Shown here: piece by piece, positions 1 through 48,806 of the stretch
How positions within the stretch are numbered: position 1 is the stretch's first letter
Layout of the letters: each line of letters opens with the position of its first letter
Assembly (NCBI GenBank): GCA_035455085.1
Contig: DATIFV010000163.1
Coordinates: 1 to 48,806 of the forward strand
Source of the DNA: Candidatus Methylomirabilota bacterium
Lineage (GTDB): Bacteria > Methylomirabilota > Methylomirabilia > Rokubacteriales > CSP1-6
Direction of reading: 5' to 3'
Length of the DNA stretch: 48,806 bases
Made by a program: the position numbers and the translations under genes
The notes under the pieces: model-generated
What the model saw: the letters and a program-made list of their open reading frames with translations, nothing else
What the model was told of the DNA's origin: nothing
Databases searched by the model: none

Positions 1-1
1 C

Positions 2-733
2 CACCTCGTGGACTACGACAAGCGCGCGCTCGTCTGGACCTACGGGGCGCCGGACGTCAAGGGCAGCGCCCCGGGCCTCCTCAACTATCCCGACGACGCC
101 CACCTGCTCGAGGACGGCACCTTCGTCACCGCCGACATCCGTAACTGCCGCGTGCTCATCATCGATCCGCGCACGAACCAGATCGTGACCGAGTGGGGCC
201 GGCCCGGGGTGTGCCGCCACGAGCCGCCGCGCTATCTCGGCTACCCGAACGGGGTGACCCCGCTCGACAACGGCGACATCCTGGTGACCGAGATCCGCGG
301 CTCCTGGATCTCCCGCATCACCCGGCGGGGCGAGGTCCTCTGGAGCGTGCCCGCCCCCCGCGTCCGCTACCCGTCGGACGCGTTCCCGACCTCGGACGGG
401 CAGGTGATCGTGGCCGACTTCTCGCGGCCGGGGCGGGTGGTCATCTTCGACCCGGCTCGCCGGCGCGTGACCTGGGAGTACGAGGTGACGGCGGGGGAGA
501 AGATGCTCGATCATCCCTCGCTCGCGCGCGAGCTGCCGGGCACCGGCGACGTCATCGTGGCGGACGACCTGCGGGAGCGGGTCGTGGTCATCGACCGCCA
601 GAGCAAGGACATCGTCTGGCAGTACGGCGTCACCGACCGGAAGGGTCACGCGCCGGGCTATCTGAACTACCCGGACGGGTTCGATCTCGACGTCTTCCAC
701 GACTGGAAGGGCGCCCTCGGTGCGGGGTCCTAG
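2..733 (+). CDS. beta-propeller repeat protein (ASST/NHL-like), 5'-truncated by window edge
   Basis: ORF 8..733 stays open back to nt 2. Repeated blade-like motifs (DG..V.AD..N.RV..ID, APGLLNYPDD / APGYLNYPDG). Confidence 0.55.
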   Translation, partial: HLVDYDKRALVWTYGAPDVKGSAPGLLNYPDDAHLLEDGTFVTADIRNCRVLIIDPRTNQIVTEWGRPGVCRHEPPRYLGYPNGVTPLDNGDILVTEIRGSWISRITRRGEVLWSVPAPRVRYPSDAFPTSDGQVIVADFSRPGRVVIFDPARRRVTWEYEVTAGEKMLDHPSLARELPGTGDVIVADDLRERVVVIDRQSKDIVWQYGVTDRKGHAPGYLNYPDGFDLDVFHDWKGALGAGS

Positions 734-961
734 CCGGTCGCCCGGCCGGTGCCGGCCGGGAATCGAGCTGGGGACACTGGGGCGAAGATGCCCCGGGGCG
801 GGCCGGCGGGGCCCCGCCCGGGGGACGGATCCCGGATCCGGCGCCGCGCTTGGTCGGGCTCGAACCCCGTGACTTTTCGTCCTTCGGATCTTGACACTCG
901 CAGCGCGGAGGCACCGAGGGCGCTGGCACGCTCGCTGCACCGTGGTCCGGAGGATGTGAGC

Positions 962-2092
962 ATGGCAGCGTCATCGTTCGACTTCCGTGCACGCTGGAGC
1001 CGGGCGGTCGCCCAGATGAAGGTCGAGGGCATCGACGGCCTGTTCGTGATGAAGCCGGCCAATCTGGCCTATCTGACCGGTGACGGCCGACCCTGCGCCC
1101 TCGGCCTGCTGACCGGCACCCTGCAGTGCATCGTGGCGGTGCCCGCCTCGGACGTGAGCGCTGTCCGCAGGAGCTCGGCGGCGACCGACATCCGGGCATT
1201 CAGCAGCGAGGAGGAGATGTTCCACGGCTTCCGCGACGTGCTGGAGGAGCACGGGCTCTCGAGGGCGACGATTGCCCTGGAGAAGAACTTCTTCGATGCC
1301 GCCCTCTACGAGGTCTTCAGCGCCCACATCCTGCCCGGCGCCCGGGTCGTCCCGGCGGGGCCGGTTCTCTCGCGCCTGCGCATGCACAAGGATCAGGCGG
1401 AGATCGAGTGCCTGGAGGCGGCGGGCCGCGTCGCCGACCTGGGCATGGCCGCGGCGGTGCGGACGATCGGGCCCGGTGTCCGGGAGATCGACGTCGCGGC
1501 GGAGGCCGAGTATGCCATGCGGCGGGGCGGGGCGGAGGGGTGGGCCTCCGCCACCTACGTGGCCTCGGGCTGGCGCTCGGCGATGGCGCACGGTCCGGCG
1601 TCCCTGAAGGTCATCGAGGCCGGTGACGTCGTGCAGGTGCATCTGGCGCCGATCGTGATGGGCTACACCGTGGACCTGTGCCGGACGATCCTCCTGGGCC
1701 AGGGTCCGGAGCAGCCGGCCGCCGCCGCGTACGTCCGGGCGCAGGAGGCCGGCATCGCGGCGGCGGCTCCGGGGGCGCCCCTCCTGGGCATCGACGCGGC
1801 GATGGCCCGGACCCTGGAGCAGGCCGGCTACGGGGGCGCGTTCCTGCGACCGGTGTTTCACGGCGTCGGCATCGAGCACGAGGAGGCGCCGATCCCGGGC
1901 GGCCACGCGGTCATCCACGGCGAGGAGAAGGTGGAGCGGGTGGAGAGCGGCATGGTGCTGGCCATCGGCAACTGTGGGATCTACCGCGAGCGCTTCGGTG
2001 TCCGGATGGAGGATACCGTCTGGGTCAGCGACCGGGGTCCGGTGCCGCTCACGCGCCATCCGAAGGGTCCGCTCCTTCCCCCGGGTCCGTAG
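962..2092 (+). CDS. M24-family metallopeptidase (Xaa-Pro aminopeptidase/creatinase-like)
   Basis: Internal ATG at 962 of ORF 749..2092, preceded by GGAGGATG. The N-terminus (IDGLFVMKPANLAYLTGDG) resembles a creatinase_N domain and the C-terminus (HGVGIEHEE, MVLAIGN) a pita-bread fold. The upstream 71 codons are Arg/Pro/Gly junk. Confidence 0.8.
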   Translation: MAASSFDFRARWSRAVAQMKVEGIDGLFVMKPANLAYLTGDGRPCALGLLTGTLQCIVAVPASDVSAVRRSSAATDIRAFSSEEEMFHGFRDVLEEHGLSRATIALEKNFFDAALYEVFSAHILPGARVVPAGPVLSRLRMHKDQAEIECLEAAGRVADLGMAAAVRTIGPGVREIDVAAEAEYAMRRGGAEGWASATYVASGWRSAMAHGPASLKVIEAGDVVQVHLAPIVMGYTVDLCRTILLGQGPEQPAAAAYVRAQEAGIAAAAPGAPLLGIDAAMARTLEQAGYGGAFLRPVFHGVGIEHEEAPIPGGHAVIHGEEKVERVESGMVLAIGNCGIYRERFGVRMEDTVWVSDRGPVPLTRHPKGPLLPPGP

Positions 2093-2161
2093 GATCCTGG
2101 ATCAAGATCATACCCGGCGTACGCGGGAAGCGCCGAGGGTAGTGGACACGGAGGGGGCGCG

Positions 2162-3946
2162 ATGAACGGCGGCGAGGTCATCGTCGAGTACCTGGCCCGC
2201 GAGGGGGTGCCGTACGTCTTCGGCCTGTGCGGCCACGGCAACGTGGGGCTGCTCGACGCCCTCTACGACCGCACCGACGCCATCCGGACCATCTCGACCC
2301 GCCACGAGCAGACGGCAGGGCACATGGCCGACGCGTACTTCCGGGTGGCGCACCGCCCGGTCGCCACGCTCACCTCGTGCGGGCCGGGCTCCACGAACCT
2401 GCCCATCACGCTTGCGTGCGCTTTCATGGACTCCTCCGCCTTCCTGGCCATCACCGGCAACGTCCCCACCTCGCAGTTCAACCGGGCCGCGTTCCAGGAG
2501 ACGTACCGGCACTTCCAGGCCGACTTCCCGTCGGTGATCCGCCCCTACGTGAAGCGGAGCTGGCAGCCCACGCGCGCCGACATGCTGCCCACCGCGCTCC
2601 GCCAGGCCTTCGCGACCATGCTGGGGGGCCGGCCCGGGCCGGTGAACCTCGACGTGCCCTTCAACCTGTTCAAGGAGCCGGCCGAGGTCGACGTCCCGGA
2701 GCCCGGCGCCTGGCGGGCCGGGATCAGCTGGCGCAGCGGCGGGGACCCGACCACGATCCGGCGGGCGGCCGAGCTCCTGCAGGAGGCGCGGCGCCCGCTC
2801 ATCTACGTCGGCCACGGGGTGACCCTCTCCGAGGGGGCGGCCGAGCTGACCGAGCTCGCCCGGCGGCTGCGGATCCCGGTGATCTTCTCGCCCAACGGCT
2901 TCGGCGCGCTCGACATGGCGGACCCCCTGGCCCTCGGGTTCGTCGGGCGCAACGGGGTCTTCCAGGCCAACGAGGCGGCCCGGACCTGCGACGTGCTGCT
3001 GGCGATCGGCGTCCGCTTCGACGACCGCTCGAGCAGCTCGTGGATCCCCGGCTACTCCTTCAACATCCCGCCGACGCGCCTGATCCACGTGGACATCGAC
3101 GCCGAGGAGATCGGGCGCAACTATCCCGTCCACCTCGGCATCGTGGGCGACGCGCGGACCGTGCTGCGCCAGCTGCTCGCGGCGGCGGATCCCGCGGGGC
3201 CGGGGACGGCCGCGCACGAGGCCTGGCTGGCCGAGACCGCCGCGTGGCGCGCCCGGTGGGAGGTCTTCATCCGGCCCCAGCGGGAGAGCGACGCCGAGCC
3301 GATCCATCCGCAGCGGGTGGTCCGGGCGCTGCGGGCGGTGCTGCCCGACGACGGGATCATCCTTCCGGACGTGGGCGTCCACCACAACTGGCTCGTGCAG
3401 TTCTGGCCGGCCCGGCGCCCCGGGACCCTGCTCAACAGCTGGGGCTTCGGGGCGATGGGCTTCGGGGTGTGCGGAGTGCTCGGCGCCAAGCTGGCCGCGC
3501 CCGACCGGCCCTGCGTGGCGGTGTGCGGCGACGGCGGCTTCATGATGCGGCCGGACGTGCTCTGCACCGCGGTCGAGTACGGCATTCCCGCGGTCTGGGT
3601 GGTGTGGAACAACTTCGCCTACGGCGGCATCCGCGACATCCAGATCGGGATGCTCGCGAAGCGCGAGATCGCGACCAGCTTCGTGCGGGAGGAGGACGGC
3701 CGCCTGATCAACCCGGACTTCGTGGCGCTGGCCCGCGCCTGCGGGGCGGACGGCATCCGGGTGGAGCGCCCCGGTGACCTGGCCGGGGCGCTCGAGCACG
3801 CGCTCCGGGCGGAGGCGCCGTTCGTGCTGGACGTGCACGTGGACCGCGACGTGCGGCCCCCGTCGGTGGGCACCTGGGAGCTGCCGCCCTTGCCCTACGG
3901 CGAGCCCGCTTTCGGCGCGCGGCGGCTGCCGCGCGCGCACGAGTGA
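2162..3946 (+). CDS. thiamine-diphosphate enzyme, acetolactate-synthase-large-subunit family
   Basis: 594 aa. N-terminal pyrimidine-binding domain (VFGLCGHGNVGLLDAL) and ThDP motif GDGGFMM...VVWNN. RBS GGAGGGGG lies upstream. Confidence 0.85.
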   Translation: MNGGEVIVEYLAREGVPYVFGLCGHGNVGLLDALYDRTDAIRTISTRHEQTAGHMADAYFRVAHRPVATLTSCGPGSTNLPITLACAFMDSSAFLAITGNVPTSQFNRAAFQETYRHFQADFPSVIRPYVKRSWQPTRADMLPTALRQAFATMLGGRPGPVNLDVPFNLFKEPAEVDVPEPGAWRAGISWRSGGDPTTIRRAAELLQEARRPLIYVGHGVTLSEGAAELTELARRLRIPVIFSPNGFGALDMADPLALGFVGRNGVFQANEAARTCDVLLAIGVRFDDRSSSSWIPGYSFNIPPTRLIHVDIDAEEIGRNYPVHLGIVGDARTVLRQLLAAADPAGPGTAAHEAWLAETAAWRARWEVFIRPQRESDAEPIHPQRVVRALRAVLPDDGIILPDVGVHHNWLVQFWPARRPGTLLNSWGFGAMGFGVCGVLGAKLAAPDRPCVAVCGDGGFMMRPDVLCTAVEYGIPAVWVVWNNFAYGGIRDIQIGMLAKREIATSFVREEDGRLINPDFVALARACGADGIRVERPGDLAGALEHALRAEAPFVLDVHVDRDVRPPSVGTWELPPLPYGEPAFGARRLPRAHE

Positions 3947-3953
3947 GGGAGCC

Positions 3954-4367
3954 ATGGCGGAGGTACCGCGGGCGAAGGTGATGCGCATGGAGGAGGCCTT
4001 CTGGGAGCTGCCTCCGGGGCACTTCCAGGCCTTCTCGAAGCTCCTGGTCCACCCGACGAACGCCGCGACCCGGTTCTTCGACTTCCGGATCTCGAGCTAC
4101 CAGCCCCGGGGCTACGCGGAGGTGCACGTCCACGAGGTGGCCGAGAACCTCTACTACATCCTGCAGGGCAAGGGCATCGTGGAGCTCGACGGCGTGCCGC
4201 ACCTGGTGGAGCCGCACATGGTCGTGCACATCCCGCCCGGGGTCCGGCACGGGATCTTCAACACCGGCCTGGAGGACCTCGTCTTCCTGGTGGTCGCCTC
4301 TCCGCCCGGCGACATGCCAGCGGTCGCGCAGACCGGCGGGCGCGACGCGGCGGGCGGACCGGCATGA
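3954..4367 (+). CDS. cupin-domain protein
   Basis: ATG at 3954 inside ORF 3774..4367, 8 nt after the ThDP gene stop. Cupin motifs VHVHE...YYILQG and PPGVRHGIFN. Confidence 0.75.
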   Translation: MAEVPRAKVMRMEEAFWELPPGHFQAFSKLLVHPTNAATRFFDFRISSYQPRGYAEVHVHEVAENLYYILQGKGIVELDGVPHLVEPHMVVHIPPGVRHGIFNTGLEDLVFLVVASPPGDMPAVAQTGGRDAAGGPA

Positions 4368-6301
4368 GATACCCGCGCCTGTTCTCGGCCGGCCGCATCG
4401 GCCGTCTGGCCCTGCGGAACCGCATCCTCATGGCGCCGATGGAGAAGAACCTGGCGCTCCCGACCGGCGCGGTGAGCCGGCGGTACATCGACTACTGTGA
4501 GGCGCGGGCCGCGGGGGGAGCCGCGCTCCTCCTGCTCGAGTCGATGTACGTCCACCCGGCCGGCAAGAACCACCGCTACCAGCTCGGCCTGCACGACGAC
4601 GAGGTGGTGCCCGGCTACCGACGGCTCATCGAGGCGTGCCACCGCCACGGCGCGCTGGTCGCGGCGCAGCTGCAGTTCGCCGGGCGCGAGACCTCCGCGG
4701 CGGTCACCGGCACCCAGCCGGTCGCCCCCTCGGCGGTGCCGTGCACCGCCCTGACCGGCGGCGACGTGCCGCGCCCGCTCGAGGTCGAGGAGATCGCCGG
4801 CCTCGTGCGGGCCTTCGCGGAGGCGGCCCGGCGCGCGATCGCGGCGGGATTCGACGCGGTCGAGATCCACGGGGCGCACGGCTACCTGATCGGGCAGTTC
4901 CTCTCCCCCTACGCCAACCGCCGCGACGACGCCTACGGCGGCGACTTCGAGCGCCGCCTGCGCTTTCCCCTGGAGGTGATCGCGGCGGTGCGCGAGGTGG
5001 TGGGCACCCGCGCACCCCTGCTGTACCGGATCAGCGCCGACGAGCACGTCGACGGCGGCCTCACCCTCGCGGACGCCTGCCGGGTCGCGGCCCGCCTGGA
5101 GGCGGCCGGCATCGATCTGATCGACGTCTCGGCCGGCATCTACGAGTCGGCCCCGTGGATCGTGCAGCCCATGGAGATGGGGCAGGGCTGCCTGGCGCCG
5201 CTGGCGCGGGAGATCCGTCGCCACGTCCGCGTCCCGGTGAGCGTGGCGGGCCGCATCGGCGACGCGAGCGTGGCCGAGCACGTGCTCGAGGCCGGCGATG
5301 CCGACTTCGTGACCCTGGGGCGCGCGCTGCACGCCGACCCCGAGATGCCGCGCAAGAGCCGCGAGGGCCGCGAGGACGAGGTCTGCTCCTGCGTCGGGTG
5401 CCTCAAGTGCAGCGATCTGCTGGGGCAGAACGAGCCGGTGCTCTGCCTGGCCAACACGCACACCGGGCGCGAGCGGCAGTACGCGATCCGCGCCGCGGCG
5501 CGGGCGCAGCACGTGCTGGTCGTCGGGGCCGGCCCGGCCGGGCTCGAGGCCGCGCGGGTGCTCGCCCTGCGCGGGCACGCGGTGACCGTGCTGGAGCGGG
5601 CGGGCGAGCCCGGTGGCCAGCTCCGGCTGGCCCGGCTCGTGCCCGGCCGCGCGGACCTCGCGGGGCTGGTGACCTACCTGGCGGGGGCCGCGACGCGCGC
5701 GGGAGCCCGGATCCACACGGGCGTGGAGGCGACGGTGGACGACGTGCTCGCCCGCGCCCCGGACGCGATCGTGCTGGCCACCGGGGCGGCCCCCGGGGTC
5801 CCGTCGGTGCCCGGCCTCGAGCAGGGCCCCGCGGTGGACGCGTTCACGGTGCTCGCGCGGCCGGCCGGCGCGGTGAAGCGAGCGCTCGTGATGGGCGGGG
5901 GGATGCTGGGGGTCGGGGTGGCCCACGTCCTCGCCGAGCGCGGGGCCGAGGTGATCGTGGTCGAGCCCGGCGGGGAGCTGGCCGCCGAGCTGGGGGTGAG
6001 GCCGCGCTGGCAGCACGTGGCGGACCTGCGGTCGCGCGGGAACGTGACGATCCTCCTCGGCGCCACCGTCGAGGAGATCCATCCGGACGGCGCGCTGGTC
6101 CGGCGGGCGGGGGAGGACGTGAAGCTCCGCGGCCTGGACCTGGTGGTGCCGACGAGGCCGATGGTGCCGGCCGTGGACCTCGGCGAGGCGCTCAAGGCGC
6201 GGGCCGGCGGCCCGCCCGTCTTCGACATCGGCGACTGCGCGGTGCCGCGCACCGCCTTCGAGGCGATGCAGGAGGCGGCCGCGCTCGGGCATCGTCTCTG
6301 A
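4364..6301 (+). CDS. FMN/FAD/[4Fe-4S] NADH:flavin oxidoreductase, 2,4-dienoyl-CoA reductase (FadH)-like
   Basis: ATGA overlap with the cupin stop. OYE-like N-terminal TIM barrel (HGAHGYLIGQFLSP), Cys cluster CSCVGCLKCSDLL...LCLAN, and C-terminal GxGxxG (VVGAGPAGLEAA). Confidence 0.85.
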   Translation: MRYPRLFSAGRIGRLALRNRILMAPMEKNLALPTGAVSRRYIDYCEARAAGGAALLLLESMYVHPAGKNHRYQLGLHDDEVVPGYRRLIEACHRHGALVAAQLQFAGRETSAAVTGTQPVAPSAVPCTALTGGDVPRPLEVEEIAGLVRAFAEAARRAIAAGFDAVEIHGAHGYLIGQFLSPYANRRDDAYGGDFERRLRFPLEVIAAVREVVGTRAPLLYRISADEHVDGGLTLADACRVAARLEAAGIDLIDVSAGIYESAPWIVQPMEMGQGCLAPLAREIRRHVRVPVSVAGRIGDASVAEHVLEAGDADFVTLGRALHADPEMPRKSREGREDEVCSCVGCLKCSDLLGQNEPVLCLANTHTGRERQYAIRAAARAQHVLVVGAGPAGLEAARVLALRGHAVTVLERAGEPGGQLRLARLVPGRADLAGLVTYLAGAATRAGARIHTGVEATVDDVLARAPDAIVLATGAAPGVPSVPGLEQGPAVDAFTVLARPAGAVKRALVMGGGMLGVGVAHVLAERGAEVIVVEPGGELAAELGVRPRWQHVADLRSRGNVTILLGATVEEIHPDGALVRRAGEDVKLRGLDLVVPTRPMVPAVDLGEALKARAGGPPVFDIGDCAVPRTAFEAMQEAAALGHRL

Positions 6302-6321
6302 CCGCGGCGGCAGGCGGGGTC

Positions 6322-8004
6322 ATGACCGACAGGGATCGCGACGAGCAGATACGGCAGGCCCGGCAGCGCTGGGAAGCCGCGGTCGCGCGCGCCGCGGCGG
6401 GGGAGGGCGACGCCCCGCGCGCCGGGCAGCACGACCCGGACCTGACGGCGCGGGCGGTCTACACGCCGGCGGAGGCGGCCGGGCCGGACGCCGACTACCT
6501 GCGGGACCTCGGGTTCCCGGGCCAGTACCCGTTCACGCGCGGCATCTATCCCTCGATGTACCGGGGCCGGCTCTGGACGATGCGGCAGTACGCGGGCTTC
6601 GGGACCGCGCGGGAGACGAACCGGCGCTTCCGCTACATGCTCGAGCGGGGGATGACCGGGATCAACGTCGCCTTCGACCTCCCGACCCAGCACGGCCACG
6701 ATTCCGACGACCCCCGCGCGCGGGGGGAGGTGGGCAACGTGGGGGTGCCGGTGAGCTCGCTCCGCGACCTCGAGATCCTCTTCGAGGGCATCCCGCTCGC
6801 CGACGTCAGCCCGGCCAACGCCATCAACGCCCCGGCCGCGGTGATCCTGGCCATGTACGTGGCGCTCGCCGAGCGCCAGGGCCTCGCGCGGGAGCGGCTC
6901 TCCGGCAGCATCCAGAACGACATCCTCAAGGAGTTCATCGCCCGCGGGACCTACATCTTCCCGCCGCGCCCCTCGCTCCGCCTCGTCACCGACGTCATCG
7001 AGTACTGCGCGGGGTCCCTGCCGCGCTGGAACTTCATCAACGTCTGCGGCTATCACATGCGGGAGGCGGGCTCGACCCTGGTGCAGGAGGTGGCCTTCGC
7101 GCTGGCCGACGCGGTCACGTACACGCGCGCGGCGGTCGAGCGGGGGGTCGCGGTGGACCGCTTCGCCCCGCGCTTCGCGTTCAACTTCACCGCCGGCACC
7201 AACCTCTTCGAGGAGGCGGCGAAGTTCCGGGCCGCCCGCCGCCTGTGGGCCCGCCTCATGCGCGAGCGCTTCGGCGCCGAGCACCCGGCGAGCTGGGCGT
7301 TCCGGACCGGGGCCGGCTCCGGGGCGAGCCAGCTCACCGCCCAGCAGCCCGAGAACAACCTGATCCGGGTGACGCTCAACGCCCTCGCCGCGATCCTCGG
7401 CGGGGCCCAGTCGCTGCACACCGCGGCGTACGACGAGGCCCTCGCCCTGCCGACCGAGCGCTCGGTCAAGCTGGCCCTGCGCACCCAGCAGGTGCTGGCC
7501 CACGAGGCGGGCCTGACCGAGGTGATCGACCCGCTCGCCGGGTCCTACTACGTGGAGACGCTGACCACCGAGATCGAGGCGCGGGCCCGCGCGCTCATGG
7601 ACGAGGTCGAGCGCCGCGGCGGCGTGATCGCGGCCATCGAGTCCGGGTGGATCCAGCAGCAGATCGCCGACGCCTCCTGGGAGCGGCAGCGGCAGATCGA
7701 GTCCGGCGAGCGGGTGGTGGTCGGAGTGAACCGGTTCGTGGAGGAGGAGCCGGTGCGCGTGGACATCCATCGCCACGTGGAGGCGGTGGCCGCCGAGCGG
7801 GCCGCCGCGCTGCGGGCGCTGCGCCAGGAGCGGGACGCCCGCCGGGTGGCCCGCGCCCTCGACGGGCTGCGAGCGGCGGCGACGGGCGGAGCCAACGTCA
7901 TGCCGGCCCTCGTGGAGGCGGTCGGCGTCTACGCGACGATCGGCGAGATCTGCGGGACCCTGCGCGAGGTGTTCGGGGAGTACCGGGCGACCCCGGTCTA
8001 CTGA
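6322..8004 (+). CDS. methylmalonyl-CoA mutase family, large catalytic subunit (no B12-binding domain)
   Basis: ATG at 6322 within the 1122-aa ORF 4636..8004. Motifs FTRGIYPSMYRGRLWTMRQYAGFG and SIQNDILKEFIARGTYIF. Ends before any Rossmann B12 domain. Confidence 0.9.
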   Translation: MTDRDRDEQIRQARQRWEAAVARAAAGEGDAPRAGQHDPDLTARAVYTPAEAAGPDADYLRDLGFPGQYPFTRGIYPSMYRGRLWTMRQYAGFGTARETNRRFRYMLERGMTGINVAFDLPTQHGHDSDDPRARGEVGNVGVPVSSLRDLEILFEGIPLADVSPANAINAPAAVILAMYVALAERQGLARERLSGSIQNDILKEFIARGTYIFPPRPSLRLVTDVIEYCAGSLPRWNFINVCGYHMREAGSTLVQEVAFALADAVTYTRAAVERGVAVDRFAPRFAFNFTAGTNLFEEAAKFRAARRLWARLMRERFGAEHPASWAFRTGAGSGASQLTAQQPENNLIRVTLNALAAILGGAQSLHTAAYDEALALPTERSVKLALRTQQVLAHEAGLTEVIDPLAGSYYVETLTTEIEARARALMDEVERRGGVIAAIESGWIQQQIADASWERQRQIESGERVVVGVNRFVEEEPVRVDIHRHVEAVAAERAAALRALRQERDARRVARALDGLRAAATGGANVMPALVEAVGVYATIGEICGTLREVFGEYRATPVY

Positions 8005-8606
8005 TGAAGGGCAAGGGCGAGCACGGCCGCACCACGGTGGCGCAGCTGCAGCTGCTGCTGGAGGCGGAGCGCGTCGCGGCCGCGACCGTCTCCGGCCTCA
8101 TCCCGATGGCGGCGACCCCGGCAACGGGCCGGCTCCTCGAGAAGCTCCGGGACGACGAGGCGTGGTCGTGCGCCGGCCTGACCCGGGTCATCCGGCATCT
8201 CGGCGGCAAGGTGTCGCCCGAGGACGGGAGCGTCGCGCCGCGGGTGCGGGGCGGGTCGTCGGTCCGGGAGCGCCTCGGGGGGCTCACCCGCGACCAGGCC
8301 CGGGTCGTGAAGCGCCTCGATCGGATCCTGAGCGAGGGGCTCGACCGGGAGAGCGGAGGGTTCCTGCGTCAGATGCGGTCGCTGCACGCGGAGAACGTGC
8401 ACCGCTGCGAGGAGCTCATCGCGACGCTCCCGGCGGGCGCCGCGGCGGGGCGCACGCGGCGGATGAGGCCGGTGTCCTCCGAGAACTCGACCAGCAGGGC
8501 CTGGCCCGGGGCGATCGTCACCTCCTCGTCGAGCTGCCAGCGCCGGGGCGCCGCGCCCGCGGCACTGTCCGCAGACCCGTCCGCCAGGGTCACGCCGAGC
8601 CGGTAG
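8004..8606 (+). CDS. ferritin-like DUF6306-type protein with long unstructured tail
   Basis: The ATG overlaps the mutase stop (TGATG). LLLEAERVAA...DEAWSCAGL...LTRDQARVVKRL...HAENV matches the pattern I recall for DUF6306. The last ~55 codons look like read-through tail and overlap the convergent gene. Confidence 0.6.
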   Translation: MKGKGEHGRTTVAQLQLLLEAERVAAATVSGLIPMAATPATGRLLEKLRDDEAWSCAGLTRVIRHLGGKVSPEDGSVAPRVRGGSSVRERLGGLTRDQARVVKRLDRILSEGLDRESGGFLRQMRSLHAENVHRCEELIATLPAGAAAGRTRRMRPVSSENSTSRAWPGAIVTSSSSCQRRGAAPAALSADPSARVTPSR

Positions 8607-9001
8607 CGGCCGGGGCGTACCGCCAGCTCCTCGTAGGCGAAGGTGGGCCCGTCCCGGCGCAGGCCGCCCGGTGAGTAGCGCCGCTCGAGCAGCACGCGGC
8701 CGTCGAGCTCCACGCGCAGCACCGTGTCCGTGCGCCGGCCGGTCTGGGCCCGCTCCGGGCTGGTCGGCCGCATGTGGCGCGGTAGCTTCTCGATCTCCTC
8801 CATCGAGCGCGCGGGCCCGGCGTGCTCGAAGGCGGCCACGTGCTTGAAGGCGACCCGGATCATCGCGGCCTCCTGATCCGAGGCGGCCCACGGATACGCC
8901 GCGAGCGCCCCCAGGCCCCAGGAGACGGCGCCCAGCAGCAGGGCGAAGCCCGCGAGCCGGCCGGGCCGCGGGCGGCGATCCTCGACGGCGGGCGCGGTCA
9001 C
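8369..9001 (-). CDS. membrane-anchored hypothetical protein, last gene of the oxidase operon
   Basis: The GTG at 9001 overlaps the TGA of the upstream gene (GTGA). One N-terminal hydrophobic helix (LAGFALLLGAVSWGLGALAAY) followed by a beta-rich domain. The C-terminal ~30 codons look like tail. Confidence 0.55.
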   Translation of the reverse strand: MTAPAVEDRRPRPGRLAGFALLLGAVSWGLGALAAYPWAASDQEAAMIRVAFKHVAAFEHAGPARSMEEIEKLPRHMRPTSPERAQTGRRTDTVLRVELDGRVLLERRYSPGGLRRDGPTFAYEELAVRPGRYRLGVTLADGSADSAAGAAPRRWQLDEEVTIAPGQALLVEFSEDTGLIRRVRPAAAPAGSVAMSSSQRCTFSACSDRI

Positions 9002-10662
9002 CGGCCCGCCTCCTCTCGCTCCGGCGCGGACCGGCCCAGGTCGCGCTGGAAGTCGCCCACGTCGCGGAGGAGGCGGCCGACCTCGACCGGCGAGTACCAG
9101 CGCGCCCGCAGGCGTCCCTCCGGCGCGGCCTTCAGCGCGGGGAGACGCCGGCCGGTCAGCCGCTCGGCCAGCCACTGGCTGCCCTCGCGGAACGGGCAGT
9201 CCTCGGGAATGCAGCCGGCCACGAAGACGCCGGCGGCCCCGGCCTCTATCGTCTTCGTGATCATGTCCGGGTGGAGCATCCCGACGCAGGGGAGCCCCAT
9301 CACGGTGACGCCGGGCAGCGCGGCCAGCGTGCCGTCGGCGGCGAGCCGACCCGCGAGGCTCCGCATCATGCGGCAGGTGTAGACGAGCACGGGCGCCCGA
9401 CCTTCGCGGGCGCTCACGCCGCGCAGCCGGGCGGTCACCGCCTGGCCCAGCAGGCTCACCGGCTGATCCCCCAGCAGGATCCCGGCCGAATCGCAGGCGC
9501 CGACGCAGATGCCGCACCCCACGCACTTGGCGGGGTTCACCACCGCCACCTGCTTGTAGCGGGTGCCGTCGTGCCGCGGCACCATCACGATGGCCTCGTA
9601 GGGGCAGTCCTTCCAGCATCGCGTGCAGCCGGTGCACGCGATGTTCTCGACCCGGGCCCGCGCCGGTGCCGGCCCGCGCAGGACCCACGGCACCACGAGC
9701 GCGGCCGCCCCGCCGATCAGGAGCAGACCCCAGCCCCACCGGGGGTCCAGGCGCGTGAGCGGGAAGTAGAAGAAGTAGAACCAGTCGATGGGGATCGTCC
9801 CGGGCAGGCGCCCCAGGTCCGCCGGGGGGCCCGAGAGCGCCGGCCGCAGCACGCTCGCGATCAGCAGGGCGGCGCCGGTCACCGCGAGGACGATCCGCGG
9901 CGGCATGAAGCGCGCCCGGGAGAGGCGCATCACGTGCAGCCAGTAGGCCGCCCCGAGCAGCAGGGGGATCGTGACGTGGATGAAGAGCACGAGGAAGAAG
10001 AGGAAGTTCTGGATGCGCCCGGCGTCGAGGAAGGTGCGGACCAGCGGCTCGCCGAACACCGGCAGCACGTCGAGCAGCTTGGCGATGGTGACCGAGAGCA
10101 CCTGCGCCTGCATGTCCCAGACCAGCCAGTAGCCGGTGGCGCTCGTCACCCAGACGAGGCCGAGCAGGGTGAGCCCCGACACCCAGCCGATCCAGCGCGC
10201 TCCCCAGAACCGGTCGTTCAGGAACATCTTGAGGCCGTGCAGCGCGGCGGCCACGATCGCCGCGTCCGAGGCGTAGCGGTGGAGCGAGCGCATGAGGGCG
10301 CCGATGCCCCACGGCTGCGCCATGATCTCCTCGATGGAGCGGTGCGCCTCCTCGGTGCCCACGCGATAGAAGAGGAAGAGGTAGATGCCGGTCACCAGGG
10401 CCACCGCCAGCGAGAACACCGCGATGGTGCCGGTGTGGTAGAGCGGGTTGAGGGGCGCCGATACCAGCCGGTCGAGCAGCGCCTCGATCCACTGGTAGGC
10501 CGCTCCGGCCCGGAGGAGCGCGCGCCGGTGCAGGCGCTCGCGCGGGCCCGTGACCGGGAAGACGGGCGGGAGCGCGGCGACCGGCCCGAGCGGGAACGGC
10601 GGCGGCACCCCCGGCGAGCCGGACTGCACGCCGCTCGGCCCGTCGAGGACAGGGTCGTGCAC
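8998..10662 (-). CDS. fusion protein: di-haem cytochrome b (N-terminal domain) + 2x[4Fe-4S] ferredoxin + MvhD/FlpD-like domain
   Basis: The GTG at 10662 follows the Sco stop by 2 nt. Two His pairs are each separated by 13 residues (SLHRYASDAAIVAAALH; FIHVTIPLLLGAAYWLH). These are followed by CTGCTRCWKDCP and CVGCGICVGACD, then GLPCVGM...VAGCIPEDCPF. The exact start is uncertain. Confidence 0.8.
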   Translation of the reverse strand: MHDPVLDGPSGVQSGSPGVPPPFPLGPVAALPPVFPVTGPRERLHRRALLRAGAAYQWIEALLDRLVSAPLNPLYHTGTIAVFSLAVALVTGIYLFLFYRVGTEEAHRSIEEIMAQPWGIGALMRSLHRYASDAAIVAAALHGLKMFLNDRFWGARWIGWVSGLTLLGLVWVTSATGYWLVWDMQAQVLSVTIAKLLDVLPVFGEPLVRTFLDAGRIQNFLFFLVLFIHVTIPLLLGAAYWLHVMRLSRARFMPPRIVLAVTGAALLIASVLRPALSGPPADLGRLPGTIPIDWFYFFYFPLTRLDPRWGWGLLLIGGAAALVVPWVLRGPAPARARVENIACTGCTRCWKDCPYEAIVMVPRHDGTRYKQVAVVNPAKCVGCGICVGACDSAGILLGDQPVSLLGQAVTARLRGVSAREGRAPVLVYTCRMMRSLAGRLAADGTLAALPGVTVMGLPCVGMLHPDMITKTIEAGAAGVFVAGCIPEDCPFREGSQWLAERLTGRRLPALKAAPEGRLRARWYSPVEVGRLLRDVGDFQRDLGRSAPEREEAGR

Positions 10663-10664
10663 GC

Positions 10665-11561
10665 CTACCCCCGCTCCGCGAGCAGGCGCCCGAGTTCCTC
10701 GGCCTGGCGCTCCTCGGGATGGGCGAGGCCCCGATAGGTGAAGGCCAGGCGGCCGGCCCGATCGATGAAGGCCACGACGTTCTCGTGGGCGATCTCGCCG
10801 TCCGGCAGGGGCGCCCACTGCACCCGGTAGTCGCGGACGACCCGCCTCACCGTCGCGGGGTCGCCGCTCAGCAGATGCCAGCGCGGCCCGAGACCCCAGT
10901 GGGCGGCCGCCGCGGCCAGGGCGGCCGGCGTGTCCCGCTCTGGGTCGAGGCTCACCACCACGAAGGCGACCTCCGCCCGGGGCCGGCGGGCCTCGAGGGC
11001 CTTCAGGCGCTCGATCAGGAGCGGGCAGGAGGCGTGACAGCTCGCGTACGCGAACGTGAGCACCACCGGCCGGCCCCGGAAGCTCGCGAGCGAGACCGGC
11101 TGACCGCGATGGTCGACCAGACGGAGCTCCGGCGCCGGGGCCCCCTGGCGCAGCGGCGGCGGGAGCGTCGCCGGCGTGTAGCCCGTGCCGGAGGCCGAGA
11201 TCTCGCTGGTGGCGAGCAGCGAGGCGGCGAGGGCCATGAAGAGCAGCGGGGCCCCGATCGCGGCGAGCCGTCCCCCGCGCGCGCGGAGGAAGGCGCGCAG
11301 GTCGTCGCGATAGAACACGTACACCACCAGGGCGAAGAGGGGCGGCTGGAGCAGGGTCAGCAGGAGCGCGTCGAGACGGTAGTGCCGGGTCTCGGCGTTC
11401 CAGCCGAAGCATACGGTCAGGAGGGTATCGATCCACGGCGAGGATCCGCCCGCGAGCCCGGGGCCCAGCAGCAGGAAGGCGACGGTCCCGGCCCCCAGTC
11501 CGAAGATGGCCAGCACGAGGGCGGGCGCGAAGAGCCGGTGGGTCAGCAGGCCCGTCACCAT
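10665..11561 (-). CDS. SCO1/SenC copper chaperone with polytopic N-terminal membrane extension
   Basis: The ATG at 11561 overlaps the ctaB stop by 7 nt. Thioredoxin-fold motif FAYASCHASCP (CxxxC) plus a downstream His (IAHENV). About 120 N-terminal residues carry 3-4 hydrophobic segments. Confidence 0.8.
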   Translation of the reverse strand: MVTGLLTHRLFAPALVLAIFGLGAGTVAFLLLGPGLAGGSSPWIDTLLTVCFGWNAETRHYRLDALLLTLLQPPLFALVVYVFYRDDLRAFLRARGGRLAAIGAPLLFMALAASLLATSEISASGTGYTPATLPPPLRQGAPAPELRLVDHRGQPVSLASFRGRPVVLTFAYASCHASCPLLIERLKALEARRPRAEVAFVVVSLDPERDTPAALAAAAAHWGLGPRWHLLSGDPATVRRVVRDYRVQWAPLPDGEIAHENVVAFIDRAGRLAFTYRGLAHPEERQAEELGRLLAERG

Positions 11562-12424
11562 CTCCGGAGCCCCGCGTCCAGCACCACCCCCAGGAAGAGC
11601 AGCAGCAGGAACAGGTTCGAGGCGTGGAAGTTGGCCAGCGCGAGCCGCCGGTCCGTCGGCCGGCGGAGCAGCTCGAGGTTGCGGGCGAGGAGCAGGCCCC
11701 CGCCCGTCACCACGCCGACGAGCAGGTAGGGCCAGCCCAGCAGCCCCATCGCGAAGGGCAGCACGCTCGAGGCGAGCAGGCCCACCGTGTTCAGCAGGAT
11801 GCTGCGCGCGGTGCGGGCCTCGCCCTTCACCGCGGGCAGCATCGGGATCCGCGCGCCCGCGTAGTCGCTCTTGTAGGCAATGGCGAGCGACCAGAAGTGC
11901 GACGGGCTCCAGAAGAAGAGCACCGCCGCGAAGATGACCGGCGGCAGGCACAGCTCGGGACGGGCCAGCGCCCCGCCCGCGAGTACCGCGAAGGAGCCGG
12001 CGAGGCCCCCGATGACCACGTTGAGCCACGAGCGGCGCTTGAGCCAGATCGTGTAGATCACCACGTAGGTGAAGGCGCCGAGGAAGAGGTGCAGGGCCAC
12101 CAGGCGGTTCAGCCGCCACAGGGCCACGCTCACCGCGAGCGCGACGAGGCCGAGCCCCAGCGCCACGACGTGCCAGCCGTGGCGGATCTTTCCCGAGGGC
12201 AGGGGGCGCCGCGCGGTCCGGGGCATCCGGGCATCGAGATCGCGGTCGAGGAAGTGGTTGAGAGCCCCCGCGCCACCCGCCGCCATCACGGTCACCGCGA
12301 AGAGCAGCCCGAGCGACGGCAGCGACAGCCCCGCGGGCGCGGTGGCCAAGTAGCCCAGCACCGCGGCCATGCCGATGAAGGTTCCGACCCGGAGCTTGAG
12401 CGACTCGACGTAGGCGATGATCAT
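11555..12424 (-). CDS. ctaB: protohaem IX farnesyltransferase (haem O synthase)
   Basis: ATGA overlap with the upstream gene. UbiA-family motif NHFLDRDLDARMPRTARRPLPSG. 289 aa and polytopic. Confidence 0.9.
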   Translation of the reverse strand: MIIAYVESLKLRVGTFIGMAAVLGYLATAPAGLSLPSLGLLFAVTVMAAGGAGALNHFLDRDLDARMPRTARRPLPSGKIRHGWHVVALGLGLVALAVSVALWRLNRLVALHLFLGAFTYVVIYTIWLKRRSWLNVVIGGLAGSFAVLAGGALARPELCLPPVIFAAVLFFWSPSHFWSLAIAYKSDYAGARIPMLPAVKGEARTARSILLNTVGLLASSVLPFAMGLLGWPYLLVGVVTGGGLLLARNLELLRRPTDRRLALANFHASNLFLLLLFLGVVLDAGLRRW

Positions 12425-13848
12425 CGCGCACCTCCCCGTCGCAGGAGCGGGAGGCCCATGTTGATCACGAAGGCGAGCCCGCCCACGATGGCCAGCACCG
12501 AGCCCGCGCCCATCAGGTTCATCCCGATGAGCGCCTGCGCGTTGGCCCAGCTGAAGCCGAAGGTCTTGCGCGGCGCCCCGTGGCCGCCCGCCCAGTGCAT
12601 GCCGGCCATGATGCCGAGCAGCCCCAGCCCGTAGAGGTACGGCTGCCAGCGCGCCCAGCGCTCGCTCAGCGGGTGCCGGCCGGTCAGGCCCAGCAGCAGA
12701 GGGGTCAGGGCCATGTAGGAGAGGGTCACCGCGCCCACCATGCCGTGGTAGTGGGCGGGTACCCGCGTGTCCTGGGTGAAGCCGATGAGGCCCATCACGC
12801 CGCCGATCGCGAAGAGCGCGAACGAGACCACGGTGCCGCCGAAGAGGGGGCTGCCCCACGGCAGCGGCCGGGGCGCGGCGGCCACCACCGCCACCGCCAT
12901 GAAGAGCAGGGGCACCGCGCCCGCTCCGAGCCCGCCGAACGTCAGGATGGTGATCAGGTGATTGACGAGCAGCTCCTCGGGGCGCCACAGGAGATAGGCC
13001 GCGCCGGAGGCGACCGCGAACGGCGCCAGGATGGCCAGCAGCAGGCGCACGACGCGCCGGGCCGACGGGGCCATCCCGAGCGCCACCGCGAGCGCCACCA
13101 GCCAGCCCGTGGCCATGCCGGCCACGTGGAGGAACTGGAGCACGTGGCCGCCGCCCCAGACCACCGCCCGGAGCGTGTAGCCGAACGGCACCGCAGGGTC
13201 CGCGGCCGCGGCCGCGCGCATGAAGGCCGCGGCGGCCACGAGGACGGCGAGCGCCGCCACCGCCATCGCGAGGCCCTCGGGCGATTCGACCGCCACTCGC
13301 CCGCGCTCGCGCCGCAAGAGCACCGCCGCGGCTCCGCCCAGGTAGGCGGCGGCCTGGATGCCGACGCCGGCCCCGAGCAGGACGAGGCCGGTCCAGAAGA
13401 ACGGATGGTCGATCACCGGCAGGTAATCGTTCAGGTACGGCTGGCCCGAGGCGAGGAAGGCGGGCACCGCCATGGCCGCCGACCCGACCACCGACAGCCC
13501 GAGGGCGGCCCACGAGGCGGGGGCGCTCAGCGGATAGCCCGAGCGCCAGGCCACGTACACCCAGAGCACGCCCGCGAAGGCGACGAACCAGACCGTGAAG
13601 GCGAACGTCACGTGCGAGGTGAGCGCGAGACGGAACTGGGCGGCGTCGAAGAGGGTGTGGACCACCGGGGTGCGGGCGAAGGCGGCCAGCATGGCGAAGA
13701 AGCCCGCCACCACCAGCGAGCCCAGCGCCAGCCCGAGCCAGCCCACGATCAGGCGGCGCACGGGGCTCGGTACCGGCGAGGCCGGGTCGGCGCGCCGGCC
13801 GCGGTCGCGCGGCCGGCGATCGAGGAGGAAGGTCGCGTCGGGATTCAT
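12421..13848 (-). CDS. degenerate haem-copper oxidase subunit-I-like membrane protein (CuB His pair absent)
   Basis: 475 aa, starting 10 nt after the subunit I stop with a GGGGGTG RBS. Aligns by eye to the adjacent subunit I: the helix II His (TSHVTFAF), helix VI His (WGGGHVLQF) and helix X AHYHGMVGAV are retained. HHLLVDPQL of subunit I corresponds to AYLLWRPEEL here. Confidence 0.7.
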   Translation of the reverse strand: MNPDATFLLDRRPRDRGRRADPASPVPSPVRRLIVGWLGLALGSLVVAGFFAMLAAFARTPVVHTLFDAAQFRLALTSHVTFAFTVWFVAFAGVLWVYVAWRSGYPLSAPASWAALGLSVVGSAAMAVPAFLASGQPYLNDYLPVIDHPFFWTGLVLLGAGVGIQAAAYLGGAAAVLLRRERGRVAVESPEGLAMAVAALAVLVAAAAFMRAAAAADPAVPFGYTLRAVVWGGGHVLQFLHVAGMATGWLVALAVALGMAPSARRVVRLLLAILAPFAVASGAAYLLWRPEELLVNHLITILTFGGLGAGAVPLLFMAVAVVAAAPRPLPWGSPLFGGTVVSFALFAIGGVMGLIGFTQDTRVPAHYHGMVGAVTLSYMALTPLLLGLTGRHPLSERWARWQPYLYGLGLLGIMAGMHWAGGHGAPRKTFGFSWANAQALIGMNLMGAGSVLAIVGGLAFVINMGLPLLRRGGAR

Positions 13849-13858
13849 TGCGCACCCC

Positions 13859-15532
13859 CTACTTGATGATCCAGATGGCGGCCAGCCATTTCCAGTTGAG
13901 GAAGTAGTAGATGACGAAGGACGCCAGGAACACGAAGACGAGCACGAGGGTCCCCTTGATGGGCACGTGCTGCCCGCGGTCCTGGGGCAGCGCGGCCAGC
14001 GGCACCGCGCCCGCGGTGTCCGGCACCCGCCGCCCGAAGAGCACCGAGCCCACCGTGATCACCACGTAGAGGGCGCCGCCGGCCAGCGCGAAGAGCCCGC
14101 CCACGCCCATGATGCCGAGGAAGGCGAAGGCGGCCGCTTCCACCGGCGGCTGGAAGATCGACGAGGTGAACTGCACGTCCCAGTGCCGCCGCGGGATCGC
14201 GTAGGACCCGGCGGTGGTCATGCCGCCGATGAAGATGGTCATGCCGATGGCGAAGAGGTAGATCTGGGTCGTGGCGAGCTTCACCGAGATCAGATGCCGC
14301 CGGAAGATGAGCGGCACCACGTAGTACGTGAGTCCCATGAACGCGATGGTGGTGCCGGCGACCACGGTGGCGTGGAAGTGGCCGGTGATGCGCAGCGTGT
14401 TGTGGGAGATGATGTTGACCTGCTCGGCGCCGAAGGTGACGCCGGTGATGCCGCCGATGAAGCCGAAGAGCACCAGCGACAGGGCCAGCGCCGCGAAGCC
14501 CGGATTGCCCCACGGGGCCTTGGCCAGCCACTCGAAGAGCCCCTTGGTGAGCCCCTTCTTCCGCTGTGCGACCTCCACCGACGCGGGCACCGTCATCCCG
14601 TGGACCATGCTCGCGAGCACGGCCAGGTACATGCCGTAGCTGGTGTTCCAGATCTTCCACGCCGGCGAGAGCTGGGGATCCACGAGCAGATGGTGGGCGG
14701 AGGCCAGGTTGATGAAGAGGATGTAGAGGAGGAAGGCGGATCGGCAGACCTTCTCGTTCACCGGGGTCGCCCCCACCGTGAGGGTGGCCAGGAGGTACCA
14801 GATCGTGACCATGGCGCTCACGTTGATCTGCTGGGAGCTGTGCCCGAGGCCCCACCAGACCAGGCGGTAGATGCCGGGATCGATGGTCTGGATGATCCCC
14901 AGCGACCAGAGCCACGTGGGGACATAAATGATGGCCCCGTGGGCCAGGGTGACCACCGCGATGATGCCCGCGGTGGCGGCCCCGAAGGTCACCAGCGGGA
15001 TCGAGCCCTCGTACGTCCGCTCGGCCCGCGCGACCACCAGGCTCGCGAAGAAGTTGCAGACGCCGACGAGGGCGCCGACCGCGAACAGGATCCAGCCCAG
15101 GTAGAAGTAGGACACCGCCTGGAGGGGGGCGTAGGAGGTCATCATCACGTCGGCGCGGCCCGCGAGGATCGCGACGTCGATGAGCACCGAGCCTGCCACC
15201 ATGAGCGCGAACCCGAGCCAGCCCACCCGCGGCCAGGCGAGGCGGCTTCCCAGCACGATGGGCCCGGCAAAGTAGAGCACCGCGATCTCGAAGAAGATGA
15301 TCCAGAAGATCAGCATGTTGATGCCGTGGAAGGTCAGCGCTCGGTAGAAGCTCGTCGGGTCCAGCAGGTGGACGGCGGGCCAGCGGGTCAGCAGCACGAG
15401 AATTGCCGCGATGCCGCCGAAGAGGATGGAGAACACGCCGGCCACCGCGTGGACCTTGATGAGGCGCTCGGCGTGGTTGTGGACTCGGAGGCCGGTCTGG
15501 GCGCACGTTCTGAAGACGGCTTCGGTTGCCAT
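13859..15532 (-). CDS. haem-copper oxidase superfamily subunit I, B-family (ba3)-like, lacking the cross-linked Tyr
   Basis: 557 aa. AGGAGG RBS overlaps the subunit II stop. Metal ligands: LTFHGINML, WWGLGHSSQQ, ASAHHLLVDP, ITGHFHATV. Collinear with my recollection of Thermus CbaA, including LFEWLAKAPWGNPGF. Confidence 0.9.
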   Translation of the reverse strand: MATEAVFRTCAQTGLRVHNHAERLIKVHAVAGVFSILFGGIAAILVLLTRWPAVHLLDPTSFYRALTFHGINMLIFWIIFFEIAVLYFAGPIVLGSRLAWPRVGWLGFALMVAGSVLIDVAILAGRADVMMTSYAPLQAVSYFYLGWILFAVGALVGVCNFFASLVVARAERTYEGSIPLVTFGAATAGIIAVVTLAHGAIIYVPTWLWSLGIIQTIDPGIYRLVWWGLGHSSQQINVSAMVTIWYLLATLTVGATPVNEKVCRSAFLLYILFINLASAHHLLVDPQLSPAWKIWNTSYGMYLAVLASMVHGMTVPASVEVAQRKKGLTKGLFEWLAKAPWGNPGFAALALSLVLFGFIGGITGVTFGAEQVNIISHNTLRITGHFHATVVAGTTIAFMGLTYYVVPLIFRRHLISVKLATTQIYLFAIGMTIFIGGMTTAGSYAIPRRHWDVQFTSSIFQPPVEAAAFAFLGIMGVGGLFALAGGALYVVITVGSVLFGRRVPDTAGAVPLAALPQDRGQHVPIKGTLVLVFVFLASFVIYYFLNWKWLAAIWIIK

Positions 15533-15541
15533 GGGGGCCTC

Positions 15542-16069
15542 CTACTCGACCGTGATCTTGCCCACCATCTGGTGGTGCCCGATCCCGCAGAACTCGTTGC
15601 AGACCACGAAGACCTCGCCGCTCGTCGTCGGGGTGATGGTGAGCACGTACTCGTAGCCGGGCAGGACCATGAAGTTGAGGTTCAGGGGGAAGAGCGAGAA
15701 GCCGTGGACGAGGTCCATGGAGGACAGGTGCAGGCGGTAGGTCTCGCCCTTCTTGAGCTTGAGTGCCGGGTACCACTGCCAGAGCCTCCCCAGCATGTAG
15801 ACGTCCTGCGCGGGATCGGGGGCGATCACCGGCAGCCCCTTCTCTTCCCCGACCTTCGGTCCGGACTCGACGAAGGCCTCCACCTTCTCCATGTACTGCG
15901 CCGGGGTGGTCCGGTAGGTCTCGAAGGACGGGTTCTGGCCGCCCTTGAGATGCCAGAGCGGCATCATCGCGAAGAGGATGAGGCACCACAGGAGCGCGAT
16001 CGCGAGCCAGATCTTCTCGCTCGCGTCGACTTTCTTCCACCACACGCCCTTGAGAGTCTGCAGGCTCAT
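15542..16069 (-). CDS. haem-copper oxidase subunit II, short single-TM cupredoxin with complete CuA site
   Basis: 175 aa. DLVHGFSL plus CNEFCGIGHHQM (C-x3-C-x3-H-x2-M). No cytochrome c domain. Confidence 0.9.
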   Translation of the reverse strand: MSLQTLKGVWWKKVDASEKIWLAIALLWCLILFAMMPLWHLKGGQNPSFETYRTTPAQYMEKVEAFVESGPKVGEEKGLPVIAPDPAQDVYMLGRLWQWYPALKLKKGETYRLHLSSMDLVHGFSLFPLNLNFMVLPGYEYVLTITPTTSGEVFVVCNEFCGIGHHQMVGKITVE

Positions 16070-16078
16070 GGCGGTCTC

Positions 16079-16240
16079 CTACCTCGCAACCGGGATGGTG
16101 GCGATCTCGAACAGGCCCCAGATCGTGTAGAAGACCACCGGGACCGTGAGCCCGAGCACCAGCAGCAGGAAGATGTTGTCGAAGAACACCTGGGCCAGCG
16201 GCACCCGGTCGTCGTCCTTGGCGGTCTCTTTGTCGGCCAT
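16079..16240 (-). CDS. 53-aa single-TM protein, putative oxidase subunit IIa-like; not in ORF track
   Basis: ATG at 16240 preceded by GGAGGGG. MADKETAKDDDRVPLAQVFFDNIFLLLVLGLTVPVVFYTIWGLFEIATIPVAR. The stop lies 9 nt before the subunit II ATG. Confidence 0.6.
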   Translation of the reverse strand: MADKETAKDDDRVPLAQVFFDNIFLLLVLGLTVPVVFYTIWGLFEIATIPVAR

Positions 16241-16317
16241 GGCCTACCCCTCCAGTCGGCACGTGTGAAGGCTGCTGGTCGTGTGGACCGAGCGTAGAGC
16301 GCGGGGCGATCGGCGGC

Positions 16318-16335
16318 CTATGACCTGGGTCATAG
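16318..16335. promoter_or_regulatory. 18-bp palindrome CTATGACCTGGGTCATAG, putative Crp/Fnr-type operator of the oxidase operon
   Basis: Perfect 8+2+8 palindrome. Its centre is ~86 nt upstream of the ATG at 16240. TACGCT (TAnnnT) lies 21 nt downstream on the - strand, a class-II-like geometry. Confidence 0.6.
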
Positions 16336-16340
16336 AGGGG

Positions 16341-16392
16341 CAAGAAACCCTCTCCTCCGCGAGGGGGAGAGGGCGGGGTGAGGGGGAGGGGG
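16341..16392. repeat. REP-like element copy A: hairpin CCCTCTCCTCC-GCGA-GGGGGAGAGGG followed by CGGGGTGAGGGGGAGGGGG
   Basis: Read directly. On the - strand the hairpin is followed by TTTCTTG, so it probably also terminates nirK. Confidence 0.7.
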
Positions 16393-16413
16393 CGTCCGCC
16401 CGGGGCTGCGGTC

Positions 16414-17478
16414 CTAGTGCCCGCCCGTCCCGTGGGTGCCCGGCACCAGCGTCCGGAAGATGCCGGGCTGCTCGGCGCCCGCCACCTCCAGGACCCCGAG
16501 GGCGCCCTTCTCCATCGCCCGCACGATGCTGTGGTCCACGAGCAGGAAGCGCCCCGGCACCTGCACCGTCATCTCCACGATGGCCGCGCCGCCCGCCGGG
16601 ATCAGGGTGGTCTGCACGTTCTGGGCCGGAGCGCCGGCGCCCAGCGCGCCCTCGGTGTAGACGTGGTCGAAGATCTCGCCGATCACGTGGAAGGAGGAGA
16701 TGAGGTTGGGCCCGCCGTTGCCCACGAAGAGCCGGACCTGCTCGCCGACCTTCGCGTGGATCGCCCCCTCGCCCGCGAGCGCGCCCATCTTGCCGTTGAA
16801 CACCACGTACTCGGGCCGCTCCGCGGTCAGCTTGGCCGGATCGAGCGGCTGGAGCCCCGGCGCGAGCGTCCTGCCCTTGGTATAGAACTCGCCCTGCATG
16901 ACGTAGTACTCGCGGTCCACGCGGGGCAGCCCCTTCTCGGGCTCGACGAGGATCAGCCCGTACATGCCGTTGGCGATGTGCGCGGGCACGCTCGGGGTCG
17001 CGCAGTGATAGACGTAGAGCCCGGGGTTCAGCGCCTTGAACTCGAAGGCGCCTTCCTGGCCCGGCCCCAGCTGGGTCACCGCCGCGCCGCCGCCCGGCCC
17101 GGTCACCGCGTGCAGGTCGATCGAGTGCGGGTGCATGCTCTTCTCCGCGTTCCTGAGGCGGATCTGCACGACGTCACCCACGCGCACCCGGACGAAGGGA
17201 CCCGGCACCGTGCCGCCGAAGGTCCAGAACGTGTACCGCACGCCGTCGGCGAGGGTGCCCGTGACCTCGGTGGTCTCGAGATCGACGATCACCTTCGCGT
17301 TGCCGGGGCGGTCCACCGGCGGCGGCACGAGCGGGGCCGAGGTGAGGATGGCCTTCACTTCCGGGAGCGCGGCGGGCTCGGCGGCCTTGTCGCGGGCCTG
17401 GCTCTGCCAGATCATCGCGCCCGCCACCAGCAGCCCGGCCGTTGCCAGCGTCGTCATCGTGGTCAACCCCCGTCTCAT
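16414..17478 (-). CDS. nirK: copper-containing nitrite reductase
   Basis: 354 aa with a signal-like N-terminus. Type-2 Cu motif [14 protein letters not shown] and type-1 Cu motif [29 protein letters not shown]. Confidence 0.92.
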
Positions 17479-17599
17479 CGCTCGCCTCCTGGTAGTCTGT
17501 TTGCCTTACTCGCCCTGGTGTGCAAGGCCGGTGCCCGAGAGACCCTGCCCCCGGTCGCTGCGCTATATCAACAGGATGGGCCCGGATGCCGGCGGGCAA

Positions 17600-17617
17600 G
17601 TATGACGCGGCTCATAG
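17600..17617. promoter_or_regulatory. palindrome gTATGACGCGGcTCATAG, putative Crp/Fnr-type operator upstream of nirK
   Basis: Same 7-N4-7 motif with a mismatch at the outermost position and one inside the right arm. Centre ~130 nt upstream of the nirK ATG. CATCCT lies 21 nt downstream. Confidence 0.5.
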
Positions 17618-17685
17618 GCTGGATGACGGGGTGCGGGGCGGTGGCGCCTCACGGTGAGGCACCGTCTCCGCGCAGGAGATGCGGG

Positions 17686-17973
17686 CTAGGGGCGGGGGTC
17701 CAGGGCGATGCGGTCGGGGGTCCAGGGCGGCTCGAAGGTGATGGCCACCTCGACGGCCTCGACACCCGGGATCCGCGCGACCGCCTGCCGCACCCACCCG
17801 GCCATGGAGTCGTGGAGAGGGCAGCCCGGCGCGGTCAGGGTCATGGTGACCTGCACGCGGCCGCCGTCGATCTGCACGCCGTAGATCAGCCCGAGATCCA
17901 CGATGGACATCCCGAGCTCGGGATCGAAGACGTCCCGGAGCGCCTGCGTGACCTGCCCGTGGGTGACGCTCAC
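17686..17973 (-). CDS. DUF59 (SufT/MIP18-like) metal-sulfur cluster assembly factor
   Basis: The GTG overlaps the radical SAM stop (GTGA). DPELGMSIVDLGLIY...LTAPGCPLHD...PPWTPDRI. Confidence 0.8.
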   Translation of the reverse strand: MSVTHGQVTQALRDVFDPELGMSIVDLGLIYGVQIDGGRVQVTMTLTAPGCPLHDSMAGWVRQAVARIPGVEAVEVAITFEPPWTPDRIALDPRP

Positions 17974-19115
17974 GCGTGGACCTCCCGCACGACGGGCTCG
18001 TGGGCGCACCCCGGATCCTCCGCCAGCGGGTTTCCGGTGAGCGCGTAGGCCCGCGCGCGGCTGCCCCCGCAGCGCTCGCGCCACTCGCAGCGCCCGCAGC
18101 GGCCCCCGAGCCGCGCCGGATCGCGCAGGGCCACGAAGAGCGGGTGCTCCCGGTAGACCGCGACGAGGTCGTCTCGCCGGACATTGCCGACCGGCAGCGG
18201 CAGGAACCCGCTCGGGCAGATGTCGCCGCGATGGTCCACGAAGACGAAGCCGTTGCCATCGGTGACCGCGCGCCCGGCGCGCATGCTTGGCCGCCCGCCG
18301 GATGTCCGAGACGGTTGTCCGCCGCTGGGGGAGTGCGGGGGCCATGTCTGGGCCCCCGCAGCTGAAGAGCTTGAAGAAGTAAACCAGTCTGCCCTCGCCG
18401 CCTCCGCGAGGACACGGTGGTAATGCGGGGCCTCCGTCGTCTTGATCCCGAAGGGGACGCGGCCCTGGAGGTCGGCCGCCCAGTGCAGCGCCTCCTCGAT
18501 CTCGCCGGCGGTGAGGCCCTGGTCGACCTGGGCGCGCCCTACCGGGATGAGGAAGAAGAGCGCCCAGAGGAGCACGCCGAAGCCGGTCACCTGGTTCACC
18601 AGTGCGGGCAGCTCCTTCACGGTCTGGCGGCAGACGGTCGTGTTGACCTGCAGCCCGAGCCCGAGCGCCCGCGCCCGCTCGATGATCCGGAGGGTGTAAC
18701 GGTGGGAGCCCCGCACGCCCCGGAAGGCGTCGTGGGTCTCCGGCCCGGCGCCGTCGAGGCTCACCGCGAGGCGGGCCAGCCCCGCATCCCGCAGGGCGCG
18801 GAGCTTGCCCTCGGTCACGGCGGCGGTTGCGCTCGGGGTCAGCGACACCATCAGGCCCCGGCGCGTGCCGTGCGCGACCAGCTCGGCGATGTCGGGACGC
18901 CGCAGCGGGTCTCCACCGGTCAGGACCACGAGCGGCGGCGGATCGCCGAAGGCGGCGATGCGGTCGAGCAGCGCCTTGCCCTCGTCGGTGGTGAGCTCGC
19001 CCGGATCGCGGCGCGGGATGGCCGCGGCCCGGCAGTGCACGCAGGCCAGCGCGCACGCCCGCGTCGTCTCCCAGATCGCGATGAAGGGGCTCCACGCGAA
19101 CACCGATGTCTCCAT
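17970..19115 (-). CDS. radical SAM/SPASM enzyme, NirJ/AhbD-like
   Basis: WETTRACALACVHCRA (CxxxCxxC), LTGGDPLRRPD, and a C-terminal SPASM Cys cluster CGRCEWRERCGGSRARAY. The ATG at 19115 lies 1 nt after the upstream stop. An alternative GTG start is at 19124. Confidence 0.85.
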   Translation of the reverse strand: METSVFAWSPFIAIWETTRACALACVHCRAAAIPRRDPGELTTDEGKALLDRIAAFGDPPPLVVLTGGDPLRRPDIAELVAHGTRRGLMVSLTPSATAAVTEGKLRALRDAGLARLAVSLDGAGPETHDAFRGVRGSHRYTLRIIERARALGLGLQVNTTVCRQTVKELPALVNQVTGFGVLLWALFFLIPVGRAQVDQGLTAGEIEEALHWAADLQGRVPFGIKTTEAPHYHRVLAEAARADWFTSSSSSAAGAQTWPPHSPSGGQPSRTSGGRPSMRAGRAVTDGNGFVFVDHRGDICPSGFLPLPVGNVRRDDLVAVYREHPLFVALRDPARLGGRCGRCEWRERCGGSRARAYALTGNPLAEDPGCAHEPVVREVHA

Positions 19116-19116
19116 G

Positions 19117-20430
19117 TCACCCACGCGCCGCCAGCGTGTGTCCCGCCTCCTCGCGGGTCGGTCGTCCGCCAGCCGAGAGCCGCCTCAGCACCCGCGCGAG
19201 CGCTCCCGCGAACGCGAGCGCGCCCAGCGCGAGCACGCCGCCGGCCATGCGGATCAGGACGGCGTCGCCGACGAGGACGGTGACGGCCAGCAGCGCCGTT
19301 CCGCCGGTGAGCAGCACGTAGGCCAGCCCCTCCGCCCGCGGCCAGGAGATCTGCGCCAAGGTCGGCACCGGCTCGCGGCCCGCGCGCGGGCTGTACGCGC
19401 GGTACCAGACCAGGAACGGGACGATCTTGAGCATCATCCCGGCGATGGTGAGGGAGACCCAGCCGCCCAGCGTCACGACGGCGTAGGCGAGCGCCACGCG
19501 GGGCCCGCCGAGGAGATCCGCGGCCATCGCCACCCCGAGAACGGCGGCGGGGGCGAGGAACGCGGCGGCGGTGAGGACGAAGCGGAGCCCCCAGTCGAGA
19601 CCGGGCCGCTTTCGCCGCCACGCCATCTCTGCCATCCAGGCCGCGTGGGCTCCCGCTGCCACCGCCACCGCGAGCGCGCCGATCACGAGGAGCCCCGGCA
19701 CCCCGAGGAGGCCCAGCACCACCGCCGGCCCGCCGGCCACGAGGCCCCAGAGCTGCAGGGCGGAGTGCGCCGGCCGGGGCGCGGGGGCGAGGAAGAACAT
19801 CGGATACACGCGTGCGGACACGGCGGCGATCATCGGCGCCACCCAGCCGAGGAGGGCCAGCTGCACGTGAGCGTGCAGGGTCGGGAAGAGCTCCCCCGGG
19901 AGGAACGGCCAGATGCGGTTGACCGCCAGGGCCAGGCCGAACACGGTCGTCAGGGCGAGCCCGCCGTAGCCGACCACGACGAGCCGCGCGGTGAACGTCC
20001 AGCGGTCGAAGCCCTGCAGGCTCATCCCGACGTTGACCAGGTGCGCGACGATGCCCACCGCCAGCATCCCCGCCGCGGACGCCAGCCCGGGCCAGGTGCC
20101 CAGGTAGAAGTGGGCGACCATGCCGATCACCGCGACCGCCAGGACGGCGAGCTCCCAGCGGGCGAGCCGCTCGCTCCAGATCGGCCGCTCGAGCACGATC
20201 GGGACGAGCTGGTAGCTGGCGCCCAGGATCGCGATCGTGATCCAGCCGAGCGTGACGGTGTGGGTGAGCGCGAGCAGTCGCGGGTGGTAGTAGTGGCCTG
20301 CCAGCTCGGGGCCGAGCCAGGTCACCCCGAGCGCGGCCGTCAGGAAGGCCGCCGCGGAGCAGACCAGGTAGGCCAGCGGGACGAGGGGCGAGGGGCCGCT
20401 TCCGGGCCGCGGCGGCACCGGCATGCTCAT
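19117..20430 (-). CDS. polytopic (about 12 TM) His-motif membrane protein, NnrS-like
   Basis: 437 aa. ATGA overlap with the upstream gene. Repeated module LTHTVTLGW...ASYQLVP / TLHAHVQLALLGW...ARVYPMF. The family assignment is from memory of the NnrS HAHE motif and is not verified. Confidence 0.6.
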   Translation of the reverse strand: MSMPVPPRPGSGPSPLVPLAYLVCSAAAFLTAALGVTWLGPELAGHYYHPRLLALTHTVTLGWITIAILGASYQLVPIVLERPIWSERLARWELAVLAVAVIGMVAHFYLGTWPGLASAAGMLAVGIVAHLVNVGMSLQGFDRWTFTARLVVVGYGGLALTTVFGLALAVNRIWPFLPGELFPTLHAHVQLALLGWVAPMIAAVSARVYPMFFLAPAPRPAHSALQLWGLVAGGPAVVLGLLGVPGLLVIGALAVAVAAGAHAAWMAEMAWRRKRPGLDWGLRFVLTAAAFLAPAAVLGVAMAADLLGGPRVALAYAVVTLGGWVSLTIAGMMLKIVPFLVWYRAYSPRAGREPVPTLAQISWPRAEGLAYVLLTGGTALLAVTVLVGDAVLIRMAGGVLALGALAFAGALARVLRRLSAGGRPTREEAGHTLAARG

Positions 20431-21269
20431 GCCGGGCCCCTGCGGATGAGGATGCGCACCAGTCCCGGCTCCGGCTCGTCGGTCTGGTGGACGAAGCCGC
20501 GCTCGTCGAGCTGCGGGTAGAGGAACATCGGGCGGCGCTCGTGGCGGACCTCGAGCTCCGAGCCCGGCTCGAGCCGGTCGATTGCCTCCAGCACCCGCAC
20601 CATGGGCTGCGGCGGCTCGAGCCCCCGCACGTCCAGCACGGTGCGCCCGCGCGGGGCGGGCGCGGGCGGCGCCGCCGGCTCTGCGCGCGGAGCGGCGGCG
20701 GCGCGGTAGAAGGCGACGGACCAGTCGTCGTCGGCGCGGCGCTCCGTCCAGTGCGCGAAGCCGCGCTTGGCCAGCACGTCGTAGAGCGGGATGGGCTCGA
20801 AGGGCGCGCGGAGTACCAGCGCCTGGTCGGCGTTCAGCGCCTTGACCGCGGCCATGATGCGCGGGAACGGCTCCCGGCCCAGGCGGATGTCCTCGCGCAC
20901 GTCGACGTGGACTTGGCGGGCCTCCGGCACGTCGACGAGCGCGCGCGGCGGCCCACCCTCACCCCGGCCCTCTCCCTCGAAGGGGGCCGTCCCGCCTCTC
21001 GCCTCGGGGGAGACGGCAGGGTGAGGGGGCCCAGGGTGAGGGGCTTCCGGCGACGCCTCCCCCACCGCCTGCCGCAGCACGGCCAGGAGCTCGTCCACCG
21101 GAACGCCGGCCATGCCGGCGGCCTCGGCGACGGTCACGCGCGGCGCCATGACCCCCCGGAGCAGCGGGTTCCGGAGCTGGCCGAAGTGCGGGTGGTAGCC
21201 GGCCAGCACCTCGACCAGCTCCGGATGCTCGTCGAGCAGCCGGGCCACCGTGACGTCGCCCGAGATCAT
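20427..21269 (-). CDS. DUF1858 + two DUF2249 domains protein
   Basis: Starts at the ATG at 21269 (MISGDVTVARLLDEHPELVEVL). Two SirA/TusA-like repeats (VHVDVREDIRLGREPF...; VLDVRGLEPPQPMVRVLEAI...). The linker is encoded by REP-like repeats. Confidence 0.75.
   Translation of the reverse strand: MISGDVTVARLLDEHPELVEVLAGYHPHFGQLRNPLLRGVMAPRVTVAEAAGMAGVPVDELLAVLRQAVGEASPEAPHPGPPHPAVSPEARGGTAPFEGEGRGEGGPPRALVDVPEARQVHVDVREDIRLGREPFPRIMAAVKALNADQALVLRAPFEPIPLYDVLAKRGFAHWTERRADDDWSVAFYRAAAAPRAEPAAPPAPAPRGRTVLDVRGLEPPQPMVRVLEAIDRLEPGSELEVRHERRPMFLYPQLDERGFVHQTDEPEPGLVRILIRRGPA
20952..21043. repeat. REP-like element copies B1/B2 (head-to-head) inside the DUF1858/DUF2249 coding sequence
   Basis: CCACCCTCACCCCGGCCCTCTCCCTCGAAGGGGG (reverse orientation), then CCGCCTCTCGCCTCGGGGGAGACGGCAGGGTGAGGGGG plus an extra CCCAGGGTGAGGGG. 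Confidence 0.65.
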
Positions 21270-21340
21270 GCGGGGGTCTTTCCCTCGAGCGCGCCGAGCA
21301 GGGTGACGGCGACCGGGGCGTCGCTGCACTCGTGAGCCAT
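21266..21340 (-). CDS. 24-codon upstream ORF (MAHECSDAPVAVTLLGALEGKTPA) coupled to the DUF1858 gene; not in ORF track
   Basis: ATG at 21340 with GAGGAGG 6 nt upstream. Its TGA overlaps the ATG at 21269 (ATGA). Confidence 0.45.
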   Translation of the reverse strand: MAHECSDAPVAVTLLGALEGKTPA

Positions 21341-21385
21341 GTCGATCCTCCTCGCTGCCACCCTAGCGCCGGATCGTCGGGCTCC

Positions 21386-21403
21386 CTATGACGTCGGTCA
21401 TAG
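21386..21403. promoter_or_regulatory. palindrome CTATGACGTCGGTCATAG, putative Crp/Fnr-type operator of the DUF1858 operon
   Basis: Perfect 7-N4-7 palindrome. TAGGGT lies 20 nt downstream on the - strand, followed by the RBS of the upstream ORF. Confidence 0.6.
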
Positions 21404-21419
21404 CGAGCCGGCCCGGAGG

Positions 21420-21887
21420 CTACGGAAGGGGGTGGACGCTCAGGATGATCGCGTCGATGCGATCGAGGGCCGGGTACGCGGCGATCACCCTGACGAAGTA
21501 GCCGTCGAGGTTGTGCCACCCCCGGCTGTCGCGCCTCACCAGATCGGCCCGCGGCCGGGCCGGCAGGTTGACGGCCTCGAGCGCGGCTTCGTAGGTGCGC
21601 GGGGCGAGGGCGGCGTCGGGGAAGGCGATCACCGCGGTGGTGCTCTGCTCGGCCTCGAAGTCGATGTCGATCCGCACCCCGCGCCCGTCGTACGTGCGCG
21701 AGGTGCCGCCCGCGGGTAGCTGGAAGTCCCCCGGGGCCACCGCGCTGGTGCGCACCGGCTGTCCCAGGACCGCCCGGACCGCCGCCGGCGACTGCTGGAG
21801 GATCGTCGACGGATCCAGCATCCCGCCCGCGACTGCCGGCGATCCCGGGGTCAGGGTCAGCCACCCAAGCACCAGCAGCCCTGCCAC
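21420..21887 (-). CDS. small secreted hypothetical protein
   Basis: GTG at 21887 preceded by AGGAGG with 6-nt spacing. Signal-like VAGLLVLGWLTLTPGSPAVAGG. The upstream part of ORF 21420..22133 is Arg/Pro junk. Confidence 0.55.
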   Translation of the reverse strand: MAGLLVLGWLTLTPGSPAVAGGMLDPSTILQQSPAAVRAVLGQPVRTSAVAPGDFQLPAGGTSRTYDGRGVRIDIDFEAEQSTTAVIAFPDAALAPRTYEAALEAVNLPARPRADLVRRDSRGWHNLDGYFVRVIAAYPALDRIDAIILSVHPLP

Positions 21888-22077
21888 CGGGGCCCTCCTG
21901 CGCTCGTGTGCCGGAATCGCTCGATCCTCTTGGGGCCTCGCGTTTGCACGTGGAGTGCCAGCCCCGAAGTGCCGGGAAACCGGATACTTCGGTGATCCCC
22001 GGTCCGCTCGACATGGGGCACGCGGGCCGCACCGCGGCCCCCGCGCGCCCCGCAGGCCCCGTGCTATCCTGCCGCCG

Positions 22078-22779
22078 ATGCCTGCCAAGGAGCTCGCCGC
22101 TTTCCTGGGCCGGAACCCGGTGTTCGCGGGCATTCCGGCGCGCGAGATCGAGTCGCTGGCGCGCGTGGCGCTGGAGGAGGCGCATCGGGCGCGCGCCTAC
22201 GTCTTCATGGAGGGTGACGCCGCGCGCTGGTTCTACGTGGTGCGATCGGGTCACGTCAAGATCGTGCGCCATTCCAAGACCGGCAAGGACGTGGTGCTCG
22301 AGCTGCTGGGGCCCGGCGAGGTCTTCGGGGGGGTGGCGGTGATCGAGCGACGCCCGTATCCGGCGAGCGCGCAGGCCACCGAGCCCACGGTGGTGCTGAA
22401 GGTCCCGGCGGATCCGGTGATCGCGCTCGCCGAGCGGCACCCGACGTTCATCAAGGAGATGGCGCTGATGATCGGCCGGCGCCTGCGCGCCGCGCACGAC
22501 TCCGTCGCCTCGCTCGCGGTGGATCCGGTCGAGGCCCGCCTCGCCGCGACCTTGCTCCGGCTGGCGACGCGCGAGGGGACCAAGAGCGACCGGGGCGTGA
22601 CCCTGCCGTTTCATCTCACCCGGCAGAGCCTGGCCGACATGACCGGCACCACCGTGGAGAGCGCGATCCGGATCCTGAGCCGCTGGCTCCGGGACGGCCT
22701 GCTCGCGGAGGACGGAGGCCGCCTCGTCCTCGCCGACTGGGAAGGATTGCGGGCGCTGACCGAGGGCGAGGTCGACTAG
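22078..22779 (+). CDS. Crp/Fnr-family transcriptional regulator without any Cys
   Basis: ATG at 22078 inside ORF 21595..22779. cNMP-like beta-barrel (FMEGDAARWFYVVRSGHVKI) and HTH LTRQSLADMTGTTVESAIRILSRW. Confidence 0.88.
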   Translation: MPAKELAAFLGRNPVFAGIPAREIESLARVALEEAHRARAYVFMEGDAARWFYVVRSGHVKIVRHSKTGKDVVLELLGPGEVFGGVAVIERRPYPASAQATEPTVVLKVPADPVIALAERHPTFIKEMALMIGRRLRAAHDSVASLAVDPVEARLAATLLRLATREGTKSDRGVTLPFHLTRQSLADMTGTTVESAIRILSRWLRDGLLAEDGGRLVLADWEGLRALTEGEVD

Positions 22780-22780
22780 G

Positions 22781-23224
22781 ATGACTCCGCTCATCCGGCG
22801 CTACATCAAGACGAGCTTCCTCTTCCTGCTCGTCGGGCTCCTGCTCGGGGCCTACATCGTGGTCGGCCAGTTCGTCCTCGAGGAGTACCCGCCCCGTCTG
22901 CTCGTCACGGCCCACGCCCACCTGCTGCTGGTCGGCTTCATGCTGATGATGGTCATGGGGGTCGCCACCTGGATGTTCCCGCGCCCGGCGCGCGACGACA
23001 CCCGGTACCGGCCCGAGCTGGCCGAGGCGGTCTACTGGGTGATGACGACCGCCACCGCGCTGCGGGCGGCGGCCGAGATCAGCGTGGGGCTCGCCGGGAT
23101 GCTCGGACTGCGGTGGCTCATCGCGCTGGGCGGGCTGGGGCAGCTGGCCGGGACCGCGCTCTTCGTGCTGAACATGTGGCGGCGCGTGCGCATGCCGCCC
23201 GCGGCGGCGCCCCCCGCCCGCTGA
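22781..23224 (+). CDS. 4-TM His-motif membrane protein, single-module paralogue of the 12-TM protein
   Basis: The ATG lies 1 nt after the crp-family stop. PPRLLVTAHAHLLLVGFMLMMVMGVATWMFP parallels HPRLLALTHTVTLGWITIAILGASYQLVP of the 437-aa protein. Confidence 0.7.
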   Translation: MTPLIRRYIKTSFLFLLVGLLLGAYIVVGQFVLEEYPPRLLVTAHAHLLLVGFMLMMVMGVATWMFPRPARDDTRYRPELAEAVYWVMTTATALRAAAEISVGLAGMLGLRWLIALGGLGQLAGTALFVLNMWRRVRMPPAAAPPAR

Positions 23225-23234
23225 AGGGAGCGGC

Positions 23235-25484
23235 CTAGTTTGCGGCCAGGCTCGCCACCAGGGTGGTCAGCTCGGCGGGATCCACCGGCTTCGGTATGTG
23301 CATGGTGAAGCCGGCCGAGATCGCGCGGAGACGATCCTCGCGCCTGCCGTAGGCGGTCAGCGCGATCGCGGGAGTCCGGCCGCCGCGGGCCGGCTCGAGC
23401 GCGCGGATCCGGCGGATGAGCCCGTAGCCGTCCTCATCGGGCATCTCGATGTCGGAGACCAGCACGTCGGGCGGCCGGGCCTGGAACTGCTCGAAGGCCC
23501 TCGGCGCGGAGGTCGAAGTCTCCACTACGGCGCCCGCCCGTCCCAGGATCTCCGCGATCAGACCGAGACCATCTGCATCGTCGTCGGCGACCAGGACCCG
23601 GAGCCCGTCGAGGCGGACGAGGGGCGCGGCGACCGGCAGGCGACCCGCGGACGGATGCTCGCGCTCGACCGAGCCGGCGAGAACCAGCGCGACGTTGACG
23701 GGCAGGGTCACGGTGAAGGTCGCGCCCTTGCCCACCCCGCGGCTGGCCGCCCTCACGGTGCCGCCGTGCAGCTCGACCAGCTGCTTGACGAGCGTCAGCC
23801 CGAGGCCCAGCCCGCCATGGGTCCGGGTGCTGGAGTTGTCTCCCTGCCGGAAGCGATCGAAGACGAACGGCAGCAGATCCGGGGCGATCCCGGATCCGGT
23901 GTCGCTGACGACGATCTCCACGTGCGAGTTGATCCGCTGCAGGTGCACCTGGACGCGCCCGTTTCGGGGAGTGAACTTCACCGCGTTGCTCAGCAGGTTC
24001 CACACCACCTGCTGCAGGCGGTTGGGATCGCCGGTGATCGGACCGGCCCGTGGATCGAGCACGGTCTCGAGGTGGATGCTCTTGGCCGCGGCGGCCGGGC
24101 GGGTCGCGTCGAGAGCCGCCTCGACGACGGGAGCCAGGTCCATGCTCTGAACGTCGAGTCGGAGCTTGCCGGCCGTGATGCGGCTCACGTCGAGCAGGTC
24201 GTCGATCAGCTGGACCTGGGCGTTCGCATTCCGCATGATCGCGTCCACCGCCTTGGTGAAGGCGGCCTGGTCCAGCCCGCCCGACTGCAGCATCGCGGCC
24301 CACCCGTACACCGCGTTGAGCGGCGTCCGCAGCTCGTGCGACAGGGTGGTCAGGAACTCGTCCTTCGCCCGATTGCCGGCTTCGGCCTGCGACCGGGCCG
24401 CCCGCTCCCGGACCAGGAGCTGGTCCCGGTCCCGCTGGATCCGCTTCTGTTCCGTGATGTCGCGGGCGATCTTCGAGGCGCCGACGGCCCGGCCGGCCGC
24501 GTTCCGGATCGGCGAGACCGTGAGAGAGATGTCGATCGGATGCCCGTCCTTGTGCACGCGCACGGTCTCGAAATGGTGCACGGTCTGCCCGGCGCGGATG
24601 CGCGCGAGGACCGTGTCCTCCTCCGATCGGCGCTCCGGCGGGATGATCATGGTGATGTGCCGACCGATCGCCTCATCGGACCGGTATCCGAAGATCCGCT
24701 CCGCACCGGGGTTCCACGACATGATGGTCCCGTCGAGGTCCTTGCTGATGATCGCATCGTCGGACGACGTCACGATCGCGGCGAGGCGGGCCGAGAGGTG
24801 CTCGTCCCGCTTTCTCGCCGAGATGTCCTCGAAGTAGACCGCCAGTCCCTCGGAAGAGGGGAACATCCGGAGCTCGAGCCACGCCGCCTGCGACGGCTGG
24901 TAGAGCTCGACGCGGGTAGGAGCGCGGTCCGCGGCCGCGCGCCGCGCTTCATGCTCGAAGGCGGTGCCCACCAGATCCGGCATGATGTCCCAGATCCGCC
25001 GGCCGATCAGCTCGCGCCGGGGCCGCCGGGCCAGCCGCGCCGCCTCCTCGTTGAGGAACCGATAGCGCCAGTCGCGGTCGAGCACCGCGAAGCCGTCGCT
25101 GATGCTCTCCACGATGGTGGTGAGGTGGCGCTCGCGACGATGGACGAGTTCGCTCAGCACGCTGATCGTGACGCCGACGAACAGGAACAGGGCCATCGAG
25201 ACCCCGGGACCCACGCCCTCGATCCAGAACGTGTGGATCGGGGCGATCCAGAAATAGGTGGCGATGAGGCCACAGAGCGCGGTGGCCAGGAGCCCGGGAC
25301 CGAGGCCCCCGAACCATGCCGCGCCCATGATGGCAGGAGTCAGGGTCAGGTAGGGAAACGTCAGGACCCAGAGCGAGTCCAGGGCCATGCGCACCAGGAC
25401 GGCCGCGGTCACGCAGAGGACCGCGACACCGAATCGCGCCGCGAAGCGGGGTCCCGCGGCACCCATGCCCAAAGATTGTAACAC
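23235..25484 (-). CDS. hybrid sensor histidine kinase/response regulator (membrane DUF4118-like, PAS x2, HisKA, HATPase, REC)
   Basis: H-box SHELRTPLNAV, G-box DTGSGI and GLGLGL. C-terminal receiver domain DVLVSDIEMPDEDG...HIPKP. Confidence 0.88.
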   Translation of the reverse strand: MLQSLGMGAAGPRFAARFGVAVLCVTAAVLVRMALDSLWVLTFPYLTLTPAIMGAAWFGGLGPGLLATALCGLIATYFWIAPIHTFWIEGVGPGVSMALFLFVGVTISVLSELVHRRERHLTTIVESISDGFAVLDRDWRYRFLNEEAARLARRPRRELIGRRIWDIMPDLVGTAFEHEARRAAADRAPTRVELYQPSQAAWLELRMFPSSEGLAVYFEDISARKRDEHLSARLAAIVTSSDDAIISKDLDGTIMSWNPGAERIFGYRSDEAIGRHITMIIPPERRSEEDTVLARIRAGQTVHHFETVRVHKDGHPIDISLTVSPIRNAAGRAVGASKIARDITEQKRIQRDRDQLLVRERAARSQAEAGNRAKDEFLTTLSHELRTPLNAVYGWAAMLQSGGLDQAAFTKAVDAIMRNANAQVQLIDDLLDVSRITAGKLRLDVQSMDLAPVVEAALDATRPAAAAKSIHLETVLDPRAGPITGDPNRLQQVVWNLLSNAVKFTPRNGRVQVHLQRINSHVEIVVSDTGSGIAPDLLPFVFDRFRQGDNSSTRTHGGLGLGLTLVKQLVELHGGTVRAASRGVGKGATFTVTLPVNVALVLAGSVEREHPSAGRLPVAAPLVRLDGLRVLVADDDADGLGLIAEILGRAGAVVETSTSAPRAFEQFQARPPDVLVSDIEMPDEDGYGLIRRIRALEPARGGRTPAIALTAYGRREDRLRAISAGFTMHIPKPVDPAELTTLVASLAAN

Positions 25485-25514
25485 GCGGGCGCGCCCGATA
25501 GACTGGCCCCCGCC

Positions 25515-26141
25515 ATGGAGCCGCTACCGGAGCCGTTGCCCGCCGACCCGCTCCCGCTCCTCGCGCGCTGGCTCGAGGAGGCCCGGACGGCGGTGAAGAC
25601 GCCGACCGCGATGGCCCTGGCCACCGTGGACGGCGACGGGCGCCCGGCGGTCCGGATGGTCATCTGCCGCGGGTTCGACCCGGCGCGGGGCTGCTTCGTC
25701 TTCTACTCCGATCGCGAGAGCGCCAAGGGCCAGGCCCTGGCCGCGAACCCGCGGGCCGCGCTCGTCTTCCACTGGGACGTCTTCGAGCGGCAGGTCCGTG
25801 TGGACGGGCCGGTGGCCCACGTCCCCGACGCCGACTCGGACCGGTACTGGAGCACGCGCCCGCTCGACGCGAGAATGGCGGCGGCGGCCAGCGAGCAGAG
25901 CCGGCCCATCGCCTCGCGCGAGGCGTTCCTCGAGAAGATCGAGGCGGTGCGGCAGACGCACGGCGCGGACGTGCCTCGCCCGAAGCGCTGGGGCGGCTAC
26001 CAGGTGTGGGCGGAGCGGGTGGAGCTGTGGGTCGGGCAGCCGGGGCGCGCGCACGATCGCGCGGTGTGGACTCGTGCACTCCAGCCGACCGACGCGGGCT
26101 TCACCGGCGGCCCCTGGCGGGGGACGCGGCTTCAGCCCTGA
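25515..26141 (+). CDS. pdxH: pyridoxamine 5'-phosphate oxidase
   Basis: ATVDGDGRPAVRMV, FYSDRESAKGQAL, WGGYQVWAERVELW. Confidence 0.88.
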   Translation: MEPLPEPLPADPLPLLARWLEEARTAVKTPTAMALATVDGDGRPAVRMVICRGFDPARGCFVFYSDRESAKGQALAANPRAALVFHWDVFERQVRVDGPVAHVPDADSDRYWSTRPLDARMAAAASEQSRPIASREAFLEKIEAVRQTHGADVPRPKRWGGYQVWAERVELWVGQPGRAHDRAVWTRALQPTDAGFTGGPWRGTRLQP

Positions 26142-26155
26142 CCGGACTCGGCCGG

Positions 26156-26302
26156 CTAACTCGGGTGGGCGCCGCTTCGCGGGGGCAGCGTGGAGGCGCA
26201 CCAGAGGGCGAGGCCGAGCGGCGTGAGCAGGACCGGGCTGGCGACGCCGAACGTGGCCAGGACGAACACCACCACCGCGAGAATGCGCAGGGCGAAGCTC
26301 AT
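26156..26302 (-). CDS. 48-aa hydrophobic peptide coupled to the KARI-like gene; not in ORF track
   Basis: The ATG at 26302 overlaps the upstream TGA (ATGA). MSFALRILAVVVFVLATFGVASPVLLTPLGLALWCAS... Confidence 0.35.
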   Translation of the reverse strand: MSFALRILAVVVFVLATFGVASPVLLTPLGLALWCASTLPPRSGAHPS

Positions 26303-27336
26303 GCGGTCTCTCCTGTGCCGGCGCCGGCCGGCCCAGGGGACGCCAGGCGCCGGATGCGGTCCTCCGCCTCGGTCATCGGCGAGCCCCCGTGCATCATGGC
26401 CCGCGCGAACTCGAGCATCGGATAGCCGTTCTGGGCCTCTTCCTGGAAGCGCCGGGCGAAGCCGCCGCTCCGGATGTCCTCGAGCACCCGCCGGAAGCTC
26501 TCCGCCATCGCCTCGCGATCCATCTCGAGCGAGCGGGTGATGCCGCCGAACACCGCGGTGGGCCCGTGGTCCTCGGAGGCCCGGAAGAAGCCGGTCTCCC
26601 TGAAGGAGCGGAAGACCATCTCCATCTCGCCCGACATGTACATCTCGAGCACGAGCGCCTCGGCGGGGATCCCGGCGTCGCGCGCGACCTCGAAGGCCAT
26701 CATCATCGCCATGCCCAGGACCGAGCCCACCGTCTGCTCGATGAACAGGTCCAGGGTGGCCTCGACCTTGGCGCTCATCTGGACCGCCCCCGCGCGGAGC
26801 GCGCCCATGCCGTCGGCGAGCCCGAGCATGCGCTGCCCGGCCCGGCCGCTGCGGTCGGCCTCGACGCCGACGCAGGCCCAGAACCCGTTTCCGTTCAGGT
26901 AGTGGGAGCGGGCCGAGTTGCCGGCCATGCGCGGCGCCACCAGCAGCACGTCGATGTGCGCGGGGGGACGGATGAGGCCGAAGGCGAGGCTGTAGCCCGA
27001 GCCGAAGGCGATCGCGCTGCCGGGCCGCAGCGAAGGCGCGATCTCCGAGTCGAACACAGAGGGGATTACCTCGTCCGGAAGGAGCACGTACACCACGTCG
27101 TCGGAGGCCGCGGTGGCGATCGGTACCACCTCGAAGCCCTCGCTCCGCGCCTGCCCGGCGTACTCGTCCTCGCGATTGCCGATGCGCACCTTCGCGCCCG
27201 AGTCGCGAAGGTTCAGGGCGGCGGTGCGGCCGAGGTTTCCGTAGCCGAGCACCGCCACCGACTCACCCGCCAGCGCGCCGGGCGGCGCGTCGGCCGCGCG
27301 ATATACTCGGACCTGCGATGGGGTCGGTTCGGTCAT
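26299..27336 (-). CDS. ketol-acid reductoisomerase-family protein (divergent class I)
   Basis: VAVLGYGNLGRTAALNLRDSG Rossmann motif. About 345 aa, not next to other ilv genes. Confidence 0.7.
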   Translation of the reverse strand: MTEPTPSQVRVYRAADAPPGALAGESVAVLGYGNLGRTAALNLRDSGAKVRIGNREDEYAGQARSEGFEVVPIATAASDDVVYVLLPDEVIPSVFDSEIAPSLRPGSAIAFGSGYSLAFGLIRPPAHIDVLLVAPRMAGNSARSHYLNGNGFWACVGVEADRSGRAGQRMLGLADGMGALRAGAVQMSAKVEATLDLFIEQTVGSVLGMAMMMAFEVARDAGIPAEALVLEMYMSGEMEMVFRSFRETGFFRASEDHGPTAVFGGITRSLEMDREAMAESFRRVLEDIRSGGFARRFQEEAQNGYPMLEFARAMMHGGSPMTEAEDRIRRLASPGPAGAGTGETA

Positions 27337-27416
27337 TGCGTGATCCTATCCTAAATCGCGGGACTCCGCCCCGGCTTCCGGGTCCCCGCGCCCGGGCATT
27401 GTAGCACCGGCGCGCG

Positions 27417-28676
27417 GTGATCAGCGCCTCCAGAGTGGTCCGCTGCTGCATCGCGGGGGGCGGGCCCGCCGGCATGATGCTGGGGCTGCTCCTGGCGCGG
27501 GCCGGGGTGTCGGTGCTGGTCCTGGAGAAGCACGGCGACTTCCTGCGGGACTTCCGCGGCGACACGATCCACCCCTCCACGCTCGAGGTGATGCACGAGC
27601 TCGGGCTCCTGGAAGAGTTCTTGCACCTGCCGCATCAGGAGGTCACCCGCCTGACCGCCCACTTCGGGGAATTTCCGGTCACCATCGCCGACTTCGCCCG
27701 TCTTCCGACCCGGTGCCGGTTCATCGCGATGATGCCGCAGTGGGACTTCCTGGACTTCCTGGCCCGTCACGCACGGCGCCATCCGACCTTCCGGCTGGAG
27801 ATGCGGACCGAGGCCACCGACCTGCTCGAGGAGGCGGGGCGGGTGACCGGGCTCCGCGCCGCCACGGAGGCCGGGCCGCTCAAGGTGCGCGCGGATCTGG
27901 TGGTCGCCGCCGACGGCCGCTCGTCGGTGCTGCGCGAGCGGGCCGGGCTGCGCGTGCAGGACCTGGGCGCGCCCATGGACGTGCTGTGGTTCCGGCTCTC
28001 CCGCCGGCCGGAGGATCCCGCGGCGACGATGGGGCGCTTCGACATCGGCCGGATCTTCGTGCTCATCAACCGGGGCGAGCACTGGCAGTGCGGCTTCGTC
28101 ATTCCCAAGGGCTCGGCGGACGAGGTGCGGCGGCGCGGCCTCGAGGCCTTCCGGGCCGAGGTGGCGCGGCTCGCCCCGTTCGCGACCGATCGGGTGGGGG
28201 ACATCCGCGCGTGGGAGGACGTCAGGCTCCTCACCGTGAAGGTGGACCGCCTGGCCCGGTGGTATCGCCCCGGGCTGCTGTGCATCGGCGACGCCGCCCA
28301 CGCCATGTCGCCGGTCGGCGGCGTCGGCATCAACCTGGCGATCCAGGACGCGGTGGCCGCCGCTAACCTGCTCGCGGAGCCGCTGCGCACGGGCCGGCTC
28401 GGCACCGAGGCCCTCCGCCGGGTTCAGCGACGCCGGGAGTGGCCGACCCGGGCGACCCAGGCGCTGCAGATCCTGGTCCAGCGCCGGGTCATCACCCGGG
28501 CCCTGCAGGGAGGCGCGGCCCGGCTCACCCCACCGCTCGCGCTCCGGCTCCTGGCGCGCTCCCCGTTCCTGCAGCGCCTACCCGCCCGTCTGGTCGGCCT
28601 CGGCCTCCGCCCCGAGCACGTCGTCGGGGTCCCCCGTCCTAGCGGTCGCCGGTGGCGGTGTACTCGAGGTTCTTGA
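27417..28676 (+). CDS. FAD-dependent monooxygenase (UbiH/PHBH family)
   Basis: GTG start. IAGGGPAGMMLGLLLARAG and GDAAHAMSPVGGVGINLAIQDA. The 3' end overlaps the convergent lipoprotein gene by 38 nt. Confidence 0.85.
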   Translation: MISASRVVRCCIAGGGPAGMMLGLLLARAGVSVLVLEKHGDFLRDFRGDTIHPSTLEVMHELGLLEEFLHLPHQEVTRLTAHFGEFPVTIADFARLPTRCRFIAMMPQWDFLDFLARHARRHPTFRLEMRTEATDLLEEAGRVTGLRAATEAGPLKVRADLVVAADGRSSVLRERAGLRVQDLGAPMDVLWFRLSRRPEDPAATMGRFDIGRIFVLINRGEHWQCGFVIPKGSADEVRRRGLEAFRAEVARLAPFATDRVGDIRAWEDVRLLTVKVDRLARWYRPGLLCIGDAAHAMSPVGGVGINLAIQDAVAAANLLAEPLRTGRLGTEALRRVQRRREWPTRATQALQILVQRRVITRALQGGAARLTPPLALRLLARSPFLQRLPARLVGLGLRPEHVVGVPRPSGRRWRCTRGS

Positions 28677-29223
28677 CGAGGCCGGCGGCGTCGTACTGGA
28701 TGACCAGGATCTGGTCGTAGACCTTCAGGTTGAAGGCGCTGCCCCTGGTCTGTCTGTAGTGATACACCGAGGCGCGCGCGGCCTTGTCGGCGATCAGCGG
28801 GTAGACGTAGGTGCCGTGCGGCTTGCCCAGCAGGGCCTCGACCCCGGCCTCGGTCGTCTCGCCCTTCTTGATCTGCTGGGCCTTGCCGGCGTCGAAGTCC
28901 GTCCGGTCATCGGAGAACGAGCTGCTGAAGTCGTGGCCGACGAGGACGTCGCGCCAGAAGTAGAACTCCTGGGCGCGGGCCGGGATCACGTCGCCCGGCG
29001 GGGAGCTGAGCGTGGTCGCGTAGGCATAGCCGAGCACCTTCATCGTCTCGTTGTTCTTGAGCACGGTACCCTCGCGGTACGGCGTCCCGAGCCTCTGCCG
29101 GATCTCGGCCTCGGTGGCCTTCCCGACGGGCAGGTCCTCCAGCCGGGGCCGCGTGAAGTCGCGGCCGGCGCAGCCGACGGCCAGGAGCAGAAGGGCGAGG
29201 AGCGCGAGGGCCCGTCGTGGCAT
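28639..29223 (-). CDS. lipoprotein, unknown function
   Basis: Lipobox LLLLAVGC at residues 11-18. Good coding composition. Confidence 0.7.
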   Translation of the reverse strand: MPRRALALLALLLLAVGCAGRDFTRPRLEDLPVGKATEAEIRQRLGTPYREGTVLKNNETMKVLGYAYATTLSSPPGDVIPARAQEFYFWRDVLVGHDFSSSFSDDRTDFDAGKAQQIKKGETTEAGVEALLGKPHGTYVYPLIADKAARASVYHYRQTRGSAFNLKVYDQILVIQYDAAGLVKNLEYTATGDR

Positions 29224-29298
29224 GCCGGGGACGCTAGGGGGACGATCCGTGGGCTGTCAAGCGGTCTCCGGGCGCGATGTTAGACTGCGACTGTCGCG

Positions 29299-32200
29299 AT
29301 GAGCCAGCCCTGCCCCCGCTGTGCCCACGCCGCTCCCGCCGGCGCGCGGTTCTGCCCCGCGTGCGGTAGCCGCCTCGGCGGCCTCGAGTCCCCGCGCTTC
29401 GCCTCGCCCGGCCTCTACACCCCGACGCATCTGGCCCAGCGCATCCTCGATTCCCGGGAGGCGCTGGAAGGCGAGCGCAAGCAGGTGACGGTGCTCTTCG
29501 CCGACATCCACGGCCTGATCGAGCTGGTCGGCGACCGGGACCCCGAGGAGATCGGCCCGGTCATCGACCGGGTGCGGGAGCTGATGATGGAGGCGGTGCA
29601 CCGCTACGAGGGCACCGTCAACCAGGTGGTGGGCGACGGCATCATGGCGCTCTTCGGGGCGCCGCTGGCCAACGAGGACCACGCGGTGCGCGCCTGCTAT
29701 GCGGCGCTGCGGATGCAGGCCCAGGTGACCGCGTTCGGCGACGAGATGCAGCGGTCCCTCGGTCTGCCCCTGCCCATCCGGGTGGGCCTCAACTCGGGCG
29801 AGGTGGTGGCGCGCTCCATCGGCGGCGATCTATCGTTCACCTACACCGCGGTGGGCCAGACCGTGCACCTGGCCGCGCGCATGGAGCAGATGGCCAAGCC
29901 CGGCACGATCCTGGCCACCGAGTACACCCTGGCCCTGGCGCGCGGCCGGGTGGCCGCCCGCGCCCTGGGGCCGGTGCCGGTGCGCGGCCTGCAGGCGCCG
30001 GTGGAGGTGCACGAGATCACCGGTTCGGTGCCGATCCGCTCGCGCCTCGACGCAGCCTCCCCGCGCGCGCGGGCGCCGCTGGTCGGGCGTGAGGCGGAGG
30101 TGGCCCGCCTCGACGCGGCGCTCGAGGCGATGCTCGCCGGCCCCGGCCAGATCGTCTCGATGGTCGGCGAGGCGGGGGTGGGCAAGTCGCGGCTCTGCCT
30201 GGAGCTCGCGCGGCGCGGCCGGGCCCGCGGCTGCCTGGTGATCGAGGCGCCCGCGGTCTCGTACGGACGCGCAGCCGGCTACCGCCCCGGGGTGGAGCTG
30301 CACCGCCGGTACTTCCAGATCGAGAGCGACGACGACGCGGCGACCGTCCGGGGCAAGGTCGCCGCGCGCCTGCGCGCGCTGGATCCGGAGCTGGAGGACG
30401 GTGTCTCCGCGATGCTGTGGGTGCTGGGCGTCCGCGAGGAGGGCGGGGCCTTCGCCGAGCTCGATCCCCCCGTGCGCCGCCGCCAGGTGATGCGCGCAGT
30501 GCACCGGCTGGTGGCGCGCCAGGCCCGCCGGCAGCCCTTCGTGATGATCCTGGAGGACATGCAGTGGGTGGACTCCGAGACCCACGCCGCGATGGACGCG
30601 CTGGTCGAGGCGCTGCCGCCCCGCACGCTCGTGGTCACGACCTACCGACCCGAGTACGTGGACCGCTGGAGCCGCCACCCCGGCTACGTGCAGGTACGGG
30701 TGGGTGCGCTCGAGCCACCCGCCGCGGGCGGCATGCTCGACGCGCTGCTCGGCGACGATCTCTCGCTGGTCCCGCTCAAGCGGCTGGTGTCCGAGCGCGC
30801 CAACGGCAACCCGCTCTTCCTCGAGGAGTGCGTGGCGAGCCTGGTCGAGACCGGTGCGCTTGCGGGCGAGCGCGGGGCCTACCGCCTCACGCGGCCGATC
30901 GTGGCCCTCGAGGTTCCGGTCACGGTGCGGGCGACGATCGCCGCGCGCATCGACCGGCTGCCCTACGAAGACAAGCGCCTGCTCCAGGCCGCCTCCGTGA
31001 TCGGGGACACGGTGCCGGTGCGCCTGCTCGAGACCGTCGCGGACCTGCCGCTCGACGAGCTGCACCACGGGCTCGACCGGCTCCAGGCCGCGGGCCTGCT
31101 CGACCAGCGGGCGCTCTTCCCCGACCTCGAGTACGGCTTCCGGCACGCCCTCGTGCACGACGTGGCCTACGAGAGCCTCGTCCACGAGCGGCGGCGCACC
31201 CTGCACGCCCGGATCCTGGAGGCGATCGAGCGCGCGTACGCGGGCGACCGGCTGGTCGAGCAGAGCGAGCGGCTCGCCCACCACGCCTTCCTCGGCGAGG
31301 TCTGGGAGCGCGCGGTGGAGCACTGCCGCCGGGCGGGCCGGCACACCCTGGCGCGGATGGCGAGCTGGGAAGGCGTGTCGTTCTTCGAGCGGGCCCTCGC
31401 CGCGCTCGGGCACCTGCCCGCCGGCCCCGCCACGCGCGCCGCCGCGGTGGACGTCCGCTTCGATCTGCACAACGCGCTGGTTCCCCTCGGCCAGCACGTC
31501 CGCAGCGTGGCGGTGCTCCGGGAGGCGGCCGCACTCGCCGAGAGCCTGGGCGACCGGGAGCGGCTGGCGCGCGCGCTGTCGTTCGAGAGCAACGTGCACT
31601 GGGAGCTCGGGGAATCCGACGAGGCGGCCCGCGTGGGCGAGCGCGCCCTCGCGATCGCCGAGGAGACGCAGGACCGGGGCCTGCACATCGTCGGCAACTA
31701 CAACGTCGGCGCGGGCCGCCGGGCCCTCGGTGACTACCGCCAGGCCCTCACCGGCCTGCGGCGCACCCTCGAGCTCCTGCCTCCGGAGGCGCCGGGGGAG
31801 ACCTTCGGCCTGCCCGGCATCGCGGCGGTGCTGACCCGCTCGCACCTGGCCTGGACCCTGGCCGAGCTGGGCCGGTTCGACGAGGCGGTGCGCCTCGCCG
31901 AGGAGGGCGTGCGGCTCGCGGGCGAGCAGCGAGACAGCTACAGCCTCACCTACGCGCTGCTGGGGCTGGGCGGGACCCTGGTGCGCCGGGGGCGCATGTG
32001 GGAGGCCAAGGGGGTCCTCGAGCGCGGCATCGGGCTCTGCGCCGAGATGCCCGCGCTCTTCCCCCCGTTCGCGGGAGACCTCGCGCTCGTCTACGCGCTC
32101 ACGGGACGGATCCCGGAGGCGGTCGAGCTGGCCGAGCGCGGCGTCCGCCAGGCGCAGAGCCTGCTGAAGCTCGGCCGGCTGTCCCTGATCACCACGCATC

Positions 32201-32616
32201 TCGGCGAGGTGCAGCTGCTGGCGGGCCGGCCCGACGCCGCGGAGGCCGAGGGGCGCCGCGCGCTCGAGCTGGCCGAGAGGCACCGCGAGCGGGGCAACAT
32301 CGTGTACGCGCTGCGGCTGCTCGGGCTGGCCGCCGCCGAGAAGCAGCCGCCGGACCTCGAGCGGGCCCGCGGCCACCACGCCGAGGCGCTGGCCCTGGCC
32401 GGCGAGCTGGGGATGCGGCCCCTGGCCGCTCGCTGCCACCTGGGGCTCGCGCGCCTCGCCCGGCGCACCGGGGACGCCGCCGGCGCGGGCAAGCACCTCG
32501 CGGAGGCGCGCGCGCTCTTCGAGGAGATGGGGATGGAGTTCTGGCTCGAGCGCCTGCATCTGGACTCGAGCACCGCGCCGGGGGCGAGCGCCCCGCCCGA
32601 CGGCGCCAGCTTCTAG
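29299..32616 (+). CDS. Zn-ribbon + class III adenylate/guanylate cyclase + AAA/STAND ATPase + TPR protein
   Basis: CPRCAH...CPACGS; GERKQVTVLFADIHG...VGDGIMALFGAP; Walker A GEAGVGKS; a long C-terminal helical repeat region. Confidence 0.88.
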   Translation: MSQPCPRCAHAAPAGARFCPACGSRLGGLESPRFASPGLYTPTHLAQRILDSREALEGERKQVTVLFADIHGLIELVGDRDPEEIGPVIDRVRELMMEAVHRYEGTVNQVVGDGIMALFGAPLANEDHAVRACYAALRMQAQVTAFGDEMQRSLGLPLPIRVGLNSGEVVARSIGGDLSFTYTAVGQTVHLAARMEQMAKPGTILATEYTLALARGRVAARALGPVPVRGLQAPVEVHEITGSVPIRSRLDAASPRARAPLVGREAEVARLDAALEAMLAGPGQIVSMVGEAGVGKSRLCLELARRGRARGCLVIEAPAVSYGRAAGYRPGVELHRRYFQIESDDDAATVRGKVAARLRALDPELEDGVSAMLWVLGVREEGGAFAELDPPVRRRQVMRAVHRLVARQARRQPFVMILEDMQWVDSETHAAMDALVEALPPRTLVVTTYRPEYVDRWSRHPGYVQVRVGALEPPAAGGMLDALLGDDLSLVPLKRLVSERANGNPLFLEECVASLVETGALAGERGAYRLTRPIVALEVPVTVRATIAARIDRLPYEDKRLLQAASVIGDTVPVRLLETVADLPLDELHHGLDRLQAAGLLDQRALFPDLEYGFRHALVHDVAYESLVHERRRTLHARILEAIERAYAGDRLVEQSERLAHHAFLGEVWERAVEHCRRAGRHTLARMASWEGVSFFERALAALGHLPAGPATRAAAVDVRFDLHNALVPLGQHVRSVAVLREAAALAESLGDRERLARALSFESNVHWELGESDEAARVGERALAIAEETQDRGLHIVGNYNVGAGRRALGDYRQALTGLRRTLELLPPEAPGETFGLPGIAAVLTRSHLAWTLAELGRFDEAVRLAEEGVRLAGEQRDSYSLTYALLGLGGTLVRRGRMWEAKGVLERGIGLCAEMPALFPPFAGDLALVYALTGRIPEAVELAERGVRQAQSLLKLGRLSLITTHLGEVQLLAGRPDAAEAEGRRALELAERHRERGNIVYALRLLGLAAAEKQPPDLERARGHHAEALALAGELGMRPLAARCHLGLARLARRTGDAAGAGKHLAEARALFEEMGMEFWLERLHLDSSTAPGASAPPDGASF

Positions 32617-32621
32617 CTCCC

Positions 32622-32993
32622 TCAGGTCTCGAGAACCCAGCCGACGAGGGTGCGGAGGTCGTCGACCGAGAAGGGCTTGGTCAGGACCGGGTCGCCGGTC
32701 TCGGCCAGGAAGGGCATGAACCGCTCGGACTCGGCGTGGCCGGTGATGAAGATCACGCGCGGGAGGGCCTGGCCGAACCGCTTGCGCAGCGCCTCGTAGA
32801 GGCCGGGCCCGTCGAGGTTCGGCATCTGCAGGTCGCTGATGATCAGGTCGTAGCTGCGCCGCTCGATGCGGTAGAGGGCCTCGATGCCATCGCGGGCGGT
32901 GTCGACCTCGTGCTCGTCGAGCAGCAGGATGTGGGCGATCAGCTCCCGGAGGCTGTCCTCGTCCTCCACCACCAGGATGAGCCGTGGGCGCAT
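32622..32993 (-). CDS. single-domain response regulator (CheY-like)
   Basis: VVEDED, DLIISDLQMPNLDG, LTKP. 123 aa. Confidence 0.85.
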   Translation of the reverse strand: MRPRLILVVEDEDSLRELIAHILLLDEHEVDTARDGIEALYRIERRSYDLIISDLQMPNLDGPGLYEALRKRFGQALPRVIFITGHAESERFMPFLAETGDPVLTKPFSVDDLRTLVGWVLET

Positions 32994-33014
32994 GGCGCCG
33001 GTGTCACCAGCCGC

Positions 33015-33386
33015 TCACGGCGCGAGCAGCCGCCCGGCCAGCTCGAGCAGGCGGCTCGGCTTGAGCGGCTTGGTGAGCACGGGCACCCGCAGGTTGGCCA
33101 GGAAGCTGCCGTAGTGCGGGTCGAAGGTGGCCTCGGTGAGGAACACGACGCGGGGCGGGGTGTCCCCGAAGCGCTCGTGCAGGGCCTCGAGCAGCGCGGG
33201 GCCGTCGAGGGCGGGCATCCGCACGTCCGCGATGACGAGATCGTAGTGCCGCTGGTCGAGGAGCAGCAGGGCCGACTCGGCGTCGCTGGCGCCGTCCACC
33301 TCGTGACCGTCCAGGCTCAGCACGTCGATGAGCGTCTGCCGCGTAGCGGCCTCTCCGTCCACCGCGAGGACCAGGCGCGCGCTCAC
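33015..33386 (-). CDS. single-domain response regulator (CheY-like), paralogue of the neighbour
   Basis: GTG at 33386 inside ORF 33015..33491. DLVIADVRMPALDG, LTKP. Also 123 aa. Confidence 0.7.
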   Translation of the reverse strand: MSARLVLAVDGEAATRQTLIDVLSLDGHEVDGASDAESALLLLDQRHYDLVIADVRMPALDGPALLEALHERFGDTPPRVVFLTEATFDPHYGSFLANLRVPVLTKPLKPSRLLELAGRLLAP

Positions 33387-33429
33387 GCCGGCACGATACC
33401 GGCTCGGGTGGGGGGGGAGCAAGGCTCGG

Positions 33430-34008
33430 CTAACGTCTCGGCGGCACCCCGGGCCGGTCCGGCGCGGGCCTGGGCGGGGCGGCCGGGGCACCTCGGGCCG
33501 GGGGTGGCGCGGGGCCGACGGTCTTCCAGATGCCGCGCTTGGCGGCGCGCGCCTGCTCCTGACGCCGCAGCAGCATCTCCTGGTGGCGAACGTTGGGGCC
33601 GCCGGGGACCACCTGACCGAAGCCGTAGCCGATCATCTCCGCGTTGACCATCACGTCGCCGACCCAGACGTAGGCCAGCAGCCGGCCCTCCGGATCGCGC
33701 TCCAGCGCATCCAGCTCGAGCCGTACGTTCTTGGCGTTGGTGAGGCCGCGGTTGAACAGCAGCGCCTCGCGCCCGAGCGGGTCGCCCGAGCCGGGGCTGC
33801 CGTCGCCCGGATCCGGCGCGACCACCCCGATGTAGCGGACCCGCTCGACCTCGCCGTTGACGAAGACGTGGATGGTGTCGCCGCTCACCACCTTCACGAC
33901 CGCCCCGGGCAGGGCCCGGGGCCGGCCCGCCTCCTGGCCCGGCGCGGGCGCGGCCGCCGCGAGCAGCAGCACGCCCGCGAGGAAGAGCGCTCGGGCCGGT
34001 CGGGGCAC
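33430..34008 (-). CDS. secreted thermonuclease (SNase)-family protein
   Basis: The GTG at 34008 overlaps the upstream TAG (TAGTG). Signal-like ALFLAGVLLLAAAAPAPG. VVSGDTIHV...VRYIGVVAP...GRLLAYVW. Confidence 0.7.
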   Translation of the reverse strand: MPRPARALFLAGVLLLAAAAPAPGQEAGRPRALPGAVVKVVSGDTIHVFVNGEVERVRYIGVVAPDPGDGSPGSGDPLGREALLFNRGLTNAKNVRLELDALERDPEGRLLAYVWVGDVMVNAEMIGYGFGQVVPGGPNVRHQEMLLRRQEQARAAKRGIWKTVGPAPPPARGAPAAPPRPAPDRPGVPPRR

Positions 34009-34256
34009 TACTTGCGGCCTTCGCTCAGGGAGCGCTCCAGCGCCTCCCGGCGGAGCCGCTCGGCGGCGAGCTGGTCGGTCAGGGACTTGACCTGCTCCTC
34101 GAGCCGCTTCATCTCCTCGCTCTGCTGCGCGCGCAGACCGGCCTGCTCCTGGGCGCCCTTCTGCCGCCACAGCATGTCGGCGGCCACGCCGCCGCCCAGG
34201 ATTCCCAGCACGGTCCAGACCGCGACCCGCTTGAGCAGCGACTTCCTCACGTCCAT
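34008..34256 (-). CDS. 82-aa membrane-anchored coiled-coil protein
   Basis: A TM helix VAVWTVLGILGGGVAADMLW followed by a charged heptad-like region. Confidence 0.6.
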   Translation of the reverse strand: MDVRKSLLKRVAVWTVLGILGGGVAADMLWRQKGAQEQAGLRAQQSEEMKRLEEQVKSLTDQLAAERLRREALERSLSEGRK

Positions 34257-34284
34257 GGCGAGCCTTTCGTCGCGGCGACCGCGA

Positions 34285-34953
34285 TCACTCCACCAGCGCG
34301 ATCGCGCGTACCGGCGAGCCGTCGGCGCCCGTCACCCGCAGCGGCAGGGCGATGACCCGGCAGCGGGGGGTGCCGATCCGGTCCAGGTTGGTCAGGTACT
34401 CGATCACGGTGATGCCGCGCGGGAAGAAGACGTGATGCGTGGTGCATTCCTCGCGGGCGATCTTCGTGGCGGGCGAGAAGATCGACGTGCGGATGCAGTA
34501 GTCGGGCGGGTAGTCGTAGCCCACCGCTTTCACCCCGCGGCCCACCAGCCACTCGCAGGCGCTGCGTCCGGTGTAGGGCGCGTCCTTCCAGAAGCGCTCG
34601 CTCGCCACCGGGCAGCGCGCGGGCCAGTCCGTCCGCAGCAGCGCGATGTCTCCCGCCTGCACGTGGCCGCCGCGCCGCTCCAGATCGGCGGCGGTCACCT
34701 CCGCGTTCTCGCCCAGGTGCGTGAGATCCACCACCGCGGCGGGGCCCATCCACTGGTCCAACGGCATGGAAGCGATGTCGCGGTCGCCCGGGAGGAAGTG
34801 TACCGGGGCGTCCACGTGGGTGTAGGCATGGCAGCTCACGGTCAGCACGGTGGACTGGAAGTTCGCGCCCGACTCGTGCGTCGACCGCCGCTCGCTCGCC
34901 ACCGTCCAGCGGAAGTGGGGGCCGATGGGGAAGCTCAGATCCACCACGCGCAT
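34285..34953 (-). CDS. cyclase-family protein (arylformamidase-like)
   Basis: CHAYTHVDAPVHF matches the HxGTHxDxPxH-type motif. Confidence 0.8.
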   Translation of the reverse strand: MRVVDLSFPIGPHFRWTVASERRSTHESGANFQSTVLTVSCHAYTHVDAPVHFLPGDRDIASMPLDQWMGPAAVVDLTHLGENAEVTAADLERRGGHVQAGDIALLRTDWPARCPVASERFWKDAPYTGRSACEWLVGRGVKAVGYDYPPDYCIRTSIFSPATKIAREECTTHHVFFPRGITVIEYLTNLDRIGTPRCRVIALPLRVTGADGSPVRAIALVE

Positions 34954-35042
34954 GGCGCTACATGGTGTCCCGTGGCCCGGGTCTTGTCAACGCCGGCCCT
35001 GAAGGGCCTTTGGATGGTGAGGGGGTGTATAGTTCCCCCACC

Positions 35043-35678
35043 ATGGCCGACGCCCCGACAATCCGCCGAGTCGCGGTGGCCCTGTTCGAGGGTTTCACGG
35101 TGCTCGACGTCTACGGCCCCGTGCAGGCCTTCGCGAGCGCGCGCATCGCCCGGCCCGACGGCTCCTGGCTGCGGCTCTTCGAGATCGTGACCGTCGCCGA
35201 GAAGGCCGGCCCAGTCAGGAGCGGCGAGGGCCCGACCACGCACGCCGACTTCGCCTTCGCGGACGCCCCCGCCTACGACGTGCTGCTGGTGCCGGGCGGC
35301 TTCGGCACGCGGCAGGCGGTCAACAACGCCCCGCTGCTCCTGGCCCTCACGTCGGCCAGCCGGCGCGCCGCCGTCACCACCACCGTGTGCACCGGCTCGG
35401 CGCTGCTCGCCCGCACCGGCCTGATGGACGGCCGACCCGCCACGTCGAACAAGGTCGCGTGGGACTGGGTGGTGCAGCAGGGCCCGCGCGTGCGGTGGCA
35501 GCGCCGGGCCCGGTGGGTGGACGACGGCGACCTCGTCACCTCCTCGGGGGTGTCGGCCGGCATCGACATGGCGCTCTCGGTGGTGGCGCGCTTCCACGGC
35601 GTCGAGATGGCGCGTCAGTCGGCGCGCTTCATGGAGTACGTCTGGCACGAAGAGGCGGACGACGACCCCTTCGCGTGA
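35043..35678 (+). CDS. DJ-1/PfpI-family protein
   Basis: ATG at 35043. VLLVPGGFG and the nucleophile elbow VCTGSALLARTG. Confidence 0.85.
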   Translation: MADAPTIRRVAVALFEGFTVLDVYGPVQAFASARIARPDGSWLRLFEIVTVAEKAGPVRSGEGPTTHADFAFADAPAYDVLLVPGGFGTRQAVNNAPLLLALTSASRRAAVTTTVCTGSALLARTGLMDGRPATSNKVAWDWVVQQGPRVRWQRRARWVDDGDLVTSSGVSAGIDMALSVVARFHGVEMARQSARFMEYVWHEEADDDPFA

Positions 35679-35691
35679 GCCGCCCTCCCCG

Positions 35692-35901
35692 CTAATCCAG
35701 GAAGATCTGCTCGGGCCGGACCGTCACGGCCTCGGTGGGGCCGGGGCCGGCGGCCTCGGCCGGGGGAGCGGCCGGCCAGACCTCGGCCGCCGGCGCGAGG
35801 GGGACATCGACCCGCCACTGCCACTCCTTGGTGGCCAGGTAGCCGGCGGCGGCCAGCAGGACCCCGGCGAGCACAACGGGGCGAATGATCTCAGCGGTCA
35901 T
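35692..35901 (-). CDS. 69-aa single-TM hypothetical protein
   Basis: ATG at 35901 with AAGGAGG 7 nt upstream. The rest of ORF 35692..36237 is junk. Confidence 0.5.
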   Translation of the reverse strand: MTAEIIRPVVLAGVLLAAAGYLATKEWQWRVDVPLAPAAEVWPAAPPAEAAGPGPTEAVTVRPEQIFLD

Positions 35902-36118
35902 GAGCGCACCTCCTTGGCGGTACGTGCGGGCGGCAAGCCCCATGCCACCCTGCGCCATGCGCAAGGGCTCGATCCGGCGGCGATCTGTGCGGTGGCCGCG
36001 AGGCCGGGCGGGCCCGCGGCCGAATGTACCGTGTAATCCTGCGCTGTCCGTCGGCCGGCTGACACTGGGGCCGGGTGGCTCTGGCTTCGGATCGGGCACG
36101 TGGGGTAAGGTGGCGCCG

Positions 36119-38440
36119 ATGCCCGCCCAGGCCGCTGCCGACCTCGCCACCCTCGAGTCGATCCAGAAGCGGGTCCTCTGGCTGAGCGCCTGCGTGGTGC
36201 ACCATGCCAACAGCCGGCCCAACCCCGACGGCACCAAGGTGGGCGGCCATCAGGCCTCCTCGTCCTCCGTGGTCTCCCTAATGACCGCGCTCTACTTCCA
36301 CGCGCTCCGCCCCGGCGACATCGTGGCCACGAAGGCCCACGCCTCGCCGGTGCTCTACGCCATCGAGTACCTGCGCGGGCGCCTCGGCGCGACCGAGCTG
36401 GAGAGCCTGCGCACCCTGGGGGGACTCCAGGCCTACCCGAGCCGGCGCAAGAACCCGGAGATCGTGGACCTCTCCACCGGCTCGATGGGACTCGGGGCGG
36501 TCAGCGCGGCCTTCGGGGCGCTCGCCGCGCGCTACGTGAGCCAGCACGGCGGGGGCGAGCCGATGCCCCGGCGCTACATCGCGATGGTGGGCGACGCCGA
36601 GCTCGACGAGGGCAACGTGTGGGAGGCGCTGCTCGAGGAGGCGGTGCGCGAGCTCGACAACCTCCTGTGGATCGTGGACCTCAACCGCCAGAGCCTCGAC
36701 CGCATCCTGCCCGACGCCCGCCGCGGCCAGCTGCGCGATTGGTTCCGGGGCGCAGGCTGGCACGTGATCGAGCTGCGCTGGGGCCGGCGGCTGCGCGCGC
36801 TCTTCGGCCGCCCGGGCGGCGAGCGGCTGCGCGCGCGCCTGGAGGGCATGGGCAACGCCGAGTACCAGTCGCTGCTGCGCCTGGCCCCGGCCGCCGCGCG
36901 CAAGGCGGTCACCGCCGCCGCGGCCGGGGAGACGGACGCGGTGGTGGACCGGCTGCTCGCGGATCTGCCGGACGAGGCGGTGGGCGCGCTGGTCGCCGAC
37001 GTGGGCGGCCACGACCTGCCGTCGATCCTCGAGGCCTACGCGGAAGCGGGGCGGCCACGGCGCGGGCCCTGCGTGATCATCGCCGACACCATCAAGGGCT
37101 GGGGCTACCCGTTCGCGGCCGATCCCATGAACCACGGCGCGCTGCTCACCGCCGGTCAGCTCGAGGAGCTGCGCACTGCCCTCGGGGTGGCGCCCGGCGA
37201 GACGTGGGTCGGCTTCGCGGCGGGCAGCGCGGAGGCGGAGCTGATCCGCCGTGGCCCCGCACCCTACGCGCCGCCGCCAGGCCGCGCCCCCGCGCCGGCG
37301 GTCCCCGAGACCCTGGAGGAGGCGTACCCGGCGCAGACCTCCACCCAGGAAGCCCTGGGCCGCGTGCTCGGTCGCCTCGGCCGCCTGCCGGTCGGCGACC
37401 GGATCGTCACGCTCTCCGCCGACGTGGCGGTGACCACGCACCTCGCGGGCTGGATCAACCGCAAGGGCGTCTACTTCCCGCGGCCGAAGCCCGGCTTCGC
37501 CGGAGAGGGGCCACAGGCGGTGCAGTGGAGGGAATCGCCGGCCGGCCAGCACATCGAGCTCGGCATCGCCGAGCACAACCTGTTTCTCGCCCTGGGCGCC
37601 TTCGGCCTCACCCACGAGCTGTCGGGGGCGACGCTCCTGCCGATCGGCACCCTGTACGATCCCTTCGTCACGCGCGGGCTCGACGCCCTCTACCACGCCC
37701 TCTACGCAGGCGGGCGCTTCATCGTGGCCGGCACCCCGTCGGGAGTGAGCCTCTCGCCCGAGGGCGGCGCGCACCAGTCGGTGATCACGCCGGGGATCGG
37801 CATCGCGCTGCCCGCCCTCACCTACTACGAGCCCACGTTCGCGCATGAGGTGGAGTGGATCCTGCTCGATGCCCTCCACCGCCTGATGAACCGTCGTGAC
37901 GCCGCCGAGAGCCTGTACCTGCGCCTGTCCACCCGGCCGATCGATCAGTCGCTGGCTCCCGTGCCCTCGCCCGCGTACCGCGAGGCGGTGCTGCGCGGCG
38001 GCTACCGCCTCGTCGACGCGCGCGCGGAGCCGGGCTACGACCCCGACGACGATGCGGTGCACATCTTCGCGACCGGGGTGATGGTGCCCGAGGCGGTGGA
38101 GGCGGGCCGCGTGCTGCGCGCCGACGGGATCCGCGCGAGCGTCTTCGTGGTCACGAGCCCGGATCTGCTGCACCGGGATCTCCGCACTACGTACCAGCAC
38201 GTACTCGACCTGGTCGGCGCCGACGAGGAAGGCGTGCCGGTGGTGTCGGTGCAGGACGGCCACTCGCACGGGCTCGCGTTCCTGGGGGGCGCGCTCGCGG
38301 TGCCGCAGATCCCGCTCGGGGTGGACCACTTCGGCCAGTCGGGCGCCCGGCGGGACCTCTACCGGCACTACGGGGTGGACGCGCCCGCGATCGCGGCGGC
38401 GGCCAACCGGCTTCTTGCCCGAGGGCCGGGTCTGCGATAG
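36119..38440 (+). CDS. transketolase-like / homodimeric 2-oxoacid dehydrogenase E1-type ThDP enzyme
   Basis: ATG at 36119 with an AAGGTGG RBS. GGHQASSSS and MVGDAELDEGNVWEA. 773 aa. Confidence 0.8.
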   Translation: MPAQAAADLATLESIQKRVLWLSACVVHHANSRPNPDGTKVGGHQASSSSVVSLMTALYFHALRPGDIVATKAHASPVLYAIEYLRGRLGATELESLRTLGGLQAYPSRRKNPEIVDLSTGSMGLGAVSAAFGALAARYVSQHGGGEPMPRRYIAMVGDAELDEGNVWEALLEEAVRELDNLLWIVDLNRQSLDRILPDARRGQLRDWFRGAGWHVIELRWGRRLRALFGRPGGERLRARLEGMGNAEYQSLLRLAPAAARKAVTAAAAGETDAVVDRLLADLPDEAVGALVADVGGHDLPSILEAYAEAGRPRRGPCVIIADTIKGWGYPFAADPMNHGALLTAGQLEELRTALGVAPGETWVGFAAGSAEAELIRRGPAPYAPPPGRAPAPAVPETLEEAYPAQTSTQEALGRVLGRLGRLPVGDRIVTLSADVAVTTHLAGWINRKGVYFPRPKPGFAGEGPQAVQWRESPAGQHIELGIAEHNLFLALGAFGLTHELSGATLLPIGTLYDPFVTRGLDALYHALYAGGRFIVAGTPSGVSLSPEGGAHQSVITPGIGIALPALTYYEPTFAHEVEWILLDALHRLMNRRDAAESLYLRLSTRPIDQSLAPVPSPAYREAVLRGGYRLVDARAEPGYDPDDDAVHIFATGVMVPEAVEAGRVLRADGIRASVFVVTSPDLLHRDLRTTYQHVLDLVGADEEGVPVVSVQDGHSHGLAFLGGALAVPQIPLGVDHFGQSGARRDLYRHYGVDAPAIAAAANRLLARGPGLR

Positions 38441-38486
38441 CATCCGCTCATCCCAGCCCGTATCCGCTCCAAAGGAGGAGCCCGCC

Positions 38487-39848
38487 ATGGACAGTCGCCT
38501 CAAGCACCTCGCCGAGCAGCTCGATGCCGGTCTCATCGCCCGCCGCGAGTTCCTGCGCAAGGCGGCCGTCGTCACCGGCGGCACCGCCGCGGGCCTGCAC
38601 GCCCTCCGCAGCATGGCCTCCGCGCAGGGGAAGACCAAGCTGCGCGTCTGGCTCTTCAAAAGCTTCGTCACCGCGGGTAACGACGTGCTGGCCCGGCAGG
38701 TCGAGGCCTGGGCCAAGGACAAGAACGTCGAGGTCGAGATGGACTGGGGCACCTTCGGCGACCGCGAGCAGAAGTACGTGGCCGCCATCGAGGCCGGCAA
38801 CCCGCCCGACCTCGGCGAGATGAACATCTACGGCCCGATGCGCTACAAGGCCGCCCTGCGCGACGTGAGCCGTGTCGCGGGCGAGCTGGCCAAGGCCAAG
38901 GGCGGGCTCCTGCCCTTCGCGGAGCGCGCCATGAAGGCCGACGGCAAGTTCCTCGGCGTCGCGCGCTACTCGATGACCACCGTGTTCTTCATCCGCAAGG
39001 ACATCATGGAGGCCAAGGGGCTCAAGATCCCCAAGGTCTACGATCCCGACGTGGTCGAGTTCGCCAAGAAGGCGCAGGATCCGTCCAAGGATCTCTACGG
39101 CTTCGGCCAGACCCTGAACCGGTCGGACGACGGCGACGGGTTCATGTCCAACATCCTCTGGGACTACGGCGGGGGCGTGTGGGACAAGGACGGCAAGCCC
39201 GCGCTCGGCACCGCCTTCCTCAAGCAGAACACCCAGGCTCTGCAGTTCGCGGTGGACACCATCAAGAAGCACGGCATCCAGCCGCCCGGCGTGATGGGCT
39301 GGACCGACGTGTCCAACAACGAGGCCTACATGGCGGGCAAGCTGGTGACCACCAACAACGGCGCCAGCCTCTACTTCGCGATGGTGAGCAAGAAGCACGA
39401 GCTGGCCGCGAAGACGCTCTGCGTGGTCACCCCCGGCGGGCCGGCCGGCTCCTTCGTGGGCTCCTCCTGCTACAACTGGGCGATCTTCCAGAAGACGCAG
39501 AAGGTCGATCTCTGCGAGGACCTCATCCGCTACCTCGAGGACGAGAAGCGCTTCAACGAGTACATGCAGGTCTCGGTGGGGCAGGCCGGTCCCGTCTACA
39601 AGGGCCGCGCCGACAATCCGTACTGGAAGTCCGATCCGAACTTCGATGCGATGATGCAGAACATCATCCGGAGCGTCAACCTCGGCTATCCCGGTCCCAT
39701 GACGGCGGCCGCCGCCGAGGTGCAAGGCCAGAAGATCCTCACCGACATGGCGGGCCGCGTGGTGGTGGGCGGCCTTTCGCCCGAGGCGGCCCTGAAGGAA
39801 GCGCACGCGCGGGTCGAGGAGGTCTACAAGATCCGCGGCAAGGCCTAG
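38487..39848 (+). CDS. ABC transporter substrate-binding protein (family 1, sugar-type) with Tat signal
   Basis: AAAGGAGGAG RBS. Twin-arginine ARREFLRKAAVV. Confidence 0.85.
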   Translation: MDSRLKHLAEQLDAGLIARREFLRKAAVVTGGTAAGLHALRSMASAQGKTKLRVWLFKSFVTAGNDVLARQVEAWAKDKNVEVEMDWGTFGDREQKYVAAIEAGNPPDLGEMNIYGPMRYKAALRDVSRVAGELAKAKGGLLPFAERAMKADGKFLGVARYSMTTVFFIRKDIMEAKGLKIPKVYDPDVVEFAKKAQDPSKDLYGFGQTLNRSDDGDGFMSNILWDYGGGVWDKDGKPALGTAFLKQNTQALQFAVDTIKKHGIQPPGVMGWTDVSNNEAYMAGKLVTTNNGASLYFAMVSKKHELAAKTLCVVTPGGPAGSFVGSSCYNWAIFQKTQKVDLCEDLIRYLEDEKRFNEYMQVSVGQAGPVYKGRADNPYWKSDPNFDAMMQNIIRSVNLGYPGPMTAAAAEVQGQKILTDMAGRVVVGGLSPEAALKEAHARVEEVYKIRGKA

Positions 39849-39850
39849 CC

Positions 39851-40849
39851 ATGGCGACGGTCCGTCCCTCGTCCCCCCCTCTCCCCTCCGGGGAGAGGGT
39901 CGGGGTGAGGGGGGGCTTCCGTCCCGAGGTCTCTCCGCGCCCGCGCGCCCAGCTCGAGGTCACCCTGCGGCGTGTCCTCGGGCCCGACTACCGGATGGGC
40001 TTCCTCTTCGTCGCGCCCATCGTGGTCCTCGTGCTGGCGCTGGTGGCCTATCCCTTCTGCTACGCGGTCTACCTCAGCCTGACCCGCAAGTACGTGGGCA
40101 TGCCCCCCGTCTTCGTCGGGCTCGAGAACTACATCCGCCTCACCTACGACGGCTTCTTCCAGCGCGCCGTCGTCAACAGCTTCATCTTCACGTTTGCCTC
40201 GGTGGGCGTCAAGCTGGTGCTCGGCATCGGCATGGCGCTCGTGCTGACCTCGAAGATCCGGTTCCGCGGCTTCTGGACCGGGGTGCTGCTGATCCCGTGG
40301 GTCGCGCCCACCGTGGTCTCCGCGCTCAACTTCCTGTGGATCTTCGACTACAGCCTGGGCGTGCTGAACTACCTGCTGGTCCACGTCTTCGGTGTCCTGT
40401 CGCGCGGGGTGGGCTGGCTCAGCGAGCCCGGGACCGCGATGGCTTCGGTCATCGGGGTCAACATCTGGCGCGGCTTTCCCTTCTTCGGGATCAGCTTCCT
40501 GGCCGGCATGAAGGCGATCTCGGGCGAGCTCTACGAGGCGGCGGCGGTGGACGGGGCCACGGTGTTCCAGCGCTTCCGCTACGTCACGCTGCCCGGCATC
40601 CGGAACATCGTGATGATCGTGGTGCTGCTCTCCACCATCTGGACCTTCAACGATTTCGCGATCGTCTACATCCTGACCAAGGGCGGGCCGGGGGGGGCCA
40701 CCATGGTGCTGCCCGTGCTCACCTACGAGATCGCCTTCGGGGCCCAGCGCCTGGGCGAGGCCATCGCGGTGGCGCTCTACATGCTGCCCCCGCTCGCCTT
40801 CGTGATCATCGTGCTGTCGAACTACATGCGGAAGGGCACGACGCGATGA
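39851..40849 (+). CDS. ABC transporter permease (MalF/UgpA-like)
   Basis: EAA loop ELYEAAAVDGATVFQRFRYVTLPG. The N-terminal 25 codons are encoded by REP-like copy C, so the true start is uncertain. Confidence 0.8.
   Translation: MATVRPSSPPLPSGERVGVRGGFRPEVSPRPRAQLEVTLRRVLGPDYRMGFLFVAPIVVLVLALVAYPFCYAVYLSLTRKYVGMPPVFVGLENYIRLTYDGFFQRAVVNSFIFTFASVGVKLVLGIGMALVLTSKIRFRGFWTGVLLIPWVAPTVVSALNFLWIFDYSLGVLNYLLVHVFGVLSRGVGWLSEPGTAMASVIGVNIWRGFPFFGISFLAGMKAISGELYEAAAVDGATVFQRFRYVTLPGIRNIVMIVVLLSTIWTFNDFAIVYILTKGGPGGATMVLPVLTYEIAFGAQRLGEAIAVALYMLPPLAFVIIVLSNYMRKGTTR
39877..39915. repeat. REP-like element copy C: CCCTCTCCCC-TCC-GGGGAGAGGG TCGGGGTGAGGGGGGG
   Basis: Read directly. Same architecture and orientation as copy A. 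Confidence 0.7.
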
Positions 40850-41703
40850 CGGGCATGGTCGGCCACAGCACGGTGAGGACGGAGCGGCTGCAGTCCGCGG
40901 TGTCGTATGCCATCTTGTTGACCTTCCTGCTGCTCGTGATCTTCCCGTTCTACTGGATGATCGTCACGTCCTTCAAGGGCGAGAACCAGATGCGCAGCCT
41001 GGTCTCGATGTTCTGGCCGAGCCCCTTCGTGACCGAGAACTACGACCACCTGCTCGCCAAGACCGAGTTCGTGAGCTGGTTCAAGAACAGCGTCATCGTA
41101 TCGGTGTCGAGCACGTTCCTGGCCACCGCGATCGGGACCCTCGGCGCCTACGCCCTGGCCCGGCTCAAGTTCCTGGGCCGCGCGTTCATGGCCAGCACCG
41201 TGCTGATCACCTATCTCGTCCCGCCGTCGATCCTGTTCATCCCGCTCTACGCCCAGATCCGCAACCTGGGCCTCGCCGACAGCCTCACCGGCCTGATCGC
41301 GGCGTACCCGTCCTTCACGGTGCCGTTCGTGACGTGGCTGCTGATGGGCTACTTCGAGTCGATCCCGGTGGAGCTGGAGGAGTCCGCGATGATCGACGGG
41401 GCCACCCGCTTCGGGGCGTTCCGGCGGGTGATCCTGCCCCTGGCCGCCCCCGGGCTGCTCGCGAGCGGGCTCTACGCCTTCACCCAGGCGTGGAACGAGT
41501 TCCTCTACGCCCTGGTGTTCATCACCAACGTGAGGCTGCGGACCCTGCCGGTGGGCCTCTCCACCTTCATCACCGGCGACGTCTACGGCTGGGGCTTCCT
41601 CATGGCCGGCGCCGTCCTCACCACGCTGCCGGTCATCGCCGCCTACATCTACCTCCAGAAGTACATGGTCGAAGGCCTCACCGCCTGCAGCGTCAAGGGC
41701 TAG
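40846..41703 (+). CDS. ABC transporter permease (MalG/UgpE-like)
   Basis: ATGA overlap with the first permease. EAA loop ESAMIDGATRFGAFRRVILPLAAPG. Confidence 0.88.
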   Translation: MTGMVGHSTVRTERLQSAVSYAILLTFLLLVIFPFYWMIVTSFKGENQMRSLVSMFWPSPFVTENYDHLLAKTEFVSWFKNSVIVSVSSTFLATAIGTLGAYALARLKFLGRAFMASTVLITYLVPPSILFIPLYAQIRNLGLADSLTGLIAAYPSFTVPFVTWLLMGYFESIPVELEESAMIDGATRFGAFRRVILPLAAPGLLASGLYAFTQAWNEFLYALVFITNVRLRTLPVGLSTFITGDVYGWGFLMAGAVLTTLPVIAAYIYLQKYMVEGLTACSVKG

Positions 41704-41707
41704 TTCC

Positions 41708-41770
41708 GGGGTCAGGTCTTGAAATACGACATTTGCCGCAGTGCGATGTCGTATTTCAAGACCTGACCCC
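41708..41770. terminator. perfect 25-bp inverted repeat with 13-nt loop between convergent genes (bidirectional terminator or palindromic element)
   Basis: GGGGTCAGGTCTTGAAATACGACAT - ttgccgcagtgcg - ATGTCGTATTTCAAGACCTGACCCC. The right arm contains the last five codons and the stop of the ArsC-like gene. Confidence 0.6.
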
Positions 41771-42112
41771 AAGCTGCTGCTTGTAGGTTTGCTCGTCGAA
41801 GCCGACGATCAGGGTGCGGCCTCGGCGCAGGGTCGGGGCGCGCAGGTTGCCCGTGGGCCCGAGCAGCAGCTTGAGCAAGGTCGCGCGGTCCGGCTTGGCC
41901 TTCTTCAGGTCGACGTGCTCCACCTTCTTGCCCTTGGCCACGTACAGCTCGTCGACGCCGTCGAGCACCGAGAGTGCGGCCGCGCCCTTGATGGTGGCCT
42001 TCTTGGCGTCGGCCTGCTCGCCGACAGTCACCTTGTGCTTGGCAAGGAACCCTTGCGTCTTGGCGCAGGTCATTCAGCCGTTGCGGTGATAGCTCCAGTC
42101 CACTCTGGCCAT
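41756..42112 (-). CDS. ArsC/Spx/YffB-fold protein with in-frame TGA (putative selenocysteine) at residue 13
   Basis: The ATG at 42112 is preceded by AGGAGAGGAGAG. The frame is open except for the TGA at 42074..42076. Product MARVDWSYHRNG-U-MTCAKTQGFL... is 118 aa. The C-terminus NLRAPTLRRGRTLIVGFDEQ is typical of the family. Confidence 0.6.
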
Positions 42113-42134
42113 CGGCTCTCCTCTCCTCGTCCGG

Positions 42135-43355
42135 TCAGTGAGTGTAGCGTCGCGCGTACTGGGCCACGCAGGCCGCCTCGAGGGCGGCGGGATCCTGATA
42201 GCTCCCGGCAAAGCGCTCGACCGCGAGCGGGGCCAGGTCGGGCTCGCTCTTGCCGTCCACGATGAGATCGGCCAGGGCGCGGCCGGCGGCCGGCGACAGG
42301 CTGAGACCCCCGACGCAGCAGCCCGAGGCCACGAAGAGGCCGTCGAGCCCGGACACGCGTCCGACGATGGGCCGGCCGTCCGGCGTCATGGTAGGCGCGC
42401 CGCCCCGGTGCACCGCGATCCTCGCCTCCCGCAGGGCCGGGAAGTGCGCGGCCACCTCGGCCACCAGCGCGCGCAGCACGCCCAGGTCCAGCTCGAGCGC
42501 GTCGATCTCGAAGCCCGCGGGCAGCCCCTCGCGTCCGAGCACCCGCGGGGCGTCCTCGTAGCCGCCGAAGAGCAGCCCGCCCCGCTCGTGGCGCACGTAG
42601 ACGCTCGCCTCGACGAGCCGCACGATCGGCTGCAGCGGCTCCACCCCCGCGATCGGCTCGGTGACGAGGAGCTGGTGGCGCACCGGGACCAGAGGCAGCG
42701 CGATGCCGGCCGAGGCCGCCACCCGCGCGGTCCAGCCCCCCGCCGCGTCCACCACCACCGGCGCGCGCAGCTCGCCCCCCGCGGTCGCCACGCCGGCGGC
42801 GTGGCCGCCCACCTGGAGCAGGCCCTGCACCGCGGTGAAGGGGAGCAGCCGCGCGCCCAGCTCGCCCGCGCGCGCGGCGAAGCCCACCGCCACCTTGGCC
42901 GGATCGAGCCACCCGTCGCTCGGCACGTGCAGGATCGAGCGCGCGGCGCCCGGCCGGAAGTGCGGGGCGAGCCGCCCGGCCTCGCGCGCGTCGATCACGC
43001 GCGCCTCGACCCCGCAGGCCCGCGCGGTCTCCTGCGCCGCGCGCACCCGGGCCTCGGCGGCCTCCGTGTAGGCCGCGCGCAGGCTGCCCGAGCGGTGGAA
43101 GCCCACCGTGCGCCCCATCTCGGCCTCGAAGCGCTCGAAGGCCTCGCAGGCCTCGTGGCGCAGGCGGGCCATCGTGGGCTCCCGGTCGGCCTTGCTGGTG
43201 AGGCCGGCCGCCCGCGGCGAGGTCTGCGAGCCGAGCGCGTGCTGGTCCACCAGCGTGACCCGGAGCCCGCGCCGGGCCAGGTGATAGGCGGTGGCCGCGC
43301 CGAAGGCGCCCGAGCCGATGACGACCGCGTCGCTGACGGCGGCTGCGGCGGCCAT
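42135..43355 (-). CDS. FAD-dependent oxidoreductase (DAO / sarcosine-oxidase-beta family)
   Basis: VVIGSGAFGAATAYHLARRG. The start lies 1 nt after the IlvD-family stop. Confidence 0.85.
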   Translation of the reverse strand: MAAAAAVSDAVVIGSGAFGAATAYHLARRGLRVTLVDQHALGSQTSPRAAGLTSKADREPTMARLRHEACEAFERFEAEMGRTVGFHRSGSLRAAYTEAAEARVRAAQETARACGVEARVIDAREAGRLAPHFRPGAARSILHVPSDGWLDPAKVAVGFAARAGELGARLLPFTAVQGLLQVGGHAAGVATAGGELRAPVVVDAAGGWTARVAASAGIALPLVPVRHQLLVTEPIAGVEPLQPIVRLVEASVYVRHERGGLLFGGYEDAPRVLGREGLPAGFEIDALELDLGVLRALVAEVAAHFPALREARIAVHRGGAPTMTPDGRPIVGRVSGLDGLFVASGCCVGGLSLSPAAGRALADLIVDGKSEPDLAPLAVERFAGSYQDPAALEAACVAQYARRYTH

Positions 43356-43356
43356 G

Positions 43357-45105
43357 TCAGGCCAGGCGCGAGCCGCGCGCGGTCTCCTCGTCGGTGACCG
43401 GCCGGCGGCCGCGCAGGAAGTCGAAGTCCACGCCCTCGTCGGCCTGGAGCACGTGGTCGAGGAACATGCGCAGGTACCCGCCGATGACGCCGTCCGGCCG
43501 CGGCCGCCACGCTGCGCGCCGCCGCGCCAGCTCCTCGTCGGGCACCCGCAGGGTCAGGCGCCGCTCCGGGACGCTCAGCTCGATCTCGTCGCCGCCCTGG
43601 ACCAGGGCCAGCGGCCCGCCCACCGCGGACTCGGGCGTCACGTGCAGCACCACCGTGCCGTAGGAGGTGCCGCTCATCCGCGCGTCCGAGATGCGCACCA
43701 TGTCCTTCACGCCGGCCCGCAGCAGGCGCGCCGGCACCGGCGCGGCGCCCCACTCCGGCATGCCGGGGCCGCCCTTGGGCCCGGCCTGCTTGAGCACCAG
43801 CACCGAGGTCTCGTCGATCGGCAGCGACGGATCGTCGATGCGCCGCTCGAGATCGAGATGGTCCTCGAAGACCACCGCGCGCCCGCGATGGAGCATCAGA
43901 TGCGGGGAGGCCGCCGACTGCTTGAGCACCGCCCCGCCCGGGCAGAGATTGCCGGTGAGGATGACGGTGCCCCCCTCCGGCTGGAGCGGCAGCGACAGGG
44001 GCCGGATGATGTCGGCGTCGTGGCAGGGGGCCACCGCCACGTTGTCGCGCAGGGTCCGGCCGTTGACGTTGAGCGCGGTGCCGTCCAGCATTGGCAGGAG
44101 CTCGCGCAGCACCGCGGGCACCCCGCCCGCGTAGTAGAAGTCCTCCATCAGGTGCTTGCCGGACGGCCGCACGTTGGCCAGCAGCGGCGTGGTGCGCGAC
44201 AGCTCGTCGAAGCGCCGGAGCGGCAGCGGCACCTCGGCGCGGCCCGCGATCGCGACCAGGTGCACGATGGCGTTGGTGGAGCCGCCGAGGGCCATGTCGG
44301 CGCGGATCGCGTTGTCGAAGGCGGCCGCGGTGAGGATCTCGGAGGGCTTCGGCCCGCGGGCCAGGGCCATCTCCACCGCGCGGCGGCCCGACATCTCGGC
44401 CAGGACGAGGCGCCGCGAATCCGGCGCGGGGATGGCCGCGTTACCGGGCAGCGCGAGCCCCAGCACCTCGGCCATGGCGGCCATGGTGGACGCGGTGCCC
44501 ATGACCATGCAGTGCCCGCTGGAGCGCGAGAGGCACGACTCGACCTCGGCCATGACCTCGTCGGTGATCTCGCCGGCCCGCCGCTGGGCCCAGATCTTGC
44601 GCGCGTCGGTGCCCGAGCCGAGCTCCTGCCCGCACCACACGCCCTTGAGCATGGGCCCGCCCGTCACCATGATGGCGGGCACGTCCGCGGAGGCCGCGCC
44701 CATCAGCATGGCCGGAGTGGTCTTGTCGCAGGCGGCCAGCAGCACCACCGCGTCCAGGGGATAGGCGCGGATGCACTCCTCCACGTCCATCGCCATCAGG
44801 TTGCGGAAGAGCATGGTGGTGGGCTTCATCAGGATCTCGCCGAGCGAGATCACCGGGAACTCGAGCGGGAAGCCCCCCGCGCTCCACACTCCGCGCTTGA
44901 CCGCCTCCGCCACCTGCCGGAGGTGGGCGTTGCAGTTGTTGAGCTCGGACCAGGAGTTGCATATGCCGATCACCGGCCGGCCGTCGAACACCGGGTCGCC
45001 GAAGCCCTCGGCCCTGAGATAGGCGCGGTGCATGAAACCGTCGAGGTTCCTCGGGGCGAACCAGTTGCGGCTGCGCAGGGTCGGCGGGGTCGTCATAGGG
45101 CCCAC
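43357..45105 (-). CDS. IlvD/Edd-family dehydratase
   Basis: GICNSWSELNNCNAHL and ACDKTTPAMLMGAA. GTG at 45105, or ATG at 45096. Confidence 0.88.
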   Translation of the reverse strand: MGPMTTPPTLRSRNWFAPRNLDGFMHRAYLRAEGFGDPVFDGRPVIGICNSWSELNNCNAHLRQVAEAVKRGVWSAGGFPLEFPVISLGEILMKPTTMLFRNLMAMDVEECIRAYPLDAVVLLAACDKTTPAMLMGAASADVPAIMVTGGPMLKGVWCGQELGSGTDARKIWAQRRAGEITDEVMAEVESCLSRSSGHCMVMGTASTMAAMAEVLGLALPGNAAIPAPDSRRLVLAEMSGRRAVEMALARGPKPSEILTAAAFDNAIRADMALGGSTNAIVHLVAIAGRAEVPLPLRRFDELSRTTPLLANVRPSGKHLMEDFYYAGGVPAVLRELLPMLDGTALNVNGRTLRDNVAVAPCHDADIIRPLSLPLQPEGGTVILTGNLCPGGAVLKQSAASPHLMLHRGRAVVFEDHLDLERRIDDPSLPIDETSVLVLKQAGPKGGPGMPEWGAAPVPARLLRAGVKDMVRISDARMSGTSYGTVVLHVTPESAVGGPLALVQGGDEIELSVPERRLTLRVPDEELARRRAAWRPRPDGVIGGYLRMFLDHVLQADEGVDFDFLRGRRPVTDEETARGSRLA

Positions 45106-45133
45106 ATTCTGCCCTGTTTGCTAGACTTTCGCC

Positions 45134-45730
45134 ATGCGCGCGTGTCGGCCGGGCCTGCTCCTGTGCGTGGTGGCGCTGCTCGCCGCCTGCTCGACCCTGA
45201 CCCCGGTCCAGGACCGGAGCCTCCACGAGGTGCGCGCCTTCGCCGAGGAGACGGCCCGCCTCTACGGGCTGCCAGCCATCCACGTGCTGGTGAGCCACAA
45301 CCCGGAGAGCCCGGTCGGCTCCTACCGGCGCGGCTACTTCGCGGTGAACCGCCTGGTGCTCGGCTCGGAGTTTCGCGACGCCATCGTGGCCCACGAGCTC
45401 GGCCACTACGTTCTCGGCCACGATGTGCCCCTGGCCGGCGCCACCCCCGAGGCCCGCCAGCGCGATCGCGAACAGCGGGAGCTCGACGCCAACGCCAAGG
45501 CGGTGGAGATCCTGGCCCGGGTGCGGGGGGTGCCGGAGGACCAGGGCGTGCGGCTGGTCTACAGCTATCTCCTGAACGTCCACCGCCGCCTGCAGCGCGC
45601 CCCCGGCGAGGACCTGCTCGGCCACCGCCCCCCGTGCGAGGAGATCACCGACCTGCTCGCCCGCTTCCCCCGGCAGCTCGTCTGGACCGCGAGCCTCGAG
45701 TGCGCGCCGCCGCGCCCGGTGGGCGGATAG
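45134..45730 (+). CDS. lipoprotein Zn-metallopeptidase (HExxH, M48-like)
   Basis: Lipobox ALLAAC. AHELGHYVLGH. Confidence 0.75.
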   Translation: MRACRPGLLLCVVALLAACSTLTPVQDRSLHEVRAFAEETARLYGLPAIHVLVSHNPESPVGSYRRGYFAVNRLVLGSEFRDAIVAHELGHYVLGHDVPLAGATPEARQRDREQRELDANAKAVEILARVRGVPEDQGVRLVYSYLLNVHRRLQRAPGEDLLGHRPPCEEITDLLARFPRQLVWTASLECAPPRPVGG

Positions 45731-45774
45731 ACAGCCCCGGAGGCCGCATGGTATAAATACGCGTTCCCCGGAAC

Positions 45775-45852
45775 GGGCTCGTGGTGCAGCCTGGTTAGCA
45801 CACTGGACTGTCAATCCAGAGGTCGCGGGTTCAAGTCCCGTCGAGCCCGCCA
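45775..45852 (+). tRNA. tRNA-Asp (anticodon GTC), CCA encoded
   Basis: Folded manually: acceptor GGGCTCG/CGAGCCC, D stem GTGC/GCAC, anticodon stem CTGGA/TCCAG with loop CTGTCAA, T arm GCGGG-TTCAAGT-CCCGT, discriminator G. TATAAA lies ~20 nt upstream. Confidence 0.93.
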
Positions 45853-45871
45853 TTCAATCAAGCAGTTAGGA

Positions 45872-45900
45872 GGGGGCGGCGCTCTGTCGCCCCCTTCAAC
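45872..45900 (+). terminator. stem-loop GGGGGCG-N9-CGCCCCC followed by TTCAACTT after the tRNA
   Basis: Read directly. The T-tract is weak. Confidence 0.5.
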
Positions 45901-46008
45901 TTGCCCTGATCTTGCCCTTTCCCGTTGTCCGCATTCGTGATCGCCGGGCGCCGTCCGGCAAGGATCTCTGTTCCCTAGGCCCGCTCCCCCGAGTGCTACC
46001 ATCGGCAC

Positions 46009-46133
46009 ATGGCTGCGCGCCCTCGCAAGCCTCCCGATTCACCTGCGCTTGAAGTCCGCCGATTCTCCCCTGAGGACGCGGGACAAGCGATCAAGCGGCT
46101 TGAGACTCGGATTGCTGAGGTGACGGCCCTAGG
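46009..46133 (+). pseudogene. 5' fragment of a small ORF apparently interrupted by the IS
   Basis: ORF 46009..46242 has protein-like sequence (AIKRLETRIAEVTAL) up to the IS left end at 46134. Beyond that point it reads IS sequence. Confidence 0.3.
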
Positions 46134-46163
46134 TGAACCGCCCCGGGTTTCCCGGAGACTCGA

Positions 46164-47401
<1,238 letters not shown>

Positions 47402-47698
47402 GACCCCATCCTCTCAAGGTTTGGAGCCTCCGGGAAAGCCGGGGCGGTTCAGGGTTCAGAGGCCGCGGATCTCTTGGGAGCCGTCGTGAATTCACCCAGA
47501 AGCCGGCCGTTACCCTCGTGGTGCCGGATGCGCCCCATATCCCGCAGGACGGGGTTCTAGCTCGTCCTCATCTCGCCGCCGGTATCTCGACGGTCACCCG
47601 CGCGCGCGCCATTCCTTCTCTCCGGCGCAAGGCGGCCCCAGGAGCGTAGCCCTAGCCCTCTAGGTCGGATCTCGCCGTCCAAAGTCCTACCAGAAAGC

Positions 47699-47899
47699 GT
47701 GCGCACGCCTGTGATAGGGTCTGGGCGGCGGTGCCCGGTCTGCCGGGCGGTGGACTTGGCGGGCCGCCAGACGGTCTGCTCGGCCCGGTGCCGCCGCGAA
47801 CGGTCCCGCCAGCGGGAGCAGGCCGCGCGTGAGGCCAGGGATCGGGAGATCCGGGTGCTGCTGGAGACGGCGCTGCGGAAGCTGCGGGAGGGGCCATGA
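47699..47899 (+). CDS. small Cys4 zinc-ribbon protein, mobile-element-like
   Basis: RRCPVCRAV...[16 protein letters not shown] followed by a charged helix. No clear RBS seen. Confidence 0.35.
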
Positions 47900-47960
47900 A
47901 CTTGAGAGTGTTCCTCTCGGCGTCGTCATCGTGAGCCCTGGGAGCGGCAAGGAGGGCCCG

Positions 47961-48806
47961 ATGCGTCGGCGTCCCAAGCCTGCGAAGGCGAAGGACCAGA
48001 CCAAGCCACCGGTGGCCCCCAACTCGCGGAAGCGCAAAGGCTCCAAGGTCCGCGACCTTGAGAACCGCTTGACCGAGGCGCTCAAGCGTGAATCGGAAAC
48101 ACTCGATCAGCAGGCGGCCACGAGCGAAATCCTCCGGGTCATCAGTCAGTCGCACACCGACGTGCAACCGGTCTTCGACGCAATCGTCAGAAGCGTGGTG
48201 AGGTTGTGTAACGGACTTTTTAGCACGGTTTTCCAGTTCGACGGCGAGCTGCTCCATGTCGCCGCCGCGCACAATCTCACCCCGGCAGGCCTCGAGGCGC
48301 TTCATCGCCTGTATCCGACGCGCCCAAACCGGGCCCTCGCGGCCGCGCGCGCCATCCTCGAGCGCGCTCTGATTCATATCCCTGATATCGAGCTCGAGCC
48401 CGAGTCCCAGCAGCGAGCTGTTGCCCGGACGGTCGGCTGGCGGAGTGCAGTCGTTGTACCCATGATGCGGGAGGGCGCTCCCATTGGCGTGGTCACAGTG
48501 GGGCGCGCCCGACCCGGGCCGTTCTCCGATAGCGAGATCGAGCTCTTGAAGACCTTCGCCGACCAGGCCGTGATCGCCATCGAGAATGTGCGGCTGTTCA
48601 AGGAGCTGGAGGCGCGGAACAGTGACGTCAGTGAAGCGCTGGAGCAACAGACGGCGACTGCCGATATCCTCCGCGCAATCGCCTCCTCACCCAGCGATCT
48701 CCGGGCGGTCCTGGATGCCGTGGCCGAGCGTGCAGCGCGACTGTGCGAGGCCACCGATGTTCTCATTCACCGAGTGGATGGGGCGATGCTCCCAATCGCG
48801 GCCGGC
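47961..48806 (+). CDS. GAF-repeat signalling protein, 3'-truncated by window edge; not in ORF track
   Basis: ATG at 47961 with AAGGAGG 6 nt upstream. 282 codons stay open to the window end. The module [29 protein letters not shown] ... recurs as [32 protein letters not shown]-like core [15 protein letters not shown]. Confidence 0.8.

What the first reader, a model, noticed from the sequence alone, without database searches (positions are those of the whole stretch)
8998..10662. Cytochrome b fused to a 2x[4Fe-4S] ferredoxin and an MvhD-like domain inside a haem-copper oxidase operon
One polypeptide combines a bc-type di-haem cytochrome b N-terminal domain (two His pairs, each separated by 13 residues), two more TM helices, a dicluster ferredoxin and an MvhD/FlpD-type domain. 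By helix count the Fe-S part should be cytoplasmic. MvhD domains normally wire heterodisulfide-reductase-type or hydrogenase modules, not terminal oxidases. Translational coupling places it in the same operon as the oxidase, haem O synthase and Sco. It could therefore be an unconventional quinol-linked or cytoplasmic electron-input or -output module for this enzyme. No cytochrome c or cupredoxin donor is encoded nearby.
Basis: partly seen in the sequence, partly recalled or inferred. Interest (0 to 1): 0.7.

Follow-up and report, generated by a model that had tools for sequence, protein, structure and literature searches.

The report
Cytochrome b–iron-sulfur partner of NO reductase
The gene is real and belongs to a widespread, undescribed protein family: a membrane cytochrome b joined to cytoplasmic iron-sulfur domains, almost always encoded beside eNOR-type nitric oxide reductases or related oxidases, and most likely part of their electron supply.

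Summary
Window 8998-10662 (-) encodes a 554-aa protein with three parts: a di-haem cytochrome b6-like domain of six TM helices, a 2x[4Fe-4S] ferredoxin, and an MvhD/FlpD domain with four aligned Cys.

Three points change the picture:
1. The neighbouring "oxidase" carries Gln at the cross-link Tyr position (GHSSQQ). That is the eNOR nitric oxide reductase signature. A bona fide NirK lies just upstream.
2. The gene is only part of the module. The downstream 210-aa gene (8369-9001, GTGA overlap) is fused to the C-terminus in 107 of 149 family representatives.
3. The linkage is not local. In 80 diverse metagenome loci, 41 of 41 with enough upstream flank carry an HCO subunit I. All 49 scorable subunit I genes have the eNOR Gln. 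Sco lies directly upstream in 56 of 63.

A sister clade carries an extra C-terminal cytochrome c and follows Tyr-containing ba3-like oxidases. No Rieske protein is co-encoded.

The best reading is a Rieske-less transmembrane electron wire that feeds CuA. A role in Sco-linked maturation is not excluded. I found no paper describing the family, and PGAP calls it "hydrogenase iron-sulfur subunit".

The parts
8998..10662 (-). Target gene: 554-aa cytochrome b6-like (6 TM) / 2x[4Fe-4S] ferredoxin / MvhD-like fusion protein
   Evidence: Pfam. Ligand conservation. AF2 pLDDT 87.4. Identical to NCBI protein P0001.
9919..10473 (-). Residues 64-248: di-haem four-helix bundle (helices A-D). His128/142 and His229/243.
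   Evidence: PF00033 1e-19. Best PDB sequence match is cytochrome b6, 6rqf_I, E 4.8e-16. The His are present in 145-149 of 150 representatives.
9682..9897 (-). Residues 256-327: TM helices 5 and 6, equivalent to cytochrome b helices E and F. The periplasmic loop carries P291-I-D293-W (PEWY-like).
   Evidence: Foldseek aligns 284-310 columns to full-length bc1 cytochrome b. hhalign matches residues 262-314 to b6f subunit IV residues 49-100, but weakly (E 0.002, probability 13%). Asp293 is present in 143 of 150 representatives.
9487..9657 (-). Residues 336-392: dicluster ferredoxin, CxxCxxCxxxCP and CxxCxxCxxxC
   Evidence: Fer4_7 and Fer4_9. The Cys are present in at least 146 of 150 representatives. 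This domain and the MvhD domain together match the C-terminus of HdrA2, residues 569-772, at E 9e-23.
9040..9390 (-). Residues 425-541: MvhD/FlpD-like domain, presumed [2Fe-2S] site, Cys430/459/484/489
   Evidence: PF02662 1.3e-14. Alignment to MvhD 5ODC_D at E 1.7e-8 with all four Cys matched.
8369..9001 (-). Downstream 210-aa gene: cytoplasmic N-terminus, one TM helix, periplasmic beta-sandwich. It is the split-off C-terminal domain of the family.
   Evidence: GTGA start/stop overlap. Fused to the C-terminus in 107 of 149 representatives. AF2 pLDDT 82.6. No Pfam, NCBIfam or significant PDB fold match.
10665..11561 (-). Sco/SenC copper chaperone with CxxxC and a ~130-aa N-terminal extension that reads as three hydrophobic (candidate TM) segments
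   Evidence: PF02630 1e-21. Start codon. A Sco gene lies directly upstream of the fusion gene in 56 of 63 loci.
11555..12424 (-). Haem O synthase (CtaB/CyoE, UbiA family)
   Evidence: PF01040 1e-48. ATGA overlap with the upstream gene.
12421..13848 (-). Divergent HCO subunit-I-like paralogue. It keeps the haem ligands but lacks two of the three CuB/FeB His.
   Evidence: PF00115 9.5e-11. Ligand survey across loci.
13859..15532 (-). HCO subunit I with the eNOR signature: GHSSQQ, with Gln at the position of Tyr237 of T. thermophilus ba3
   Evidence: Alignment to ba3 structures at E 2e-40. Family signature from PMC8756737 Table A4. The other five canonical His motifs are present.
15542..16069 (-). 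HCO subunit II with an intact CuA motif, CNEFCGIGHHQM
   Evidence: PF00116. Sequence.
16080..16240 (-). 53-aa single-TM ORF that opens the operon. A small ORF of 50-81 aa occupies the same position in related loci.
   Evidence: Sequence. Small ORFs of 50-81 aa in L001 and L003 and of 53 aa in L025.
16414..17478 (-). Copper nitrite reductase NirK
   Evidence: TIGR02376, 340.5 bits against a cut-off of 296.3. Sequence.
16321..16332 (.). TGACCTGGGTCA palindrome with the TGA-N6-TCA core of CRP/FNR-type sites, upstream of the operon
   Evidence: A consensus match only; no function was tested.

Best explanation
The target and the downstream gene together form a Rieske-less cytochrome b-iron-sulfur membrane module. 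It acts as a dedicated electron-transfer partner of CuA-containing haem-copper enzymes of the B lineage. In this window the partner is an eNOR-type nitric oxide reductase working next to NirK.

Shown:
- A chain of cofactor sites spans the membrane: MvhD-type [2Fe-2S], two [4Fe-4S], a cytoplasm-side haem b and a periplasm-side haem b.
- The periplasmic face keeps the Qo-pocket elements of cytochrome b: the end of helix C (GYWLVWD), the cd helices, and an ef loop with an almost invariant Asp.
- A TM-anchored periplasmic beta-sandwich follows.

Inferred:
- The periplasmic end hands single electrons to the CuA domain of eNOR subunit II. The transfer is either direct or, in the sister clade, through a fused class-I cytochrome c.
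- The most parsimonious use of every cofactor is a linear wire. It carries electrons from a cytoplasmic reductant docked at the ferredoxin/MvhD end out to CuA. In some lineages a NuoF-like NADH flavoprotein is co-encoded.
- The Qo-like pocket allows quinol as an alternative or additional input.
- NO made by NirK would then be reduced without depending on a bc1 complex or a soluble cytochrome c, neither of which is encoded in this window.
For: 1. All cofactor ligands are conserved across at least 145 of 150 divergent representatives. The AF2 model is confident, with the cytochrome b fold through helix F.
2. Gene linkage is strict across phyla. In 41 of 41 loci with at least 4 kb upstream an HCO subunit I is present, and in 39 of 41 it lies directly upstream on the same strand. 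All 49 scorable subunit I genes have GHxSQQ. The same cluster occurs in Rokubacteria, a Deltaproteobacteria MAG and a cultured Defluviimonas plasmid.
3. Rosetta-stone evidence for electron output to a periplasmic carrier. Ten of 150 representatives add a C-terminal cytochrome c. All three that I examined follow Tyr-containing ba3-like oxidases with CuA, and in two of them (L110, L111) Sco is not next to the fusion gene.
4. A NuoF-like gene lies next to the fusion gene in three loci. It sits between two fusion paralogues in L025 and L049, and between a DS-like fragment and a fusion gene in L051, whose contig is cut upstream.
5. The ferredoxin-plus-MvhD unit matches the inter-protein electron connector at the C-terminus of HdrA2.
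6. No Rieske protein gene was found in the 80 loci. No cytochrome c is encoded in the window, although subunit II keeps CuA.
7. The nitrogen-oxide context is consistent: NirK here, and NirS, NnrS, NrfAH or Rrf2 in related loci.
Against: - There is no biochemical evidence for any member.
- The direction of electron flow and the use of quinol are inferred.
- R. marinus eNOR was purified as two subunits and is active with ascorbate/TMPD (PMC11214002).
- eNOR-type clusters of T. thermophilus and T. roseum lack the protein. It is therefore not needed for catalysis itself.
- In the eNOR-linked clade the gene sits among the maturation genes: Sco is directly upstream in 56 of 63 loci, and CtaB is nearby.
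- Exporting electrons from cytoplasm to periplasm dissipates membrane potential, which is an odd design for a respiratory enzyme.
- The PEWY-region homology is weak by hhalign (probability 13%).
- I could not inspect model coordinates, so haem-to-cluster distances are unknown.
Confidence: 0.5

Rival explanations
1. Maturation factor. The module moves reducing equivalents from the cytoplasm across the membrane to the periplasmic Sco and beta-sandwich domains. There they keep the Sco and CuA cysteines reduced, or reduce Cu(II) to Cu(I), for assembly of the CuA centre. The logic resembles CcoG (a cupric reductase with 2x[4Fe-4S] and an Ig-like domain) or eukaryotic Fre/Steap metalloreductases.
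For: - Sco lies directly upstream in 56 of 63 loci.
- The gene lies after CtaB and Sco in this operon.
- The two eNOR-type clusters without the fusion gene also lack Sco.
- The Sco proteins here carry an unusual N-terminal extension that reads as several TM helices.
- His54, His76 and Met77 of the beta-sandwich are conserved within the closer relatives.
- A PCuAC-like gene and two Sco genes lie beside the fusion gene in L026.
Against: - The cytochrome c-fused clade sits directly after subunit I. In two of the three loci examined (L110, L111) Sco is not next to it. A fused class-I cytochrome c is an electron carrier, not a chaperone.
- The candidate metal ligands of the beta-sandwich are present in only 45-57% of 108 divergent representatives.
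- There is no Pfam match to FixG_C or PCuAC and no significant fold match.
- The family is restricted to B-lineage enzymes, although A-type oxidases need CuA assembly too.
Confidence: 0.22
2. Quinol-oxidising, electron-bifurcating module. Quinol is oxidised at the Qo-like pocket. One electron goes to the very high-potential CuA/eNOR (or ba3) branch. The other is driven through the two b haems into the Fe-S chain and reduces a low-potential cytoplasmic acceptor such as ferredoxin or NAD+. In effect it is a bc1-type bifurcation whose low-potential branch ends in the cytoplasm instead of at a Qi site.
For: - The Qo-pocket elements and Asp293 are conserved.
- The Fe-S domains occupy the place of the C-terminal helices that help form the Qi side.
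- A NuoF-like partner is co-encoded in some loci.
- The ferredoxin-plus-MvhD unit is borrowed from the bifurcating HdrA2 family.
- From my own knowledge: anammox Rieske/cytochrome b complexes with NAD(P) oxidoreductase subunits have been proposed to work this way.
Against: - There is no Rieske protein or other gated high-potential acceptor.
- Nothing shows that quinol binds.
- The potential of the immediate acceptor (CuA or haem c) is no higher than that of a Rieske centre, so reaching ferredoxin potential against the membrane potential is doubtful.
- No acceptor gene is conserved in the clusters.
Confidence: 0.12
3. Nar-like redox-loop arm. Quinol is oxidised at the periplasmic face and both electrons cross to the cytoplasmic Fe-S domains. 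They feed an unlinked cytoplasmic reductase. The module is only co-regulated with eNOR as part of an NO or denitrification response.
For: - The architecture parallels NarI-NarH, HdrE-HdrD and DsrM-DsrK: a di-haem cytochrome b plus cytoplasmic Fe-S (own knowledge).
- One Nitrospinota locus carries the gene without any HCO nearby.
Against: - 41 of 41 surveyed loci carry the HCO, nearly always directly upstream on the same strand, often with overlapping stop and start codons.
- The periplasmic beta-sandwich and the cytochrome c extensions would have no role.
- No cytoplasmic reductase is conserved in the clusters.
Confidence: 0.08
4. Haem-modification helper. The module removes or supplies electrons for an O2-independent conversion of haem O to the haem A(s) used by eNOR and ba3 enzymes. 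It would replace CtaA, which is absent from these clusters.
For: - eNOR contains haem As, and many eNOR operons carry CtaA (PMC11214002).
- The fusion-bearing clusters carry CtaB but no CtaA was reported in any annotated locus.
- The fusion-less T. roseum cluster has a 600-aa protein annotated as haem o synthase, about twice the usual CtaB length. I read its N-terminal half as CtaA-like by eye, without running a domain search.
Against: - The fold is a classical cytochrome b with bis-His haems, not a CtaA-like substrate pocket.
- A better candidate for haem modification lies nearby: a TIGR04053 radical SAM related to AhbD and NirJ.
- The complementary distribution rests on very few cases.
Confidence: 0.04

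Closest known systems
Cytochrome b6 / cytochrome b of Rieske-cytochrome b complexes (b6f, bc1)
   Same: - The fold is shared through helices A-F (Foldseek E ~1e-6, 284-310 aligned columns).
- The four haem-ligand His have the same spacing.
- The RxxH, GYxLxW and cd-helix motifs are present.
- There is a PEWY-like loop with a conserved acidic residue.
   Different: - No Rieske protein and no cytochrome c1 or f gene is co-encoded.
- Helices G and H are missing.
- The C-terminus continues into cytoplasmic Fe-S domains where the Qi side would be completed.
- The gene is linked to an HCO rather than standing as an independent complex III.
MvhD of the Mvh-Hdr complex, and the ferredoxin-MvhD C-terminus of HdrA2 (Methanosarcina)
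   Same: - Residues 333-546 match HdrA2 residues 569-772 as one unit (E 9e-23).
- Four Cys align with MvhD in 5ODC.
- The presumed role is the same: an Fe-S connector between redox partners.
   Different: - It is membrane-anchored by a cytochrome b.
- No hydrogenase, HdrA flavoprotein or HdrBC is nearby.
- It scores far below the HdrA2 family cut-off (80 against 1100 bits).
- The CxxC Cys of the MvhD CCxxC motif is absent.
NarI-NarH, HdrE-HdrD and DsrM-DsrK type modules (di-haem cytochrome b plus cytoplasmic Fe-S protein)
   Same: It works like them in outline: two b haems span the membrane and connect a periplasm-side site to cytoplasmic Fe-S clusters (own knowledge of these systems).
   Different: - The cytochrome b fold is different (b6 type, not NarI type).
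- No CCG or molybdoenzyme partner is present.
- It is a single polypeptide.
- It is linked to a periplasm-fed CuA enzyme.
CcoG/FixG, the cupric reductase for cbb3 oxidase assembly
   Same: It is analogous: a membrane protein with a cytoplasmic 2x[4Fe-4S] domain and a C-terminal beta-sandwich, encoded beside an HCO operon (own knowledge).
   Different: - CcoG has no haems.
- No sequence or fold relation was detected. There is no FixG_C Pfam hit and no significant Foldseek hit.
eNOR (for the partner enzyme)
   Same: - Gln replaces the cross-link Tyr.
- The three CuB-type His and the haem His are present.
- Subunit II carries CuA.
- A nitrite reductase is adjacent.
   Different: Characterised eNOR (R. 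marinus) was described as a two-subunit enzyme. The papers I could read mention no cytochrome b-FeS partner.

Membership tests
Cytochrome b/b6 (PF00033) | Profile match above the curated cut-off | tested here: met
   71.6 bits against 27.2. Best PDB hit is cytochrome b6 at E 4.8e-16.
Cytochrome b/b6 (PF00033) | Two His pairs, on helices B and D, each 13 residues apart, ligating two b haems | tested here: met
   H128/H142 and H229/H243 are present in 145-149 of 150 representatives. Haem binding itself was not tested.
Rieske/cytochrome b complex (bc1/b6f) | Co-encoded or associated Rieske [2Fe-2S] protein and a c-type or f-type cytochrome | tested here: not met
   No Rieske ISP hit was found in 80 loci. 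One unrelated CxH...CxxH ORF was found. None of the operon genes I scanned in this window is a Rieske protein. A cytochrome c is present only as a C-terminal fusion in about 7% of representatives.
Rieske/cytochrome b complex (bc1/b6f) | C-terminal domain or subunit IV with the PEWY Qo motif and helices E-G(H) | tested here: inconclusive
   Helices E and F and a PxDW loop are present, and Asp293 is found in 143 of 150 representatives. hhalign support is weak (E 0.002, probability 13%). Helices G and H are absent.
MvhD/FlpD (PF02662) | Profile match above the cut-off, with conserved Cys for the [2Fe-2S] cluster | tested here: met
   54.7 bits against 22.3. Four Cys align to 5ODC_D.
MvhD/FlpD (PF02662) | Association with Mvh-type hydrogenase or HdrA | tested here: not met
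   No such genes appear in the window operon or in the surveyed clusters. The PGAP name 'hydrogenase iron-sulfur subunit' is therefore misleading.
Dicluster 2x[4Fe-4S] ferredoxin | Two CxxCxxCxxxC(P) motifs | tested here: met
   C343/346/349/353 and C380/383/386/390 are present in at least 146 of 150 representatives.
HdrA2 (NF040770) | Full-length match above the cut-off, including the FAD-binding HdrA core | tested here: not met
   80.3 bits against a cut-off of 1100. Only the C-terminal 200 residues match.
ExtP b-type cytochrome (NF040969) | Match above the equivalog cut-off | tested here: not met
   86.6 bits against 290.
eNOR (partner enzyme, 13859-15532) | Gln at the position of the cross-linked Tyr of oxygen-reducing HCOs | tested here: met
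   GHSSQQ aligned to ba3 GHPI(V/N)Y. The signature comes from PMC8756737. It holds for all 49 linked subunit I genes.
eNOR (partner enzyme, 13859-15532) | NO reductase activity without O2 reductase activity | not testable with these tools
   Shown only for the R. marinus enzyme (PMC11214002).
CcoG/FixG cupric reductase | FixG_C Ig-like domain and FixG-type membrane domain | tested here: not met
   No Pfam hit for the downstream protein even at E<=5. No significant PDB fold match.

The most novel reading that the evidence does not exclude
The module would be a third kind of quinol-oxidising 'complex III', with no Rieske protein, hard-wired to a CuA enzyme. It would split the two quinol electrons. 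One goes to NO (or O2) reduction. The other is pushed through the b haems into cytoplasmic Fe-S clusters to make low-potential reductant (ferredoxin or NAD(P)H). Denitrification or respiration would then be coupled directly to the production of reducing power.
Probability: 0.12. Interest if true: 0.95.

Novelty: new variant of a known kind. Interest (0 to 1): 0.72.

Why it matters
eNOR-type enzymes are reported to be among the most common NO reductases in environmental data, and therefore a source of N2O (PMC11214002). Their physiological electron supply is unknown, because the characterised enzyme was assayed only with artificial donors.

A conserved partner that spans the membrane, present in many phyla and also in a clade of ba3-like oxidases, would define that supply route. 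It may also represent a new way of connecting cytoplasmic or quinol electrons to CuA enzymes without bc1, ACIII or soluble cytochrome c.

The finding also corrects a systematic misannotation ("hydrogenase iron-sulfur subunit"). A cultured host, Defluviimonas sp. SAOS-178_SWC (plasmid NZ_CP156080.1), makes the question experimentally testable.

Tried and rejected
1. Sco-cytochrome b fusion protein P0187 as Rosetta-stone evidence. Rejected: the linker has no TM helix, so a periplasmic Sco domain cannot precede the cytoplasmic N-terminus. It is probably a gene-calling or sequencing artefact.
2. A universal metal site in the periplasmic beta-sandwich. His54, His76 and Met77 looked invariant among close relatives, but they are present in only 45-57% of 108 divergent representatives.
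3. Homology of the beta-sandwich to FixG_C, PCuAC or cupredoxins. There is no Pfam or NCBIfam hit, and Foldseek gives only generic beta-sandwiches at E>=2e-3.
4. The fusion as an exclusive partner of eNOR. Rejected: cytochrome c-fused members follow Tyr-containing ba3-like oxidases.
5. The fusion as a universal eNOR subunit. Rejected: the T. thermophilus and T. roseum eNOR-type clusters lack it.
6. 'orf1' of the norSY-senC-orf1 (sNOR) cluster of ammonia oxidisers as a possible relative. I could not test this, because no sequence was at hand and the locus-tag search found nothing useful.
It returned almost only Rokubacteria, so I could not survey named genomes such as R. marinus.
8. Literature searches for the family found no description. 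PMC8756737 lists one such ORF only as a string of domains.


Full report
**Where the window comes from and how the operon is laid out.** The window is a 73% GC contig of a Methylomirabilota (Rokubacteria) MAG. Because GC is so high, most listed ORFs are spurious. I therefore used third-position GC by frame to define the genes. On the minus strand the genes run as follows:
- NirK, 16414-17478
- a 53-aa TM ORF, 16080-16240
- HCO subunit II, 15542-16069
- HCO subunit I, 13859-15532
- a divergent subunit-I-like gene, 12421-13848
- haem O synthase, 11555-12424
- Sco, 10665-11561
- the target, 8998-10662
- a 210-aa gene, 8369-9001

From subunit II onward the junctions are either a few bases apart or overlapping: ATGA, ATGGTGA, a 2-nt gap and GTGA. 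Beyond 8369 the genes converge from the plus strand.

- Pfam places Cytochrome_B at residues 64-248, a dicluster ferredoxin at 343-391 and FlpD at 425-541. All three score above the curated cut-offs.
- The His pairs 128/142 and 229/243, the eight ferredoxin Cys and four MvhD-type Cys are conserved in close homologues and in 150 representatives that are at most 50% identical to one another.
- The four MvhD-type Cys align with Cys of MvhD in the Mvh-Hdr structure 5ODC.
- AlphaFold2 with a 133-sequence alignment gives pLDDT 87.4 and pTM 0.85, with six TM helices followed by the Fe-S domains.
- Foldseek aligns 284-310 columns to full-length bc1 cytochrome b. That is more than the four-helix N-domain, so TM5 and TM6 are helices E and F.
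- hhalign against b6f subunit IV aligns residues 262-314 to the end of helix E, the PEWY loop and helix F, though weakly (E 0.002, probability 13%).
- Asp293 in that loop is present in 143 of 150 representatives.

**The partner enzyme is an eNOR, not an oxidase.** Subunit I aligns to T. thermophilus ba3 at E 2e-40. It has Gln where ba3 has the cross-linked Tyr237 (GHSSQQ against GHPIxY). According to PMC8756737 (Table A4 and Methods), Gln at this site distinguishes eNOR from the oxygen reductases (Tyr), sNOR and bNOR (Asn), gNOR (Asp) and cNOR and qNOR (Glu). The R. marinus eNOR reduces NO but not O2 (PMC11214002). Subunit II keeps the CuA motif. The gene just upstream passes the NCBIfam equivalog cut-off for copper nitrite reductase. 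The wider neighbourhood holds a CRP/FNR-family regulator and a TGA-N6-TCA palindrome in front of the operon.

**The target is only part of a larger module.** A search of 1.84 billion cluster representatives found 428 proteins at E<1e-30. Most of the best 150 are 650-790 aa long. An iterated search with the 210-aa downstream protein matched the C-terminal 130-180 residues of 107 of 149 representatives. The Rokubacteria, and a Defluviimonas plasmid, therefore carry a split version of a roughly 700-aa protein. That protein consists of:
- a six-TM cytochrome b
- a ferredoxin domain
- an MvhD-like domain
- one further TM helix
- a periplasmic beta-sandwich

The beta-sandwich model is confident (pLDDT 82.6). 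It has no Pfam or NCBIfam family and no significant PDB neighbour. Its candidate metal ligands are not conserved family-wide. Ten representatives add a class-I cytochrome c after the beta-sandwich.

**Gene linkage.**
- Rokubacterial relatives at 68-70% identity keep the same eight-gene cluster. It is flanked by NrfAH and an NnrS-like gene (a faint Pfam hit) in one case and by NirS and haem d1 genes in another.
- A Deltaproteobacteria MAG has the same gene set in a different order, next to Rrf2, NirS and NnrS.
- One metagenome scan with a diverse profile returned 80 loci at 28-57% identity. I annotated them by tblastn with proteins from this window and from related loci.
- All 41 loci with at least 4 kb upstream carry an HCO subunit I. 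In 39 of them it lies directly upstream on the same strand.
- Sco lies directly upstream in 56 of 63 loci.
- NirS or NirK lies within the locus in 10 of 29 long loci.
- All 49 subunit I genes that could be scored have GHxSQQ.
- No Rieske protein is encoded in these loci.
- A cultured organism has the cluster on a plasmid: Defluviimonas sp. SAOS-178_SWC, NZ_CP156080.1.

There are exceptions in both directions:
- A Nitrospinota locus has the gene with no HCO nearby.
- The eNOR-type clusters (GHGAQQ) of T. thermophilus pHB5018d and the T. roseum megaplasmid have neither Sco nor the fusion.
- The three cytochrome c-fused members I looked at lie immediately after Tyr-containing, CuA-bearing ba3-like oxidases (GHPLVY). 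In two of them (L110, L111) Sco is not adjacent.
- A NuoF-like NADH flavoprotein gene lies next to the fusion gene in three loci. It sits between two fusion paralogues in L025 and L049.

**Mechanism.** What is shown is a conserved set of cofactor sites. They can form a chain from a cytoplasmic MvhD-type cluster, through two [4Fe-4S] clusters and two b haems, to a periplasmic face that keeps the Qo-pocket elements. The module is also strictly linked to CuA-type B-lineage HCOs.

What is inferred is that the module passes electrons to CuA. The fused cytochrome c in the ba3-linked clade is the strongest argument for this. A class-I cytochrome c is the normal donor to CuA, and a gene fusion places it at the periplasmic end of the module.

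I favour a linear wire from a cytoplasmic reductant to CuA, because it gives every cofactor a role and fits the NuoF-like neighbours. From my own knowledge, a bacterial precedent for a cytoplasm-to-periplasm route through b haems is the Fre-MsrQ-MsrP system. Quinol input at the Qo-like pocket is possible.

A bifurcating variant, with one electron going out to CuA and one going in to the Fe-S chain, is the most novel reading. It lacks a gated high-potential acceptor and a conserved cytoplasmic acceptor.

The main rival is a Sco-coupled maturation role. It is supported by gene order and by the joint absence of Sco and the fusion in Thermus and Thermomicrobium. It is weakened by the cytochrome c-fused clade, by the poorly conserved beta-sandwich ligands and by the restriction of the family to B-lineage enzymes.

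**Comparison with known systems and novelty.**
- The cytochrome b part is a member of the b/b6 superfamily, but not of a Rieske/cytochrome b complex.
- The Fe-S part is a copy of the ferredoxin-MvhD connector found at the C-terminus of HdrA2, but it is not an Hdr or a hydrogenase subunit.
- In outline it works like NarI-NarH or HdrE-HdrD modules.
- It is analogous to CcoG, with no detectable relation.

I found no paper describing the family or its link to eNOR. NCBI's pipeline names it "hydrogenase iron-sulfur subunit". I rate it a new variant of a known kind, namely a membrane cytochrome b plus Fe-S redox module. It is of high interest because it bears on how the most common environmental NO reductases are fed. 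The function itself remains unproven.

Noticed in passing
window 12421-13848 (-): The second HCO subunit-I-like gene keeps the TM2 His, the GHxLQ His and the HYH motif, so both haem ligands are retained. The HH pair, which supplies two of the three CuB/FeB ligands, is not conserved in 21 related loci. It looks like an HCO-derived di-haem membrane protein without a binuclear centre. It is present in many fusion-bearing clusters but not all.
   Followed up: partly
window 17970-19124 (-): A radical SAM/SPASM protein passes the NCBIfam TIGR04053 cut-off (451.8 against 395). Its next best matches are AhbD and NirJ, which are haem-modifying enzymes. The same family is annotated beside the fusion-less eNOR-type cluster of T. 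thermophilus pHB5018d (L108). Radical SAM genes also flank the Rokubacteria clusters L001 and L003. It is a possible eNOR-associated haem-modification enzyme.
   Followed up: partly
window 16321-16332 and 21595-22779 (+): The palindrome TGACCTGGGTCA, with a TGA-N6-TCA CRP/FNR-type core, lies about 80 bp upstream of the first ORF of the operon. A CRP/FNR-family regulator gene lies about 5 kb away. This is a consensus match only.
   Followed up: no
window 10665-11561 (-): The Sco protein has an N-terminal extension of about 130 aa that reads as three hydrophobic (candidate TM) segments, instead of the usual single anchor. The Sco genes of related clusters are similarly long (274-312 aa).
   Followed up: no
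L026 6568-8859; L110 4152-6461; L111 2525-4903: Family members with an extra C-terminal cytochrome c lie directly after Tyr-containing (GHPLVY) ba3-like oxidases with CuA, not after eNORs.
   Followed up: yes
L025 6617-12121; L049 6479-11300; L051 294-3084: A NuoF-like gene (Complex1_51K, SLBB and NADH_4Fe-4S domains) lies next to the fusion gene. It sits between two paralogous fusion genes in L025 and L049. In L051 the contig is cut upstream.
   Followed up: partly
L108 (T. thermophilus pHB5018d) 6307-8665; L109 (T. roseum megaplasmid) 6259-10640: These eNOR-type clusters (GHGAQQ, with CuA present) lack both Sco and the fusion. The T. roseum cluster instead has a 600-aa gene annotated as haem o synthase. 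I read its N-terminal half as CtaA-like by eye, without a domain search.
   Followed up: partly
window 8004-8606 (+) against 8369-9001 (-): A plus-strand ORF with good codon bias up to about 8400 runs on to 8606. It overlaps the 3' end of the convergent downstream gene by about 240 nt. Its true stop, or a frameshift, was not resolved. It has no family match.
   Followed up: no
window 20427-21362 (-): A DUF1858 plus DUF2249 (TusA-like) protein lies between the radical SAM gene and the CRP/FNR regulator. Its function is unknown.
   Followed up: no
P0187 (ENA contig, 676 aa): This apparent Sco-cytochrome b-ferredoxin fusion protein has no TM helix in its linker, so the topology is implausible. 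It is probably a gene-call artefact.
   Followed up: partly

What the first reader, a model, noticed from the sequence alone, without database searches (positions are those of the whole stretch)
12421..13848. Second subunit-I-like protein that keeps the haem ligands but has lost the CuB His-His pair
Immediately downstream of the catalytic subunit lies a 475-aa paralogue. By manual alignment it keeps the helix II His, the helix VI His and the helix X H-x-H (AHYHGMVGAV versus GHFHATVVAG). The HH pair of helix VII is AY (ASGAAYLLWRPEEL versus ASAHHLLVDPQL), and there is no Tyr after the helix VI His. A haem-binding but CuB-less HCO fold inside an oxidase/NOR operon is not a standard subunit. It could be a haem-handling or assembly scaffold, a regulatory pseudo-enzyme, or a novel catalytic variant.
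Basis: partly seen in the sequence, partly recalled or inferred. Interest (0 to 1): 0.7.

Follow-up and report, generated by a model that had tools for sequence, protein, structure and literature searches.

The report
Copper-less twin of NO-reductase subunit I
Next to a nitric-oxide reductase gene sits a diverged copy of its catalytic subunit that keeps the haem-binding residues but has lost the copper site and proton channel. It belongs to a large unnamed protein family that travels with haem- and copper-insertion genes, so it is probably an assembly helper, not an enzyme.

Summary
Window 12421-13848 (-) encodes a 475-aa protein with the 12-helix subunit I fold of haem-copper oxidoreductases (HCOs). 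It is 27% identical to the adjacent eNOR-type catalytic subunit.

Across 130 diverse relatives, four histidines are invariant: helix II, helix VI and the helix X H-x-H. The haem-propionate Arg/Lys pair is also invariant. The helix VII His-His pair, the cross-link Tyr/Gln position, the K-channel residues and the H376/D372 loop are all lost. No shifted histidine pair exists.

This is a family trait. The family is large (228 clusters at E<=1e-30), carries only generic names, and is closest to eNOR subunit I.

Its genes are overlapped or fused with haem O synthase CtaB, Sco1 and a cytochrome b/Fe-S protein. In other lineages they sit next to CtaA and CtaM (DUF420). They occur beside eNOR operons and also beside ordinary aa3 oxidase operons.

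The best reading is a di-haem, copper-less "pseudo-subunit I" that acts in cofactor maturation of haem-A enzymes. A redox or haem-modifying role is not excluded. One 2026 preprint calls the apparent Ferrigenium counterpart, matched here only by gene order, an "eNOR scaffold protein of unknown function".

The parts
12421..13848 (-). Target gene: 475-aa CuB-less paralogue of HCO subunit I ('pseudo-subunit I')
   Evidence: ORF. Pfam COX1 41.6 bits. AF2 pLDDT 89.9 with 12 TM helices. Foldseek best match ba3 subunit I. dN/dS 0.19-0.24 against close orthologues.
13612..13614 (-). Codon of H79, the helix II His (axial ligand of the low-spin haem; ba3 H72)
   Evidence: 130/130 in the family; codon checked.
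13135..13146 (-). H235-V-L-Q238 on helix VI. H235 is the only surviving CuB-type His (ba3 H233). Q238 (ba3 position 236) is shared with eNOR. The next residue, F239, replaces the cross-link Tyr/Gln.
   Evidence: H 129/130, Q 128/130, F 94/130; codons.
12994..12999 (-). A284-Y285, where catalytic HCOs have the helix VII His-His pair (ba3 H282/H283)
   Evidence: Family: position 284 is L/I/F/A/V; position 285 is Y 58, A 21, F 13, L 9, H 7 of 130. Confirmed.
12745..12753 (-). H366-Y367-H368, the helix X H-x-H (proximal His of the high-spin haem and second axial His of the low-spin haem)
   Evidence: H 130/130, Y 130/130, H 129/130.
12565..12570 (-). R427-K428, aligned with the haem-propionate pair R449/R450 of ba3
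   Evidence: R 129/130, K 130/130.
13849..13858 (-). 10-nt spacer with a GGGGG(T)G Shine-Dalgarno-like run between the stop of eNOR subunit I and the target ATG
   Evidence: Sequence read.
12421..12424 (-). ATGA overlap: target stop TGA and ctaB start ATG (translational coupling)
   Evidence: Sequence read; in P0106 and P0125 the two proteins are fused.
13859..15532 (-). Catalytic subunit I of eNOR type (helix VI GHSSQQ; all six His present)
   Evidence: Pfam COX1 212 bits. Best solved relative ba3, E 2e-40. Gln at the Tyr237 column. The eNOR criterion comes from PMC8756737.
15542..16069 (-). CuA-type subunit II
   Evidence: Pfam COX2 and TIGR02866; CxExCGxxHxxM motif in the translation.
16414..17478 (-). 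Copper nitrite reductase NirK, the upstream producer of NO
   Evidence: TIGR02376 at 340 bits, above its cut-off.
11555..12424 (-). Haem O synthase CtaB
   Evidence: TIGR01473 at 251 bits, above its cut-off.
10665..11561 (-). Sco1/SenC copper chaperone; its start overlaps the end of ctaB
   Evidence: Pfam SCO1-SenC 77.7 bits; start candidates.
8998..10662 (-). Fusion of cytochrome b (N-terminal type), two 4Fe-4S motifs and an FlpD/MvhD-like domain
   Evidence: Pfam. GTG start 2 nt after the sco1 stop. In L033 its homologue overlaps the target homologue by 8 nt. In P0139 a cytochrome b domain is fused to a target domain.
8369..9001 (-). 'u166': unknown protein with one TM helix plus a beta-rich domain; last gene of the operon (GTGA overlap)
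   Evidence: 33% identity to the 166-aa protein of L033. Present in 39/62 informative loci, usually directly upstream of the target homologue. No Pfam match.

Best explanation
The gene encodes a diverged duplicate of eNOR subunit I, a 'pseudo-subunit I'. It still binds two haems: a bis-His low-spin haem (H79/H368) and a His-ligated haem (H366), both anchored by R427/K428. It has no CuB/FeB site, no cross-link residue and no K-type proton channel, so it cannot reduce NO or O2 the way an HCO does. It most likely works as a cofactor-maturation factor for HCOs that use haem A. It is made together with the catalytic subunit and with haem O synthase. In this model it takes up newly made haem O/A(s) from CtaB (and CtaA where present) in sites that mimic those of subunit I. 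It then holds or presents the haem for insertion into apo-subunit I. Sco1, the cytochrome b/Fe-S protein and u166 would form the rest of the maturation module. Shown here: the fold, the ligand pattern, loss of the catalytic features, purifying selection, operon coupling, and the conserved neighbourhood and fusions. Inferred: haem binding itself, the direction of haem hand-over, and the role of the cytochrome b/Fe-S partner (perhaps keeping the bound haem or a partner reduced).
For: Fold and ligands. Loss of catalytic equipment: H282/H283, Y237, the K-channel residues Y244/Y248/S309/T312/T315 and the H376/D372 loop are lost family-wide, whereas the eNOR neighbours keep most of them. The gene is functional: dN/dS 0.19-0.24 at dS 0.45-0.7, and the protein called 'eNOR scaffold protein' was detected in the Ferrigenium proteome. 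Coupling in the window: 10-nt spacer after eNOR-I, ATGA overlap with ctaB, and overlapping starts through sco1, cytb-FeS and u166. Neighbourhood in 62 informative loci: CtaB 49, eNOR-type HCO 45, Sco1 45, u166 39, a cytochrome b protein 38, CtaA 13. Fusions: with CtaB (P0106, P0125), with Sco1 (four independent clusters), with cytochrome b and with TPR repeats. Contexts outside NOR: a ctaA-ctaB-homologue operon in Aquificaceae with no HCO within 6-8 kb, and DUF420(CtaM)->homologue->CtaB beside canonical COX2-COX1-Cox11-COX3 operons. CtaM, Sco, CtaA and CtaB are established oxidase biogenesis factors, and how haem A reaches subunit I is stated to be unknown (PMC9145763; PMC8239418).
Against: There is no experiment, so haem binding is predicted only from conserved ligands. 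A 12-helix protein with buried haem sites is an awkward donor of haem to another membrane protein. The helix VI His and the adjacent Gln are invariant, and so is a Tyr between the two helix X histidines. That pattern looks more like a working distal pocket than a passive holder. The tight coupling or fusion to a cytochrome b/Fe-S protein suggests electron transfer to the protein's haems, which a simple chaperone would not need. The detected Ferrigenium protein has a higher abundance value than Sco1 in the proteome table (28.0 vs 24.7).
Confidence: 0.45

Rival explanations
1. It is a redox-active membrane protein. The cytochrome b/Fe-S fusion (and, in Proteobacteria, a cytochrome b/Fer2/FNR fusion) carries cytoplasmic electrons across the membrane to its low-spin haem. 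Its His/Gln-lined high-spin haem then performs chemistry of its own, such as scavenging NO or O2, or feeds electrons to eNOR.
For: The cytb-Fer4-FlpD gene overlaps the target homologue by 8 nt in L033, and cytochrome b is fused to a target domain in P0139. A cytochrome b protein is present in 38/62 loci. H235, Q238, W231 and Y367 around the distal pocket are invariant. The Ferrigenium preprint proposes a respiratory supercomplex for the cytochrome b proteins.
Against: Members beside aa3 operons and in Aquificaceae have no cytochrome b/Fe-S partner nearby, so the partner is not universal. The K-channel and the H376/D372 region are lost. Fusions to CtaB and Sco1 are hard to explain for a respiratory enzyme.
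Confidence: 0.25
2. It is a haem-modifying enzyme: an HCO-derived alternative or auxiliary haem A synthase. It would bind haem O in the 'a3' site and oxidise its C8 methyl group with electrons relayed through the low-spin haem, perhaps at very low O2.
For: It has the same logic as CtaA: one bis-His cofactor haem plus one substrate haem site. It is fused or overlapped with CtaB, as CtaA often is. It occupies the slot between DUF420 and CtaB beside aa3 operons, with no CtaA detected by tblastn in L100 or L067 and none in the Pfam gene table of L116. There is no CtaA in this 48.8-kb window, although eNOR uses haem As (PMC11214002). The Ferrigenium preprint raises the puzzle of haem A synthesis under anoxia.
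Against: CtaA co-occurs in 13/62 loci and sits in one operon with the homologue in Aquificaceae. A CtaA-like gene follows it in Burkholderiales. No invariant acidic residue comparable to the catalytic Glu of CtaA was found among the >=90% conserved columns. Whole genomes could not be checked for CtaA elsewhere.
Confidence: 0.15
3. It is a permanent structural subunit of the mature eNOR complex, a degenerate partner like subunit III or a heterodimer mate, with no role in assembly.
For: It lies immediately downstream of subunit I in the same operon. A relative solved as a dimer exists (7deg). The Ferrigenium protein taken as its counterpart is reported at an appreciable value in that proteome.
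Against: The family also occurs with A-type oxidases and with ctaA-ctaB alone. In Proteobacteria the gene is separated from the structural genes by four to six assembly or redox genes. The published description gives eNOR two subunits (PMC8756737).
Confidence: 0.1
4. It is a decaying, functionless duplicate of subunit I.
For: It has lost two of six canonical histidines and evolves 2-3 times faster than the catalytic subunit.
Against: dN/dS is well below 1. Thirty-five columns are >=90% conserved across 130 members drawn from representatives of clusters at 50% identity. There are 228 representative clusters at E<=1e-30 across several phyla. The apparent counterpart protein was detected in Ferrigenium.
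Confidence: 0.02

Closest known systems
eNOR subunit I (haem-copper nitric oxide reductase, Rhodothermus marinus type; Murali et al. 2024, PMC11214002)
   Same: 12-helix fold. It is the closest HCO group by profile score (median 219 bits against 116-159 for B-type and no hit for A-type). It shares the Gln at ba3 position 236, W229, Y136 and the haem ligands. It is encoded in the same operon.
   Different: It lacks two of the three active-site histidines, the diagnostic Gln at the Tyr237 position, the K-channel residues and the H376/D372 loop. It evolves faster. It also occurs away from any eNOR.
B-family oxygen reductase subunit I (Thermus thermophilus ba3, e.g. 3S8F)
   Same: Best solved structural and sequence relative (TM 0.77; profile E 1.7e-30). 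Same haem ligand positions and Arg pair.
   Different: No His-Tyr cofactor, no CuB His pair, no K-path, and 12 rather than 13 helices.
'eNOR scaffold protein' of Ferrigenium straubiae (gene 2878407321; bioRxiv 10.64898/2026.01.22.701106)
   Same: KEGG labels it cytochrome c oxidase subunit I. It occupies the same position (Sco1, cytb-FeS-FAD, hypothetical, this gene..., cytb-FeS) as the family member in the Nitrosomonadales locus L035. The preprint states it is of unknown function, and it is detected in the proteome.
   Different: The Ferrigenium sequence itself was not available for comparison. The preprint gives a name only. In the passages searched I found no ligand analysis, family definition or evidence for a scaffold role.
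Surf1/Shy1 haem a chaperone
   Same: The proposed job is the same: bind haem A through a His and pass it from haem A synthase to subunit I. Surf1 is likewise encoded with oxidase genes (PMC9145763).
   Different: There is no sequence or fold relationship (Surf1 has two TM helices and a periplasmic domain). Haem A binding by the present protein is untested.
Haem A synthase CtaA/Cox15
   Same: Predicted two haem sites, one of them bis-His. Fusion or operon linkage with CtaB.
   Different: Unrelated fold (8 TM versus 12 TM) and no Pfam PF02628 match. CtaA often co-occurs with it.
CtaM (DUF420) assembly factor
   Same: Genomically coupled: the DUF420 gene overlaps or abuts the homologue in at least 10 loci. 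Both have an unassigned role in maturation of haem-A oxidases.
   Different: A different protein family (4-5 TM). No DUF420 gene is present in this window.

Membership tests
HCO superfamily, subunit I fold (Pfam PF00115) | Significant match to the COX1 profile above the curated cut-off | tested here: met
   41.6 bits against a cut-off of 34.8, E 9.5e-11, covering profile positions 4-429 of 436.
HCO superfamily, subunit I fold (Pfam PF00115) | 12-helix core superimposable on solved subunit I structures | tested here: met
   AF2 pLDDT 89.9 with 12 TM helices. Foldseek TM 0.77 to 3S8F chain A; 78 PDB matches at E<=0.001, and the 50 listed are all HCO/NOR subunit I chains.
Catalytic HCO (oxygen or NO reductase) | Six canonical histidines: two for the low-spin haem, one for the high-spin haem, three for CuB/FeB | tested here: not met
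   Four of six are present. H282/H283 equivalents are A284/Y285, and in the family they are hydrophobic / Y, A, F. There is no shifted His pair.
eNOR subunit I | Gln in place of the cross-linked Tyr (ba3 Y237 column), per PMC8756737 | tested here: not met
   F239 in the target and F in 94/130 family members; the two eNOR references (the window's subunit I and that of L033) have Q there.
eNOR subunit I | Conserved K-channel-like polar residues | tested here: not met
   The columns of Y244, Y248, S309, T312 and T315 are hydrophobic or variable in the family; eNOR has V, Y, S, H, T.
eNOR subunit I | Closest relationship by sequence profile | tested here: met
   Family HMM scores eNOR at a median of 219 bits (n=48), B-type at 116-159 bits, and A-type with no hit. 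This shows descent, not membership.
B-family oxygen reductase | His-Tyr cross-link cofactor on helix VI (H233-Y237) | tested here: not met
   The motif is H235-V-L-Q-F239.
cNOR / qNOR / NOD branch | Sequence relationship to NorB-type subunits, with three His plus Glu at the FeB site | tested here: not met
   The family profile finds only B-family chains in the PDB at E<=0.01. NorB appears only as a distant fold match (4xyd, rank 38).
Haem A synthase CtaA/Cox15 (PF02628) | Membership by sequence | tested here: not met
   Only PF00115 matches. Whether it works like CtaA is not testable with these tools.
Surf1 haem a chaperone | Specific binding of haem A and transfer to subunit I | not testable with these tools
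   There is no sequence relation. Any functional analogy is inferred from gene context only.
'eNOR scaffold protein' (Ferrigenium preprint) | Same gene as 2878407321 | tested here: inconclusive
   Gene order and KEGG label match locus L035, but the Ferrigenium sequence was not compared.

The most novel reading that the evidence does not exclude
The family is the missing haem-A step of many bacteria. In this reading, an HCO-derived protein either inserts haem A into subunit I (a non-homologous replacement for Surf1) or itself oxidises haem O to haem A, using electrons from a dedicated cytochrome b/Fe-S wire. The second route would let denitrifiers make haem-A enzymes such as eNOR at vanishing O2.
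Probability: 0.2. Interest if true: 0.85.

Novelty: new variant of a known kind. Interest (0 to 1): 0.62.

Why it matters
Reviews of oxidase biogenesis list Sco, PCuAC, Cox11, CtaA, CtaB, Surf1 and CtaM, and state that the route by which haem A enters subunit I is unknown (PMC9145763). This family is a large, conserved group of copper-less subunit I look-alikes, and public records give it only generic names. It is genetically tied to those same biogenesis factors in eNOR denitrifiers, in Alphaproteobacteria with aa3 oxidases, and in Aquificaceae. That makes it a concrete candidate for the missing step, and one that can be tested genetically. There is also a practical consequence. These genes are annotated as 'cytochrome c oxidase subunit I' or 'cbb3-type subunit I', and one apparent member carries KEGG K02274, so gene-count surveys may score them as extra oxidases or NO reductases.

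Tried and rejected
1. The idea that u166, the conserved small protein usually just upstream of the homologue, is a degenerate subunit II. hhalign of 52 u166 sequences against 45 subunit II sequences gave probability 0.5%, and Pfam finds nothing. Dropped.

2. The idea that the protein simply replaces CtaA. This is weakened because CtaA lies in 13/62 loci and in the same operon in Aquificaceae. It is kept only as a minor rival.

3. A first attempt to add ba3 to the family alignment with mafft --add misaligned the ligands. It was discarded and redone with L-INS-i.

4. The search for related loci on the most diverse alignment failed for lack of a conserved stretch. It was repeated with alignment A3.

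5. Lead: 'orf1' of the sNOR cluster norSY-senC-orf1 might be the same family. The paper checked (PMC4940428) gave only the gene-cluster name. Not resolved.

6. Literature searches for a described copper-less subunit I homologue found only the Ferrigenium preprint.

7. NCBIfam has no model for the protein.

8. Structure prediction of u166 was not run. Only its single window sequence could be submitted, and that would give a poor model.

9. Whole-genome presence or absence of CtaA and Surf1 could not be checked with the tools.
Full report
**What is at the coordinates.** Window 12421-13848 (-) is an intact 475-codon ORF with an ATG start and GC3 of 0.96, typical of real genes in this 72% G+C sequence. 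Ten nucleotides containing GGGGG(T)G separate its ATG from the TAG of the upstream subunit I gene. Its TGA overlaps the ATG of the next gene as ATGA. The closest relatives come from Candidatus Rokubacteria/Methylomirabilota metagenome-assembled genomes.

**The operon.** On the minus strand the genes run as follows.
- nirK, 16414-17478 (TIGR02376, 340 bits).
- A CuA subunit II, 15542-16069.
- An HCO subunit I, 13859-15532.
- The target, 12421-13848.
- Haem O synthase ctaB, 11555-12424 (TIGR01473).
- sco1, 10665-11561.
- A fusion of cytochrome b, two 4Fe-4S motifs and an FlpD domain, 8998-10662.
- An unknown 210-aa protein, here called u166, 8369-9001.

From subunit II onward the genes abut or overlap. 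The upstream subunit I has all six canonical histidines and the helix VI motif GHSSQQ, which puts Gln at the position of the cross-linked Tyr. That substitution is the published diagnostic of the eNOR family of NO reductases (PMC8756737; PMC11214002).

**Check of the observation.** The target matches Pfam COX1 above the gathering score (41.6 bits, E 9.5e-11). It aligns over its whole length with its neighbour (27% identity, E 3e-21; hhalign probability 99.1%). Three independent alignments agree on the ligand columns: hhalign to the neighbour, hmmsearch of a 42-sequence family profile against T. thermophilus ba3 (E 1.7e-30), and an L-INS-i alignment of 130 family members with ba3 and two eNORs.
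- H79 aligns with ba3 H72.
- H235 aligns with H233.
- H366 and H368 align with H384 and H386.
- A284/Y285 stand where H282/H283 should be.
- F239 stands at Y237.

No column between target positions 241 and 366 has even 20% His in the family, so the copper histidines are not merely shifted. The AlphaFold2 model is confident (pLDDT 89.9, pTM 0.90) and has twelve transmembrane helices. Its best structural match is ba3 subunit I (TM 0.77), followed by other HCO and NOR subunit I chains.

**It is a family trait, not a local decay.** An exhaustive HMMER search of 1.84 billion representatives gave 228 clusters (at 50% identity) with E<=1e-30 and 725 with E<=1e-10. A metagenome scan found at least 575 encoding loci. 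A search seeded with alphaproteobacterial and Aquificaceae members returned 2200 clusters at E<=1e-20.

In 130 members spanning this diversity:
- The four histidines, W231, G234, Q238, Y142, Y367 and the pair R427/K428 are 98-100% conserved. R427/K428 align with the haem-propionate arginines R449/R450 of ba3.
- The H282 column is always hydrophobic.
- The H283 column is Y 58, A 21, F 13, L 9, H 7.
- The Y237 column is mostly Phe.
- The K-channel columns (Y244, Y248, S309, T312, T315) are hydrophobic or variable.
- The loop carrying D372/H376 is shortened.

The window's gene is under purifying selection: dN/dS is 0.19-0.24 at dS 0.45-0.7, against 0.07-0.13 for the catalytic subunit. The family HMM scores eNOR subunits far higher (median 219 bits, n=48) than B-type oxidases (116-159 bits), and does not detect A-type COX1. 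The family also shares the Gln at ba3 position 236 with eNOR. It is therefore most simply a descendant of an eNOR-like subunit I. Where sources name these proteins at all, the names are generic ('cbb3-type cytochrome c oxidase subunit I', 'hypothetical protein'). NCBIfam has no model for the window's protein.

**Genomic company.**
- *Methylomirabilota/Rokubacteria-type loci.* The order subunit II, eNOR-I, target, CtaB, Sco1, cytb-FeS, u166 is fixed wherever the contigs reach far enough.
- *Proteobacteria.* The order is [CtaA, divergent], subunit II, eNOR-I, CtaB, Sco1, [cytb-Fer2-FNR, u166], cytb-Fer4-FlpD, u166, target homologue.
- *Counts.* Among 62 loci with at least 6 kb on one side, CtaB is present in 49, an HCO in 45, Sco1 in 45, u166 in 39, a cytochrome b protein in 38 and CtaA in 13. 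Of the 56 long neighbouring HCO genes, 53 carry the motif GH[S/P/A]SQQ, the eNOR type.
- *Fusions.* The family is fused to CtaB (P0106, P0125), to Sco1 (four separate 50%-identity clusters), to cytochrome b (P0139), to TPR repeats and once to a subunit II-like domain.
- *Beyond NO reductases.* In Aquificaceae the homologue is the third gene of a ctaA-ctaB-X operon with no HCO within 6-8 kb. In Alphaproteobacteria and related contigs it follows a DUF420 (CtaM) gene, often overlapping it. In L067, L100 and L116 a UbiA/CtaB gene comes next and a canonical COX2-COX1-Cox11-COX3 operon lies alongside; a Hyphomicrobium locus (L117) has the oxidase genes and DUF420 but no adjacent CtaB. These members keep the same signature.

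**Interpretation.** The conserved residues predict a protein that still holds two haems in the subunit I positions but has no binuclear centre and no proton supply from the cytoplasm. It is therefore unlikely to reduce NO or O2 as an HCO does.

Its constant companions are established biogenesis factors. CtaB and CtaA make haem O and haem A. Sco delivers copper. CtaM is required for active aa3 or caa3 oxidases, with no assigned step (PMC8239418; PMC9145763). The common denominator of its contexts is a haem-A-using HCO, since eNOR contains haem As in both sites (PMC11214002).

I therefore favour a cofactor-maturation role (confidence 0.45). In this model a pseudo-subunit I receives haem O/A from CtaB/CtaA in sites that mimic the real ones. 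It then holds or presents the haem to the nascent catalytic subunit. The review literature states that this hand-over step is unexplained.

Not everything fits a passive holder. The helix VI His, the neighbouring Gln and a Tyr between the helix X histidines are invariant. A cytochrome b/Fe-S protein is overlapped or fused with the gene. Both features suggest that electrons reach its haems.

That keeps two rivals alive. One is a redox protein with its own chemistry or a role in electron input (0.25). The other is an HCO-derived haem-O-oxidising enzyme (0.15). The latter is attractive because no CtaA lies in this window and haem A synthesis under denitrifying, near-anoxic conditions is a recognised puzzle. 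It is weakened by frequent co-occurrence with CtaA. A purely structural subunit (0.1) and a dead duplicate (0.02) are unlikely.

**Comparison with what is known.** The only mention I found is a 2026 preprint on Ferrigenium straubiae. It lists gene 2878407321 (KEGG: cytochrome c oxidase subunit I) as an 'eNOR scaffold protein' of unknown function. It says the composition of that eNOR operon, which includes this gene, is commonly observed. It also reports the protein in a proteome from nitrate-reducing, Fe(II)-oxidising culture. The gene order there matches a Nitrosomonadales locus that carries a family member, but I could not compare the sequences directly. In the passages I searched, that preprint gives no ligand analysis, family definition or evidence for a scaffold role. 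Neither the eNOR papers (PMC11214002, PMC8756737) nor the review of oxidase assembly proteins (PMC9145763) mentioned a subunit I-like accessory protein in the parts and term searches I ran.

The protein is a member of the HCO superfamily by fold and profile. It fails the defining tests of every catalytic family (eNOR, B-family, cNOR/qNOR). It is unrelated in sequence to Surf1 and CtaA, whose jobs it may resemble.

**Verdict.** It is best classed as a new variant of a known kind: a copper-less, channel-less derivative of NO reductase subunit I that defines a large uncharacterised family linked to haem and copper maturation genes. Interest is moderate to high. The function rests on genomic inference, but the family is abundant, mis-annotated as an oxidase, and offers a direct experimental handle on an open question in oxidase biogenesis.

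Noticed in passing
window 19117-20430 (-): A 437-aa polytopic membrane protein with only weak COX1 similarity (22.4 bits, below the cut-off). Its N-terminal region aligns with the helix X region of the eNOR subunit, and the sequence holds 'THT' and 'HAH' motifs. The target-family HMM does not detect it. It is conserved near eNOR clusters in 11 of 62 loci. Function unknown.
   Followed up: partly
window 22781-23224 (+): A 147-aa membrane protein that matches the first ~145 positions of the COX1 profile just above the cut-off (36.5 vs 34.8 bits) and contains an AHAH motif. It lies directly after a Crp/FNR-type regulator (21595-22779).
   Followed up: no
window 20427-21329 (-): A protein with DUF1858 plus two DUF2249 domains. 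Its stop overlaps the start of the weak COX1-like gene, so the two are likely co-expressed.
   Followed up: no
window 17686-19124 (-): A radical SAM protein (17970-19124) followed by a DUF59/FeS_assembly_P protein (17686-17985), placed between the weak COX1-like gene and nirK. Their role in this nitrogen-oxide locus is unclear.
   Followed up: no
window 8369-9001 (-) and loci L033-L115: The 'u166' family has one TM helix plus a beta-rich domain, a conserved His and an EELxKLPxxMR motif, and no Pfam match. It is present in 39/62 loci, usually immediately upstream of the target homologue or after a cytochrome b/Fe-S gene. It shows no similarity to subunit II.
   Followed up: partly
window 8998-10662 (-); L033 5962-7899: Membrane cytochrome b domains are fused to cytoplasmic redox modules: 2x4Fe-4S plus FlpD here, and Fer2 plus an FNR-like module (Pfam FAD_binding_6 + NAD_binding_1) in Proteobacteria. 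Such fusions could in principle carry electrons across the membrane. They are conserved in eNOR clusters.
   Followed up: partly
L033 11416-12225: In Burkholderiales the target homologue is followed, with a 4-nt overlap, by a 269-aa membrane protein that has a weak COX15/CtaA match (E 8e-4, below the cut-off). It may be a divergent haem A synthase-like partner.
   Followed up: partly
protein P0162 (622 aa, metagenomic): A family member carries a C-terminal domain similar to eNOR subunit II (BLASTP E 1e-25). This could be a real fusion or a gene-calling artefact.
   Followed up: no
window 45775-45852 (+) and 46164-47401 (-): A tRNA-Asp gene lies next to an IS3-type element: two overlapping ORFs with an ALIL frameshift pseudoknot at 47007-47123 (Rfam RF01497, 100 bits).
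   Followed up: no

What the first reader, a model, noticed from the sequence alone, without database searches (positions are those of the whole stretch)
13859..16240. ba3-like haem-copper enzyme without the cross-linked tyrosine, encoded next to nirK: candidate non-canonical NO reductase
Subunit I is collinear with B-family oxidases, and all six metal-ligand histidines are present. The helix VI motif is GHSSQQ where ba3 has GHPIVY, so the His-Tyr cofactor is missing. In my alignment from memory, helix VIII positions corresponding to the ba3 K-analogue channel (S309/T312/T315) are A-or-S/V/M. Subunit II keeps a full CuA site. The operon lies directly downstream of nirK and shares an Fnr-like operator with it. 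Loss of the active-site Tyr and proton-channel residues is the hallmark of HCO-derived NO reductases. As far as I recall, the described sNOR, eNOR and bNOR families branch with B-type oxidases, and sNOR clusters include senC. I cannot assign this enzyme to one of those families from memory.
Basis: partly seen in the sequence, partly recalled or inferred. Interest (0 to 1): 0.75.

Follow-up and report, generated by a model that had tools for sequence, protein, structure and literature searches.

The report
eNOR-type nitric oxide reductase beside nirK
This is a nitric oxide reductase of the already described eNOR family, a relative of ba3-type oxidases with glutamine in place of the catalytic tyrosine, encoded next to a copper nitrite reductase in a Rokubacteria-like genome; it is a new member of a known enzyme family, not a new kind of enzyme.

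Summary
The core observation holds. Window 13859-16240 (minus strand) encodes a 53-aa membrane protein, a CuA subunit II and a 557-aa haem-copper subunit I. All six metal-ligand histidines are kept, and GHSSQQ stands where ba3 has GHPIVY (Tyr237 to Gln235).

One part is wrong. The ba3 K-channel positions are not lost: S309/T312/T315 align to S308/H311/T314, and Y248 and Glu15 of subunit II are also kept.

Gln at the Tyr position is the published diagnostic of the eNOR family. The Rhodothermus marinus eNOR reduces NO and not O2 (Murali et al. 2024). The window protein sits in a clade with 99% bootstrap support in which Gln is invariant (85 of 85 sequences). That clade includes the Natronomonas pharaonis protein (42% identity). 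It is not an sNOR.

The genes form a seven-gene operon: small subunit, II, I, a haem-copper-like paralog, haem O synthase, SCO, and a cyt b/Fe-S fusion. The operon has its own TATGAC-N4-GTCATA box. The same box lies upstream of nirK and of a third operon, and a Cys-free CRP/FNR regulator is encoded nearby.

Verdict: a new member of a known kind, of modest interest. The accessory genes are the less explored part.

The parts
13859..15532 (-). eNOR subunit I (557 aa). Haem-copper catalytic subunit with H69, H231, H280, H281, H385, H387; Gln235 in place of the cross-linked Tyr; K-channel analogue Y246, S308, H311, T314.
   Evidence: Pfam COX1 212 bits. ba3 is the best PDB match, E 1e-40. Column analysis of 85 relatives. 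Clade with 99% bootstrap support that includes the N. pharaonis protein.
15542..16069 (-). eNOR subunit II (175 aa). One N-terminal TM helix and a cupredoxin domain with a complete CuA site. E18 aligns with Glu15 at the ba3 K-channel entrance.
   Evidence: Pfam COX2. Alignment to ba3 subunit II, E 1e-14, with H/C/C/H/M ligands and the EK(G/I)W motif aligned. Present in 84 of 84 related loci.
16079..16240 (-). 53-aa single-TM protein, first gene of the operon. It occupies the position that cbaD (subunit IIa) has in the ba3 operon.
   Evidence: ATG start with a GGAGG-like RBS. Homologs lie immediately upstream of subunit II in 66 of 84 loci. The comparison with cbaD rests on my own knowledge.
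16319..16334 (.). Operator-like palindrome TATGACCTGGGTCATA, about 80-95 bp upstream of the small ORF.
   Evidence: Boxes in the equivalent position in related loci: TATGAY-N4-RTCATA in Rokubacteria/Nitrospirae, TTGAY-N4-RTCAA in Proteobacteria.
16348..16365 (-). Terminator-like hairpin followed by a T-run, between the nirK stop codon and the eNOR operator.
   Evidence: A consensus match only.
16414..17478 (-). Copper-containing nitrite reductase NirK (354 aa), the source of NO.
   Evidence: TIGR02376 equivalog, 340.5 bits against a cut-off of 296.3. Pfam Cu-oxidase_2/3.
17601..17616 (.). Second copy of the palindrome (TATGACGCGGCTCATA), about 125-140 bp upstream of the nirK start.
12421..13848 (-). 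475-aa haem-copper-superfamily paralog. It keeps both haem histidines and one CuB-type His but lacks the helix VII His-His pair. Function unknown.
   Evidence: Pfam COX1 41.6 bits. hhalign against eNOR: probability 99.95%, E 5e-38. Invariant H79/H235/H366/H368 in 125 homologs. ATGA start/stop overlap with ctaB. One homolog is fused to haem O synthase.
11555..12424 (-). Haem O synthase (CtaB/CyoE), for haem cofactor supply.
   Evidence: TIGR01473, 251 bits against a cut-off of 210. Adjacent to eNOR genes in 33 of 84 loci.
10665..11561 (-). SCO1/SenC-family copper chaperone (CxxxC), probably for CuA assembly.
   Evidence: Pfam SCO1-SenC 77.6 bits. Linked in 73 of 84 loci.
8998..10662 (-). Fusion of a cytochrome b N-terminal domain, two [4Fe-4S] ferredoxin motifs and an FlpD/MvhD-like domain. 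Last gene of the operon. The start codon is approximate.
   Evidence: Pfam Cytochrome_B, Fer4_7 and FlpD. Linked in 71 of 84 loci across phyla. Start candidates.
22078..22779 (+). CRP/FNR-family regulator (233 aa) without any cysteine, so Dnr/NnrR-like rather than FNR. Candidate binder of the palindromes.
   Evidence: Pfam cNMP_binding and HTH_Crp_2. Sequence.
21387..21402 (.). Third copy of the palindrome (TATGACGTCGGTCATA), upstream of the DUF1858/DUF2249 - membrane protein - radical SAM - DUF59 genes that run into nirK.

Best explanation

How it most likely works:
- NirK, encoded just upstream, makes NO from nitrite in the periplasm.
- Electrons enter the reductase through the CuA centre of subunit II. 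They pass to the low-spin haem (H69/H387) and then to the binuclear site. That site is the high-spin haem (H385) plus a non-haem metal held by H231/H280/H281. There two NO are reduced to N2O.
- Gln235 replaces the cross-linked Tyr that O2 reductases need as their fourth electron donor. The enzyme is therefore not expected to reduce O2.
- A retained K-channel analogue (E18 of subunit II, Y246, S308, H311, T314) can bring substrate protons from the cytoplasm. This would make the reaction electrogenic.
- The operon also supplies cofactor and assembly functions: haem O synthase and an SCO copper chaperone.
- nirK and the eNOR operon are separate transcription units. Both carry the same TATGAC-N4-GTCATA box, probably bound by the neighbouring Cys-free CRP/FNR-family regulator.

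Shown here: gene content, ligands, motif conservation, clade membership, synteny and the repeated box.
Inferred: NO reductase activity (by homology to the R. marinus enzyme), proton uptake through the channel, the identity of the non-haem metal and of the haems, and the regulator-box pairing.
For: - Tyr237 to Gln235 with all six His kept. Gln is invariant in 85 of 85 relatives, as are Q234 and N237.
- Gln at this position is the stated diagnostic of eNOR (PMC8756737, section 3.3 and Table A4).
- R. marinus eNOR reduces NO and not O2. The paper describes eNOR as having a B-family-like K-channel and a CuA subunit II (PMC11214002, sections 5, 6, 8).
- K-channel positions are conserved.
- The Natronomonas pharaonis protein P0354 has GHGSQQIN and is 42% identical over the full length, E 3e-133. 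Natronomonas is a genus in which eNOR was previously described (PMC8756737).
- In the NJ tree the Gln clade has 99% bootstrap support and the canonical ba3-like group is separate at 100%.
- Two Thermus members have Lys for the low-spin haem His. The eNOR paper reports this variation for some eNORs.
- Denitrification context: nirK is adjacent here. On Thermus plasmids the homolog lies beside nirK, nirS and an Rrf2 regulator.
- Regulation: CRP/FNR-type boxes lie upstream of the operon here and in 36 of 83 related loci.
Against: - No activity data exist for this protein or any close relative. The characterised R. marinus sequence (Rmar_0161) could not be retrieved, so the link to it runs through the motif, the family description and the N. 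pharaonis member.
- The tree is a simple NJ tree without curated references for sNOR, bNOR, gNOR or nNOR.
- R. marinus eNOR uses haem As, and many eNOR operons carry ctaA. No ctaA was found among the scanned ORFs of this 48.8-kb window. The haem type here is unknown.
- nirK is adjacent in only 6 of 84 related loci, so the nirK link is not a family-wide feature.
Confidence: 0.85

Rival explanations
1. It is an sNOR, the family found in ammonia oxidisers as norSY-senC-orf1. The presence of senC in the operon suggests this.
For: - An SCO/SenC gene is in the operon, and an extra membrane-protein gene follows subunit I.
- AOB sNOR clusters are written norSY-senC-orf1 (PMC4940428).
Against: - The published active-site residue of sNOR is Asn, the same as bNOR. 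Here it is Gln (PMC8756737 Table A4).
- sNOR is described as lacking S309 (PMC11214002, section 8). Here S308 is conserved in 84 of 85 sequences.
- No named ammonia oxidiser appears among the best 80 of at least 498 genomes with relatives.
- SCO genes accompany CuA enzymes generally.
Confidence: 0.03
2. It is an O2 reductase of the B family that works without the His-Tyr cofactor, or with a compensating Tyr elsewhere.
For: - It is collinear with ba3 and keeps the K-channel and CuA.
- The nearest non-Gln relatives (38-46% identity) keep Tyr in GHxxQY.
Against: - Gln is invariant in the clade.
- There is no Tyr at the C-family position, six residues before the His-His pair (I274). The conserved Y270 is also present in a Tyr-keeping relative (P0124), so it is not a compensation (sequences).
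- The characterised eNOR showed no O2 reduction (PMC11214002, section 6).
- The operon carries a CRP/FNR-type box shared with nirK.
Confidence: 0.04
3. It does reduce NO, but serves detoxification rather than energy-conserving respiration. Alternatively, it acts on another small N-oxide or related substrate.
For: - The neighbouring genes (DUF1858/DUF2249, radical SAM, DUF59) look like a stress or maturation set.
- No nar, nap or nosZ gene is in the window.
- The turnover of the R. marinus enzyme is low (PMC11214002).
Against: - The retained proton channel and CuA input fit a respiratory, electrogenic enzyme.
- The rest of the genome is unseen, so the absence of nar and nosZ from one window says little.
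Confidence: 0.08

Closest known systems
eNOR family of haem-copper nitric oxide reductases (Hemp & Gennis 2008; Murali et al. 2024, PMC11214002). The characterised member is Rhodothermus marinus Rmar_0161. The Magnetospirillum 'cytochrome a1-like' haemoprotein also belongs.
   Same: - Subunit I derived from the B family, with Gln in place of the cross-linked Tyr.
- CuA subunit II.
- A conserved K-channel analogue that includes S309.
- A haem O synthase gene in the operon.
- The His/Lys low-spin haem variant occurs in some clade members (Thermus).
- Broad phylogenetic spread.
   Different: - No ctaA in the window.
- An extra haem-copper-like paralog lies between subunit I and ctaB.
- Host lineage is Rokubacteria/Methylomirabilota.
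- T312 is His in this clade.
- Activity, haem type and the non-haem metal are untested here.
Thermus thermophilus cytochrome ba3 oxidase (cbaDBA; PDB 1EHK/1XME)
   Same: - Closest solved structure (E 1e-40 for subunit I, 1e-14 for subunit II).
- Same gene order: small subunit, II, I.
- Same six His ligands, CuA ligands, Y248, S309, T315 and Glu15(II).
   Different: - Tyr237 is Gln, Val236 is Gln, Trp239 is Asn, Tyr244 is Val, Thr312 is His.
- Only about 30% identity.
- ba3 is an O2 reductase.
sNOR (norSY-senC-orf1 of ammonia oxidisers) and bNOR (Bacillus azotoformans CuANOR)
   Same: - Derived from the B family, with CuA subunit II and loss of the Tyr cofactor.
- senC is linked in sNOR clusters.
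- bNOR has a K-like channel and is electrogenic.
   Different: - Published active-site residue is Asn, not Gln.
- sNOR lacks S309.
- bNOR is restricted to Bacillales.
cNOR/qNOR (NorCB, NorZ)
   Same: - Same proposed reaction: 2 NO to N2O at a haem/non-haem metal site held by three His.
- No Tyr cofactor.
   Different: [quoted passage not shown]
- They have a haem c or quinol input instead of CuA, a Glu ligand to FeB, and no conserved cytoplasmic proton channel.

Membership tests
eNOR | Subunit I is a haem-copper superfamily member derived from, or related to, the B family | tested here: met
   Pfam COX1. The best PDB relatives are ba3-type enzymes, E 1e-40. The tree places it next to Tyr-keeping B-like proteins and apart from canonical ba3.
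eNOR | Gln replaces the cross-linked active-site Tyr (the diagnostic substitution) | tested here: met
   GHSSQQ against GHPIVY, Q235 at Y237. Present in 85 of 85 clade members. Definition taken from PMC8756737 (section 3.3, Table A4).
eNOR | All three histidines of the non-haem metal site and both haem ligands are retained | tested here: met
   H231, H280, H281, H385, H69, H387.
eNOR | CuA-containing cupredoxin subunit II encoded immediately upstream | tested here: met
   H...C-x3-C-x3-H-x2-M aligned to the ba3 CuA ligands. Gene at 16069..15542.
eNOR | Conserved K-channel-like residues resembling the B family, including S309 | tested here: met
   S308 in 84 of 85, H311 in 84 of 85, T314 in 77 of 85, Y246 in 85 of 85. 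E18 of subunit II aligns to Glu15. Criterion from PMC11214002, section 8.
eNOR | Groups phylogenetically with described eNOR sequences | tested here: inconclusive
   It groups at 99% NJ bootstrap with the N. pharaonis Gln-type protein and the Thermus and Thermomicrobium homologs. The R. marinus and Magnetospirillum reference sequences could not be obtained, and the tree method is simple.
eNOR | NO reductase activity without O2 reductase activity | not testable with these tools
   Known only for the R. marinus enzyme (PMC11214002, section 6).
eNOR | Haem As in both haem sites; ctaA and ctaB often in the operon | tested here: inconclusive
   ctaB is present (TIGR01473). No ctaA/COX15 was detected among the scanned ORFs of the window. 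Haem type cannot be read from sequence.
sNOR | Asn as the active-site residue (the same active site as bNOR) | tested here: not met
   Gln is at the Tyr position. N237 is also present in the Tyr-keeping relatives, so it is not the substituting residue.
sNOR | S309 missing, with a conserved Glu elsewhere forming a different channel | tested here: not met
   S308 is conserved in 84 of 85.
B-family O2 reductase (ba3 type) | His-Tyr cross-linked cofactor (GHPxVY) | tested here: not met
   Tyr is absent, and no Tyr sits at the alternative C-family position (sequence).
gNOR | One active-site His replaced by Asp; subunit II lacks the CuA ligands | tested here: not met
   All His are present and the CuA site is complete.

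The most novel reading that the evidence does not exclude
eNOR may not be a simple two-subunit, cytochrome-c-fed enzyme. It may be the core of a larger conserved module.

- A cyt b / 2x[4Fe-4S] / MvhD-like fusion protein is linked in 71 of 84 loci across many phyla.
- A 53-aa subunit is linked in 66 of 84 loci.
- In Rokubacteria there is also a haem-copper-derived two-haem paralog without a CuB site, sometimes fused to haem O synthase.
- Together these could form a dedicated electron-input or cofactor-maturation system.

If so, NO reduction would be coupled to the quinone pool or to cytoplasmic redox carriers in a way not described for any NOR.
Probability: 0.2. Interest if true: 0.6.

Novelty: new member of a known kind. 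Interest (0 to 1): 0.3.

Why it matters
- The gene pair would be annotated as 'cytochrome c oxidase' or 'cbb3-type oxidase' by standard pipelines. The NCBI and JGI names of its homologs show this.
- A Rokubacteria genome carrying nirK plus this operon would therefore be scored as a nitrite reducer without NO reductase. Recognising it as eNOR makes the organism a likely N2O producer in soils and groundwater.
- The retained proton channel makes the family relevant to whether NO reduction can conserve energy.
- None of this is new in principle. The family, its diagnostic Gln and its activity are published.
- What may add something is the strongly conserved accessory gene set and the lineage-specific variant of the FNR/Dnr box.

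Tried and rejected
- Canonical FNR box TTGA-N6-TCAA: 0 matches in the window. It was replaced by the observed ATGA-N6-TCAT palindromes. The fifth match (14229) lies inside subunit I. The match at 22781 is the start codon region of a gene and lacks the TA flanks, so both were discounted.
- sNOR assignment: rejected on the Asn and S309 criteria.
- NCBIfam has no specific model. Subunit I scores far below the CtaD/QoxB/CyoB cut-offs.
- No solved eNOR, sNOR or bNOR structure is in the PDB copy. Only ba3-type and A-family chains match.
- Attempts to obtain the R. marinus reference failed.
  - The genome-contig scan returned only the 80 closest relatives, at 54-81% identity.
  - The plasmid search gave Defluviimonas, Thermus and Thermomicrobium homologs but no Rhodothermus or Magnetospirillum.
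  - The Thermus accession WP_015717644.1, used in a published eNOR tree, was not among the records inspected.
- The supplementary data of Murali et al. are not held.
- Literature searches for eNOR in Rokubacteria or Accumulibacter gave nothing beyond the two versions of that paper.
- The exact subunit I sequence is not on record in the contig index.
- The 437-aa membrane protein (19117-20430) and the 154-aa ORF (22760-23224) gave only weak COX1-like signals. They were not interpreted.
- No structure prediction was run. Sequence-level homology to ba3 was already decisive, and model coordinates cannot be inspected.
Full report
**What is at the coordinates**

The window has about 72% G+C. On the minus strand between 16240 and 13859 there are three tightly spaced genes, each with an ATG start and a GGAGG-like ribosome-binding site.
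- A 53-aa single-helix protein lies at 16240..16079.
- A 175-aa subunit II lies at 16069..15542 (Pfam COX2).
- A 557-aa subunit I lies at 15532..13859 (Pfam COX1, 212 bits).

The closest solved structures are the two large subunits of Thermus thermophilus cytochrome ba3. Subunit I matches with E about 1e-40 over residues 38-513. Subunit II matches with E 1e-14.

**Checking the observation**

The HMMER alignment to ba3 and an independent MAFFT alignment agree on the metal ligands. The MAFFT alignment holds the window protein, 82 related genomic copies, two database representatives of the Gln type and 14 more distant representatives.
- All six histidines are present: H69, H231, H280, H281, H385 and H387.
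- GHSSQQ aligns with GHPIVY, so the cross-linked Tyr237 is Gln235.
- In subunit II the CuA ligands align residue for residue with those of ba3 (VHGF; CNEFCGIGHHQM).

- ba3 S309, T312 and T315 correspond to S308, H311 and T314.
- These are conserved in 84, 84 and 77 of 85 relatives.
- Y248 (Y246) is invariant.
- Glu15 at the channel entrance in subunit II aligns with E18.
- Only Y244 (Val/Ile) and S261 (Asn/Ser) differ.

So the tyrosine is lost but the proton pathway is kept.

**Which family**

Published summaries give the residue that characterises each B-derived NOR family: Gln for eNOR, Asn for sNOR and bNOR, Asp for gNOR (PMC8756737, Table A4). The same paper defines putative eNORs by Gln at the Tyr column (its section 3.3).

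Murali et al. (PMC11214002) describe the families as follows.
- eNOR has a CuA subunit II and a K-channel closely resembling that of the B family.
- sNOR lacks S309.
- Some eNORs replace one low-spin haem histidine by lysine.
- The R. marinus eNOR reduces NO (0.68 per second) and does not reduce O2.

The window protein meets each sequence criterion. In the 85-sequence set Gln at the Tyr position, the preceding Gln and Asn two residues later are all invariant (GHxxQQxN). The two Thermus plasmid copies carry GHFK, the His-to-Lys variant.

A search started from a 43%-identical representative, P0123 (Natrarchaeobius), recovered the Natronomonas pharaonis protein P0354. P0354 has GHGSQQIN and is 42% identical to the window protein over its full length, E 3e-133. 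PMC8756737 names Natronomonas as a genus in which eNOR was previously described.

A neighbour-joining tree with 200 bootstraps gave three results.
- The Gln clade has 99% support. It holds the window, Rokubacteria, Gemmatimonadota, Proteobacteria, Thermus, Thermomicrobium and haloarchaea.
- Canonical ba3-like oxidases form a separate group at 100%.
- The Gln clade arises next to a grade of proteins that keep Tyr in GHxxQY (38-46% identity).

I therefore assign the enzyme to eNOR. I could not obtain the R. marinus sequence itself, so the link to the characterised enzyme is through the family definition, not a direct comparison.

**Distribution**

The family is large.
- Thousands of database proteins match.
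- At least 498 species genomes encode a relative. The best 80 share 54-81% identity. They come from Rokubacteria, Nitrospirae, Gemmatimonadota, Myxococcota, Bacteroidota, Alpha-, Beta- and Gammaproteobacteria, Leptospiraceae and others.
- The closest named relatives of the window protein are Methylomirabilota/Rokubacteria.

**Surroundings and operon**

Downstream of subunit I, with overlaps or gaps of a few bases, four more genes follow.
- A 475-aa haem-copper-like paralog lies at 13848..12421.
- Haem O synthase lies at 12424..11555 (TIGR01473 above cut-off), with an ATGA start/stop overlap.
- An SCO/SenC protein lies at 11561..10665.
- A fusion of a cytochrome b N-terminal domain, two [4Fe-4S] motifs and an FlpD/MvhD-like domain lies at about 10662..8998.

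In 84 related loci the linked genes were counted as follows.

| Gene | Loci with the gene (of 84) |
|---|---|
| Subunit II | 84 |
| SCO | 73 |
| cyt b/Fe-S fusion | 71 |
| Small ORF | 66 |
| Haem O synthase | 33 |
| 475-aa paralog | 11 |
| Radical SAM | 11 |
| CRP-family gene | 11 |
| nirK | 6 |

Upstream, nirK (17478..16414) passes the equivalog cut-off for copper nitrite reductase. On T. thermophilus plasmids the homologous genes lie beside nirK, nirS, a TIGR04053 radical SAM gene and an Rrf2 regulator. That is the same kind of company as here. The window carries a radical SAM gene, a DUF59 gene and a DUF1858/DUF2249 gene upstream of nirK. No nar, nos or ctaA gene was found among the scanned ORFs of the window.

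**Regulation**

There is no canonical TTGA-N6-TCAA site. The 16-bp palindrome TATGAC-N4-G(G/C)TCATA occurs three times.
- One copy lies upstream of the eNOR operon (16319-16334).
- One lies upstream of nirK (17601-17616).
- One lies upstream of the DUF1858/DUF2249 operon (21387-21402).

The core ATGA-N6-TCAT occurs 5 times against 0.16 expected. A terminator-like hairpin lies between nirK and the eNOR box, so these look like two co-regulated units.

A 233-aa CRP/FNR-family protein without any cysteine is encoded at 22078..22779. The lack of cysteine argues for a Dnr/NnrR-like sensor rather than an Fe-S FNR. That inference rests on my own knowledge of these regulators.

In related loci the same position upstream of the small ORF holds TATGAY-N4-RTCATA in Rokubacteria- and Nitrospirae-type genomes. 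It holds canonical TTGAY-N4-RTCAA boxes in proteobacterial ones. In all, 36 of 83 loci have a TGA-N6-TCA core within 350 bp.

**Mechanism**

The most likely mechanism has these steps.
- NirK produces NO.
- Electrons enter through CuA, pass the low-spin haem and reach the haem/non-haem metal centre.
- At that centre two NO are coupled and reduced to N2O.
- Without the Tyr cofactor the enzyme lacks the fourth electron needed for O-O bond cleavage. This fits the absence of O2 reduction in the R. marinus enzyme.
- The retained channel allows substrate protons to come from the cytoplasm, which would make the reaction electrogenic. The eNOR paper proposes this for eNOR, and it has been shown for bNOR.

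Inferred, not shown: activity, metal identity (Fe or Cu), haem type, electron donor, channel function and regulator binding.

**Rivals**

- sNOR is excluded by the Gln/Asn criterion and the S309 criterion.
- An O2 reductase with a compensating Tyr is unlikely. No Tyr sits at the C-family position (I274). The conserved Y270 also occurs in a Tyr-keeping relative (P0124).
- A detoxifying role, or a different substrate, cannot be excluded from sequence.

**Novelty**

The enzyme family, its diagnostic substitution, its channel and its activity are published. eNOR is already part of reference sets used in denitrification surveys (PMC12569097, Methods). The finding is a new member in a Rokubacteria-like genome with a tidy nirK linkage.

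Two things looked less explored. One is the strongly conserved accessory set, above all the cyt b/Fe-S/MvhD fusion. The other is the 475-aa paralog.
- The paralog keeps both haem ligands and one CuB-type His but lacks the His-His pair.
- One homolog of it is fused to haem O synthase.

I could not check whether the supplementary material of the eNOR paper already covers these.

Noticed in passing
window 12421-13848 (-): A 475-aa haem-copper-superfamily paralog sits inside the operon. hhalign against eNOR gives probability 99.95%. In 125 homologs only four His are invariant (H79, H235, H366, H368), and the helix VII His-His pair is missing. So it probably binds two haems with no complete CuB/FeB site. 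Its stop codon overlaps the ctaB start (ATGA). One homolog (P0495, 774 aa) is fused to a haem O synthase domain. Most named homologs are from Rokubacteria. It is present in 11 of 84 related loci.
   Followed up: partly
window 8998-10662 (-): A fusion protein has a cytochrome b N-terminal domain, further TM helices, two [4Fe-4S] motifs and an FlpD/MvhD-like domain. It is linked to eNOR genes in 71 of 84 loci from many phyla. In Gemmatimonadota it lies upstream on the opposite strand. Its role is unknown: electron input, quinol link or something else.
   Followed up: partly
window 16079-16240 (-): A 53-aa single-TM ORF is conserved in front of subunit II in 66 of 84 loci. It has the same position as cbaD (subunit IIa) in the Thermus ba3 operon, so it is probably a third subunit.
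   Followed up: partly
window 16319-16334, 17601-17616, 21387-21402; loci L004-L083 upstream of the small ORF: The operator type tracks lineage. Rokubacteria-, Nitrospirae- and Methylomirabilota-type loci carry TATGAY-N4-RTCATA. Proteobacterial eNOR loci carry canonical TTGAY-N4-RTCAA. The Gemmatimonadota loci have no such box within 350 bp. The window regulator's recognition helix reads TVESAIRIL, where E. coli FNR has TVETISRLL (recalled, not tested).
   Followed up: partly
window 17686-21329 (-): Upstream of nirK, on the same strand, lie four genes: a DUF1858+DUF2249 protein, a 437-aa membrane protein with a weak COX1-like signal (22 bits, below cut-off), a radical SAM protein and a DUF59 Fe-S assembly protein. 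A TIGR04053 radical SAM gene also sits beside nirK and nirS next to the Thermus eNOR copies.
   Followed up: partly
window 22781-23224 (+): A short ORF right after the CRP-family gene matches only the N-terminal third of Pfam COX1 (36 bits). Homologs appear near eNOR/nirK in two Gemmatimonadota loci (L044, L051). Function unknown.
   Followed up: no
L002:8983-10665 and L084:8001-9686 (Thermus thermophilus plasmids): The Thermus eNOR-clade proteins have GHFK instead of GHFH, so the low-spin haem ligand His is replaced by Lys. They lie next to nirK/nirS, an Rrf2 regulator and a DUF542 gene on megaplasmids.
   Followed up: partly
proteins P0177, P0183, P0211 (from; not in the window): These distant haem-copper relatives (32-33% identity) keep the Tyr of the GHxxxY position. 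They have Tyr-His in place of the helix VII His-His pair, and Tyr-x-His in place of the helix X His-x-His. That is an unusual ligand set and I did not identify it.
   Followed up: no
proteins P0124, P0127, P0128, P0142 (not in the window): The nearest non-eNOR relatives (38-46% identity) share GHxxQ-Y-xN, H at ba3 T312 and E82, but keep the Tyr. They look like the O2-reducing sister grade from which the Gln clade arose.
   Followed up: partly
window 45775-47413: A tRNA-Asp gene (45775-45852) is followed by an IS3-like transposase pair (rve integrase 46164-47159, HTH_Tnp_1 47081-47413) near the window end.
   Followed up: no
window 23235-25523 (-) and 29284-33632: Signalling genes flank the N-oxide island: a DUF4118-PAS-histidine kinase-receiver hybrid, an adenylate/guanylate cyclase-AAA-TPR protein of 1110 aa, and two receiver-domain proteins. 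No link to the eNOR genes was tested.
   Followed up: no

Follow-up and report, generated by a model that had tools for sequence, protein, structure and literature searches.

Sequence comparison indicates that a palindrome heading three adjacent transcription units is a genuine control site, conserved in front of nitrite and nitric-oxide respiration gene groups of uncultured soil Rokubacteria. The palindrome is probably the site of a homodimer of the Crp/Fnr-family regulator encoded at 22078-22779, which would serve as a class II activator of the three units. Hereafter, the window denotes the whole 48.8-kb stretch of DNA that was analysed.

Palindrome copies and the units behind them

The first-pass annotation had described three copies of an 18-bp palindrome, and all three were confirmed at the positions given. 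They are listed here with the -10-like hexamer that follows each.

16318..16335 (minus): box 1, CTATGACCTGGGTCATAG; core 16319-16334, centre 16326.5, matrix score 30.7; 86.5 nt 5' of the ATG of a 53-aa ORF, the first gene of the eNOR-type operon
16291..16296 (minus): TACGCT, first base 30.5 nt from the box 1 centre
17600..17617 (minus): box 2, GTATGACGCGGCTCATAG; centre 17608.5, matrix score 22.6; 130.5 nt 5' of the nirK ATG
17573..17578 (minus): CATCCT, 30.5 nt from the box 2 centre
21386..21403 (minus): box 3, CTATGACGTCGGTCATAG; centre 21394.5, matrix score 30.4; 54.5 nt 5' of the ATG at 21340
21360..21365 (minus): TAGGGT, 29.5 nt from the box 3 centre

The extent of the repeat was refined. 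Its informative core is the 16-bp palindrome TATGAC-N4-GTCATA, the outermost position of the 18-mer being merely C/G-biased, and the nirK copy has one mismatch in this core, where the orthologues in L001, L002, L003 and L005 are perfect. On the gene map, the boxes occupy the sole intergenic gaps longer than 15 bp in the minus-strand block 8369-21887, in agreement with the earlier description of three sizeable intergenic regions. When the window was searched with the 18-mer pattern allowing up to three mismatches, four matches were obtained where 0.42 would be expected; the additional one, at 40437, lies within a gene and has three mismatches. A matrix built from related sites gave three matches at a score of at least 14, against 0.01 in shuffled sequences. 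The 48.8-kb window contains no further full copy, as had been noted. CTGACCCGGGTCAT at 8178, a weak match, lies between convergent genes. ATGACTCCGCTCAT at 22781 was rejected as a box, as it encodes M-T-P-L-I in the gene that follows and its score is under 6.

The units behind the boxes are as follows, each operon in transcription order.

8369..16240 (minus): target operon 1, behind box 1
16079-16240 (minus): gene 1, 53-aa ORF
15542-16069 (minus): gene 2, cupredoxin subunit II
13859-15532 (minus): gene 3, heme-copper subunit I, Gln replacing the cross-link Tyr (eNOR signature)
12421-13848 (minus): gene 4, very divergent COX1-like protein
11555-12424 (minus): gene 5, UbiA/heme O synthase
10665-11558 (minus): gene 6, SCO1
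8998-10662 (minus): gene 7, cytochrome b / 4Fe-4S / FlpD fusion
8369-9001 (minus): gene 8, 210-aa protein
16348..16365 (minus): terminator-like hairpin and T-tract just past the nirK stop and just before box 1
16414..17478 (minus): nirK, copper-containing nitrite reductase (TIGR02376 score of 340 bits, cutoff 296)
17521..17535 (minus): sigma54-type -24/-12-like element, GGCACCGGCCTTGCA, between box 2 and nirK
17686..21269 (minus): target operon 3, behind box 3
21266..21340 (minus): 24-codon ORF MAHECSDAPVAVTLLGALEGKTPA with a GGAGGA ribosome-binding site, heading operon 3
20427-21269 (minus): gene 1, DUF1858 + 2x DUF2249 protein, homologue of Thermus DrpB
19117-20430 (minus): gene 2, COX1-like membrane protein, 437 aa
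17970-19103 (minus): gene 3, TIGR04053 radical SAM/SPASM protein
17686-17973 (minus): gene 4, DUF59/FeS_assembly_P protein

The position of a box before each unit stood as first annotated, unchanged for nirK and with altered gene identities for the two operons. Operon 1, initially called an oxidase operon, most likely encodes an eNOR-type NO reductase, given the Gln signature in subunit I (criterion from PMC8756737); the hairpin at 16348..16365 divides this unit from that of nirK. The DUF1858 gene of operon 3 encodes a DrpB homologue (36% over 99% of its length; domain architecture from PMC6282519). The 24-codon ORF in front of it is what an in-frame deletion has left of the ScdA_N/DUF542 gene, 83 aa in relatives, where it stands first in the operon (comparison with L001 and L006; PF04405 hit).

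The element GGCACCGGCCTTGCA is the sole exact sigma54-type match in the window. It is kept before nirK in L001-L004, L007 and L009, and a further match in L006 (13197-13211) probably also precedes nirK, the locus ending there. It is a possible second nirK promoter. Because this element is conserved and the box-linked -10 hexamer is weak, the main nirK promoter may not be driven by the box.

Promoter geometry and conservation

A TAnnnT-like hexamer had been reported 20-21 nt past each box, and on the coding (minus) strand the distance from the 18-mer was indeed 21 nt for TACGCT, 21 nt for CATCCT and 20 nt for TAGGGT. Of 49 non-redundant promoters, 26 had TAnnnT starting +29.5 from the box centre and six more had it at +30.5 (together 32/49); further, nirK promoters of relatives carry cAtcCT-type hexamers at spacing like that of box 2. 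These distances would place the box centre at -41.5/-42.5. The best TTGACA match was no better than at random positions, and no sigma70 consensus promoter was found within 16000-22200. The first ATG follows 53.5-59.5 nt after the box centre, with GGAGGA between, as expected if transcription starts near +41.5. Where two genes diverge, each has a box of its own at class II distance (36 bp between the boxes in L057 and L109; 66-74 bp in Nitrospirota L174-L176). As read from the hexamers, the box spacing is that of class II (-41.5) Crp/Fnr sites; the fixed 29.5/30.5-bp spacing and the lack of a -35 element thus support the Fnr/Dnr-type geometry proposed at first.

The comparison set comprised 53 related Rokubacteria loci (826 kb, 86% coding) retrieved through the regulator, so that co-localisation of regulator and box in these 53 holds by construction; only a motif-first metagenome scan and the Nitrospirota loci are independent of that retrieval. 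The motif did not occur at comparable frequency in coding DNA, as the matrix scan of the 53 loci gave 67 intergenic matches and three in called ORFs. In dozens of species-level Rokubacteria loci, the box is kept before the same three units, namely the eNOR-type operon, nirK and the ScdA_N/DrpB-like operon. Box 1 has orthologues at equal distance to the gene in L001, L012, L013, L017 and L033, and the nirK box has orthologues in L001-L005, L007 and L009-L011. About 27 loci bear operon 3, and in most of them 53.5-59.5 nt separate the box 3 orthologue from the first ATG. Other box-preceded genes in relatives are nar-like, cytochrome c and cupredoxin genes.

The candidate regulator and alternative readings

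The candidate binder and the gene behind it lie on the opposite strand.

22078..22779 (plus): Crp/Fnr-family regulator, 233 aa, Cys-less
22781..23224 (plus): four-helix COX1-like membrane protein, 147 aa

The product of 22078-22779 contains no cysteine, as first annotated, and its gene is the sole DNA-binding regulator gene in the 48.8-kb window. The membrane protein gene begins 1 nt past the regulator stop, which makes co-transcription probable; in the Nitrospirota loci, its homologue is itself a direct target of the box. The recognition helix reads G190-T-T-V-E194-S-A-I197-R198 and the pocket signature RP-YPASA-A-E. The helix GTTVE(T/S)xIR was invariant in 51 of the 53 loci, that is, in all where it could be read. 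Regulators only 35-38% identical, on Nitrospirota contigs and others, keep the helix and adjoin the same box (L071, L073, L119, L156 and L174-L177, the last four fetched by protein identity of the regulator and not by motif), and the pairing of helix and box recurs in a second phylum, Nitrospirota.

The nearest characterised relative was Thermus DnrT (33% identity, E = 1e-27). Actinobacterial CRP/GlxR (E = 1e-24) matched the regulator better than Pseudomonas aeruginosa DNR did (PDB 3dkw; E = 1e-10), and no NCBIfam equivalog was reached. We rejected its identification as FNR, CRP or DNR proper; without the Cys cluster it is not FNR, and cAMP-contact residues are also absent. A DNR-like heme sensor was unsupported, the Rokubacteria-invariant histidines varying across the wider subfamily.

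In the proposed mechanism, the homodimer would bind TATGAC-N4-GTCATA with its centre some 41.5-42.5 bp before each transcription start, stand in for the missing -35 element and bring RNA polymerase to the weak TAnnnT -10 promoters. The eNOR-type operon, nirK and the accessory operon (ScdA_N remnant, DrpB-like, membrane, radical SAM and DUF59 proteins) would be switched on jointly; together they would constitute a module leading from nitrite to NO to N2O, with accessory proteins for NO damage and signalling. DnrT reportedly responds to neither O2 nor nitrate and acts through its own concentration. Since the present regulator has neither Fe-S cysteines nor cAMP contacts, control may lie upstream, with the neighbouring PAS hybrid kinase and the DrpB-like protein as possible routes.

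Denitrification in Thermus thermophilus is controlled by DnrT, a Crp-family master activator genetically proven to activate the nar, nrc, dnr and drp promoters, by NsrR-Th of the Rrf2 family and by the palindrome CTTGACCNNGGTCATGG (PMC5748679; PMC6282519). The promoters of nirJ, norC, nrc, nsrR and nsrS contain this palindrome, and in EMSA NsrR-Th shifted fragments bearing it but not deletions lacking it, while purified DnrT gave no shift (PMC5748679). We confirmed these boxes in Thermus plasmid sequences. The DnrT footprint on Pnrc overlaps the palindrome, and the DnrT-activated promoters carry (T/A)TGAC-N4-GTCAT.

All the main elements of the original proposal, namely an Fnr-like box variant, class II spacing and the neighbouring Cys-less protein as binder, were supported. 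Since the near-identical Thermus palindrome was assigned by EMSA to an Rrf2 regulator, the identity of the binder here is inferred, and its activating role and the start positions are read from sequence. The Thermus results, together with a regulon overlap of ScdA_N/NsrS, DrpB, DUF59 and TIGR04053 radical SAM proteins, suggest that the binder could be encoded elsewhere, acting alone or with the Crp-type protein, the main candidate being an Rrf2/NsrR-type NO sensor. We consider this unlikely. An Rrf2 profile built from two E. coli proteins picks up Thermus NsrR at E = 1e-8. Run against six-frame ORFs of the window and of the Rokubacteria (53) and Nitrospirota loci, spanning +/-10 kb about each regulator, it had no match at E <= 10, whereas nsrR sits within the Thermus cluster. 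Further, the combination of a 6-4-6 palindrome, a TGA-N6-TCA core, placement at -41.5 and a missing -35 element is a Crp/Fnr signature, and the box accompanies a Crp-type regulator across two phyla.

The box overlaps the place where a -35 element would sit, and in Thermus, NsrR uses a copy of its palindrome to repress PnirS (PMC5748679). The box might therefore be a repression operator at which the neighbouring regulator or another protein blocks RNA polymerase until a signal arrives. Further, the identical 18-mer stood between divergent TetR and tautomerase-like genes of other taxa in 32 of 120 metagenome hits, apparently as a TetR-type operator, so that the sequence alone cannot name the family of the binder; however, no TetR or tautomerase homologue was found in any Rokubacteria locus. 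Repression appears decidedly improbable, because promoters without a recognisable -35 element and with weak -10 hexamers would be poor without an activator. Likewise, the fixed distance from box to -10 and the doubled boxes at divergent genes fit position-dependent activation, whereas a repressor would allow variable placement. Chance or non-regulatory repeats (e.g., hairpins or mobile-element remnants), favoured by nothing beyond the small sample of the window, are effectively refuted by the three sites observed against 0.01-0.4 expected, the intergenic bias across 826 kb, the constant distances to the -10 element and start codons and the absence of any Rfam family overlapping the boxes.

Comparison with known regulatory systems

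The proposed activation by the neighbouring Crp/Fnr-type regulator resembles that by FNR, ANR and DNR (TTGAT-N4-ATCAA, class II, -41.5), which use a 14-16 bp palindrome with a TGA-N6-TCA core in place of the -35 element and control anaerobic and denitrification genes. The palindrome had been taken for a Fnr-box variant keeping this core, and the recognition helix supports this, with FNR E209 and R213 kept as E194 and R198. In contrast to those boxes, it has A rather than T at +/-6.5 and C rather than T at +/-2.5, and FNR Ser212 is replaced with Ile197.

NnrR of alpha-proteobacteria recognizes TTGCG-N4-CGCAA and has a nirK, nor and nnrS regulon. It is a functional analogue, a Cys-less Crp/Fnr activator of nirK, NO reductase and membrane accessory proteins together, but with another box sequence and without close sequence relationship.

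The HcpR1 box wyTTGACnnnnGTCAArw of delta-proteobacteria and cyanobacteria was, like the Rokubacteria site, predicted by comparative genomics; it has the same TGAC-N4-GTCA core with C at +/-2.5, and a Cys-less Crp/Fnr regulator likewise adjoins NO-related targets (hcp and norB for HcpR1) (PMC1274295). The HcpR1 box differs in having T, not A, at +/-6.5. HcpR1 has Ser or Pro at CRP position 180, where the present regulator has Val, and the HcpR1 regulon is hcp/frdX rather than nirK and a heme-copper NOR.

The Thermus system shares the core TGAC-N4-GTCAT, one Thermus copy reading ATGACCCAGGTCAT, and its boxes likewise precede denitrification genes, 50-73 nt from their start codons. DnrT is also Cys-less with the RP-YPASA-A-E signature, and common targets are DrpB (DUF1858 + 2x DUF2249), a small ScdA_N protein, DUF59, TIGR04053 radical SAM protein and nitrate reductase. 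However, the Thermus box is asymmetric (TTGAC in one half, ATGAC in the other) and G/C-flanked, whereas the two halves of the Rokubacteria box mirror each other as TATGAC, T-A occupying +/-7.5 and +/-6.5. The helix of DnrT is GTVPEAVSR (FNR-like E--SR) against GTTVE(S/T)xIR. Further, the palindrome is assigned to NsrR in Thermus, where nsrR lies inside the cluster, unlike the Rokubacteria loci examined, which have no nearby Rrf2 gene. The Thermus enzymes are NirS and cNOR, and those of the present cluster are NirK and an NO reductase most likely of the eNOR type.

Palindromic boxes and the transcription units behind them

The first-pass annotation had placed an 18-bp palindrome (the box; 16-bp core TATGAC-N4-GTCATA) at three positions of the window, and reading of the sequence confirmed all three exactly:

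16318-16335, box 1, 18-mer CTATGACCTGGGTCATAG
17600-17617, box 2, 18-mer GTATGACGCGGCTCATAG
21386-21403, box 3, 18-mer CTATGACGTCGGTCATAG

When the 18-mer pattern was searched with up to 3 mismatches, the window gave 4 matches (0.42 expected), and a position matrix of related sites gave 3 matches scoring at least 14, as compared with 0.01 in shuffles. Because the G+C content of the window is ~72%, an A/T-containing palindrome is especially improbable by chance. Within the minus-strand block (8369-21887), gene calling by third-position G+C left only three gaps of >15 bp, and these are the gaps that hold the boxes, as had been proposed for the sizeable intergenic regions. As also proposed, there was no further full copy in the window, the remaining candidates being weak, mismatched or coding. 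The sequence at 22781-22794 was rejected as a fourth copy because it represents the MTPLI codons of a conserved N-terminus (matrix score <6), and the match at 40437 because it is intragenic with 3 mismatches. The box-like CTGACCCGGGTCAT at 8178-8191 (matrix score 6.7), between convergent genes at the 3' end of the eNOR-type operon, was likewise rejected and is probably a chance match. An Rfam scan of 16000-22200 returned nothing relevant, so that a known RNA element is not supported. The three-box observation is real, and its first interpretation was essentially right.

Genes of the three units, in order
Unit 1 (box 1): 53-aa ORF; cupredoxin subunit II; heme-copper subunit I; very divergent second COX1-like protein; heme O synthase; SCO1; cytochrome b / 4Fe-4S / FlpD fusion; unknown protein
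Unit 2 (box 2): nirK
Unit 3 (box 3): 24-codon ORF; DUF1858 + 2x DUF2249 protein; 437-aa COX1-like membrane protein; TIGR04053 radical SAM protein; DUF59 protein

Unit 1 had been described as an oxidase operon. The best PDB match of subunit I (13859-15532, minus strand) was T. thermophilus ba3 (E ~1e-40), and a Gln (GHSSQQ) aligned with the cross-linked Tyr of ba3 (G-H-P-I-x-Y). Replacement of this Tyr by Gln is diagnostic of eNOR (PMC8756737; PMC11214002), which is further defined by a subunit I derived from the B family and preceded directly by the gene for a cupredoxin subunit II (PMC8756737). The COX2 gene lies directly upstream of the subunit I gene; as judged from the sequence, the operon thus has both the Gln and the upstream cupredoxin subunit II of the eNOR family. 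Since Gln at this position is the eNOR diagnostic, unit 1 most likely encodes an NO reductase rather than an oxidase. The second COX1-like gene (12421-13848, minus strand), directly after subunit I, is very divergent (PF00115 at 41.6 bits).

The product of nirK scored above the TIGR02376 cutoff. A terminator-like hairpin followed by TTTCTT (16348-16365, minus strand) separates the nirK stop codon from box 1, which supports nirK and unit 1 as separate transcription units. At the head of unit 3, the 24-codon ORF MAHECSDAPVAVTLLGALEGKTPA (21266-21340, minus strand) has a strong GGAGGA ribosome-binding site and ends in a TGA that overlaps the start codon (ATG) of the following gene. Both termini of the 83-aa ScdA_N/DUF542 protein, the first product of the operon in relatives, are retained in it, indicating that ~59 codons were deleted in frame.

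Proteins 80-97% identical to the Crp/Fnr-family regulator of the window (22078-22779, plus strand) were found in Candidatus Rokuibacteriota metagenomes. A genome scan with their alignment yielded 53 loci, mostly labelled Rokubacteria or Methylomirabilota MAGs. These 826 kb contained >50 occurrences of TATGAC-N4-GTCATA when up to one mismatch was allowed; by a rough composition-based estimate, ~0.002 perfect copies would be expected by chance. The matrix scan of the 53 loci placed 67 sites in intergenic regions and 3 in called ORFs, with 86% of the DNA coding; in these loci the motif is therefore not comparably frequent in coding positions, where a comparable frequency would have spoken against it. 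Information was concentrated in T-A-T-G-A-C at -7.5 to -2.5 and its mirror, together with a preference for C/G at +/-1.5 and a weak C/G bias at +/-8.5. The same gene families recurred downstream:

Box targets in the 53 loci
53-aa ORF/eNOR-type operon: box centre 80-87 nt from the ATG
nirK: in certain cases accompanied by a cupredoxin or cytochrome c gene
ScdA_N/DrpB-like operon: box centre mostly 53.5-59.5 nt from the ATG
NarG-like molybdoenzyme with cytochrome c/EB_dh subunit: in some loci

The Crp/Fnr-family protein as candidate binder

Members of the Crp/Fnr superfamily combine an N-terminal beta-roll of the cNMP-binding type with a C-terminal Crp-type helix-turn-helix. The window regulator matched PF00027 (5.8e-21) and PF13545 (6.3e-17) and has no cysteine in its 233 aa, in agreement with its description as a Cys-less Crp/Fnr protein. 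It reached no NCBIfam equivalog, and an exact-sequence look-up returned no record. FNR proper carries a [4Fe-4S] cluster ligated by three N-terminal cysteines and a central one; the absence of cysteine and a score of 61.6 bits against the NCBIfam Fnr cutoff of 228 exclude this assignment. In CRP proper, cAMP is contacted by E72 and R82 (E. coli numbering) and the box is TGTGA-N6-TCACA. In the GlxR/CRP alignment, G85 and Y94 occupied the E72 and R82 positions, R180 was replaced by Val193 and the equivalog score was 65 bits against a cutoff of 266; CRP proper and cAMP sensing were therefore rejected. A 1105-aa class III adenylate/guanylate cyclase-AAA-TPR protein is encoded at 29299-32616 (plus strand), 6.5 kb from the regulator, which lacks these cAMP-contact residues. 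Pseudomonas-type DNR senses NO by heme via conserved His ligands and reads an FNR-like box. Pseudomonas DNR (PDB 3dkw) matched the window regulator at E = 1e-10 only; His36, His59, His65 and His140 were invariant in Rokubacteria but not conserved in the wider subfamily, so that DNR-like heme histidines appear unlikely. By sequence, the regulator thus does not appear to be DNR proper.

The DNA-reading residues also set the protein apart. FNR reads TTGAT-N4-ATCAA through E209, S212 and R213 of the helix V-E-T-I-S-R, whereas the window regulator has V-E-S/T-x-I-R, with Ile for Ser, and the two boxes differ at +/-6.5 and +/-2.5. FNR-type reading was thus rejected, and the view of the box as a distinct variant of the Fnr box was borne out. 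Position +/-6.5 is the classical CRP/FNR discriminator base, and we infer that Ile197 is linked to it; the CRP/FNR rule would then gain a third state, with +/-6.5 being G with Arg180, T with Ser212 and A with Val/Ile here.

The recognition helix GTTVE(T/S)xIR was invariant in all 51 of the 53 loci in which it could be read. A motif-first metagenome scan with CTATGACSNNSGTCATAG yielded 120 stretches, ~25 of which were Rokubacteria regulon promoters. Four others (L071, L073, L119 and L156) encoded regulators only 35-38% identical that kept the helix GTT(V/I)ET(S/C)IR, and there the box precedes ric, DUF1858 or p147-like genes, p147 being the 147-aa COX1-like membrane protein whose gene begins 1 nt after the window regulator. 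The L156-type regulator belongs to Nitrospirota MAGs. Further, four Nitrospirota loci fetched by protein identity, not by motif, each had two boxes between the p147-like and DUF1858 genes. At the level of sequence, these loci are the strongest evidence that the box and the regulator subfamily belong together, and with the shared helix they support the adjacent Cys-less regulator as the candidate binder.

The main rival is an Rrf2-type regulator, as a near-identical palindrome of Thermus was assigned to the Rrf2 protein NsrR-Th by EMSA and deletions (PMC5748679). In Thermus, nsrR lies inside the cluster, whereas no Rrf2 gene was found near the Rokubacteria loci searched: an Rrf2 profile made with E. 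coli IscR and NsrR, which detects NsrR-Th (E = 1e-8), had no match among ORFs translated in all six frames from the window, the 53 Rokubacteria loci (+/-10 kb each) or the Nitrospirota loci. A cluster-associated Rrf2 gene of the Thermus type thus appears to be absent within +/-10 kb of each locus. Annotation of the whole window showed no DNA-binding regulator besides the Crp/Fnr gene; its further signalling and mobile genes encode receiver-only response regulators, a PAS hybrid kinase, the cyclase-AAA-TPR protein and an IS3 transposase (orfA/orfB, 46164-47350, minus strand, near the window end). Between box 3 and the regulator, a 155-aa gene (21420-21887) encodes an unknown, secreted-looking product.

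Promoter geometry and direction of control

The hexamers noted after the boxes are present at 16291-16296, 17573-17578 and 21360-21365, with their first bases 30.5, 30.5 and 29.5 nt from the centres of boxes 1, 2 and 3. When 49 non-redundant promoters were aligned on the box centre and oriented towards the gene, TAnnnT was the sole conserved element between the box and the Shine-Dalgarno sequence, with its start at +29.5 (26 promoters) or +30.5 (6 promoters). With TAnnnT assumed to occupy -12 to -7, the box centre would lie at -41.5/-42.5. In class II Crp/Fnr promoters, the site is centred near -41.5, where it overlaps and replaces the -35 element. The match to TTGACA at the -35 position was no better than at random genomic positions, and a sigma70 consensus scan of 16000-22200 found no promoter, so that ordinary sigma70 promoters at the units were rejected. 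With matching spacing in 32/49 promoters and no -35 element, the predicted class II, Fnr/Dnr-like geometry is supported. The ScdA_N promoters have GGAGGA and the ATG close behind, and a start near +41.5 would leave a leader of 12-18 nt.

The box might instead be the operator of a repressor, but this is unlikely because the promoters lack a -35 element and the spacing is fixed. Further, divergent gene pairs had two boxes, each at class II distance from its own gene (metagenome stretches L057 and L109, and the Nitrospirota loci), which argues for a position-dependent activator site and not a shared operator.

Of the 120 metagenome matches (L054-L173), 32 had the identical 18-mer CTATGACSNNSGTCATAG in a short intergenic stretch, with a TetR gene and a gene for a tautomerase-like protein of ~143 aa diverging from it (for example L079 1316, L128 2827 and L069 2195; other high-G+C organisms, G+C 0.60-0.72), and thus the binder is not identifiable from sequence alone. 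Convergence of a TetR operator on the box sequence is the probable explanation, and a TetR binder in Rokubacteria was dismissed because their loci contain no TetR or tautomerase-like genes.

A second promoter candidate was found at nirK, between box 2 and the gene: a sigma54-type, -24/-12-like GGCAC-N5-TTGCA ~45 nt upstream of the ATG, conserved in at least six orthologous Rokubacteria loci besides the window:

Window, 17521-17535 (minus strand)
L001, 5325-5339
L002, 2061-2075
L003, 6944-6958
L004, 2311-2325
L007, 13322-13336
L009, 13241-13255

This conservation suggests that nirK may have two promoters, the second being enhancer-dependent; the window showed no gene for a sigma54 activator. 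A sigma54-like element (one mismatch in the window) also lies upstream of the 155-aa gene (21945-21959, minus strand), with counterparts at L020 9872-9886, L084 226-240, L125 2102-2116 and L163 666-680.

In some related loci, a CRP-like TGTGN-N6-TCAC has its centre ~19 bp upstream of the box centre of the ScdA_N/DrpB operon, at ~-60.5 (L007 10757-10772; also L012, L013, L017, L024, L035, L037, L042 and L043); it is absent from the window. Certain lineages may thus use another protein of the Crp family, in addition to the first, at this promoter.

In the best-supported model, a dimer of the neighbouring DnrT-like regulator would bind the box and activate, in class II fashion, a module converting nitrite via NO to N2O together with accessory genes. 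The sites, their conservation and geometry, the genes behind them and the joint occurrence of regulator and box are seen in the sequences; that the dimer binds the box, that it activates and where transcription begins are predicted from this arrangement. Rokubacteria are abundant, uncultured soil bacteria, and a defined box with a candidate regulator would allow regulon prediction directly from metagenome-assembled genomes. The common box is independent evidence that would place the eNOR-type enzyme and NirK in one NO-producing and NO-consuming module, and it ties proteins that are poorly understood (DrpB-like DUF1858/DUF2249, small ScdA_N, COX1-like membrane and TIGR04053 radical SAM proteins) to this module in three phyla.

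Comparison with Thermus and other known systems

In the box, a textbook regulatory principle takes a form specific to the lineage; the closest system, and a documented analogue, is that of Thermus thermophilus. DnrT of Thermus thermophilus and the window regulator are 33% identical (E = 1e-27) and have a common RP-YPASA-A-E signature, whereas their recognition helices and the outer box bases differ. Cys-less Crp-type activators of denitrification clusters with drpB would make up the DnrT-like subgroup, for which we know of no formal family definition. Literature searches returned nothing on regulation in Rokubacteria (Rokubacteria, nirK and Crp), and for the motif string only an Anr box and the predicted HcpR1 box TTGAC-N4-GTCAA (PMC1274295).

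Thermus DrpB and the DUF1858 + 2x DUF2249 protein of unit 3 are full-length homologues with 36% identity, and this domain architecture is documented for DrpB (PMC6282519). The Thermus drp gene order resembles that of the Rokubacteria operon, with drpA-drpB followed by genes for a 144-aa hypothetical protein, protoglobin, a 383-aa hypothetical protein and a DUF59 protein (plasmids L179, 19786-23584, and L180, 25285-29083). A second box, ATGACC-N2-GGTCAT, precedes the 383-aa gene.

DnrT is the Crp-type master activator of the Thermus nar, nrc, dnr and drp promoters (PMC6282519; PMC5748679) and reportedly responds to neither O2 nor nitrate, acting via its concentration (PMC6282519; PMC5748679). 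Thermus promoters carry the palindrome CTTGACCNNGGTCATGG (PMC5748679), which we confirmed in two Thermus plasmids. The same study notes that on Pnrc the region footprinted by DnrT includes part of this palindrome, and that no shift was obtained with DnrT in EMSA (PMC5748679). With the defined box and its candidate regulator, it becomes directly testable whether DnrT, NsrR or both read the denitrification palindrome of Thermus.

Tentatively, and leaning slightly against its holding in full, we consider that NirK/eNOR-type denitrification and NO-stress modules of abundant uncultured soil bacteria may have as their master switch an unrecognised cross-phylum Crp/Fnr subfamily, with members in Rokubacteria/Methylomirabilota, in Nitrospirota and in two or more other lineages. 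Its hallmarks would be the RP-YPA(S/N)A-A-E pocket, the Ile-containing helix GTT(V/I)E(T/S)xIR and the box TATGAC-N4-GTCATA. As part of the same joint reading, the palindrome of Thermus, at present assigned to NsrR, would become primarily or jointly a DnrT site.
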